56,120 nt of DNA from Catajapyx aquilonaris (Eukaryota). Positions 1-56,120 of this stretch are shown here, one piece after another. The notes under the pieces were generated by a model that made no database searches, was not told the origin of the DNA, and was given only the letters and a program-made list of their open reading frames with translations. How positions within the stretch are numbered: position 1 is the first letter of the stretch; each line of letters opens with the position of its first letter. Position numbers and translations under genes: made by a program. Location of the stretch: positions 1-56,120 of the forward strand of contig JYFJ02002480.1 in the NCBI GenBank assembly GCA_000934665.2. The letters run 5' to 3'.

Positions 1-1020
1 GAGTGAGGTGCCAGAGGAGTACCAGGGAGTACCACTCCCAGGTGTACACCTGAGTACCGAAGTGATTACCCCCTTGCTACGTGTACTGCAATTATTAATA
101 TTCTTGCCAACCTGCCCGTTGTTCTATTGTTTTCATTGTTGAATATGCAATGTTGATTTCATTTTAGAACATGAGTGAGAACATGAGAGAGGCAGATCCA
201 TCATTTGGGCTTGTTGACAGCCAGGGTTGCTAGGCAATTGCTTAATCTGCTGAAAACCCCCCTTAGACTCAAAAAAGTTCGGGTTTGGGACTTTTCTCGG
301 GGTCAGTGATATGGAAGACATGGCTCTGAGAAATTTGAGCGCTCTCCGTGCCCGGGAAGTGGCTTAATTAGGCGTGATAAATAAATGTACAAATTTTGAG
401 CTTTATATATATAGGGATACACTATGATTTTGGAAACATGGTAATTTTGGAAAAATAGCTTGCTAAATGACACTCACTTTGAGTTATTTCATGCTAGCTT
501 TGTGTTTGTGTGTCAAGTCTGCTGCATGTGGTAATTTGTTGTTGATTTCTATTTAAGTGTTCTGAAATCATGTGGGAGGAGATATAAATGTTACCAGATG
601 TCAGAATATTCCAATGTGTCAGTTTATAACTTGTTGCAGTTAATCAATATCATATTACCTAGACTGGAGTCATCCCTGGTGAAGCAGGAACTTATTGAAA
701 AATATTTTATAATTTTATAGAACTTCACTTCTGAGAATATGCCAGTCTCGCGTTCATGTGGGGTATTTGAACTGTGGCATATTTTTAGACATTTCAGCAA
801 AATATGTGGCTGCTGTTAAATTTGACATTCTTGAGTTTCCATTTAAAAAAAGGTCAGATATACTCTTGGATCTGCCCTAAAAAGGCCAGCTGAGTATGGT
901 GCTAAATGAAATGAAACTAGTCCTTGATTCCTTTTCCATGTCTAATTCTATACAACTGATGATAGCTGTATTAGTTGTAGCATCAAATTAACTTTTTTAT
1001 CCTGATGTTGAATTCTACAG

Positions 1021-4000
1021 CGGTCCTCTGTGGCAAGCAATGGTAGCCAGCAACCAGGTGTCTATGCAGATGGTGTGCGCATGGAGGAGATAGTGGAAGG
1101 CACTGTCGGGGCACTGCATATCTTGGCCAGGGAGAGTCACAACAGGGCCATTGTGAGGGGACTCTCTGTCATCCCCATCTTTGTGCAGCTGCTCTACAAC
1201 GAGATAGAGAACATCCAGCGTGTTGCTGCAGGAGTGCTTTGTGAGGTGGCTGCTGACAAGGAAGGGGCAGAGATGATTGAACAGGAAGGGGCCACTGCAC
1301 CCCTAACTGACTTGCTCCACTCCAGGAATGAAGGAGTTGGTTAGTTGCACTGCTTTAAGCGTCATTTACATATTATAATTTTAACAGATTGAATGAACTT
1401 GAAAATGTAGGTGACGTCTTGAATGTAATTTAATAGCTCACAAATCTATTATAGTATTTGAAGACCTCTGGGGAGGAACGATCAAGGTCCACATTTTGTC
1501 AAAAATGAGTTACGTATGTCAGAGGATAGTTTCACTACCTGTAGACTATTATGGTTTGGTCGTAGTTGTGGAGTAAAATGATTACAGATCACTATGGAAG
1601 GCCCCGAAAGTGGGATTTACAATAGAACCTTATGGGCCTTCGCAATTTGAAATTGAAATGTATCTCCGTTTCACCTAAGGTGGACCTTGATCATTCTTTC
1701 CTCAAGGTCTTCATTTACACTCACCGTCAGATGAATCATTAGGACACAGTGGTGCTCTATCTTTTGTGGCTAATTGCTGGAAGTGTTTAGTTGTATTAGG
1801 TGCTTGAAATGAAGCATCAGTAGTGACATGTGGCTTGGATAACTGTTTTAATTCAAAAAGCTTTTGTTGTCAAATTCAGAAGTATCGTATTTAGGAGAGG
1901 AACATGCAAACATACTGTTTGTGAATTCCATTGGCATAAAGAATAACCAAACAGTTCTAGCTGAATTCATGCATATTGAGGTGCACAGACCCTAAAATTA
2001 AAACTTCCAATTGTATTTTAAAACCCCATTCAAATCCACACATTACCTCAAAATTTTAACATTTTGAGACTGTGCACTTTAACTCTCTCCCCACTGTGTC
2101 CGTCCTCCACTGACAATTTCCGACAAAAATTGTGAGAATTCTTTGCAAAAAAAAAAAATAATCATAAATGAATGCATTCGGCATATGCACAAGCAAAAAA
2201 CGCAGAATTCAACACAAAAATCACATGCTCAAGTGCTTTGTCAGACGTTTTCGGATGACATTATCTTCAGGCGGCCACATTGGAAAGATTTCTATGCGCA
2301 GTGATAGAGATTGTATAAATTCAAGCTCAATTCTGGGACTTTAGAAATGATTTAGATCGGATTCTAAGCGATGTTTTGCATATAATTGTTCTTGGAACCC
2401 GTAAATTTCACCGCTACGTTTTTTCCGACCCGTGAGTAGATGCGTAGAAATAGTTATAGCTATTATGCTACACATGGCCTAGACTATGGGAGCTGTGCAG
2501 TAGATCTGGAGGAGCAGTGATTCAGTGTGGTTCAAATGATATATGTGGCATGGGGCTAACACATCGCCTTGGTGAGATATTGAATTTTAAAAATATGATT
2601 AAGTCAAGAGGTGTTGCAGTAGCGGCAACGCCATGGCAGTTTAAGAGTTAACATGCAAAATGGATCTGGTTTTGAAGGTGCTGCTTAAGATATATGTTTT
2701 CTTCCATTTTTGTTACCACCATTCGTCAACAAATTTTAAACAAGTTCTGTACATTATACCTGTCCTGCTTTGGATGGAGTGTAAATTATATGTTTCTACC
2801 ACTAGCAACATATGCAGCTGCTGTCCTGTTCCGAATGTCTGAGGACAAGCCTCAGGACTACAAGAAGCGACTGTCAATGGAGCTGACCAACTCTTTGTTT
2901 GAGCGGGAGCAAAATGTGTGGAACAACAGTGAGCTGGGAATGGGACCAGACTTGCAGGTAAGTCGCACCATACTCCCTTATTTTTCTGGAAGGGGAATTT
3001 GGGCAATATTTTTGAGTTAATGTTTCAACTTTCCTGGATTAAGTTTGGGTTGTCTCTACACCCTCATATTTGTGTGCCTTTATTATAGTGTAAATTGCAC
3101 TTTAGCATGCATTCGTTTATATTATTTTGTGCACACATTTTTGTTCTCAGTTTTAGTTTTTCAATCACTAGTTGCTGTACATAGGCAAAAAAATTTGTAC
3201 ATTTTGTACATAAATGAGCAAGAGAGGGCTTTTATAGAAATGGGCCAGCCATCAATTTGAGACATGTCCTCTGACCCCTGCCTTCCCTGCCACACAAACC
3301 TTACCTTTTACAGGACATGCTTGCCCCTGACCAAGCTTTTGAGGGTATGTATGGCCAGGGGCCCCCAAGTGTGCATAGTGGACAGGGCGGACATACCTAC
3401 CAGCAGCAAGGTAGGTTGGGCCAAGGGTGCCCAAGAGCAAAGAAAAAAAAAACCTAAAATGAAAAACTGTGTTTGGTAGCGTCTGAGGCTCTGGCAAAAT
3501 TTAAACAAGGAATAACCATTTCCCTCCCTGTACTGGAGTATACAAGGAAGGAGTGCCCTCTATTGCTAAACTACTTGTCTTGACGGGAACATACACATCA
3601 ACTGCACATTGCCACAGATCTGAAGCAATAATGATTGACAGAACTTCTGTAACACAATCATCCCTAAGTCAAAGAAAATTACAACATTGGTTGGTCAAGT
3701 GCTGCAAAGTTAAAGAATTAAACTTCCCCCATTCTTATTTTTATATCTCGAAGTCGAAGCTAGTGTCTGATTTTGGTGGGCTTTCCCATTGGACTGGGTA
3801 AGCATCATGCAAAGAACAAAATTTGTGTACTGAATTGTTAGTGGGTGTGCGAAGCAACATTTTTGTGTCTCGAGTGACTATAATAATTTTTTAAAGTGAA
3901 AATAGTTTTATACAGTAATGTCACCGTAGCTCTGTCACAGTTTTCCAGAAGTGACGTGACACTGCTGGGGCTGCATGTTTGTTTACTTAACATAAAATAG

Positions 4001-4669
4001 CACTTGTATAGCACTGAGTTTTTTCATACATGGCTAGCTTGCAAGTTAGGGATTGAAGTTATAAAAGTCTCTCAGTTATAGGGCTTTGTGGTCAGTTAGC
4101 TGGAAAAAGATGGTGGTAGTACACGACCATTGCTTTATCTCCTGGCAATTATATTGTGTCAATTTTCTCAAGCCTTCAAACTGACAGGCTGATGGGCAGT
4201 TGATGTCTCCCTATGTTTTCAAATCTTCACTAACTGCATGTTGTTACCGTTTTACCAACACTTGATGCATTTTTTACTTTACTTTTGGTTTTGGTCTTGC
4301 TTCCTACTTTTTTTCTGCACTGTTTTTTTTTTGGTTGCACGTCCAACTAGTTTTTAGAAATGCAGAGTCTAAATTGATGCATTTTTGGCAGGATACGACC
4401 AAATGGTACCAGTAGACTCGATGCAAGGGTTGGAAATTAGTTCCCATCATGGGGGCGGTGGTTCCAACTATGGTCCAATTGATCCAATGGACATGGCTCA
4501 GCACCACCACCCTTCAGTGGGGGCAGGTGGGGGTGGGGGCAGCGGAGGTCAGCAACAGCAACAACAGCAAAACACAGATCTCAGCTTTGACCCAATGGAT
4601 CCGCCGCCTCTACCCCAACCCCCCCAGGACAACAATCAGGTTGCTGCGTGGTATGATACAGACTTGTAA
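1021..4669 (+). CDS. arm: Armadillo/beta-catenin, 3' part (5' exons lie outside the window). Exons 1021-1339, 2806-2957, 3314-3410, 4392-4669
   Basis: The spliced translation has [65 protein letters not shown] and C-terminal AAWYDTDL*, all characteristic of beta-catenin/Armadillo. All introns are GT-AG with consistent phases. Confidence 0.97.
1459..1713. mobile_element. MITE-like element with ~34-bp imperfect terminal inverted repeats in an armadillo intron
   Basis: tgaagacctctggggaggaacgatcaaggtccac (from 1459) pairs with gtggaccttgatcattctttcctcaaggtcttca (to 1713). Interior is non-coding. Confidence 0.55.
2079..2651. mobile_element. Possible decayed TTAA-type (piggyBac-like) non-autonomous element
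   Basis: Bounded by TTAA-CTCT at 2079 and AGAG-TTAA at 2651. The inverted-repeat match beyond the first bases is weak. Confidence 0.3.
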
Positions 4670-6677
4670 TTGTTCAGTTGCGTTAAGAGAAATGCTTTAG
4701 AATGGCGAAAGGGCAGGGTCAGGTTGAATGTTTCTAAATTTTACAGGTAAAATGACAGGGTATGTGACTTGGTGTTCATTGCTGTGGTGTCATTTGACCT
4801 GAGGGTAAATGTTGTTTTCCAAGTATAAAGTGGGTCAAAGAATAGGAATAGTATAGTTATTCCAGTGTACTTGGACCACTTTCTTGGGGGCTCCAGTTAC
4901 CCATGTTGGGGACAAATCAGGGTCTCCTATCAGGTCATTGCTATCCTGAAGGCACATTAAGTGAGACCCTCCATAAATTATCATGAGTTTTAGAATATGT
5001 CTCCCATTTGTATTTGTGAAAATGTCATGGATGATTTTATTCACTTACCTTCCATGTTTGGCGTAGACTATAGAATCAATACTGACTTTGATTGAAGAAG
5101 CCAAAGCAATTGCAACTATCTGATATGCATAAATGGGTGGATGAGAAAGTGAGAGAGACAGAAGACAGGAAAAGCAGTCTCTCACTTGGTCTGCCTCTTC
5201 CTGCATGAAGACTTACAGCTTGGGAGACCCTGGCAGTAGACTGGCTTAATTATCCAGGTTGAGGGATGAGGCCTGGAAGCCTCGCCACCCTGGCAAGGTT
5301 GAGATACCGTCAGTAGACCTACATATCACACCACTTTGATTACATGCTTACATGGTAAAAGGGGTTGGGATAGGATGGGGAAGGATACCAGCAATGGTGT
5401 CAAAATTTCACTGTGTTGCATTTTACAATTTTGTGAAGCCATGACGTGGATATCAGGAAAGCCCAGTTCATTTGCAGCTATAAAATACCTCTTGTAAGCC
5501 TTTCTTAAGGGCTTCACAGTGTGTATAACTCACTGCCAAACTGGAAGGTGAGGTGACAGGAGCAAGTGAAAATGAGAACCTGTGAGAGTTTTACAAATGT
5601 ACATCGTGAGCTCAATTATGAAACAGGTAGAGTGAAGTGAGGCAATTGTGTACACTTTTTTTGATAGATAAACTTTGATGGTCAGGGCTGGAAAAGCAGT
5701 GGTTTGCAATGGAAATGCAACGTATGTGTCACAGCTGTGCACAAACAAAGTAGTTTCCAGTTAAATGCAACTCGACTGGGCAGTCCTCAGTGAGCAAGAT
5801 AATTTGCAGTCTCCCCACTCCTAGCTTGCTCTGACAGGTGTAACAAGTCAAAATAGTACCTTTCTTATGTTGTGGAGTGCAGGAAGATGTGATGCAACGT
5901 GTTATGCCAAAATGACACTGACAGCTGTTGGCCATTTAGAAACATAGATGTACATGCTGTATGGAATTGCCATATGTGTAGACTTGCCCCACTTCACCTT
6001 GTATGATTTTATAATGTATAAGTGAGAGAGAAAAAGAGAGACCTCTGACCCATGTGCAGGTCTGACCCATAAAATGAGCATTTTCAAACTACTTGTTGAT
6101 ATCTTTGTAATCAAGTAGGGTTTTATTGTTTTAAAGCTCTCTTTCTTTGCCTAGTTATGTATAGGGTGTGATAGATGATGTTAATGGGAGTGAAAAAAAT
6201 TTCAGTATTTAAACTTTCATAGTTTACACACACCCACCAGTTCGTGTCAAGTATTGTGTGCATGTTAATTTTTGAGAGAAGTGAGTTTGTAGGTGAATGA
6301 CATTACTTGTTGATTTATTGGTCACAAATTTGTAGGCAGCTCTGTAATGTATTCTTTATTGTGGTAGTACATAGAATATATGAACTCTGACAAGCCCCAC
6401 ATAAAGATAGATGCAGCACCTTTGCAGGTTTGTATTTAAGTGTGAAGCCAATCCAGCAAAAAAATTTATATAATTTTATATCTGCTAATGATATGCCACC
6501 TGAGGCTGTGCAAGAAAAGAAAAATAAACAAAAATTTGTCACTATTTGCACTGCTGTCCTCTATTGCTGTCTAATGTGGTGTACCATTCCATAAGCAGAA
6601 CGTAATAAGGTTGACTTTTGTTACAGTATGTAGAAGCGCTTGAAAGTTTATAATTTCTTCTATTGCATTTATTCTGA

Positions 6678-6683
6678 AATAAA
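6678..6683 (+). promoter_or_regulatory. Candidate polyadenylation signal of armadillo (~2-kb 3'UTR)
   Basis: AATAAA at the end of an AT/GT-rich ORF-poor stretch, followed by a GT/T-rich tract. Confidence 0.45.
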
Positions 6684-9315
6684 GTATTTTAAATCCATGG
6701 CGTGTTTTCAATACCTAATTAATCACCTGGACACATTTGTACTTATAGTGTGGTGTGCATTGCTAAGTGCCTGCCACTGTTCGTGTTGGTGATGGCTTGA
6801 TTTATTGGGGGGTACCCAGCACAACAACACTGATACTGAAGTGACATACCCATTATATAGGAGGACTAGTGCAGATTTGAAGTACCGTGAGCATGCCGTA
6901 CAGGCAATGGCCCGTGTGGATACCGCACATCCTGCTTGGTGGATATCAGATCGATAAAACCAAGTATATGAAGCAGGTCTTTGTCAAAAAAACAACCTTC
7001 ATGGTGGTTGATTGTCAAGGTTCACGTCTATTGTTTTTTGGCAGCTCCTGTAGAATGAGGATGTTGAATTTGTACCCTGCCTATCGATGAACAAATGGGT
7101 CAAGTGCAGCACCTACTCGGGCACAACTTTGAACAACATGCAAAGAATGGTTACACCCTACCTATTGCATACCTGCCACACATCTTCTGCTCAGTCATTT
7201 CAACAGCATGTGGTCAATACCAAAACAAGTTCACAATGCCATTAATGCAAGACCTGATTGCACACTATACCATCCAATATTTCGACACACTGCATCGACT
7301 ATTGCACTTTTGATAGACGTCTTGGGGACATGCCAATGCCACGCCTTTACCATTCCACATAAACAAGGGTCGTAAAACCAGAATTACTGACATCCAAGAA
7401 AACATGTGTCACAAGTACAGTGTGTAGTTATAAACACAAGCTTCTTTTTTTACCCCTTTTGCAGCAGTTGAGATAGCAGGTGTGTCACAATAAAAAACAA
7501 GCTGGAGCAGTACTAGTTAGGCAAGAATCGGCCCATTCAAAATAAGTTAACTGTATTACCTATAACTGTAGCTGAGGAACTGGACCGTCTTGCTCGACCC
7601 ATAAAAAAAATTAATAAACAATAGGGTGTTGGGAAGGAATAAAAAAAAGAAGGGTCCGTATCCGTTGGTTCCATCCGGAGGGGGGGCCAGGTGCAAGGCG
7701 CTTTAAAATATCCCTCCCCCCATTAAACCCTCCCCCATCTCACCTCCTTCTCCTTCTTCCTCCCAAGCAAGAACCAACCAGTGGTGTCCCCGAGGCTGTT
7801 TTTTGCCCGCCACTCGACTTGAACGGCACACTGCCCTTCTCCCAGACCAGGCTCAACCTTCGAAGAAGAAGGAACTTGCCAAGTGCTTGTCCCAAAAACA
7901 ATAAGTGCTTCCAGAAGACAGGAGCCCTGGAGCACAATATGTAAGGTGAGAATAGTGCATCAATGGGATTTTGTTTTTTTAGAATTTTGGAGGGAAATTG
8001 TGTGGACCAGTGAAGGTTATTAGTGATTGTTAATTTTGTATATTTAGTAACTTTTCGGTATCTGCAAGTTTGTGGTACGGCCAATTGTGTAAATCCTGAA
8101 CAGTGATTCTGTGTGAAGAACAATGCTAAACCAGTCCGTAGCAATAATTAAACCGCGGTTTAATTAGAGTTGTTAACTTAGCTAATTTAAATATCCTGCT
8201 GCTCAACTTATGGATTGTGTGCATTATTTTCCGTGTGGCTTATGGTACTTGCTACACAATCCACTGAATATTCGTTAATATTTTGTAATATTGCTTTATT
8301 GCAATGGGGACATGCTCATACATAACAAATTAGTGCATTGAAGCTTTTTTAACAAATATGTGCAGACTAGTGGCTATAGGCTACATTTTACATGACAAAC
8401 TGATCATATTCATTGTACAAAATAATTTTGCTATTTTAATTGATGCCCTGTTCATCCCGACCATATTTTTTTAAAAACGAATGACGCAACAGATCCAACG
8501 ACATTGCCCTTAAATCCTTCCATCACCCGGAAATCGCTTCGAAAACTAGCAAAAAAAAGTCCCCACATTCCCACGAGGGTTAGGTGAAACGGGGGATTTC
8601 ACTATAAAAACGCAAAAGAAACAAGTCCGGCAGTGGCGAAGAAAAGTACATTTTACCATTAGGACACTCCACGCAAGAGTTGGCCCAAAAATAATAAAAG
8701 GCGTACAAAAAATAATAACAACAATGGTCCCCTATGAGGTGTATAGTGAATAAGCCAACTTCACGGAAGATAACCCTCCTGCTTATTCCACCCGTGGCAA
8801 AATGTAGGCCACGCTTTGCCCACCTGAAGAGAGCCAACTCCTAGAGGTCAAATACGTGGACGGGCAGGAAATGTGACCCTACCCATTCTACGACGTGGGT
8901 GCTGACGCTTTTTTGCCAATTATTCAGTGGGGTGTTTCACTAGAAGGGTTATTTTTGCATGGATGTGAGTAATGTGACACAATAATGAAGGTGCTGTTGA
9001 GGTGTCCAACTCCGCCCTTTTCGTGTAGGTGAAGATACGGAAAGATGGGTCTATTTGCGTGGTGCTGACCTATTTTGTACCGGATTATGTCGAGTCATTT
9101 ATTGGGCATTGTTACGGTTTTCTTGGCTGTCTATACCAGACGGCAAGGTGAAAGGGAATTTTTCTGAAATTAAAAAAAAGTAGTTGTTTGGAGGCTACAG
9201 TGTAATAAATTGCAAATTTTGTGCAGATAGGGTGGGGATTAATTGGACAGGTGCAATTGCAGGGTTTTTTAAAATGCAGAGAACCTTTCAACAAGGTCGG
9301 TGTACTAGGAAGTGC

Positions 9316-9555
9316 CACTTGGCTGCAAAGTTCGCACGTATAGGCAAAATACGTCAGTCAACACTTCTTCTGCCCAAGCCAATTTTGCACGCGAAAATTT
9401 TGGAACAAAACAAGTTCCATGAAAATACTTGAAACGCCTGCTTTTTCATGGACTTATTGCTTTGCTCCAAAATTTTCGCGTGCAAAATTGAGCTTGGGCA
9501 GAAGAAGTGTGGGCTGACGTATTTTGCCTATACGTGCGAACTTTCCAGCCAAGTG
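9316..9555. mobile_element. 240-bp foldback/MITE, almost entirely palindromic
   Basis: cacttggctgcaaagttcgcacgtataggcaaaatacgtcag... is the reverse complement of ...ctgacgtattttgcctatacgtgcgaactttccagccaagtg. Arms are ~110 bp with a short spacer. Confidence 0.75.
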
Positions 9556-12500
9556 ATTGCTTTTTCAGACAAAATTCAACAATTGCGTAAAAAAATTCCT
9601 CATCGTTAAATAGGACATACTGTGTGATTTTCTGCACGAATAATTTATGACTGTCATTTGTAGAAGCAAATTGGCACACACTGTTGTGCACGAAAACAAG
9701 CGAAATGCCTCTGGCCGGACATGCCTTCAAAAAAAATCATTAACCCTGCGAAAAACTACGACATCCCCACGTGCAACAAAACATCCCATTCAACAATGGG
9801 CACGTTTACCTTTCATTCAAAAACCCTTCCCCATTTTGTTTAAAACAATTGCACTTTCTGACCCTGCGCATGTAGATTTGAACTCCAGAATGACCGATGA
9901 ACCTCTTTTAAATTCTCAACTTTCTACCTTTTTTTAAACACCTTAAAAGACGACACGTGTTTTTTTTTTCCATCCTAACTCTGCCCTGAGAAAGTTGGTC
10001 TTTCGGCAAAATGCTTGAGGGCTGGATAAAGTTCCTCCTATGAGAATATCAACCGGTTCTACTTGCCTCGTTCCGCTGGCGTGGGATTGCCCCAAAGTGG
10101 ATCGGGGGATACCCCCGCACCCACATCCCATTCACCTCTACTTATATGCCAACACACATGCATAGTTGTGGTTTTTAAAAAGACAAAAACCTACATTATA
10201 TGACCATTATTTGGGACGATTTAGCTTTCTTCATGGGCTGGAAGATTCTGATGGGTAAAAGTTTTTAAAAATGGACGATTTTGTGGGTAAAGGGTGGGTG
10301 AAAGCAAGTGGGTGATTTATGGCGACTGGTGGAGACAAAAAATATATATTGCGAAATGGGGACGATCCTGAATAACAATGTAGGTTCGACCTTTATGTCA
10401 TCATAAAAGGGCAGCCAGATATCGTTTGGCGGAATCGCTTGCCCTATTTCACGTGATAGAATGTATATCCCCAGTGTACTGGATGTAGTACTGTTACACT
10501 GGTTATTAATTTAATAAATTGCCGATGAATATTTATCAAACACGACTGCTTATAACGTTATCGCTATTAATATTAAACGGTTTGTTTGCATATACGGTAC
10601 TGTAATGTAAATCACTTAGCTGTTGGCTGTATTTTTATGCAATGTTGTCACAGCTCTTGGTTTAGTGAAGGGCCAATGATGTAACTGTAAATCGACGTTA
10701 TGCTTATAAGGAATCTAGGGCTAGATATCGCTTCCAATCAGTTAATAAGTGCGCATCAGGGTGTGCATAACATTGAAGCTTGAAGGCCGTATAGGTGAAC
10801 AAATTAGAGAGTGTCTAGTCAACATATTATGCAAGTTAAATATTGCGAACAATATGCCGACGTCAGTACAACAAGTTGCAAAAGTTGGATGGATAATCCC
10901 ATATGGATTGTAGCCTTGGAAGTTGCCAAATGCCATGGCGATTACATGCTCCACACCCATATCCATGACATGTGACGGGCAATGATCGCGTGTTTCGTGG
11001 TGGTATACAAGGTGGCATACTGCCCAAGTCTACAGCCCAGGAGGAAGGGCGGGGAGAACCATTGTGAAGTGTGCATACCATCAGCTCTGGTTGCTAGAGT
11101 AAACAATCAAATTCTTCATTAGACTGTAGGTTTGCAGTGAATAAACAAGGAGTCACCTCTTATTTTGTTCCATTTGAGAGGCATGGTCAGGCATGACTGG
11201 AACCCCATTTCTGGCTCGTAACCTTGTGACACCCACAGTTGAGACATCTCGTGGGAACGAACTTCTTCCGTTTCCATAAGTAAGAGGGGGAAACTCCTAC
11301 ACGTCCAACTACAGGGCAAGAGTTCGGAACCTCTCCAATAAGTCCTTGGAAGTAACCAGTAGACTCCCACTCCCCACATTTTCACCAGTACCATCAAAAT
11401 CCATCATGCACACAATGTGATGTCGGATCCACTTTCCTTATCCAATGAAGCCAAACCCCCCATAGAGTAGACCTGGAAGAAGACAGTGAAAGTTTTTGGT
11501 AAAGGTCCAGCAAGGTCGATGGTCCCTCACAGATTCTTTCGAGCTTCCAACAGATGTGGTGGAAACAATCGGCAATGGTTTGAGCCCACACAGGTCACGT
11601 CGTTGATCCTGCACATTCCGGTATAGTGAAAGGTAGCACAATATTTTGAAGGCTACGGAACCAGATTAGGGAAGCTGCGCCGAAAAGGAAAGGGCCACTT
11701 GTTGCAATATTTGATCCTGTCTGTGAATAAAAGGATGGTCTGCGTAACATTTACTGCCAAGTTTTCAAGCTTACTTGAGCATGTTAACATGCCCATTGTT
11801 TAGATCTGACAAAACGGACATGTGCCAACATCTTGCGATTCTGCTATCGCAAGTGTCGTATCTGCAACATTGCATGCAATATTATAACTAATAAATATAG
11901 CTATTGGAAGCTACCCATATTCGACCTAGAACAAAAATACACCCTTTCCTTTTATAACACCGACCTATTTTTAATTCTGAGCAAGTGACCACAAGGAAGA
12001 CCATTCTTGCCCTAGCCGTGACCCCACCGTTTACACAACGTGTCAGAATTATTTTGCACGGAACTACGAAGGACATAAGAAAGGAGTGCCATAACCTGGT
12101 TCGCTACCATAGAGATCGACGGTCCAGAAGAAAGAATCGTATGTTCTCACCTGCTCATCACCGTTAATCAATGGTCTGTGGGCCTTGTTCAGGCGTATTT
12201 TTACACCCGGATTTTAGTCGATGTCTAAAACTGGAGGAATTGGCTGTGTTGGCAGTAGACTCGACCTTGGCAACGGTGCACAAGCTAAGAGGCCACAGAC
12301 CGTTAGCCATCATCAGTGTCTGCTGCCGAAGACTTCTTGCGTAAGAAGGTGCCAGAGAGTATGAGTATATAGGGGACACCCAACGTGATCGAGGGTCTCA
12401 TGTCCTAGCGGAACAGTTATAGAAGGAGGGTAATTACAAGTGTGGATCCTGGTTTTATTTTTTTGGGCATATCGGAGAGGGTCAGGTTAATGGAACGATT

Positions 12501-13626
12501 GAGAGGTATGGGGAAATGTGGTGAAACGGTTGAGTTATGTTCGGGAATTGGGGAAAAAAGGTGAATTATAGATGTTCCAGGATGTGTGCCTAGTTTGCGG
12601 TATACGGTATTAAATTTTTTATCGTAATCGTCCATAAAATAATATTTGCACAGACATTACAATCACAGGGCATTGGCAGGAATATTTGCCCATAATGCAA
12701 ATTAATCAGGAAAATCACGGCAAGCGCCACTGTATCTTCTAGAACTACCGTACACCTGCACAGTTATTCAATATTGTGCAAAATTTCGCACACACAATTG
12801 CGTGCGATAACCGCATAACGCTCCTGAGTTGCATGAAACCGAGACTTTTAATGACAGACTGTGCAAAGCAGAATAGTTATAAAAAAAATAACGACGTGTG
12901 AATCACCAGCGGGACATTCAGACTGTAGATTCAACACACTGCGAAGGAGCAATATTGACCCAACTTGTTAGCCACCGTTTGCATAACTGGAAGCGTGAGA
13001 TTGACCGCAAACATTACTCACATCAAAGGCATCTCCAATACGCAATTTGCATATTCGGAAGTGGAGTAGAAAATAAAACCAATCTTGTGCAAAACCAGTT
13101 CGCGAAAGTAACTACTAACGAAAGTAACGGGCTTAGCATTTAAGGGCATCCGGAATGGGTTAGCTGTATTTTCAGGTCACAAAGGTCAACCCCCTCCCCT
13201 AATTTTGGGCTCATTTTCTTCAATTTTCCTCGACCTTTCACCCTACATAGGTTCATCAATTACGGCCGATTGAGGAATTCAGGCCTCACTTGGCCAACTC
13301 ATGTGAAATATGCACCCCCATATCAAGACAATACCCTTTTGTGTTTAATATAAAAAAAAATTGTGCTAAGTTTCCGAACCAAATGCAAAACGGAGTTCAG
13401 ATACGATCTAGGGGTGAAACCTCATTGTATTTACCTTGAATATTGGCATTTGGGAAGCAGTGGAACCTACTTTCCAAATTTTTACACGATAGTATTCAGA
13501 TCATGTGAAATAGAGTTTTCCACTTCTTTTTACAGATTTCTGGTGAGTTTCCTGATGTGGTTGAAAGTGCTCGGAAGAATCAGAAGCAGGCTACAGTGCG
13601 CGTGTGTTTGTGTGTGAGTTCTAACC

Positions 13627-16600
13627 ATGGGCTTCCATAGTGCTGCGAAGAATAAGGAACACAAAGGAGATCATCGGATTTCACTACCGTCTAACACATC
13701 CTCACTTGACTCCAGGGTAAGCACATTGCAACACAATACTTAATCATGACATGGCTCGTACAAGATGGAGAGAAAGTCTAGGTGTACATCATGGTGAGTT
13801 ATTGTGATGCTCCTTGACGAATTTTTGGGATTTGGATGACGTCACAATTGTCGTTTGTTTTGGCGGATCTAATGGTGTAGTTATCAGCGGACAATGTCCC
13901 ATTCGGTGGATTTAATGGCTTCCGGTTGCTCTTGAATCCATTTCCGGTAGATTTGTTCACTCAGGCAATGAATTCTCACAATTTGTTTCTGGCAGGTTAG
14001 TAACGAAGGTTAAAAATTGGGCCTAACCGCAATCAACTACTAAGTGTACCCCGGTTGATTAAGTTGCGAAAGGTCCTCATCTGACCATAACCCTCCCCGG
14101 AAACAATGGTCGATTGTTACCAGTTTGATCATCTATTCAGCGCCAGGCGTTCCGCCATGGACCTTTGATGAAACTTGCGGTCATGCCACAGCCTTCACCT
14201 CTCTAATGACCACAATGTCCCTTTCCCCCACGATAAGAAAAAAAAACTTACTCTTTGTACCTTTCACCAATAAAAGGCACAGGTTTGCTGGAACCATCTG
14301 ACATGATCGAGCCAAAGAATGAGTGACAAACAGGTATGGCGAAGGACAGACAATCCGCTTTCACCAAAAATCCTCATGGATCTAGACTACGATCAGCCCT
14401 TTTGGTCCGATGATCTCGGGTTCCTTTTAGGCTAGAAGACATTGAGTAAGAAAAAAAAAACTCTTTCTGCTCTACATAATCCACGCTTAAGACCTACTAA
14501 GCTCAATCTGAAGCATATGTACTCGCTCTCATCGAAAGCGATTCGTGACATAATTATAGGGTAGGGTTAATATCACGTACGTTTTTGGTACGGAACTGTC
14601 TCCGGAACATCGGAACGTTATCGAATGTAGGTCTTCTGCAACTGATGGTTGATGGGAAAAGAGGGCGTGGAGAAGACATTATATTACTAGAACCATTTGA
14701 AGGTCATGTTGTACAATACTCCAACTGTTCATTGTTCATTGGACATTGACTCCTGATATGAATAGTCTATCAGGAAAGTGACAACACAGTGCTTGCATTT
14801 AACGACATTATTAAATGCATTGCTCCGAATAAACTATTCGCCACACCTGGCAGAGTATTGTGACATAAATGCTTGCATTAAACGCAATTTCGCAATACGG
14901 TAGTACAGTAATATCCAGTAGCTCGAGACCCACTGCCTATTTGTCAGTCTGTTTTGAATGGATTCCCACGCATAAAGGATCTTGAAACAAGCAGGGCGTG
15001 ACCCTAGTGGTAATTAACATGGGCTGTGAGAAGAAGTGCTTCGGGCGAAAGTGTCGCTTTTCTTCTCAAGCACCGACGAGGACACAACAACAAAAAGCCA
15101 CAAATAGGACCTCCCTCAAACGGTCTAGTAAACACCAAATTTTTTTATAATATCCTTCCAGTACTCTGATCCACCTGGCCAACTGTACTACCGCAGTGCT
15201 AGTTCATCATCCGACGGAAGTGACATTCGGTTTACCAGAAAAAAGGGATGCCCTAGAAAAGTCTGTCTTTGCATCACCTCCGCGGTCATCTTTGTCCTCC
15301 TGGGAGCAGCCGCTGGGATCTACTACGGATGTAAGGATATACAATTGTCTCCATTGTCCATCTTGTAATATTGACATATTCCAGATCATTTGTTGACGCT
15401 GGAGAGGCCGCTGGAGAAAGTGTTTCGAGGCAGCTTCCGCGTCATCTCCGGGGATGTGTTCCAGATGTCTTTGGTTGATCCGGATACTCCGGAGTTTCAG
15501 TCCAGGTCAGCAGAGTATAGGAACTTCTTGGACACTGTCTTCCGGGACAGTGGAGTCAAGGACGCCTACTTGTCCTCGGAGATCCTTGCTTTCGATGGGT
15601 AAGAATGAGTTTTTTTTTTGTATGGGTAGACGGATCATTCGAGAATGTGGTGCTTGCTCATCCGGGTGTAAAAATAGGACGGGTATGATTAATCAATGTG
15701 TTTGTTTATCCCCTTTTATCGATCTGTTGTCGTGCACATGCAGTACGTGCCAATATCATATCTGTCAAGTGAGATTTGAGATGGACACATTCCGGATATT
15801 ATCTGATATCAATGAAAGGAGACATTGTCAATAAACACTGCGAAATATTTTCCGTAAATAAAGTTAGCAATACGAAGGTTATTAGCATTAAACGTCAGGT
15901 AAATTAGTTTTGGTCTCAATTGCAATGAAAGGGGTATTTTTTGGTCGGAAAATTGAAACCTTGCTCCTGAAAGGGTTAGGGGTGAGTTACCGCAAGACCT
16001 CCTTCGTTCTGGTTGTTGAGCATCCTTAATTAGCCCTGCACATTGACCTTCAGCACGGAAGAGCAAGACCTTATAGTTCACTTCAACCTCCACGTGGATA
16101 CCAACAATCACCAAATTGAAGCACATGACCTGCAAGTTATGCTATTGGATGCGATTGGTCACCATCCAACGGGACATCATGAGCTGATTGTGGACGAAAA
16201 CAGCGTCCAATTGCAAGGTAAATCATATGCAAAATATGTCATGATTTGAATGTAAAACAATTACTGATCAGAAGCTGACCATTTACTCTTCAGATGATTG
16301 GTAGCATCCAAATTATCTGATAATTAGCAAAGCAGACAGACAGTATCAGCATTGTAAATCACATTACTTGTGTAATCTGATTTACGATTATTATTCCCAT
16401 CGCTTTATAACTGTCGAGGGTTTGACCCACATCTTTGCATGCATTGTTACAGAAAGAAAACATGTTTATGACGAATTCTCAACGGGGGATAACCCAGAAG
16501 CTGTGGGTCAAGACGGCGATGGCTTTGCCACAACAACACTTCCTCCTCCACGGAAGTGTGTCCCCCTAGAGGTCAACTATTGTGCAAGGCTTCGATACAA

Positions 16601-19600
16601 CCTGACGTCATTTCCAAACCATATCGGGCACAAAGATGTTTCCGAAGTTGCTCAAGATTTTATCTCCATGAGGTGTGTACTGGCCTCATTACTTATACAT
16701 ATATTACTGTATGTTCATTAATTATTGTTTAATAACAACATATCTTGGCAGGGAAATAATTGACGCCGAATGTTACGAATCAGCGTACGAATTCATCTGT
16801 CAGCTGATTCAACCTAGATGCGATATAAGGAGTGACAGCGACGAAGATGGTGTGGGTGACATAGTTTTGCAACCTTGTCGATCATTCTGTCAAAACTTTC
16901 TTGCCGGCTGTGGCAAGCGGCTTCCACCAAAGTTAAGAGAAAAGCTCGACTGCGACCTATTTCCTGAAAGCGACTGTGTGGGCGAGCCAGGTAACGAACC
17001 ATTCACAAAAGTTCTCAGGGCGAACAGTTCTGACAGTTATGTCACCTCCAGGTTGTGTGGAAAAGTTACAAGGAAAAGGAAAAGGACACCGGGTGTGCGA
17101 CGGAGTCATGGACTGTCCCGACGGCACCGACGAGTCCCAGTGCGCATACTGCTCACCTAACCATCGACACTGTGGGGTCGGTGACGTGTGCCTTCCAACA
17201 GAAGCACAGTGTGACGGTGTTGTCGACTGTCCCAACTCCAGCGACGAAAGAGCATGCTGTAGGTACATCACCGGGAGTCATGTGCCAGGTCATTTGATTG
17301 GTTTTCTGTTGCAGTGACCGTGGCGGCCAGTGCAGAAGAAGCCAGGTCGTCGTACGTCTATTCCAGAGAAGGCTTCGTCATGTTCCACGAAAAGGGCCTG
17401 AAAGGGAAACTGTGTGCTGATGCCCTCAACGGTTCTTCGGACCTGCCAGATGTGCTAAACAACGTCGGGGCATCCACCTGCAACCTGTTAGGATACAGGT
17501 GAGTTGATGCTGTGAGAATCTCACTTCGATTGTTACAGGATGACATTTACAGATCGCTGGAATCGGTGAAGGTTGTCGATGACAACGCTGTTGGCAACGA
17601 CTACATCCAAATGGTCAGACCGACTGAGGCGTCCATTTCATTCGCAAAAGGAGAGTGCGACTCTAGAAGAGTTGTGCACCTCACATGTTCCGATTTGGGT
17701 ATGTCCACATGTGTAAATGTAGTTTTCAATACTTATTTGTTGTGTCTGATGTCTTGCAACAGAATGCGGTATCCGACCAGGGAGAACAGAGCGAGAGGAC
17801 GAAAGTCGCATGGGTGTGACCTCTGCCAACAGCAGAAGAGTAGCCCATGGTGACTGGCCCTGGGTGGTGGCTCTATTCAAAGACGGAGTCCACGTGTGCG
17901 ACGCCAGCATGGTCACCTCTCGATGGTTGTTGACCACTGCCTCTTGCTTCTTGGGACAGCCCAAGGCCCGGTGGGTGGCCCGGATGGGGACGGTCAGGTT
18001 GGCCAGCCCCGGGTCACCTTGGCAGGAAGAGCGTCGGGTGGTCGGGATGGTCAAGTCTCCGGTGGAGGGCAGCGCCTTGGTCCTGGTCAGGATGGACAGC
18101 GACGTGCCCTTCTCAGACTACGTCCGGCCCGTGTGTTTGCCAGCAAGCACGTTGGAGGTCAATCAGTCCAACTGCGTCACTCTGACATGGACAGTCAGGG
18201 GTGACCAACTGAATGAAATGTACCTCCGGACATCAGGGATGGACACATGTCAAAATATCAGCATCACGTCCCACAACAGCATCTGCATGGAGCCCAAGTT
18301 CCATGACCCAGACTGCAAGGTGAGGAATGCAAAGCTAATTCCAGATAAGCAATCAAGATCAGAAAGCTCTTGCGCATAGGTATAAAATAGTTAAATAACA
18401 AAGGGTAGTTCCTGCCAACTGTTTTATGGTTCATAGAGGTTTATGGTGCGCTTGACCAGCAGCAATTTCATACCTTGCACGAAAGGACTGTAAACATCCT
18501 GTTATGGTTACAGTGACCCCACTGTATCAGTATGGAGATTTTAACACGTTGTTGAACCATAGCAGAAAAATGCTAGGAGAATACAGTATTTTAAAGCATT
18601 CATAAAAGTAGTTACGAGTAGTTAATAACAAGGTATTTATATGAAACGCTTCGAAACATTTTAATACATGAGATATGATATTGATAGATTTATTGGCAAT
18701 AATTATGCATTATGCATTATCAAGAGCTAATGGCATTATGCATTACTGATACTATAGTGATTCAATATATTCCATCTGGGCGCGGGAAGGTCATACAAGT
18801 ATCATGCAGATCAGGGTCATAACAGATGGAATGTAGCCTGTACTTGTAGTAAGTTGGTTAACAACCTGAAATTCTGATCTCGGGTTGTTACAGTAGCATG
18901 AGTGTTTGCACCTATTCTGGGCCTAGGATAGAATATCATCATAGAAAAGGTTAACAAGCCAGAAAGTTGAAGGACAGCATCCTGTTGGCGATGATTGGCA
19001 GGCTGCAGCAATATATAGGAAAGGCTGGGGACGAAAACGCAGCACGCAATAAGTTAACACTGTTTTCACATGTGATCATATCGTTATTTGACCATGGATT
19101 AATGAGATATGGGTAGAAATGCAGTCCAGTAATTAAGGTTTCATCAGCAAAATTACAGTGGCCGGTGGAGCAGATTACTCCATATTACAGGGTATATTGT
19201 GGATCAAAGTGATGATTTCTTCCATTTATGCAAATGATCACATTGTTACGGGAGCCTGCACCTGTACATTACATCATCCCCAAGGACGCTGGAGGATTAC
19301 AAATGTCACAGATATCTAAACGACAAAAACCAGTAGTCATAAACGGATTATGCCATTCAGTTCTGAACAAATATTTAATGCATATATTACTTGTTTTCTT
19401 CAGGTAACTCGTACGATTCAAAAATATAATGCCAATGTTCGTGTAATATAAAGTTGCATAATTTTCTTCGTGCGAGTTCTTATCAATCATTGTCACTCTC
19501 GAATTACTGTACTGTACCAAAACTAATCGATCGCATCTTTAGGAAGTTTATAACATTAATATATTGTGCGTTGCACGCTGTACGTACGGTATTGATCAAA

Positions 19601-20562
19601 ATAAAACTTGATATAGGCCTATACACTGAAGTTCGCAAACAATGGGATTGAGAATCACATTTGCGGATTAGAATATTAGTGGGATTCCTGTGATTACATA
19701 ACAGTGCTCAATCTGCTCATTGTCCTTGATCATAATTGGGGAAATATGGCTGTGGTCATATGCTGCAAAATAATTGTTACTCTGCTATTGGTGCACCAGC
19801 AGAGATCACTAACGGAGCCTGCTTTAACCATAAGTTGCGTGCATCAAAACTGGATAATTGTGCATATGCGCGGAAAATCTGCGCAAAATGAGCGAATTTC
19901 TGAAGCACGAAATATCTAAAAACTGTTTACGAGTACACAAATAAATACTTACGGACCTGAGAGTGTCCAACCCACTCTTTATTTTGCAAGTACAGTATTT
20001 CTATGGAATGCATAATAAAATTGCGACTTAGATGAAATATTCGAAAGGTTCTATTTCCACAAAAACTTTTGCATCACAAAATCGCATTGGCACAAATAAT
20101 TGCGCTTTTGTAGATAAATATTAGCGCTATGCAAGTATACGTTATCTTTTCGGGAAATAACAAACCCTGCTGGAGGTCAAGCTAATCTGATAAACGTTGT
20201 GCAGGCAATGAACGTCATCCAAATTTAGACTTAATTGGTATCCATTTTGCCAGCATTGTCTCCCAAAATAAATTCGGTGCCCTCAGTCCTATTTTCATAC
20301 AAAAATACACTCAAAACGGATGGCATCTACCTAAAATAATTGCAGAGTTATTTTAACAATGTCCCTCATTCAACAGAACGAAGCCCTGTCCGGGTCACCT
20401 CTTCTGTGTCAACAATCAGACGAAGATGGCTGGTTCTTGGCTGGAATCAGCAGTTGGAGAATCGGATGCGGTGCCCTGGGCAAACGGCCCTGGCTGTATG
20501 ACCAAGTGGCAGTGCACTCGGACTGGGTCATACGCACTACACACGCAACGACCCCGAAGTGA
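13627..20562 (+). CDS. Type II transmembrane serine-protease homologue (TM-SEA-Frizzled CRD-2xLDLa-SRCR-like-trypsin fold), corin-like architecture, predicted inactive. Exons 13627-13716 (tentative), 15162-15330, 15385-15598, 16054-16217, 16453-16672, 16752-16990, 17052-17258, 17315-17498, 17553-17698, 17763-18319, 20377-20562
   Basis: TM segment VCLCITSAVIFVLLGAAAGIYYG; SEA-like VFRGSFRVISG; Fz CRD CARLRYNLTSFPNHIGH...PCRSFC; LDLa CDGVMDCPDGTDE and CDGVVDCPNSSDE; trypsin-like GDWPWVVAL, DYVRPVCLP, GWFLAGISSW. Splice phases join. The first exon is the least certain. Confidence 0.88.
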
Positions 20563-20736
20563 CCTCGCCAAAACAAGTGGACTTCAAAGCCAAAGTGGGA
20601 TCATTTGCAGCCGCAAAAAGGACCCTCCCCAGTGTATTATGTGTAACGTGACCTTATTTCAAGGACGCCTGTGAATGGGTGTGGACCGTGATGTGTAACG
20701 ATGTAAAGTTAGTGTAAAAAGTGTACCTTCGATAGT

Positions 20737-20742
20737 AATAAA
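20737..20742 (+). promoter_or_regulatory. Polyadenylation signal of the protease-homologue gene
   Basis: AATAAA ~175 nt after the stop codon. Confidence 0.5.
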
Positions 20743-21544
20743 ATGCTTCCTCTCTAGTTGTCGTAAAAATAAAATTGTTCCATTGCAGCTGTCCGTATCT
20801 GAATTTACCTAAGGTCTAATCAGTAAATTCGTGTAAACATATTGCAATGTTCGAATTTTTCCTGTCTGGAGTTCATCAAACCATCCGGGGTGATAATAAG
20901 TTAAGCACATACCTGACGTCTTAGTATATGCCTAAGACAACACTAATCAATTTAGTAACATGCAGCTCATTTCCATCTATGAACTTCTCCTTGGAAATGA
21001 GCGTGGCATTGCATTTGTGAAGTCTATCACGTGCTTTGATGCCCTGCACGAAAGTACCTCATATGCAGTTATGCACATGTGGTATTGCGAGCCTAATGGA
21101 TGTGGCAGCTGTTGTGTGATTTTATTCCATTGTAACTTGATGGGGATATGTTGGTGAATCAGGGTTGAGGATAGTGACGTATCCGGCATTGCGACAGTTG
21201 CAACGACAGTCGTCGAACGTGCAGGTCGGGTGAGAGAGTGAGACAGGTAAACCCTTCGCGGTTTATCGTCCACGAGGAAGTAAAATAGAAAAGTAGGTAT
21301 TGTGTCTCTTATCAGACAAGACACCCATTTGACAACGCCGTTTGAAATATTTGGTACATATAATATTCGCGTGCTCCAAATTCATCAGTGCAGAACTCGG
21401 ACTGATGCAGTCAGCACCTGTTGTGACTCTCCCGCTAAGTGAGGTGCTTACATCTGACCTCGTCCTCCATCATCGGACGAGTCCTAATTTGCGAACCCAG
21501 GTGCTAAATCCTACTCTTTCTGGATGCATTCATTGCTAGACAGG

Positions 21545-23659
21545 ATGGGTCTGAGGGAGGTGGCTCGAAAGGTGAACCGCAGGAAGAAGCTTCAGGAGGA
21601 CTTCTTGGCCACACCGCTGAAGAGATGTCTCAACGCTTTCGATCTCACCCTTCTTGGTATGCTCCTATCTCCAAACATTTAGTCATGATCTAATATGCAT
21701 TGTTCTACAGGTATTGGGCATATGATCGGTGCTGGTATCTACGTATTGGCTGGATCAATCGCTCACAGTATAGCAGGTCCTGCCATCGTGATATCCTTCC
21801 TGGTGGCGGGTGTGGCGTCCATTTTAGCTGCCCTTTGTTACTCCGAATTCGGGGCACGTGTACCTAAAGCCGGATCGGCGTTTATGTACGGTTATGTGAC
21901 GATCGGAGAACTGATTGCGTTCCTGATCGGATGGGATTTGGTGTTGGAGCATTTGATAGCGGCCGCGTCGGTGGCCAAGGCGCTGTCCGGGTACATCGAC
22001 GCCCTGACAGGGTACGTGATCAGCAATGGTACAGCCGCCGCGGTTGGCCATCTCCACGGCGAGTTTCTTGGCCCCCAGCCGGATTTCCTGGCACTTGCAG
22101 TGGTCACCCTGTGCTGCGCGGTCCTGGCCACAGGGGCCAAAGGGTCGGCGCGGTTCAACACCACGTTCACCTTCATCAACCTGTCAGTCATGGCCTTGGT
22201 CATCATAATGGGGTTTGTCTACGCCGAGACCGGCAACTGGACCTCGGAGAACTTCATGCCGTACGGATGGAAAGGGGTGATAGCGGGGGCGGCTGCGGTG
22301 TTTTACGCCTTCGTTGGATTTGACACCATCGCCATCAGCAGCGAGGAAGCTCTGGAGCCGCACAGGGCCATACCGCTCTCCACGCTGGTCTCCGTCGGGG
22401 TGGTCACCGTCCTGTACACGCTGTTCAGCTCGGCCCTCACTCTGATTGTGCCTTATTACGATATTGTACCTGAGGCGGCCATACCCGAGGCTTTTGCACA
22501 GAGAGGAATCACATGGGCCAAGTATGTGATCACCATTGGGTCAGTAGCAGGGATGTGTACCACCATGTCGGGAAGTCTCTACTCCCTGCCCAGGTAGGCT
22601 ACAGAGCACGTGAAGTGTCGTTCAGATATGTTACCCATTTTCACTCGAGTTTGTTGCATAAACCAGTGGTTTTATACATTTCAGGGTTTTGTACGCAATG
22701 GCTTCGGAGGGCCTTCTCTTCAAGTGGGTGGCATGGGTCGAGCCACGCACCAAGCTGCCCCTTTTGACCCTTGGAGTTGCTGGGTTTAGCGTAGGTATGG
22801 TGGCGCTGTTCCTCGACCTGGAGAGACTGGTGGAGTTCATGAGCATTGGTACCTTGGCCGCCTACACACTAGTCAGTGCCTGCGTCCTACTGCTTAGATA
22901 TCGCCCACCTGCCGAAGAAGCAGCCCTTGAACTACGACCCAAGTTTAGCGGACTGCATGACCGAGGAGTGTTCCGATGGGACTGTCTCCCATTGGCGTCC
23001 GTCGTTGTGTTTGTGCCTGTTTCACTAGCCATGTGCTTCCTTGTCACATATGCAGGTGACCTCATTGTTGATGGAGACGCGTGGGCAATTATTCTTCTAG
23101 TGCTTCTCTTGGCAGTTCTAATCAGCTGTGAGTATTAGTCTGATCTGAGGAAATAAGCCGTTTCTGTCGTTGCTCCCAACTCAGTGCTGCAGATAAGGCG
23201 TTTTTCTTCCCCAAGAGTTTCGGTAACTGTATGAACGACATTTTCATTTCTCCTTTAGGTTTGATTATCATGGGTATGTACGAGCAAAACGTATCTGGAC
23301 TTCAGTTCAAGGTGCCGTTTGTTCCATTATTGCCGGCGCTCAGTATACTTTGTAACCTCTGGCTGATGACCTATCTCAATTCTGTCACGTGGATTCGGTT
23401 CCTCGTCTGGATGATTTGCGGTAAATTGAAGGTGGAGTACATTATCTGTTGACAAAATTATTGAATGTTTTTGTTGTTTCCAGGCTTGCTGATCTACTTC
23501 TGTTATGGAATCAGACATAGTAAACAGGAAGGAGTGGATATTTCCAGAGATGGTAGTGTTCAGATGAATCCCATGTCGTCGAAGCAAGCCAGCAACGGTT
23601 CGCCACAAAAAGACAGTGGATCACCGGAGAAATCGAATGGGTTGCCAGAAAAATTCTGA
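21545..23659 (+). CDS. Cationic amino acid transporter (SLC7A/CAT family, CAT-4-like). Exons 21545-21656, 21711-22593, 22685-23127, 23259-23420, 23484-23659
   Basis: LKRCLNAFDLTLLGIGHMIGAGIYVL, LCYSEFGARVPKAGSA, FYAFVGFD, EFMSIGTLAAYTLVS, FKVPFVP and TWIRFLVW are CAT-family motifs. Many TM segments; GT-AG introns in phase. Confidence 0.93.
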
Positions 23660-24504
23660 AGATATTGAACAATCCTCTTCTGACTTTTTTAATTTAATTT
23701 TTATTGTGTACATAATCTTTAGAAAGAACTCTAGTAACTACTGACATTTTTTTAGATGCAATTTAAGATTTTAAATATTTTTAGTACCAAGGACGAGCTG
23801 TTGTAAGCTTGACCCAACCTAATAAATAAAAGCGATGTGTCCACAATGCGATGTTTTCCTGCATATGATAAGAAATGGTTCTCTTTATGCCCTTCGATGT
23901 CTGAATTGAATCGATTCCTTCTGCCATTCCACATCAACTAGTCTAATAAAGCTTACCTTAATATTCTACTGATTGTAATTAACGATCAAAGGGCAAAGTT
24001 TAATTCAGTCAAATTTATTTTCGAATGACACTATTTTGGTGAATTGAAAAAATGAGGTGTGAATGATATTGAATGGAATTAGGCCTAGATGCAGTATAAT
24101 AATTTGGGAATAATCGGCGAATTGAATATGGTGACGAGTTGTGAAATCGAATGGACTTGAACGTGGTGAGAGTGCCCAATGATGACCTGAGTAATTCTCA
24201 AATAAATTAAGCGAATCTGAGCTCGTAGTTAAGATTAATTTGTGTTTTCAGAGATCACAGTCATATGAGGGTATGAGAAACGAGAGCAAATAAAGAGGTG
24301 GAACTCTTTGCCTGCCTTGACGTGAGTTAAACAATAGTTCCCACATGCAGGATACAGTGATGACATTAACATCTAGCAATGTGATATATGAGGAAGCTAC
24401 GTAAGGTCGAACTTGATTATATGGGAGCATACAGAGTAACTAGTCAGCATTAATGTGTGTGACCTCGGAAACGCACCACCTGCAAAATCCAGATATCTGG
24501 ACTC

Positions 24505-24538
24505 AACATGGCGTCCATCTGTTGGACCCAAGATGGCG
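24505..24538 (+). promoter_or_regulatory. Two YY1/Pho-type ATGGCG motifs at the probable 5' end of the kelch gene
   Basis: AACATGGCG at 24505 and AAGATGGCG at 24530 in a GC-rich patch, followed by a donor-like CAG|GTATG near 24765 (probable non-coding first exon). Confidence 0.4.
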
Positions 24539-25185
24539 CACAAGGCGTGCGATGCAGGAAAAGGCAATTTCCTCTGTGGGCGGCGTGGCAACCTTTCCGT
24601 AACCCCATCGCATATTTTTTCCATTTCCACCAGCAGTGTTTCCACACGGTCTCCTCTTTTCACTCCTTTTCCGGCCCCATTCCTTCTGCGGTTCCCCTCT
24701 TGCGGTTTGGTCTCACCAGAAGAGGAGAAAGCAGCCTCCGATGCGGATGGTCGGACCAGCTGCAGGTATGCACTCGCTTCCAATATTGTAGGTCCGTGGC
24801 TGATGGCACTCATTTTGGGGTGGCCAGCTGGGTCACGTCCCTTCCATGTCAGGTGGTGGGGACTGTCCAAATGTTGACACTCGCACTCAGAGCACACATG
24901 TTGGCCGTCTTGTTTGCACAGCCAGCTGTCTAGGGAGTTGGCCAATGGCCGGTCACTCATCTCTCTTCCCTGCCTGCCTGCTCTAGAGTGTCACTGCACC
25001 TTGTTCATTACAAGCACAACTTGCAAGTGAAGTGTCTAGTTACTTCCCCTTGCTTCCACCGACAGTGGTATTTGGCATTGTTTGCGTGCTGGGGAGAATT
25101 TGAGCTCTCCCCGAGAGCTATCATGACATGACACATGTAGGCTACTCTTTCTTTCAGTTGAAACTTATCTTCTACACGTGGCTTG

Positions 25186-28100
25186 ATGACAACACTGCCC
25201 ATGATGCCAGCTTTTAGCCCTCTGGTGGGTGTTGAAAATGCATCACCATCATCGTCTACTTCCTCAAGTCCCCAGCAACCTGGGCAGCATGTGTTTGCCT
25301 CAGAGTCGTACGCTACACAAGTGCTGCGCCGACTGGATGCCCTCCGCCGCTCCTACCACTTTTGTGATGTGGAGATTGTGTCTGAGGGGACCCTGATTCA
25401 TGCCCACCGAGCAGTGTTGGCAGCCTCCAGCCCATACTTCCAAGCCATGTTTGCTGGAGGCCTGGCGGAGGAGCAACAGACCCGGGTGGTGCTGCGGGGT
25501 GTCTCACCTGCCACCCTCACACTCCTGGTGGAGTTTGTGTACTCTGGACGCATCTGCCTCACCCAGGACAATGTGCAGGAGCTGATGGTGGCTTCTGACA
25601 TGCTGCAGCTTGGAGAAGTTGTTGAAGCCTGCACTGAATTCCTCAAAAAGGAGTTGCATTCTTCAAATGCTCTTGGCATATACAGGTTTGTTCAGGGGGT
25701 GGGCCTTACTATCTTATAATTTCCTCAATAATTACAGCAAATATGATTTAGATTTTAGAATAATGACAGTAAAGCAAAATGCTAAAATAATCCTGTGCCA
25801 TGCTGAAAAAATTTATTTACTCAGAATGCATTGCTAATTTGTAGTTGTAGCCAGATTACGTTATAACTAGTTCACTGATGGTGAACAGTTTGCTGCAATT
25901 TGTTTCAGGGGGTAAGTAAAGAGGATTATTGAAATATTTGTGTACAGATTCCACTTCATGTTGTAGTGTAATGCAAATTGAAGAATATTATGACACAGTA
26001 TGTTGGTTGGTTGGTTGGTTTTTAGGGAAATGCCTGGCTTGTATGGCTCTTTCGTATTGAGCCTTGGCAGCCAGGGGCCAGGAGTGTTATTGACCCTCCT
26101 TAGCCGGTGGGGCTGGGTAGGATGAGGATGATGTGGGTTGGAAGGGGTTGGACGGGGACGGTATGACACAGTAAACTGACCACCTACAGAAGAAGCTACA
26201 ATGCAGTGTTGTGGTGTATGGCAGTTTTGATTTTGAACATTCCTGGGTCAATCTTGAGAAGAGCGTGAAAGTGTGGTGATTGAGGGAATGTATATTTTGG
26301 CCTGTGTGTATCACCACCATGCCAATGAAAATACATAAAATATGCAAGGCTGACAATAAAAAGAAACAAACATAGGAGGAAATGCACGTGTCATGTGTGA
26401 GATGTACCAGATTAAGCCATACTGACATTTCATCACAACTGTTTCTGAGAAAAAAGTAAAATGAATATTGAAGTAATTTTTGTTTATGGCTTTCTCTCCT
26501 CCCTTTCTGTGTGAGAGTCAGGTCAGATGCAGCACCGTGTTCCTTGGCCTGCATTTGCATGGCAGGTTTCTTAAATATTCGAAATATTCAAGGCCAAAGA
26601 TTGATGGGTGTAGTGACACAGGAAAATTCATGGATTAACATAATTTAATGGTGACTGTGGCAGGGGAGACGGAGTGGCGCTGCGCCGCTGCGGTAACGTA
26701 TGCGCCCACGGATGTTAAAGTCCCGGGTTCGATCCCAGCCCGGGGACACCCCCTTCATCTCGTGCAGAGTTCGGGGTCATCTCTGACTTCGTCTCGGGGG
26801 GTATTTCCAATAGACTAAACCACCCGGGGGAGTTCACAAAATGACCACAGCTACGACATTGCACTGCACCTTGCACATCCCCTCCTGTCACCCTGCCCGT
26901 GGGCCCGGGCTTTCATTAAATAGGCACCATGTACTTAACATCTTAAAATACAATAAAGGTCCATGCCATATACCCCGGAAGGGGTGAAAGCATTACCCAC
27001 ACATTATTAATTATTATTAAATTAATTAATTATTATGGTGACTGTGGTAACTCTTGTAACAATGAGCAATGTATGACTGAATTATGCATATTTGCACTGC
27101 AGGTTTGCAGATGGACATAACTGTGATGATCTGTCCCATTCAGCACTGGAGTACATTCACCAGCATTTCTCAGAGGTTTGCCAGGAGGAAGAGTTTTTGG
27201 AACTTCCTCAGGAGGTTCTGATATCACTATTGAGCAGTGAATCACTCCAAGTCGACTCTGAGTTTCAAGTTTTCTCTGCAGCTCTGCGTTGGATCTCAAG
27301 CTCTCCAGTGCAACGACGGCGCTATGTGTTTGAGGTTCTGCAGCACGTTCGTATCCCATTAATTTCCAGGACTCTACTGGAACGTGCAGTGGAACAGTGT
27401 GGGGACACTTCTCTGAAGGTGGCACTTCAGAGTATTCGCAAAGATATGTGCAGTGGGAAGGGAAGCCTGGTGCAGCTGTCAGTGCAGCCACGGAGATGTG
27501 CTAAGAAAAATATATATGTGATTGGTGGGTCTAAGCGGGAACTGGCCAGTGCATGGACACGTTTGTCAGAGTGCACGTACGACACAGTCCAGTGTCTGGA
27601 CACACACCGAAAAGAGTGGCGTGGAGTGGCCTCTATGCGCATAGGGCGAATCTTGCCAGGGATTGCTGCCCTGAATGGAGTTATATATGTGGTGGGTGGG
27701 GAACAGGAGTCGCAGATCTTGGCTAATGGTGAGGTGTACCATCCCCAAGAAGACTGTTGGACCCCAATGGCTAGCATGCTGATTCCACGATGTGAATTTG
27801 GACTGTGTGCACTGGATTCATGCTTATACGCATTTGGTGGATGGGTTGGTGAAGACATTGGCGGAAGCATTGAGAAATACGACCCAGCTGTAGACGGGTG
27901 GCATCTGGTTGGTAACATGCCTGAGGCACGATTCAGCATGGGGGTTGTGGCGCACCAGGGCCTGATTTACATTGTGGGTGGATGTACACATCAGAGGCGT
28001 CACATGCAAGAGCTTGTGGCATACAATCCTGTAACTGGTGAGTGGAGTGTGCTGTCACCCATGCTGGAGCCCCGAAGTCAGATGGGTGTTGCAGTCCTGG

Positions 28101-28408
28101 ATGACCACTTGTACGTGGTGGGTGGATCCAACAAGACAGAGGTACTCAAAACTGTGGAACGCTACAGCTTTGAGCGAGACCAGTGGACCCAAGTGGCACC
28201 CATGCATGTTGGGAGAGGGAGCCCTGCTGTGGCAGCCACTAATGGCCACCTCTACGTCATTGGAGGAGACCAGACCCATGAGGTAAACTTTTACAGGGCC
28301 CAAATCACAATTGCAGATGTTGAGTATTATGACCCAGAGACGAACACTTGGCATGAGTGTGTGCCACTGGCAGAGTCCAGGAGTGAGGCTGGGGCAGTAG
28401 TGCTTTGA
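25186..28408 (+). CDS. IPP: BTB-BACK-Kelch protein, actin-binding protein IPP/KLHL27-like. Exons 25186-25685, 27103-28408
   Basis: BTB FCDVEI...AHRAVLAASSPYFQAMF, a BACK domain, and six kelch repeats (YVIGG, YVVGGE, YAFGGWVGEDIG, YIVGG, YVVGG, YVIGG). YAFGGWVG is IPP-like. The intron is phase 2 and in frame. Confidence 0.88.
26661..27034 (+). mobile_element. tRNA-derived SINE with 13-bp target-site duplication
   Basis: TSD atggtgactgtgg at 26648-26660 and 27035-27047; B box GGTTCGATCCC at 26726-26736; A-box-like GGAGTGGCGC near the 5' end; (ATT/TTA)n tail. Confidence 0.85.
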
Positions 28409-30325
28409 TCTGTGCCTCCGCCCCAGTACTACACCCAATATGTAACTGTATTTTACACTGGTCAACTTGTAGTAGATAATGGTGCTGTGCCTCCAAAGAA
28501 GATGGGACACTTTTTCACATGTGATTTGATAATATTACTTCCATGATAATATTATAAATTACTACACTATTGAATTTTCATACCAACCAAGAAGAAATGC
28601 TGAAGTTCTGTAGATCAAGGAATTGGTTGGCTTCTCTCCGATGCTATACTATGATGGTGAATAATCAACACGTTACCAATTCAGGGTGTAATTAAAATGT
28701 TATTTGGCTTTGTTGATGAATCCGTTGGAAATTTATATAATGTAGAGGTTTTATTTGAGCAGATATTTGCATCAATATTGCATAATTGATAATGTTATAT
28801 GTTGGTTCAGTGCAATATTTTTTTGATCGTACATGCACGCCTAATCATCTAAAGAGCAAGGCAAATGAATTTAATGTGAAAGTTACATTATTGCATATCT
28901 AAAAAAAATACTCATATAGGTACAAAAGCGTGACTTTCAGGTGAATGCAATTAGTGGCTGCAAAGAGTAAGTTTTAGTAGTTTTAGTGAGGAAGTCTGCA
29001 ACATTGATCAGTTGGTAAATCAACAGCTGAAAGGCATCCTCATATTAATAAAATAACGACATGATACTACGAATGAAAGAACAGTGCTGATCAGTCGACC
29101 ATACCATAACTAGGCATTTGACTGAGTTATGATCAGTGTAGTAATCAAGTTTGCCTGGGCAAGCCTGGTAATGTTTTTGCATCATTTCTTGACTGTTGCT
29201 TCCATATTAGTGTAGCTATAACATGCAGTAGTTATGAAACATATTTCGTAGTTTTCACTTAGAATATCTTTGTGTGGCAGCTAAAAAACTGACTGTACGA
29301 ACTTGCAGTGGTTAAGGATAGACATGACAAACAATACCTTGATGAAGTGCATAAATTTTACCAAAGAAGAGAACCCAAGAGTAATGATATTAACAAGGTG
29401 CCTGTGTTTTGTACATAATTGATGTTGTCACAGGGACTGTTGTGTGATTCCAGTTGCAAATTTACATTAGCTAAGACGTGGACATATTTCAAGTACTGTG
29501 TCATTTCTCTCAAATATTTACACACAGAAGGTGATGTAATTTTGACATGAATGATCGAATATGACAGCGTATTTCCATGACCTTCCATGCCTTTTTGTCT
29601 GAAGAGTCATGCATGATCATGTTTTTACATCTGTTTGCATATAAATTTATGTTCACATGTTTATAGCAGCTGCTGCTTACATGAATGTAGATGTGTAATT
29701 ATACATGCACATGTTAAGTATCTTGCCACTCATTGGAAATGCATTGCAGTTAACTAAATGGGCACCTGGTTTTATTGCAGCATTTTAAATAATTTCAGAG
29801 TATACCTACCCACCTTCATGATCAATCTCTGCCATCGAGATGAAGAATGTGCAGTCAAAGCAACTCGATTTTTCTCTGCAAGTAGATTTATGTTATATGG
29901 GGACTGTACGAAGAGTGACCTTCATCTTTATGCATGTGGGGACAAGGTTACCATTTTCTCCCACACCTGGGAAAGGAGCTGGGTTCTGCTGGGGAGGCAG
30001 ACGTGTACAGGGTGACTCAGAACTAGAGGTCAAACTACTGCCAGTGTACTCCTAGTTTAATTAAGGCGGACGAGAAACGCTGCCTTAGTGGCGATAGCGG
30101 AGTAGTCAAGCTACTAGGGGCATAGAGGGTTGTCACACACAAAATGGTGACACACTTTTTAATACAGAATGGTGTGTCATATGACACAAAAACGTGTCGA
30201 GCAATGTTGTCAACGCATTTTTTTGTAAAATGACGCAACTGTGTGCCATGTACCATGTTATATGACACTCCATTTCCTAATTACCTTTTGTGCATAGACA
30301 CACCAAAACTTGTCAACTGATACAC

Positions 30326-30446
30326 GTTTAGGTTTGGTTTATTAGGAAGGAGACAAAGCGACTGCGGCTATCTGGCTATCAGAAGACACAAACCAATGTG
30401 GTTTAAACCAGCCAAACCCTGCCACACACTAAAAGAACAGACACAC
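30326..30446 (-). mobile_element. Probable 3' tail of a non-LTR retroelement abutting the truncated lipocalin-like copy
   Basis: The minus strand ends ...cctaataaaccaaacctaaac (simple-repeat tail). Paralogue homology is lost at this point. Confidence 0.35.
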
Positions 30447-30454
30447 TAGTTTTC

Positions 30455-31078
30455 CGATACACGCGTCACAATCATAAATCTCGTCTCTAATCTCGAAAGG
30501 GTGTGATCCCTGCTGAGTGACTCCGAATAATTCTTTGCAGCAGCTGAAAAATGCAAGTGTACTATTGCATTACTGGTAATGACGAAGGGTTGGATTCAGG
30601 TGCAGGGTTTGTCGTGTGTAACCATAATACAGTGCACTGTATAATGATCCCACATAATCAAGAGTAACTGTACAATTCACGAAGAAAAGTAACGCTACAC
30701 TTAATTCCCACACACAGCACCAGCAGGCAGTCAAGTGAAATAAAAACACACTCTGTGGCGTTGCACTGGAAAGATGCCAAAATTCTCATTGTCATTCCTC
30801 TTATGTAATCTGGCTGATTGAATGGAAAATATCGAGAAATGTCAAGAAATTGGCACTTTGTTGTACTGTCAGTGGTGTATACATTGCTGTCCAGTTGCCT
30901 ACATTCTGGGAAAGAGAGTGGATGGCTATTAGAAATGATTGAATTGCTTTTAGTTGAAATACCTCTAGCTTTACCGGGCATCTATCGAAGGCTTGACCTG
31001 GATACTTTCCGCAGATATTAAAATAAGCAACGTGCACATAATATGCACATATAGAGCTAGATGAAACATGAGCCTCAT
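30455..31078 (-). pseudogene. Lipocalin-like copy A, pseudogene. Exon remnants 31078-30975, 30905-30752, 30543-~30455
   Basis: Homologous to copies B-D. Exon 1 is 104 nt (others 102) and exon 2 is 154 nt (copy C 152), each with a 2-nt insertion. Exon 3 homology stops after EIYDCD and exon 4 is absent. Confidence 0.85.
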
Positions 31079-32567
31079 TTTCTGCACTGTGAAAGAATCG
31101 GCGGCCTAATGGTAAGAGTAATTATCATGCGTCAGAGAAGGGGAATTCGTTACTGATGTACAAAATGTGCTATAAAGGTTACCCTGTACCTTAATCTCTT
31201 TGTGGAACCATTCACTTGTGCACGGTGACGATATTCTTGTAAAAGCCGGTGGTCAAAAGACTTTGAGGAAGTTTGTAATTCCATCTCCACTAACAGTAAG
31301 ATGTGATTATGTGCCGCTGTGGCAAAGAGGACGAATCTGTTTTTTCTACAAAATATGCATAATGTCAAGGTGAAACCAGTTGTATGTTGACTGTAGCCAG
31401 CTGTAGCCTACTCTTGAAACACCTGGTAAGAGGAAGGTAATTGGTTAAAAGTTAATTGTTTGAATCCTTTACATTTATACACATCTGTTGCATTATAAAA
31501 AAAAGCATTTATTACTTTTTACAACTATATTTTCAACCATCGATTACCGAGAGCAGATACTTAAATGAACTACGCCTCAGTCGAACTTAGCTCTCGAATG
31601 GAATTTTGCGCACGCTTCACAAATGTCTATCCTTTAATCCTTAGATTTTTGGCAATTGAAACACTACTTATTCCTTCATAAATCAGTAGGTTCGTTTCTA
31701 ATCACCCTAAATAATGATAATTAAGTAGGAAACATTTTGTCACATATAATTTTTGGCACTTCTAACGTTCTAAGAGCTGTAACAATGGTATCCTATCTAT
31801 CGTGAAGCCTTTGCCTTCTGATTGTTCTGAACACTCAAAATTTCTAGGTGTGCTTCAAGGCCACTCAATTTTCAATTATTCGATTACTATCCTTAGATGT
31901 AAGGAGAACAAAAATCTTCTCTACTTCCCCTCAGCCTTCCCCCTCTCTTTACTGCGTTGAAATAAAGTGATTGAACTGTGGGATACGCTTTCAATTAGTC
32001 GATATTTCACATTTTCTCAGCGACGATAAGAGAACCAGTGACGGAATACCCTGAAACAACAGAGCCATTGCTTGAGTCTGAGTTGGTAAATTGCTCCTAC
32101 ATCACCACCCCCTCGCCTTCCATTATACTATTGGTTTCAGTCTGGCAATTTCAACCCGTAAGCGATATATTTGACTCTCAACTTGGTGTTAAACCTTCAA
32201 AATTGATTTTAATATTGCTCCTAACTCTTCTCATCACTTTTGTGTAGCCTACGTGTAAGTTACTCATATCCTATGCAGACATAAATTATTATTATTTGTT
32301 TTAGGAGGGACATTACGTTGATTTTTTTTCATCCAAAGGCAACGTTTTAAACCCTTAAGAGTGAATGGAGAAGCGACACACTCAATGGACTAGATTGTTC
32401 CTTATTTTCCGAGAGTTAAAGTTTCGCAAAACCTTGCAACAATGAATCATGGGACACAAGAAATATATTTCAAACACCCACAATTAATTGCCGCTGTTTA
32501 TTTTTGTCTCAATTACATTCATCCTTCATATAACAATACAGCAACAACACCTCAGGGAATGACCGTG

Positions 32568-33835
32568 CTAAGGGCACTGTGGTCGTAATAAAAACTGACT
32601 GCGGTAACAGTATGTACAGTCGGCATCATCACTGCTGTAAAACATTTCACCTGGAAACATATTTTTCGCAATTGTAAGACCTTCTTGTGCAGCAGTGATG
32701 TTACACAAATCTCTGACATAGATTTCTGTCTTCGTACCTAAAAGAAAGGGATACATACTATAAGTATTAGCACAAGTCAAAGGCGTACTCAGAAGAATTA
32801 TTATTAGACTACTTACCACCAAGTAAATAATACCACTGTATAATCATATAGTTACAATAATCAGTTTTTGGAATCTCTATGTTTTCAAGGTCGCGAGGAA
32901 AAGGCAACTCTAAGGGTCCATAACATGGTGTCTCTTTTTTGCATATAGTTATGTTCATGGATGAGCCACCCCAATAGCAGTCCTCTTTCTTTCCACAATG
33001 ATGACTACAAGCGATCATTCGTAGGAGGTCACCCAAGGTACTTTGCTCTCCTGTACATTCGGCACAAGTACAATCATAAACCTCATCTCTTTGCTTGATA
33101 AGGTCTGATCCCAGCACAGCGCCTGCAAGTTTACCTCCGCAGCATCTGAAAAATACAATGGTACCAGGTACTACTGTATTACCGGTAATGCCGCAGGGTT
33201 GGACGGAGGTCCACAATATTATTGGTTGTTTATAATCATATGGAAAATGGCCAATCGTAATCAAGGGTAACTGTGCACTTCACATAGAGAAGTAACAATA
33301 CGCTTATCAAATTATTGGTGCCACTTTAAAAATCATAATTATGTTGGGAGATCCTGCATTACTTGGGGTCTGACATAGCCATTGTTGCTAAATGTTCACT
33401 CTGGGTTCAGGAGTAGGTTAACGGAACATAAAACACTAAAATAATCAGTACAAATGTGCCTAAAGATTACAGTAGAACAGACAGTTAACTGATTTAAAAC
33501 GCACTTACTTGTCTGTGTCTTCGCATTTGTAAGATTGCCAAATTCTGTTTGTGTATCCTCTAATGGTATCTTTAACTCCGTTTGGATAATATCTGGCAAT
33601 GTCGAGAAATTGGCACTTAATTGTATTGTCAGTGCTGTACACTGCTGTCCAGTTGCCTACAATCTGGGAAAGAGAGCCGATGGTTATTAGAAAAATAATG
33701 GAATTTCTATCAACTGAAACATCTCTGACTTACGATGCTTCTATTGAAGGCTTCACCTGGATACGTTCCGCAATAATTAGAACGAGCAACTTGCAAAAAA
33801 TATGCGCAGAAGACAAAGTGAAAGAAATGCTTCAT
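32568..33835 (-). CDS. Secreted Cys-rich lipocalin-like protein, copy B (251 aa). Exons 33835-33734, 33663-33509, 33145-32817, 32737-32568
   Basis: MKHFFHFVFCAYFLQVARS-NYCGTYPGEAFNRSI|IVGNWTAV...IEIPKTDYCNYMIIQW...TEIYVRDL...CTYCYRSQFLLRPQCP*. Open 756-nt frame; GT-AG introns in phases 0,2,1; AATAAA at 32497-32502 (minus). Confidence 0.85.
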
Positions 33836-34509
33836 ATTTTCTGCACTCTGTGAACAGGAGCGTCTGTAACAAGCGTTGTTCACCAGCGAATAGTCTCGAC
33901 GAAGTGAAGAATCATGCCCCAGATCGCTGCCACATCACATCAAACCGAGCCTTCTAGCAGAACACCTGCGAATTTCAACCAGATTGAACTGAAATCGTTC
34001 AACTCCAGCTACACACCTGCATATCTGTTACTTTTCTTTGCAAGAATAATGGATGAAAGAATTGGCCAATGCTAAATGAAGAATAATAAATTATTGAACA
34101 TGGCTGGAATAATGCACTGTATTGCTATGGTTGACAAGATACATTGCAGGTACATCATGTCAGCCCAGAATAGTTCACATATATGCTACAGTTGAGTCAT
34201 GCCCAGTCAGGTGCAAGGCATATGCTGTAGCAGGTCCCTCTTATTTCCTTCTCTGTGTCATCACGAACCCCCGTCATGCTGGTTGCCATACTCTACATCC
34301 CGTATGCAAATTATTGTAAAAATAATATGTGAGCAATCCGTTACAAAAAAAATAATAATAAATTTGTTCGAAGAATTTTACTACCACTCGTGAGGGATCA
34401 GAAAATTGATACTTTAGCGCTACCTATTAGATATGTATTGAGTATGTAGTGTAGAATAGCCTATGTAAACGTCGGGTGGAGTCGGGTGTTGTTGTTGGTT
34501 CATTGGGAA

Positions 34510-34839
34510 CATGCGTTCTTATTGTCACCAGGGAGGGGGAGGAAGCCAATGAAAACCCACAAATATACAGAGAACTTATCAAACTTTCCACATGATTCGG
34601 TTTACTGGGGAGAACCAGAGCAACTGAGGCTATCTGGATTAGAGGTAAGGGTGATGAGAGGTTTTCGGACAGGGAAAGAAAATGTCAAAACCCCGAGAAA
34701 ATCCGCGTGAACACTGGGAAAACACGTCGATACTCGATACCCTTTTCATGTGATAAAATATTTTGTCCGGGATACACAAGTAATTCTGGAACACAGAGGT
34801 GGAAGGTTGTGACCCTATCCACTGCACCAGCCAGAACCC
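34510..34839 (-). mobile_element. Decayed tRNA-derived SINE remnant(s) between copies B and C
   Basis: Minus-strand head gggttctggcTGGTGCAGTGG (A box). Body has gaaaacccac/gagaaaatccgcgtgaacac SINE-like motifs. Absent from the paralogous intergenic blocks. Confidence 0.4.
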
Positions 34840-35121
34840 ATAAGTCTCCATAATTGAGAGCAAGAAAAGTTCCCAAACAGAATAATATGGGGGTAATGAT
34901 ATGCTCTGCAGCCACAAATTATTATATTTGATTTTGGAGAAAACCATTCAGAGTGAATGGGGAAATGCTATTCTCAGTGGACATTATCGTATATATTTTC
35001 CAAACGATAAAGTGTCGCAAAATCTTGCAAAAAGAAACCATAGAGAACAGGTATAACACGCGAAAAATGCTTTTCCAACACCTACATTTAATTGCCACAG
35101 TTTATTTTTGCCTCAGTTACA

Positions 35122-35166
35122 CGAAGAAGAAGAAGACGACGACGACGACGAAGAAGAAGAAGACGG
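35122..35166. repeat. Compound (GAA)n(GAC)n(GAA)n microsatellite
   Basis: Seen directly; lies in the 3'UTR of copy C. Confidence 0.85.
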
Positions 35167-35210
35167 TAGCCCTACTTGATTACATATCAGCGAATGGTCC
35201 TGCTAAGCCG

Positions 35211-36296
35211 CTAAGGTATGGGGACGCTTCTGTAACAGTAAGTGCAGCTGCCATCATCACTGTTGTAAAAGGTTATGTTTGAGTACTTTCTCTTCGCAAT
35301 TTCCAAAGCTGTAGTTGCAGCAGTACTGTTTGACAAATTTCTGACGTAAATTTCAATTTTAGTATCTAAAATGAAACGATACATCAGTATTAGCACAAGT
35401 GAAAGTCATATGTAGAAGAATACAGACGCAGTGCGTATAGTAATAAATTACTTACCAGCTAAAAGGCCGTAACGATACTCTACAATCATATAGTCGCAAT
35501 AGTTAGTTCCTGTAACCTCCACGTTTTCAAGCTTGAGAGGAAGAAGAGAAAACTCGAAGCCTCCTGCACATGGGTTCTCTTTTTTGCCCAAAGTGACGTT
35601 TCTGGACTGGCCACCCCAAAAGCATGCCTTTTTATCCACACACGAATTACAAAACAAATTTTGGAGCAATACAGTCAATAGACCCGCGTCACAATCATAC
35701 ACCTCGTCTCTCATCTCTCCCTGCTTAATGCCTCCAATTATTCCTTCCCCGCAGCTGAAAAATACAAGAGCACCACTGCATTACATGTAATGTCGTAGGG
35801 TTGGATGCAGGTGCACAATTGGTCATGTATAATCATATATGGAAAGTAGCCACACGTAACTGTGCACTTCACAAAGTAACACTACACTAATCTTATCAAA
35901 TTATTATTAGTGCTACTTTGCTACTTTCCATGCTCCATGCGCAGCTCAAGCAAGTGAACTACGTAAATACGTACTTAGTGTCGTTGCACCGGAAAGATGT
36001 CCAAATTCTGGTTGTCAATCCTCTTATGTAATCTGGCTGATTGGATGGAAAATATCTAGAAATGTCAAGAAATTGGCACTTTTTATTACTGTCACTGGTG
36101 TACACTGCAGTCCAGTTGCCTACAATCTGTGAAAGAGAGCGGATGGATAGTAGTAATTATTGAATTACTCTCTTCTGTAATACCTCTGGCTTACCAGGTT
36201 TCTATTGAAGGGTTGATCAGGATACTCTCCGCAAATATTAGAATGAGCAACCTGCATAAAATATGCAGAGAGAGCTAGGTGAAACAAGAGCTTCAT
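35211..36296 (-). CDS. Secreted Cys-rich lipocalin-like protein, copy C (235 aa). Exons 36296-36195, 36126-35975, 35754-35456, 35365-35211
   Basis: MKLLFHLALSAYFMQVAHS-NICGEYPDQPFNRNL|IVGNWTAV...VEVTGTNYCDYMIVEY...IEIYVRNL...CTYCYRSVPIP*. Open 708-nt frame; phases 0,2,1; AATAAA at 35101-35106 (minus). Confidence 0.85.
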
Positions 36297-37481
36297 ATTT
36301 TCTGCACTCTGTGGACAGGAGCGTCTGTGACAAGCCTTGTTCACCAGCGATGAGTCCTGATGAAGTGAAGCAGAAAGACCCAGTGACTCTCCATTTTACC
36401 AGATTTGCAAAAATAAATCATAGTATATCCACCTGGTTGTGACATAAATGTCTGCTACTGGCAATCGTATACAGAACGACTGTAAATTATGTCAAGGTGG
36501 ATCTAAAATCGTCCTACTCCAGCTGCTGAGTTGCATGTACATGTACTCGTATAACATATTGTTCTGTAAGAATAATGAACGAAAAAATCGGCAGCATATG
36601 TTCACAAAGTGGCATCTGTTTCACCTTATTCATGTTCAGAATGTTTTGTGAAGGCTACGAGTCTCATCAAGGTCATATTTTATCCTGAGTGTGGAGGGCA
36701 ATCCCGCGAGACTCTCCATACTTGGGGGGTGGATTGATAGCTAGTCAGGATGACGTGAAGGACAGAGCAGTACGGTCGTTTTTGAAACATTTGATTACAT
36801 TTTGCTAAGCGAAGATGAGGATTTTGGCCAGATATGATGGCATCGCAAAATTTTCTATCCCTTGGCCACATGTGTAAGTTTCGGTTCACGTATGCTGTAT
36901 TTGGTTGAGTCATGCCAGCCAGGTGCGAGGCATATGCTGTAGCAGATCCCCCTGAATCATGCTATATTAAATCATGCCAGTTTGCATACTCTACTTTCCA
37001 TGCGCAGCAAATTATTGTAAAAGATGGGAACAAAAAAGAGAGTTTTACTAGTAGCCCACTTGATTCTGAAACAGAAGCGAATTCGCAGGATACACTCCCA
37101 TTTTGTTGGCATTTCACATTTTCGCAGCGACGATAAGAGTAATCAGCTTCATTACCCTGAACCAGATGTCAGAGACAGAGGCATCGCTTGTGTCTGAGAT
37201 GGGACATTGCCCATATGACACCAACTCATCACCTCTTCCTCTCACTCCAATGTTGGTAGCAGTATATACCATTGCCAACACTGGTATTGCGTGCTAAGTT
37301 AGCAGTAACTATCAGTGAGACGAAAATTCCACCCCTTGTCTTTTACCTTTTCCAAACGTTAAAATGTGGCAGAACTTTGCTGTAATAAACCATGGACACC
37401 AGGTCCTTACACAAGAAATTAACTTGCAAACATACAACTAATTGAGTCTGTTTATTTTTGTCTCAATTACATTCATCATTC

Positions 37482-37484
<3 letters not shown>

Positions 37485-37547
<63 letters not shown>
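37485..37547. repeat. (TAA)n microsatellite
   Basis: About 21 perfect units; lies in the 3'UTR of copy D. Confidence 0.95.
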
Positions 37548-37549
<2 letters not shown>

Positions 37550-37587
37550 CCAGAGTATAGTTGATTGCACCTCAGCGAATGGCCTTG

Positions 37588-38896
37588 CTAAGGTATGGGA
37601 ACACTATAGTAACAGTAAGTGCAGATGCCTTCATTACTGTTGTAAAAAGACTTCTCTGAGTACAATATTGTCGCTCGTTCGCGAGCGTGATTTACAGCAG
37701 TGTCGTTACCCAAATCTCTGACATAAGCCCCTACCTTCTTACCTACAGGAAAGGAATACATAAGTATTAGCAAAAGTGAAAAGAATGTATACCGAAGAAT
37801 ATGTACGGTATTAGACTACTTACCTGTTGTGAAACTATACTCTATAATAATATAGTTGCAATAGTCAGTTTCTCTAATCTTCACGTTTTCAAGGTTATCA
37901 AGTACAGGCACCTCTAGATGTCCAGCACATGGTGTCCCTTTTGGGCCTACAGTTATGTTCGTCACTTGGCCACCCCAATAGCATGCCTTTATATCCTCAC
38001 ATGAAATACAAGCGAAAAACTGTAGTAAGATTGCGAAAATGCCAGTAGCTCCGTCACAATCATAAAGCTCGTGTCTCTCCTCGACAGGGAACGGCTCTTC
38101 CCGATTGCCTGCTAACAATGTTTCGCAGCAGCTGGAAAAAAACAAAAAACAATGGTGCTATTGCATTACCGGTAATACAGAAGTGTTGGATGCATGTGTA
38201 CAGTACAGTACATCAGGCCTATACGTGTAGGCTACTTCAACGCGAACTGTCCACCATTGGAAAATAATCTGATAATTATTCAACAGGTGACACTTTGCAG
38301 ATTTGGACCAATAAGCAACTTAAATTGAACCAGAGTTATGGCTTTCTCTTATAGGTCGGCCCAACTTGTATACAGTATACGAGATGTACGTCCGGACAAT
38401 AAAAAGTCTGTCGACTTCAGTGTAAGCAAAAGGATAACGGTTAACATATTGTGAATATTCCGTGACAGAGAAAGAAGGACTCGAGGTCTGCATGACAGAT
38501 TCTAGCTGAAAATTTACCTCTTAGCACCAGCAGGGGGTAAAGTGAAATAAAACGTAGTATATACTTACTGCTCAGTGGACTTGCACAAGTAAGATAACAA
38601 AAATCTGGTTGTCATTCCTCTTGAATCAGCACCTTCGTTATTGAATGGCCAATATCTGTCAATGACGAGAAAGTGGCATCTTTTATTACTCTCGGTGGTG
38701 GACACTGCCGTCCAGTTGCCTACAATCTGGAAAACATAATGGACGGTTATTAGAAACGATTGAATTTCTATCAACTGAAATATCTCTGACTTACGAAGCC
38801 TCTATTGAAGTCTTCTCCTGGATACTTTCCGCAGAGATTTGCGCGAGCAACTTGCACAGAATATGCACAGAGAGCTATGTGAAACAAGAGCCTCAT
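37588..38896 (-). CDS. Secreted Cys-rich lipocalin-like protein, copy D (240 aa). Exons 38896-38795, 38726-38569, 38131-37824, 37742-37588
   Basis: MRLLFHIALCAYSVQVARA-NLCGKYPGEDFNRGF|IVGNWTAV...VKIRETDYCNYIIIEY...VGAYVRDL...CTYCYYSVPIP*. Open 723-nt frame; phases 0,2,1; AATAAA at 37451-37456 (minus). Confidence 0.85.
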
Positions 38897-39644
38897 GTTT
38901 TCTGCACTCTGTGAACAGTAGCGTCTGTGACAAACGTTGTTCACCAGAGGAGAGTCTCAATAAAGTGAAGAATCATTCAGCACTTTTCAGCCACATCAAC
39001 CTGTATGTAAAATGAACGCCGCGTGGCAATCTGCAAATTAGGCCTACAGCAATTGGAGCTGAAATAGTTCAGCTTCAACTACGCACCTGCACGTCTGTAA
39101 CATTGCTCTGCAAGAATAATGGATGAAAGAATTGGCAGCATATGGCAATGCATATTATCCTGTGACTAAGAACTGGAATCTCATTAAAATTAGATATTAG
39201 CCTGATATGAGATATAATGGCGTGGCAAAAATTTCAGTTCACGTATGCAGTGTACTAGGGTTGGGTCATGCCAGCCAGGTGCGAGGCATATGCTGTAGCA
39301 GATCCCCCTGAATCATGATCTATTAAATCATGCCAGTTTCCATACTCTACTTTCCACGTACAAATTATTGTAAAATATGGGAACAATCCGTTACAAAATG
39401 AGAGTTTACCAGAATACCAGTACTGCCTACTTGACTCTGAAACAGAATCGAATTCAACCATTTTGGCGGCATTTCACATTTTCCCAGTGAGAATTTCCCA
39501 GGAGAATCAGCGAAGAGAACCAGGTATCAGCGACCTGTTAACATGCAAGTTATTGAAGCAACAGATATTAATTATTACTCCACCACCAAACACAACACAC
39601 ACACTCCCATGTTATTGGCATATAAATGAGTGAGAGAATAATTT

Positions 39645-39715
39645 ATTGGAATGACACGAGAGATAATGAGAATAATAATAATAATAATTTTCATTATCTC
39701 TCGTGTCATTCCAAT
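39645..39715. repeat. Inverted repeat/hairpin with an (AAT)n loop
   Basis: attggaatgacacgagagataatga pairs with tcattatctctcgtgtcattccaat. Confidence 0.8.
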
Positions 39716-40171
39716 TGAAGACCACAATTCAATAAGGGCCCAATTGTGAAAATAGAAAATGTCCAGGAAGCGAAAAAAAACCTTTTACTACTTGTTCACA
39801 ATTGGGACTTTCTTGCATTGTATCGTTCCTTTGGCTTAAATATGGAGAAAAAAACCGTCTCAGGATAAAATGAATGAATGATTATGATATTCAGGAGACA
39901 TAGTATTCGCTTCAGAGTAATAATTACACATTATAATTATTTAATTAAATTTAATATTTTTTGGTCTCCCATGCCACCTAGGTCTACCTTATAAAGTAGC
40001 GGCCATTTTTGACCACTTCCCAAGGGAGTATATCAAAGATTTTTTGGTGACATATAGACCCACAAGTCTACTTTATTTTCCACTAGGTTTAGCACTGCTC
40101 CCCAGAGGGGAACGTTCTAATCGTAAAGTAACGCGCATCTCCTTTAGAAGTAGCGCTTAGACGAAAATCAC

Positions 40172-40225
40172 GTAGTAGTAGTAGTAGTAATAGTAGTAGT
40201 AGGAGTAGTAGTAGTAGTAGTAGTA
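40172..40225. repeat. (GTA)n microsatellite
   Basis: Seen directly; produces the poly-Tyr artefact ORF 40157..40462. Confidence 0.9.
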
Positions 40226-40810
40226 GCAGCAGTTCATTATTCCGTCAAAAATGTCAAACACATGGAAGTAAACGGGATTCGGTCGGGAGGTGACACACCT
40301 GACACACACGACGGATTTTCCGTCGTTCCGTCGAGCACCAGCCGAAGACACGACGGAAAAAATCGGTCGCCGATTCGGTCGGGGACAATAATCCCATTGC
40401 AATACATTGATTCCGCCGGGGAAAGGCCACACTACCGACGGAAAAAGGGGCTTTTCTGGCATAGGGGAATTGGTAGCGGAAAGGGCAGCAAGGTGGCAAA
40501 ACTGACAGATGTTCTGAAACTGTGCAAGTACCTCAAATCAGCTGAAGCTGACCGATTGATCAGGTCGTTGAAGTCTGTTGACGGTGACAATGACTCAGAT
40601 CCTGATTAGTAAATCAGTGTGTCCGTATATTGTAACTGTAAGGATTTTGATGTAGCCTATATGATGTATTTTTTGATGCCTGTGGGAATGAATGTTGCAC
40701 CAATAATAAAAAATAATAATTCATACCCCGTTATCAGCCGGCGGCTCTTTAGGGGGGGAATTTTTGTTTTGACTGGAACGCTTTGCTTTCATTTTATTTG
40801 CTTTTTGGGA

Positions 40811-40991
40811 TAGGATAGGGACGGAAGGAAGCGGTTGTGGCCTGTTTTTACGGAAACGACCCCGGAATTATCCTGGGAGGTCCGTGGAAAACCACAGAAA
40901 ACCACAGTCAGGGTCGCCGGCCCCAGGATTCGAATCCAGGACCTCCCGATTAGCAGGCGGACTCCATATCCACTACACCAACCTGCTTCGG
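40811..40991 (-). mobile_element. tRNA-derived SINE, copy 1 of a two-copy family
   Basis: Minus-strand head ccgaagcaggtTGGTGTAGTGG...GGATTCGAATCC (A/B boxes). Clearly similar to 46583-46767. Confidence 0.75.
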
Positions 40992-42507
40992 TCGAATCAA
41001 CGTTGCATCAATAAAGCAATACAGAATAAAATTGATTAGCGTGTATTTATCCATGATCCACAGCAGGAGGGTACAGTTACCTCGATAATATTGTTCATCA
41101 AGAATGAAAGCAACCTAACTCCACATGATATATCTTAATTTGGCGCCTATCCCATGAGGAGAAACCAGTCTGTCACTGGTGGAAGAAGTAGCTTATAACA
41201 TAGTCCTTGACCATGTGAAGCCACGTTTCACTTAGGTACACAGTACGACTTGCACACACACATTCGCATGATTTATATCTGCTGGGTTTCACTTGAGGAT
41301 GAATGTTTCATACCCCAGATCTTTCGATACACTTTATACCAGAGGTTTTAGCATGGCTATGTGGCCAATTAATTTAATGAAGTCTCAAGATTTGATCTCC
41401 AGAGAGCAGTCCCACTAATTCCCGCATGCATCGATGTAATTGCAAGTTGCACCTTGCATTACTTGCGTGGTGCTACCCCCAGGAAGCTTTACCTCTTCTG
41501 AATCTACAGATACAACACCCTCAAATAAGGAAAGCTCAACGCGTCACCAAGCAATGGAGGGAGCAGAAATGGTAGAGAGCTAAAAACAGTATGTAAGAAT
41601 GTATAGGGAGAGAGAATTTTGGAGAGATCCTTTCAGCAGGTACTATGAAACTCCTGTCTGGTTTAAAACCTGGGAATAGATAATAATGCATAATATCGCA
41701 TTCTGATAACAGCATTTCCCCGAGTGCCAGACCTGCTGAAATTTCCTCCACTTTGGTACGGCATTGTATGAATAAGACATCAGTTGAATATCATATTTTT
41801 AATACTGACATACATAATGCTACAACATGCTATTTAACAATACACAACAACTAAATATTTGGTTAAGGTACACTGGGTTCGTACACGTTTCTTTTTCTTA
41901 AGACATGATACGGAGAATGAGTTAAAAACCCTTCTGAAAACCATCTTCCAAATTGTATCAATGTGCTTAAAGTTGTGGAAAAACTGCGAGATTCTTCCAT
42001 AAAATGGTACTAGAGGACCTCTTCTGCTGGAAAAATTGCCTGAGAGATTCAGTTAAAACGAAACAATTTTTTAACACTTGCAAAAGAGGCTTTTTCATCT
42101 GGAATGGTCACATTCGTACTATCAAAACATTTTGCTAGAATTCTAAAAAAATAGGCACTGCCTTTAATACTGTACACATCTACAGTAAGACCTACCCAAC
42201 GAAATGCCACATTGAGGAACACTTATACACATGGGTACAACTAAAACTGTCTTTAAAAAATTAAAATTACATCTACTACACTAGCTGTGGTAGGAGTTTA
42301 CTCATTTTACTGACTTTGTATTGTCAACAAGTGCACAAAATTGTGGACTAGCTTTTTGAAACTGGAATGGCCTCTAAATGAGGATGGCTTCAGAAACCAA
42401 ATAACAGGCACTTTATCACTGGGCTGTGCTGCTGCCTACATTTAAGACACATCTTTAAAACTTTAAAAGTCTAACACTCTGAAGCCAACCATTGTTTTTG
42501 AGCTGGA

Positions 42508-45500
42508 TCACACTGTTGTCTCAGGATCATCCTTCCCATTATTTATGACAACTGCGACTTCACCTGTGCTGCGCACTGGTGTTGCCTCTCGGGAGCTGTC
42601 AACTGCTTCTTGTCGCATCAGTGGCGCTGCTTCTGGTGACCTAGAACTCCCTTCTGATTCTTTGGTGCAGGTAGGGGACAGTGGTGTTGTGTACACACTG
42701 CCGGTGCCTGTTGGGGGCTTGACAGGACTTGAAGATACAGACACCAATGGTGTTTCATCACCATCATCATTGCTGTCATCACTACCTCCCACATCAACTT
42801 TGGATTCACTGGATGTCACAGCTGTGATCAACTGCTGCTTGATCCGATGCAGTTTCTCAAAACTGGCACCAATATCTAAGCTGCGGAGTAAGGACTTGCG
42901 GGCCTGGCCTGGGGAGGTGGCTCCTGGGGTATGATCCTCACACAGAGAGATAGATCTGGTTTTTGGATCGAGTAGTGGGGTTGGGGAAGAAGGCAGTGAG
43001 ACATTCCCTGCACTCCCCTCCTCTGCCACATGGAGGGAACTGGGTCGTCTAGGTGAGCGTGACCTGTCCCTGACTCGGGATGACTGGTGCACTCTGGCAC
43101 GGTCTCGTCTAATGCTGTCAAGTTTCAGGGAACCCGAATGGGTCAAGCGTTGCTCTACTGGTTCTGCAGGAGGTACAGAAGGAGCAGTCTGAGATCCTGG
43201 CTGGCTTCGAACAGTTGATTCATGCATCGGGGAGGTGTGGAGGTAGACTACGCCTAGCTCTCCATCCATTGCATCTCGGCTGCGGATCTCAATCACTGGG
43301 CTGTCTGAATCCAGTTCCTCTGCAAGATCAGCATCATTAGTCACACTAATCAAGGAAAATCTTTACTTTGATCAAGAATACTTCCACCCACAATAAGTCA
43401 GCACAGGGCAAGTGCATATTTCTTTCTTTATAGGCCTACTATTGAATAAATATTTTTGGTAAGGACTACCTGGGTCAGACTGAATAGGGCTGAGTGTAGA
43501 TATAGATGACCCTGCTGCATCTGCTCCATCCTCTTCATTGCTATCCTTCTTTCGAGTGTCCTCAAAGGCCTCCTCATTCAGGGTCTGGAGGGCACCAATT
43601 ATCATTTGCTCTTCAAGTGTAACCTACAACAATAGGTGGTAAGGAGTTCACGAAGAAAACTAGTAGATAAGATTCACCAATGATGATAACGTGGAAATAA
43701 TGTTAACATGCATTGAGTCCCAATTTTATTTCCTCAAAGTGCTACACTTCACCATAATTTAATTTGTCAACAGTGCATTAAATGCTGGGCATACTGATTA
43801 CAAAAATAAGCATCTGGGCACAAACTTTGTGCATTTACGTACAAGTTCATGAATGAACAAGTGTACATTGCATTATGCAATATTAGGAGTATTGGCCACA
43901 GGATATTAATGTATAGTAGTGTACGAGAATGGAGGTATAATGCTTTAATCCTCTGGATACCACACACCCAGTTGCCATATTTCTTCCATCAACAGCAATT
44001 TATCCAGCAGCACACTTTCCTTACGGTGTGGTATCAGGAAGATTAAGCATTACCATACTGAAGTATCCTTTTAATTAGCACAGCCCTTCTATTTTGATTT
44101 TAATCTGCTCCACAACGTAAAAGCTATTAGAATTCAATTTTGTCCTCTATGCTTCTATTGGCATGAGTTGGCCCCAACCGGAAATTTGCCTCGATGCTCA
44201 AACCCAATTCACTGCCCATGGTGGAATGTTTAGTTGGTCCTATAAAAACAATGTGTTTTTGGAGTGCACTAGTGTATATAAACAAATGGCAAGATATCTT
44301 ACCTGCTTTTCCAGCACATTTTGCCTCGAAGCTCTTCTGCTGGGTCCATCTGGATGAGCTGACTTTTCCCGAATGGACTTTGCTCTCACTGCAACAAAAA
44401 TGCTGTGAAGTAGGTGATTGGGAAAATTTATCAAGTCCTCAAACCTTTTGGCTCAGCATCAACCCTCTTGCTCTCTGTGCCGCTGCCTGCATGCTCCGAT
44501 GCACTGGGTGTTGCAAATCGCACATTCTTGACGCAAACCTCTTCTGAGCCAGACAAGTATGCTATTTCCTGATCCCTCAGGGTCATCACCAAAAGTTTGA
44601 ATAGCTCCCAGTCACCAAAGTTCATCTGCAACACCTGCATAGCAACACATCAAAATTAACATCTATCTGACAAGGGAAGGTCACGGGGATCTTGATGAAA
44701 TTGGACATGCTAATACAGGACAATATATGATGCCCAAAAATGAAATATTTCGTGCGGAACCCCATATTTGCAAAAGTTATGACGTCTTAAAGTTCCAAAA
44801 ATAATAAATTTTCATACTCCATGGGATTACATTAGCGACCACATATAATGACATTGAAGTGTGTAATCAGTTTCTAGACCTTTTCTCGTCGGAAAAAAGT
44901 CCTACAGAACTGCTCTGGCCGTCCGTCCGTCCGTTTGTGGACAGGTATAAAGGCCTAAACCGTAAGAGATAGCGACAAACGGTTTACATATTCGGATTGA
45001 GAGTGACCAAAATAGGTTTCATGGTCAACTTCTGGTGACCCGCCACTTCTGGTCTTCCGGGTTCACTCTATCTGCACAAGTCTACTAGTTACAGGCGGGT
45101 TATCGTTGGATTTCAAAGTTAGTTTCCGTGTATTCCTGACCGTGTTTTTCGGGGATTTACTCCGGGTTTTACCTCACGTGAGCGTGAGTCGATGAGACCT
45201 TTTCTCATTCTTTCAGGGAGCATGTGAATCGACATATCGTAACCTAGGCAACATATCGATTCCAGTATCGGCTTGGGCGATAACATCATGGCGGCCGATG
45301 ACGCTCATTGCAAACATGTCCAACGTCAGGAATAAATTCCACTGCCCCTGTGCCAGAGAGTCAGGTAAAACCCGGAGTAAATCCCCGAAAAACACGGTCA
45401 GGAATACACGGAAACTAACTTTGAAATCCAACGATAACCCGCCGGTATTAAACTAGTAGACTTGTGCGGATAGAGTGAACCCGGAAGACCGGAAGTGGCG

Positions 45501-48500
45501 GGTCACCAGAAGTTGACCATGAAACCTATTTTGGTCACTCTCAATCCGAATATGTAAACCGTTTGTCGCTATCTCTTACGGTTTAGGCCTTTATACCTGT
45601 CCACAAACGGACGGACGAACGGCCAGAGCAGTTCTGTAGGACTTTTTTCCGACGAGAAAAGGTCTAGAAACTGATTACACACTTCAATGTCATTATATGT
45701 GGTCGCTAATGTAATCCCATGGAGTATGAAAATTTATTATTTTTGGAACTTTAAGACGTCATAACTTTTGCAAATATGGGGTTCCGCACGAAATATTTCA
45801 TTTTTGGGCATCATATATTGTCCTGTATTAGCATGTCCAATTTCATCAAGATCCGTCATTATCACCCTGTGACCTTCCCTTGTGAGATGTGAAATAGTTC
45901 TAGTGGAATAAAATATTTCTAGAGTGACAACTGGTAATGCAATGTTTTGATCAAAGTACTGATGATAATACACTCAGAATAATATCAGAAAAGCATCTCT
46001 AGTTTCACAATCTAAAATTAATATTGACAGTTTTATTCATCTCTTTTTCTGTGGAACACTAAATAGCCATACACAGTATTAATGCAAAAAAATAAAATTA
46101 TTTAAAAATGTATCAATTTCCTTAGCCTCTACTGTATTAACATAACCAACAAAGTGACATTTCCAACCTTTTTGAGCTCATCTAGTTCACAATAGAGCAG
46201 CACTCTTCCACTGACATTGTTTTCTCTAAGAGCAGAACAGTACTTCTCCACCATCACTGGGTTGATCCCTTCTAGTCGGGTGATCACGTCGCATATGCCC
46301 TCCACACTCAGCATGGCCAGGCGCTTCTCCAGCACATCCGGCTGTGAATATGCAGATGTCAATTTATTATGTGAGTCAAGAAAGAATATGGTTTGAGATT
46401 TACTTGTAAGAACTGACTGATGAAATTAGGACCTACTGTTATCAAATGTGACAAATATACAAGTTATTTTTAAAAATTTTATATCACCCCATTGAGAGAA
46501 TCAGCGCTCCATTAGGGGAGTGGAATAACACCATTTTACGACTCAATTTTTCTGAAATTTTCTTCACACATGGATGGGGCCAAGGATAGGGAAGGAAGGA
46601 AGCGGCTGTGGCCTATTGTAGGCCTACAGAAGCGACCCCGGAATTATCCCGGGGGGACGATTGAAAAACCACAGAAAACCATGGTCAGGGTCGCCAGCCC
46701 CGGAAATCGAAACCAGGACCTCCCGATTAGCAGTCGGACTCCTTAACCACTACACCAACCTGCTTCGTTTACAAATAGACAAGTTAATGCATTGCTAAAT
46801 CTAATTCCACAAGATTGCACAATGGTGCACTTTTCTACATGCTACTCACTGCTTCATTGCCACAAGTTCCATTTATGAAAATTTGGCATCACTTACAGAA
46901 AGCATGAGAGAAGTGGTTCCCGCTCCAAATCTCCCTCTTCTGAGTGGTGCCATGACAGTCTCTTCATATGGGGATACCCCACCGGCATAAGCTGGCGGCC
47001 ACATAACCACTGAGGGACCTGCTGGATACAGGACACCTCCAGCACCAGTAGGTGAGAAGAGGGCGTTAGCTACTGGCTGCTTCATGACAGACGTCTGTGG
47101 ATGGTGGGGGTGGTGCGGAGACTTGTTGAGCACCTGCCTACGGATCAGGTTGGCCTTCTGCTCCCACATGGCTGTGGCTGCACCCGGAGAGGTTGTGGAG
47201 CCACCCCATCCATGTGGGTGGTGGGCAGGAGGGATGGAGATTGAGGTGGGAGCCGTCATCACTATGCCCATCTCCTCCATGTTTTGCTGCTCCTCTGGAA
47301 TGGTCACAAAAAAGAAGAGCTCAAATAGTATTGCAGGTTGCTGGCATAAATGCAAGAGAACCTACCTTTGATAGTTTTGCGAATGTAAGGATCCAAGTTA
47401 ATAGTGAAAGGAAGGAAGATCTTAAGGTCAGCAACCAGCAGTGTGCTCTTGTGGAAGCTGAGGAGGATGTCAAATTTGCGCTCATCCCTGTCCATTTCCA
47501 CTAATGGCTCAATCTCCTTCAGCACTGGGATTTGAGGGCGAATCCTGTCGAGTTAAATTAATAGCATGTTACAATCTAGAGTAAATATGAAAATGCATAA
47601 ATGGTCTTGCCAGTATTACACCACTGCCATTAATTTGTAGCGATATAACTAGGCTATCTGACACAAAACATTGGTTGCAAGGACACCTCTTTCAACTACC
47701 TCCCTGAAAATTTTCATTTGTCAATTTTCTAACTTACTTGTCGTACACTGCCTTGAGAGACATGGTGTCTTCCAGGCTATCCTCGTATGTCTCAAAGTAC
47801 AGAATGATCCAGCTGGTCCTGTACGGCCATTGCTCTGTGATGTTAACCCATGAAGCCAGCCGGTACCAGTTGAAGTCAATATGGAAGGCTTTGAGGAGGC
47901 GCCCAGTGATATAAAGCACATTCATGAGGCGCCTCATACTGCGTGGGTTTACATCACTGAAGTAATCGTCAGTCAGGAGCATCTTGGTGAGATCATGAGC
48001 CCCTCCTGCTCGGTTCAGGTTACTGCCCAAGCTGCTGGCCAGGCTCTCACTTATCTTCAGCTTCTTTCCTTTTTTACTCAAGAGGGATGGACGTTCACTT
48101 GCGCCAAAGTTGGATTCAACTGAAGAACGGCGTGGCGAAAGCTGAAATGACAATGATGCACTTTAATAACCTACTTTCCCAACAGAGACCCAACTCTTCG
48201 CTAGTACGATTTCCAATTTACCCCAGAAAGTGGGCCAGCAGTGATGTTGGTTACAGACTCCTCGGCATCAGTCCATGTAGTCATGCTTTTTCTAAAAGTC
48301 AGTGCTGTTTGTTGGGCTACCTTAGCCTTCCTGAGTCCTGAATTTTGCAGGTAGAAGGGGAGATGGACCATGTTGCGCAAGTAGTCATGGGCGCCAATGT
48401 TGGAGTCGGTGAACATTTTGTGGAGGTTCTGCTCAATTGCCTGACCAAAGTTACAGAGAAAAACTGGCATGGGTATCACACAAGTGAAAATTGGCTGCTA

Positions 48501-51500
48501 GAAACCAACCTGAATGCGGTTAGCCTGGCAGCATAAAAGGAAAAAAGTATGTGACAGTTTGCACTTAGAAATGCTTTATGAAAATCTTTTTAACCTTGCA
48601 AAATAAATCACATTCATAATTTCAAGAACCAGTTTTAGTTTTAGAGTATTAAATATTGCTCATTTGATAAATAATAGTCCAAATAGTAACTAGAAAATTC
48701 TGAGCAGTGATGGCCTACTTTTGCAATCTTGTGTGGATCAATATTCCAGACGATAATGAAGGGCGCCTTTGGGTCTGAGAAGAGGTTGTGCACAGCATCA
48801 AGCACATGCAGCACCTTGTCCTGCTCGCAGCTGTCCAGGCCATCCACAATGACCACTAGGCGAGTCTGCTGCTGGGCAAAGGCGTCCAAGCACTTTACCA
48901 TGTCAATCATAAGGTTGACCTCACCCTTGAGAGACTGCAAGTAGCCCTCTGCTTTGACTGTGTCCAGTTTTGACATGGCACGCTGCAAATGGCGGCGGTG
49001 GGAGAACAGGAGGGACTGGACTACCTGACCCAAGGTGTACAGATTTGCAATCACAACCACTCCTACTATAAGCATTGTGCTTATGAGGATTGCCTGCAAG
49101 CTCATAAGGTCTATGGAGAACCTGCCAAAATAAAAAATAATTTAATAAATTCAATAATCGAAAGTTATTGATTCAACAAAATATCAAAAAAACTTCAAGT
49201 CATTTTGCAACATGGGGTGGTCCATAACTCCCAGATTTGCTTCTGATAGGAGATTCATTGACCATTTCTATGACTGAAATGCTATACAGTATGCACATTC
49301 TTTGTTCTTACAGATCTAGAAATTGCTCTACTTGAAGCAATTCAGGGAATTATTATTACACAATGAAATTGTACGAGAAGGGCTTACTCTTGGTTATCCC
49401 TGTTGAAGTAGATTGTGAGCATGGCTATACCCATTAGGAGGCACAGGAAACAGAAGATAAATATCACAAAGTAGGGTAGGCAGCACAAACGACGCCACTT
49501 CCAGGATGAAGTTGACTTGACTAAGACAGACATGTTCCCAGTTTGAAATTGGCCCAATTATTAACTTCAATTACCTCCTTACCTGGTTTTGGTCTGAATG
49601 CACGATAAAGTCTGGTAACCATCATTCCGTAGTCATTTTCAATTGCATCGTACAAAGAGCCAATCATCTGTACCACTGCATTTTCACATCCAGCCGCATT
49701 GTTCACCTTGGTTTGGTCCGTAAAGTAGAAGCTGCCAGAGAATTCCCAATAGTTGTTTGAACCTCCATTGCTACAGGCAAGTATTTGTTTTGTAAAAGTA
49801 AACTGACCTGATTGGCTGTGCCTGCATCTCATCTCCCCACTTGGCCCCAGGTGGGTGGCAGAACATCACTTGAAGCAGAAGGCGCATGCCCTTCAGTTGT
49901 CTCGCAAGATAAATGCCCACGCTGTACGTCCAATACCAGTCATATCTGAAAAAGAAGTGCAAAATTTGTCTTGTGTGGCCCGTACTATCCAATTAGGTTA
50001 TTTAACAGATCAAACAAATAAAATAATATTGATCAATGCAGACATAAATATTGCATAATATTCCTTCCTCTTACCTTCTGCTCCCATACCATATGACAAA
50101 GAGGAAGAAGTAGATGACAATCACAGTGCCAACTCCAATGGCCACCCCTACAATGGATGACTGGAAGGCCAGACCCAGAATCACTCCCAGAATGAGGGCA
50201 AAGTGAAGCACCACGGTCAGTAGAAGCAGGGAAAAGCGGAAGGAGGGATCCACCCATCGCCGTGCAAAGCTTTTCATCTCATCTGGAAAGAATTGGCATT
50301 TAGTTCCAAAGGAGTGCTGCACTTTAACACTGATTCTCAAATGACCATATTTTGAAAACCACTGCTTTAGAGAAACATTCTTACCTCTGAGCTTGCTAAG
50401 AAGAAAGGACTTTCCGCTGCCCCATTTGGCATAGAGCCCAACTGTGATGGGCATGGACAAGGAGGGTTCACTAAGTATGTCTGCCAGAGCACTGCTGTAC
50501 AGGTCATATCCCAACATGTTCTCATTGTCTTCATTTGTGTTGAGCCGCCGAGCACCAAATATCTGGCCTAAAATGGGCTTCTGATAGCTGATATCAATGT
50601 TATAAGGAGTCTCTCCAGCCCGGTTTGGACGGTATAGCAGCTGGCTGTTCTTTGGGTTGCGCAGAAGTACCTCCACTATGCCCTGTCCATACAAGATTCC
50701 TTGTTAAAACATTGTACAGTTTTGTTGCTGGCAGATGGTGGAATGCAAAGCAGTGAAAAAAACTGTTCATAGTAACCCATCGCAACTGCAGTAATTAAAT
50801 ATAGTATCAACTGTAATTAACATCTTTCCTTCCTATGCACTGCAGAGATCTAATCAAGACTTATCAAGATCAGTTGCATGACAGGTTCAAGCAGAACTAT
50901 TAACATGGTCCACTCTTTTCATATATGTAAGGCAGTGTGGACCCACCTTGACCACATGTGATAATTTTGAGGTCACTTGTGTCACATGCAAGGCATCACC
51001 ATGAATTTGTGAAAGTCATATTCCCCAAATAATTCGCTTTTCTTTGGGTTTGGGTTTGATAGGAGGTGAGACTATTAAGCTACAGCAATGGGTCAGTGTT
51101 GCCTTTTAAACTAAAATGCTGTATACTGTGGCATCATATTTTACCTTGGATCTGGCCCTCATGGCTATGTGCAGTGCAGTGTCTCCATTCTTGTCAGTGG
51201 CAGTCACTTTAGCCTTCTTGTCCAAAAGCAATTGCACCACTTCCACATTGCGGGTCCTCACAGCTCTCATCAAAGGTGTATCCCCATCTTTAGTGGCCAG
51301 CTCCACATCCGGATTGGAACTTAGGAGCTGCTTGACGGTGCCTACATTGCCCTTCTCCACTGACCAGTACAGGGCAGTCTTCTTGTCCTTGCCCTGCACA
51401 TCCAAATCTGCATATTTCTTCAGTAGTGCTTCTACCACTGCCCTGTGGCCTGCCTTGGCGGCATGGATCAGGTTGGTGTCCCCACCTCTGTCCTGCAGGT

Positions 51501-54500
51501 TCACGTACGCTCCACTGTTCAAAAGGGACACTGCAATTTCATGGCAGCCTTCCTTGCATGCAATCATCAGAGCTGTGCAGCCATCCTTGTCCAGAGCATT
51601 CACATTGGGGCGGTGCTCCAAGAGCATGTTCACAATGTCCACAGAGTTTCCCTTTGTGCTCACCAGTAGGGGTGTCCATGAGTACTATGGAGAGGGAGTT
51701 GTCAAGTAGTTACCAATAACCAGGGATGATTTTTTTCCCAAACACTTACCATTCCACATGCATCTACATTGGCACCAGCTTTAAGCAGAGAATCAACAAT
51801 CTCAGTGTAACCTCGACGAGCTGCCCACACCAATGCAGTTGTTCCGTACTGGAAATGAGAGACATTTACAGTGTTTCAGTTGAATCAGCCATTTCTGTCT
51901 ACTTTTTTGCACTTACTTTAAGTTGCATATTAGTTAAGCAATTACTCTGACAGCAACTTTTACTGGTAATCAAAAGTATTACCTGCTAATATTAGGCCAA
52001 TGTGAATAATTTATCCATGAGACATGACCTTCTGAGTAGGAATGGTCCATTGGAACGATCTGCATTAAATGTCGATGACAGAACACACTGCAGCGGGCCA
52101 GACCCCCTTTTTAGGATAGCAGCTAATACTTTTGATAACCACTAAAAGTACCGGTAACAGTAAAAAGTAAAAGTAGTAATGAACACAGAACCTTTTGAAA
52201 CTCTTTACAAATGAGAAAATCATCTGCCCAACAGGGGGATCTATATCAGGACCAATTTTGACTGCCCTGTAGTTAGCTACTACACCACCCTGTATAGCGG
52301 TATACAGGGTGGTGTAGTAGCAAACTTATTCCTGAACATGACATGCAGCACTGGAAACCCACTCCCCCATCTCTAAAGAGTAAGATAATTTTAACAATCC
52401 ACTACATTTAGCTACATCTCATCGCAGTGGAAAAAAAAACATCGCACAAGGCCTTGTTTATAACTACATGGCTCAACTGTTGTTCATGTTCAAACTAAAA
52501 ATACAACATGTGTCAGAGGCCTTACACACCACAGATACTAAATATCATTGGTGTACTCTATTGCACTGTAGTGCAAGTGTGTTTTTTTTTTAAACAATGC
52601 TAATTGAGTCATTTAATTCTTCCAACCTCGTTATCAGATATTTCTGACTATTGGTCAAAATGATAATAGCATTCCAAGAGTGTGACTTTCCTAAGTTACT
52701 CAAGAAGCAATAAATTTTGTGTCAGGCGTTAGAGGTGATAAAACTTTAGTTACACAGTACACCTTTCCTGACGTCTGAACAGCTACTATTGTCTCTGCAA
52801 GAGCCAAGATTCCTGCCAAACAACCTCCTTCACGCATATTTCTAGAGACACTCCACTTTTTGGCACACCTCGGGAGAAGGAAAGCTCTGATTAGACACTC
52901 AAATGAACAGGTGCTGCCAAAAAAGCACGCCCTTTAAAAACATGAGTAATGGAAGCAAATAGCTAGGTTTCTCATACCCTACATTAATGTTTAAATGTGA
53001 ATTTCACTGGATAAAAAGTTGTAAATGGTTTTATAATTTCTACTGCCATTTTTAAGCAATTTATAATACACGCACACTAATTCTATATGGTGTTTTTGAT
53101 ACAGAATTACTTTATAGTTATGGTAAAGGATGAAGTTACAACAATAAAACACCATTCAGTCAAGAAAAGACATTATGACTGTCCTTGTAAAGTTGTAATG
53201 CCTACCTTGTCACCCATGTTAACTCTTGCTCCATGCTGAAGCAGGTCTCTGCAGATATCTACATGTCCTCTTCCAGCTGCCCATTGTAGAGGTGATACAT
53301 GGAAGTTGTCATGAGCATTGACATCAGCACCCCTTTCCATCAGCAGCCTGGCTGTTTCTACCCTTCCTTTGTATGCTGCCCACATGAGGGCCGTCCAGCT
53401 TCCCTGCACAACACATTGAATAGGCTCAGTTTTCCATCCCTCATCACCTATTTATATTGAGGAAATACCATGTCTCGGTGGTTAATGTTGGCCCCATGAT
53501 CCAAAAGCTCGGCGCATATTTCCTTGTAGCCCTCCTTTGCCGCCGATATAAATGGTGTCCAGTTATCCTAGGTGGAAGAAGAAAGCATATGTAAAATGTG
53601 ATGACATTCCTCAATTACCCAGTAGAACTTCAGGTGCCCCAATGCCCACTTTTAAATGAGTGACTAACCCCTCAATGTGAACACAACTTCTTCCCTCAAG
53701 ACAAAGCTACTTACGAAGTCCTCCAAGTTGACATCTGCTCCATGTTCCAGCAATTCCCGGACAAAGTTGAACTTGCCCTTGGCGGCGGCCACCATGAGAG
53801 CTGTGGTGCCATTCTAAAATAAGAATGTCATATAAGAATATTTCTCTTGTGAAGGTCATGTTTTTAATTGTGATGGAACCTTTTGAAGACATGCCTGAAT
53901 CAGTGGGCAGGGAAGGGTGACTGGGAGGGAGAGGTGCAAGTGCAAGGGCAATGAGTGATTATCAAATGTGAAAAGGAAGCTGCTGCTGCTACCCTGTAAT
54001 TTACCAGAAATCGATCCCAACTCAGCCTTGTTAGTAAGCAGTGAAGATGTAATATGTGCCTTCCTCAACGGCAGATTAATGCAAATCCACTAAACTAGTG
54101 TGCCTTGGTGAATACAGAAAGACATTTCCCATCAATATGCTCCAAGAGGCAACTTACTTCATCTCTGTCATCCACTTGCACCCTCCTGTTCTCCAAGAAG
54201 CCTTGCAGTCCATAAAAGTTGTCCTCCGCAATAAAAGTTGCTAGGGAGCGGAAACTCAGAGAGACCATCGACTCTGAGTGAGACAGTGCCTGCAAAGCAG
54301 AACGGTATTAAGACCAATGTGACTGGGCCGGTAGAAAACTGAGTGACTCAATGAAACTGTTGCTCCAGTTGTTTATTGTTTTTTACACTCAAACTCTCAT
54401 TTCCACCCTCCACTTGCATATCTGTAACAAACAAATCCCAAACACAGTGATGTCCTACTGCTAATGGTTAAAATTTCTTCACAAACACGGCTGTTTCCAC

Positions 54501-54934
54501 TTTCTAAAATGATTAGTATATCGTGATGTACCCATGCCTCTGAACATGCTTCCTGTTGTAAAAGTGTCTGTGTGTTATGTGATCCTAAAGATCAACGCTG
54601 CATCTAATAAAAGCCGATAAAACCTCACATGCTCAAAAACAGTACCTATGTATTTTTACACAAGTTAGAGTCCACACGCGCAATCACATGTCCTTACGGG
54701 CGAAGCTGACGGTCGACGCAGATTTGCCAAACTGAATAACCGTCCAACTGAGGAAGGATCGGAGGTAGGGGTAAGGTTGATAAATGGGATGCTTAGATGG
54801 GATCCGAATCGACGGATTCCAGGACTGACTTCCGAGGGTGAAGGAATGTGGAGGAAGGAGAACCGATGTTGATGCTGGTGTATGGGAGCTGTCTGCGGCT
54901 CCTCACTGGGTGTCTTCGGTTCGTCAAGATCCAT
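42508..54934 (-). CDS. KIDINS220: Kinase D-interacting substrate 220/ARMS (ankyrin repeats, KAP P-loop NTPase with TM helices, SAM-like domain, PDZ-binding tail). Exons 54934-54698, 54289-54158, 53813-53715, 53567-53469, 53403-53206, 51848-51750, 51684-51145, 50682-50385, 50282-50075, 49945-49808, 49731-49583, 49520-49388, 49121-48719, 48440-48222, 48141-47738, 47544-47366, 47294-46897, 46341-46168, 44634-44445, 44388-44303, 43623-43470, 43319-42508
   Basis: Ankyrin exons ([37 protein letters not shown]); Walker [12 protein letters not shown]; Walker [53 protein letters not shown]-terminal ETTV*. Introns are GT-AG. Confidence 0.95.
44671..45882. mobile_element. Non-autonomous foldback DNA transposon: ~500-bp terminal inverted repeats (44671-45174 / 45363-45882), 188-bp spacer, 3-bp TSD TGA
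   Basis: Termini CAAGGGAAGGTCAC...GTGACCTTCCCTTG; TGA at 44668-44670 and 45883-45885. The arms differ by a few substitutions and two small indels. No transposase ORF. Confidence 0.9.
46583..46767 (-). mobile_element. tRNA-derived SINE, copy 2 (same family as 40811-40991)
   Basis: Shares ggaaggaagcgg.tgtggcct...gaccccggaattatcc...aaaaccacagaaaacca...ccaggacctcccgattagcag...ccactacaccaacctgcttcg with copy 1. Confidence 0.75.
52276..52321. repeat. Perfect 21-bp inverted repeat with a 4-nt loop
   Basis: gctactacaccaccctgtata-gcgg-tatacagggtggtgtagtagc. Confidence 0.9.
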
Positions 54935-55492
54935 TTTGCTTTTGTTTTCGTGCCCAGAACTAATTTCTTATGCTGTGGAGGCAGATTTCATGCAGATTTG
55001 TCACATCACCATTATGTGCTAATAGTTTTTTCCTATGAATATGTACTTCTACAGTGACGTCCTTGGGTATAATCCAAGTCAAAGGTTGGGAAAAAAATTC
55101 AATAACACCCACCCAAGAACTGTGACTCACTATGACAAAAGTTATAGAAATTTCCTCTCAGTCTTGGTGGAAATTGCAAGTTGGAATCATACAATCACTG
55201 ATAACTACTTTCGCAATACCGCCTCCAGCAGAATTCTACTCCACACATCCGACCAAATTTCAGCGGAAAAAATACGCACACAGTAATGAAGACTTCAGGC
55301 AATCGGCTCGTTATTTTTAATTAGCACCATGCCTATTAGCAATCCTATAATTAAAATCGACCCGAGAGGCCTTTAAAAAAGCACATCCTCTCAGCCTCAA
55401 AACCTACCCAGGAAAGACGGTAATGAACTTGATCTGAACCTTCATCGGGCAGCTGGCATATACACAATCAATACGCCTGTGGGGGGGGGGGG

Positions 55493-55494
55493 NN
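55493..55494. other. Ambiguous bases (nn) after a poly-G run
   Basis: Seen directly; probably an assembly/sequencing uncertainty. Confidence 0.9.
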
Positions 55495-56120
55495 NGTACG
55501 TATATAAATAGCAAACGACTTACATTCCTGTTCAAAATGACGCGAGTCAGAATAGCAACGGATGTGGACACGATATCGCGAGTGTGTGGCATGTTGCACT
55601 TCCGTATTGCTCAGCAAGTAACTCGAAACCCTTTCCTCAACTGCTCCATCAGTACCCCCTTCTTATCCGGCCTCTTCCTCGAAATATTTCAATGGCACGT
55701 GTTGTATACCATTGTGGAATAAGCCCGTGTTTTAATTCCATTCTGACCTGTCGGCGCTGTCAACCTGGACAATGCTGTTCCTTCACAAATCCTGTCTGGC
55801 CAAGGTCATCTCCCGTACACTTCCTCGAAGCACAACCGGCTACCAGCCTCACGATGCAACATTTAAAAAGGGTCTGTACAATCCAACAATCAGTCCTAAT
55901 CGGCACGCGATATCCTCCTGATAATTTCGCGGTTTCCCAAGATTTGCCTCACTCCACACCTGCCTCCCCATAATGAGGCGATATGCAATTCACATGAAGC
56001 CGTGACCGCGAAACAACCGCTGGTCAATCAGGCGTCAAACCTGTCACCACAATAGGCACGCGTGTACTGATGTTTACCCCGTAGCTCTTGGTGTACCCTT
56101 CCTCGTCCAGCAAATGGTGT

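Follow-up and report, generated by a model that had tools for sequence, protein, structure and literature searches.

A transcribed tandem array of cysteine-rich genes, possibly encoding divergent lipocalins, between IPP and Kidins220 in Catajapyx aquilonaris

The window analyzed here is a 56,120-nt stretch of the Catajapyx aquilonaris genome, and it contains a tandem array with three working gene copies and one decayed copy. The proteins of the three working copies (u1, u2, and u3) are most likely divergent lipocalins with a Cys-rich insert, a reading that we consider plausible, not proven, and to which we assign a probability of about 0.6.

The array occupies 30422..39356 on the minus strand, including its repeated upstream and intergenic parts, and is bounded by the IPP and Kidins220 genes. 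An earlier note on this DNA had described four minus-strand units, head to tail, in this position, only three of them clean. Both flanking genes were confirmed, the gene models and repeat periods bear out the four units, and the fourth is a frameshifted and truncated pseudogene. Start-to-start spacing is 2461–2760 nt, and the direct-repeat families across the array (D1–D14) have periods in the same range of 2461–2760 nt. About 100 nt upstream of each ATG are conserved between units, and a 98-nt upstream repeat has copies at 36903–37000 and 39259–39356 that are 96% identical. For the flanking IPP gene, every organism-named match came from an insect or crustacean, with a top identity of 69%, which marks the host as an arthropod.

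All three working genes have four exons, their nine introns are all GT..AG, and the intron phases are 0, 2, and 1 in each gene. On the minus strand, u1 (37588..38896) has exons at 38896–38795, 38726–38569, 38131–37824, and 37742–37588 including the stop, and encodes 240 aa; u2 (35211..36296) has exons at 36296–36195, 36126–35975, 35754–35456, and 35365–35211 including the stop, and encodes 235 aa; u3 (32568..33835) has exons at 33835–33734, 33663–33509, 33145–32817, and 32737–32568 including the stop, and encodes 251 aa. The clean splicing, phases, and protein lengths of the earlier note are reproduced by these models, and the 102-nt first exon that it had reported was found in all three genes. 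The predicted junctions were compared with X1, a public run of unrecorded kind that is stored as Logan contigs with 31.8 million letters in total. Three X1 contigs (894, 836, and 837 nt) skip exactly all nine predicted introns, two of the joints agreeing with the model after equivalent shifts of +3 and +5, and all joints read CT..AC on the plus strand. The 837-nt contig skips the three introns of u1 and its 5′ end reaches 39003, the 836-nt contig does the same for u2 with its 3′ end at 35174, and the 894-nt contig runs from 33895 to 32490 across the three introns of u3, where an AATAAA stands 66 nt downstream of the stop. Outside of repeats, X1 contigs leave the intergenic parts of the array uncovered. 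On the basis of these contigs u1, u2, and u3 are transcribed genes, although a run of unrecorded kind is no strict proof that the joined forms are RNA. Their frames are not due to chance, since all are open, the 12 Cys columns are kept, and dN/dS is below 1.

The decayed copy, u4 (30422..31078, minus strand), retains an exon-1-like part (31078–30981), an exon-2-like part (30903–30755), and a partial exon-3-like part (30543 to about 30422). Its frame is shifted by 2-nt insertions in exon 1 (near 31053) and exon 2 (near 30884), similarity in exon 3 ends about one third of the way in, at a stop, and exon 4 was not found in u4. Its nearest relative is u2, with 83–90% nucleotide identity over exons 1 and 2.

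The u1–u3 proteins are only 46–54% identical in pairs, with dN/dS of 0.61–0.80 (below 1 in all three pairs), and their exons are conserved no better than the short introns, in keeping with the fast-diversifying tandem family that had been proposed. In line with the proposal that the family is lineage-specific, a search of 1.84 billion representative proteins with a profile of exon 3 turned up no true relative. A protein-language-model look-up with two exon peptides gave no usable match.

The mature proteins have 216–232 residues and share 12 conserved Cys and two conserved N-x-[ST] sequons, and all of the motifs quoted in the earlier note (CGxYPxxxFNR, IVGNWTAV, T(D/N)YC(N/D)Y, and YVR(D/N)L) are present. 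Exon 1 (38795..38896 in u1, with the same layout in u2 and u3) encodes 19 signal-peptide-like residues followed by C-G-x-Y-P-x3-F-N-R-x2. Judged by simple hydrophobicity and the −3/−1 rule, this stretch resembles the signal peptide of about 19 aa that had been claimed, with a basic residue at position 2, a hydrophobic core with a mean Kyte–Doolittle value of 1.41–1.75, and small residues at −3 and −1 of the putative cleavage site (A-x-A or A-x-S). No other stretch of the three proteins is as hydrophobic as a membrane span, and they are probably secreted and disulfide-bonded. Exon 2 (38569..38726 in u1, 36126–35975 in u2, 33663–33509 in u3) is the best conserved, with a mean column identity of 74% (alignment A2); it starts with I-V-G-N-W-T-A-V (motif 1), where N-W-T doubles as a glycosylation sequon, and has two conserved Cys. 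The Cys-rich exon 3 (37824..38131, 35754–35456, and 33145–32817; alignment A1) holds seven of the 12 conserved Cys and ends with T-(D/N)-Y-C-(N/D)-Y (motif 2). Exon 4 (37588..37742, 35365–35211, and 32737–32568; alignment A5) encodes motif 3 as Y-V-R-(D/N)-L; a helix is predicted for this exon, and C-T-Y-C-Y lies close to the C-terminus.

The cores of the lipocalin motifs are defined as GxW, TDY, and R (PMC3575496, PMC2254393), and in u1–u3 F-N-x5-G-x-W, T-(D/N)-Y-x-x-Y, and Y-V-R stand in this order. Motif 1 is represented by I-V-G-N-W at mature residues 16–20 in all three proteins, motif 2 by T-D-Y-C-N-Y in u1 and u3 and T-N-Y-C-D-Y in u2, and motif 3, an Arg or Lys in strand H, by an invariant Y-V-R-(D/N)-L. 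The F-to-W spacing of nine residues is that of E. coli Blc, with F-N at the place of Blc F-D, and distances are also close from the motif-2 Y to the Arg (21 residues vs. 18 in Blc) and from the Arg to the C-terminus (42 vs. 34). From the motif-1 W to the motif-2 Y there are 138 residues vs. 82 in Blc, which leaves about 56 extra, Cys-rich residues between the two motifs and places the proteins outside the lipocalin size of ~160–200 residues with ~80 between motifs 1 and 2. The residue after the motif-1 W is Thr, at a position where classical lipocalin signatures require an aromatic residue, Leu, Arg, or His. Composition-preserving shuffles combined T[DN]YxxY with a GxW among mature residues 1–30 in 50, 62, and 92 of 200,000 cases, and with a stricter N-terminal motif in 0 of 200,000, odds that overstate the significance because the motifs were picked after being seen. 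Exon–intron structure is accepted as a basis for placing divergent lipocalins (PMC2254393), and ApoM, Ptgds, and an amphioxus lipocalin are described with a phase pattern of 0,2,1,1,1 (PMC3184775). The phases 0,2,1 of u1–u3 equal the first three of this pattern, in a comparison of phases, not positions, over three introns only.

While the motifs in order and the phases support the earlier claim of lipocalin identity, no calycin or lipocalin profile matched in any test. Ten single-exon peptides scanned against Pfam with an E cutoff of 10 matched no lipocalin or calycin family, the sole matches being DUF2389 and LPD7, both sub-threshold. With hhalign, the three spliced proteins gave probabilities of 0.26% and 0.22% against Blc profiles. 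For u1 a Blc HMM returned no bit score; u2 and u3 scored −1.7 to −0.9, values equalled or beaten by 181–911 of 2000 shuffles. Deleting the putative insert did not help, since the decoys that came up to the real score numbered 118, 25, and 42 of 150. On solved structures the Blc profile finds ApoD (3.6e-16), crustacyanin A2 (4.2e-10), and bilin-binding protein (1.4e-5), and also retrieves RBP, PGDS, NGAL, and Per a 4; given this sensitivity, the u1–u3 family is further from Blc than any of these. The lipocalin profile tests are nonetheless of limited sensitivity, because they used bacterial lipocalin profiles and single exons only. When the PDB was searched by sequence with profiles of exons 2 and 3, no lipocalin came up, and no HNL chain was among the matches at E up to 10.

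Structural models were made of fragments. The earlier note had suggested looking for a predicted barrel, and the exon-3 fragment gave none (pLDDT 40); this unreliable model (pLDDT 40.2) has a predicted helix in the insert and sets motif 2 at a hairpin turn. An AlphaFold2 model of exon 4, made for the u2 peptide (the first row of alignment A5) with the alignment supplied by u1 and u3, reached a pLDDT of 73.5, with a strand at 4–7, a helix at 13–26, and strands at 32–34 and 42–46. The residues directly before the motif-3 Arg are modeled as strand, and the predicted strand–helix–strand order corresponds to strand H, the C-terminal helix, and strand I of lipocalins. As this is a fragment, its packing is not meaningful, and Foldseek with the exon-4 model returned no lipocalin (0 of 500 matches at E ≤ 0.001), the best matches being small ferredoxin-like and KH folds.

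The null outcome of all profile-based tests favors a different explanation, in which u1–u3 are an orphan, secreted, Cys-rich family with a non-lipocalin fold (for example, a disulfide-stabilized effector, an antimicrobial, or a matrix protein) and the motif and phase matches are coincidental. We regard this as possible, at rather low odds. Twelve conserved Cys in ~220 residues and a 138-residue motif gap are unlike classical lipocalins, and the exon-3 profile without a relative in 1.84 billion representatives and the language-model look-up without a usable match for two exon peptides also favor an orphan fold. Outlier lipocalins such as the millipede HNL, however, likewise evade sequence searches (PMC7983990). 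Shuffles rarely reproduce the joint motifs, correctly ordered and locally spaced as in Blc, and the modeled C-terminal strand–helix–strand would follow the lipocalin order. The phases agree with the published lipocalin pattern, although a three-phase match by chance has a probability of roughly a few percent (an estimate, not computed), which leaves coincidence some room.

Comparison with known systems shows how unusual a lipocalin this would be. The kernel lipocalins ApoD, Lazarillo, and bacterial Blc (PF08212, PF00061) have in common with u1–u3 secretion (predicted here), an N-terminal Cys with F-[DN]-x5-G-x-W after it at an F-to-W spacing identical to Blc, T-D-Y-x-x-Y, an Arg ~20 residues on, a helix and a C-terminal Cys, and the first three intron phases 0,2,1. 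They differ in that the u1–u3 family has no profile similarity to them, is longer by ~56 residues from motif 1 to motif 2, and follows the Trp with Thr where they have an aromatic residue. At 216–232 mature residues, u1–u3 exceed the mean of ~170 given for ten lipocalins (PMC2254393). Crustacyanins are arthropod proteins that are secreted, as is predicted for u1–u3, and likewise have GxW/TDY/R motifs and several paralogues (PMC3575496), but they have about 190–200 aa and are described with six Cys (PMC3575496) vs. the 12 conserved in u1–u3, and the Blc profile that found crustacyanin A2 at E 4.2e-10 did not find the u1–u3 family. The tick outlier lipocalins (histamine-binding proteins, Japanin) are fast-evolving, lineage-specific, and secreted, as u1–u3 would be, and their assignment rests on structure and on introns conserved in position and phase, not on sequence (PMC3695081, PMC2254393). 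By description they are set apart, as the three motifs are generally absent there and present in u1–u3.

A further parallel is the millipede hydroxynitrile lyase ChuaHNL (PDB 6JHC), a lipocalin. ChuaHNL and its paralogues are likewise Cys-rich arthropod proteins, secreted and glycosylated as is predicted for u1–u3, and reported without BLAST relatives (PMC7983990, PMC12671775), and the paralogues too lie in a cluster that includes a truncated gene (PMC12671775). ChuaHNL has Cys near mature positions 3 and ~35 that are bridged to the C-terminal half (C3–C108 and C35–C152; PMC7983990); the conserved Cys of u1–u3 at mature positions 3 and 32, together with C-terminal Cys, are reminiscent of these bridges. 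In contrast, mature ChuaHNL is 162 residues long with eight structural Cys, the u1–u3 proteins are ~60 residues longer, and motif regions that are clear in u1–u3 are barely recognizable in ChuaHNL as described. The exon-2 and exon-3 profiles gave no sequence match to ChuaHNL in the PDB at E up to 10, and the Cys arrangement is only loosely alike. That u1–u3 might be a lipocalin-fold enzyme (cf. the millipede hydroxynitrile lyase) or a gland effector such as a salivary or venom ligand scavenger, not a plain carrier, is suggested by this analogy but strikes us as improbable. The millipede cluster does contain Cys-conserving HNL paralogues, some enzymatic and some antennal (PMC12671775), and dN/dS of 0.61–0.80 would be typical of environment-facing proteins, but the exon-2 and exon-3 profiles listed no HNL chain among solved structures at E up to 10. 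That u1–u3 are not functional, being open by chance or pseudogenes that are still transcribed, is very hard to credit. One of the four units is a pseudogene, dN/dS is fairly high, and joined forms in a run of unrecorded kind are not formal proof of RNA, but three full frames are open over four exons, the 12 Cys and the motifs are retained at 46–54% identity with dN/dS below 1 in all three pairs, and exact GT–AG joints occur in three full-length X1 contigs that leave intergenic parts uncovered except for repeats.

In the reading that we favor, unequal crossing-over would have built a lineage-restricted tandem array, each gene of which would encode a protein that is secreted, carries N-glycans and many disulfides, and has about 216–232 residues when mature. 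Most likely this protein would fold as an eight-stranded beta-barrel carrier, with the GxW strand at the N-terminus, T-D-Y in the turn between strands F and G, strand H bearing the Arg, and a helix at the C-terminal end, and with ~56 Cys-rich residues added between motifs 1 and 2. Outside the cell the proteins may enclose small hydrophobic ligands, the choice of which would have diverged between paralogues. Arthropod lipocalin genes are frequently clustered (PMC8214410), and clustered, Cys-conserving lipocalin paralogues in a millipede are very divergent, at 11–21% identity (PMC12671775). More tentatively, u1–u3 could be a new lipocalin variant with a disulfide-knotted insert of ~56 residues, confined to one arthropod lineage and used as fast-diversifying, environment-facing binders or enzymes, or alternatively convergent motifs on an entirely new fold; we hold this to be doubtful. 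The insert of such a variant would carry seven of the 12 conserved Cys and a helix predicted by the exon-3 model.

These results should interest specialists who study lipocalins or arthropod genomes, and resolve no long-standing question. They indicate that genes with a 102-nt first exon, real and expressed, can be missing from very large protein collections. If the barrel is true, the range of the lipocalin scaffold would be extended by six possible disulfides and a large inter-strand insert, and three paralogues at ~50% identity plus a dead copy would form a natural series for ligand-pocket diversification after tandem duplication. If u1–u3 are a new variant, they would be a second, independent case of arthropod lipocalins that evade all sequence detection, beside the millipede HNL cluster. 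In their host, the u1–u3 proteins are candidates for the carriage of pigments, pheromones, or lipids, or for gland secretions.

The array occupies 30.4–39.4 kb on the minus strand, where four head-to-tail units follow one another with start-to-start spacings of 2461–2760 nt (direct-repeat families D1–D14), and tblastn of the spliced products against the whole window returned these four units only. Three of them are complete four-exon genes, all on the minus strand: u1 (38896–38795, 38726–38569, 38131–37824 and 37742–37588; 240 aa), u2 (36296–36195, 36126–35975, 35754–35456 and 35365–35211; 235 aa) and u3 (33835–33734, 33663–33509, 33145–32817 and 32737–32568; 251 aa). All nine of their introns are GT..AG and fall in phases 0, 2 and 1; the first and third are short (68–90 nt), and the second measures 220–437 nt. 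These models reproduce in full the three clean GT-AG units of the earlier note, phases and protein lengths included. A long (AAT)n-type microsatellite and an A-rich tract lie just 3' of u1 and u2 (37473–37557 and 35114–35170), and were passed over as repeats in contig mapping.

The array was also said to lie between IPP and Kidins220, and domain matches on both sides agree. IPP (25162–28408, plus strand) carries BTB, BACK and Kelch domains, the last two encoded by a single uninterrupted exon of 443 aa (27077–28408, plus strand), and has relatives named "actin-binding protein IPP". Among the 120 relatives listed, all with an organism name were from insects or crustaceans, and identity peaked at 69%; the host is therefore an arthropod, and its lineage is not closely represented in the collection searched. 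Kidins220 (53451 to about 46129, minus strand) is marked by Ank, KAP NTPase and SAM_KIDINS220 domains. It is convergent with IPP, which lies upstream of the array, and the array sits between their 3' ends. Further out on the plus strand are exons of a beta-catenin/armadillo gene (1012–1344 and 4373–4669; Arm repeat match, E 6e-10), with W-Y-D-T-D-L closing a C-terminal exon; a corin-like mosaic protease gene (16305–18379; Frizzled domain, E 5.8e-12; trypsin domain, E 2e-17), in which ORFs between the two domains resemble, by eye, LDL-receptor class A repeats; and an amino acid permease gene of the cationic amino acid transporter type with large exons (21689–23452; AA_permease_2, E 6.2e-31). 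A small gap in the assembly shows as three N bases at about 55490, which read as XX when the ORF is translated.

Expression was approached through X1, the single matching public run, kept as Logan contigs, which contains 28% of the sampled words from a 6.3-kb stretch within a small contig set of 31.8 million letters. Three of its contigs (894, 836 and 837 nt) mapped on the window, and when the predicted junctions were checked against them, joined forms were found for all nine introns, two of the nine joints agreeing with the models after equivalent shifts stated by the mapping tool. The u3 contig starts 60 nt before the ATG and ends 78 nt after the stop, 12 nt past an AATAAA. Introns were uncovered, and u4 (the decayed fourth copy) and most intergenic DNA also had no X1 cover, which we do not take as silence. 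Exact GT-AG joints in full-length contigs, together with bare introns, are the pattern of a transcriptome assembly, and X1 is therefore strong proof of RNA, though not a formal one because the kind of run is unrecorded. The three genes and their expression are established.

The fourth unit, u4 (31078–30422, minus strand), is a pseudogene. Insertions of 2 nt disrupt both the exon-1-like and the exon-2-like part, its similarity to exon 3 ends about one third of the way in at an in-frame stop, and exon 4 is absent. Its closest relative is u2 (36296–35975 compared), at 83–90% nucleotide identity over exons 1–2, whereas the intact genes reach only about 75–79% against each other, although u3 sits between u2 and u4. 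This suggests that a duplication took place later, or that gene conversion did. Just past the truncated end of u4, X1 depth is 38 over 30124–30447 and the cover has a loose end on either side (30345 and 30384), which suggests that a transcribed repeat lies here and may have truncated u4. Separately, u2 and u1 are each preceded by a copy of a 98-nt direct repeat (36903–37000 and 39259–39356). The copies are 96% identical, far more than the 65–82% of the surrounding units; the repeat may be a mobile element of recent origin, or gene conversion may have homogenised it. Related ORF-like pieces occur near 34197–34292, with similar translated pieces in every intergenic spacer.

The proteins bear out the proposal of a fast-diversifying, Cys-rich family with a signal-peptide-like start of about 19 aa. 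Residues 1–19 combine a basic second residue with a hydrophobic core and with A-x-A or A-x-S preceding the predicted cleavage site, and no membrane-like segment was seen downstream in the three proteins. Twelve Cys columns are conserved (mature positions 3, 32, 63, 69, 93, 109, 112, 118, 136, 159, 211 and 214 in u1), as are two sequons, one of which is the N-W-T inside the GxW motif. Pairwise protein identities are 52%, 46% and 54%, and Nei-Gojobori dN/dS values are 0.61, 0.80 and 0.69 at a dS of about 0.52–0.54. Nucleotide identity is no higher in exons (0.65–0.79) than in short introns (0.70–0.81); the proteins therefore change almost at the pace of neutral DNA while keeping their Cys and motif scaffold.

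We give a probability of about 60% to the reading of these proteins as strongly divergent lipocalins with a Cys-rich insert, acting as secreted binders of small ligands. The motif cores used in the field are GxW, TDY and R (PMC3575496 and PMC2254393), and all three proteins carry them in order, as I-V-G-N-W-T-A-V, T-(D/N)-Y-x-x-Y and the Arg of Y-V-R-(D/N)-L. The local spacing around these motifs follows that of Blc, the E. coli bacterial lipocalin: nine residues separate F-[DN] from W in both, the Tyr of motif 2 lies 21 residues from the Arg (18 in Blc), and the Arg lies 42 from the C-terminus (34 in Blc). GxW in the first 30 residues plus T[DN]YxxY arose in 50, 62 and 92 of 200,000 composition-preserving shuffles per protein, and a stricter N-terminal motif plus motif 2 in none of 200,000, odds that hindsight inflates. 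Gene structure points the same way. Phases 0, 2, 1 are the first three of the 0,2,1,1,1 pattern reported for ApoM, Ptgds and an amphioxus lipocalin (PMC3184775, citing Sanchez et al. 2003), and exon-intron structure serves to assign divergent lipocalins, according to PMC2254393 and PMC3695081. The model of the exon-4 fragment (pLDDT 73.5) has the order strand, helix, strand, strand, which matches the sequence of strand H, helix and strand I in lipocalins. In ChuaHNL, the millipede hydroxynitrile lyase with a lipocalin fold, the bridges are C3-C108 and C35-C152 (PMC7983990), and the array Cys at mature positions 3 and 32, with the C-terminal Cys pair, recall them.

The principal alternative is an orphan Cys-rich secreted fold in which the lipocalin motifs are coincidental. 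We consider it less likely, given the ordered motifs and the intron phases, and it draws its weight from the profile results: of the proposed family assignment, motifs and phases held up, but a calycin/lipocalin profile match did not appear in Pfam on single exons, hhalign or HMM scoring. Pfam listed no lipocalin for ten single-exon peptides at E up to 10. Against two Blc profiles, built from 114 close relatives and from 72 of 80 bacterial loci (two excluded as truncated at a contig end, six for a stop in the translated stretch), the spliced proteins reached hhalign probabilities of 0.26% and 0.22%. Blc HMM bit scores were absent for u1 and -1.7 to -0.9 for u2 and u3, matched by 181–911 of 2000 shuffles, and excising the putative insert brought no gain (118, 25 and 42 of 150 decoys equalled the real score). 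A narrower 20-sequence Blc profile, A3, found 57 distinct sequences among solved structures at E <= 0.01, including ApoD, sandercyanin, crustacyanin A2, bilin-binding protein, RBP, PGDS, NGAL and the cockroach allergen Per a 4; with such reach, and yet null scores for the array proteins, these lie outside the classical lipocalin range by sequence. The distance from motif 1 to motif 2 is 138 residues against 82 in Blc, and the surplus of about 56 residues bears 7 of the 12 conserved Cys, with a helix in a low-confidence model. The exon-3 fragment model (pLDDT 40.2) is unusable and says nothing for or against a barrel, and Foldseek with the exon-4 fragment, which returned only small alpha/beta folds at E >= 0.85, says nothing either way. 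CAP/SCP, thaumatin, phospholipase A2, ependymin and takeout/JHBP were set aside by inspection against their family signatures, Pfam being blank on the exon peptides.

Searches for relatives were likewise null. The u3 exon-3 peptide gave 113 candidates among longer proteins, none of which scored. Among 1.84 billion representatives, the exon-3 profile built from all three peptides met a single match (E 7.1e-4), judged spurious, as it is a 633-aa tandem-repeat protein aligned in five stretches. JGI metagenome contigs gave 164 and 131 matches to exon-3 and exon-2 patterns and no confirmed locus, and the ESM Atlas gave no usable match to either peptide. The large-library searches used exon 3 only, the least conserved exon (exon 2 is the best conserved), and the absence of relatives carries some weight because the protein collection includes arthropod proteomes and transcript-derived proteins. 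Titles in the literature on cysteine-rich lipocalins offered nothing apparently relevant.

Arthropods commonly carry genes for rapidly evolving secreted proteins in tandem, and their lipocalin genes are often clustered (PMC8214410). The nearest parallel is a group of clustered ChuaHNL paralogues in a millipede, which are 11–21% identical to ChuaHNL, share its eight conserved Cys and include one truncated member (PMC12671775). That family too is described as being without sequence relatives and assigned to lipocalins by structure (PMC12671775 and PMC7983990). An enzyme or gland-effector offshoot, as the precedent might suggest, has small odds, and no sequence link between the two families was seen in PDB searches with exon-2 and exon-3 profiles. 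Non-function of the array genes, near-neutral pace on one side and expression with a kept scaffold on the other, has small odds as well. Confirmation of an insert-bearing barrel, as the divergent-lipocalin reading predicts, or of a new fold, would raise the significance of the array.
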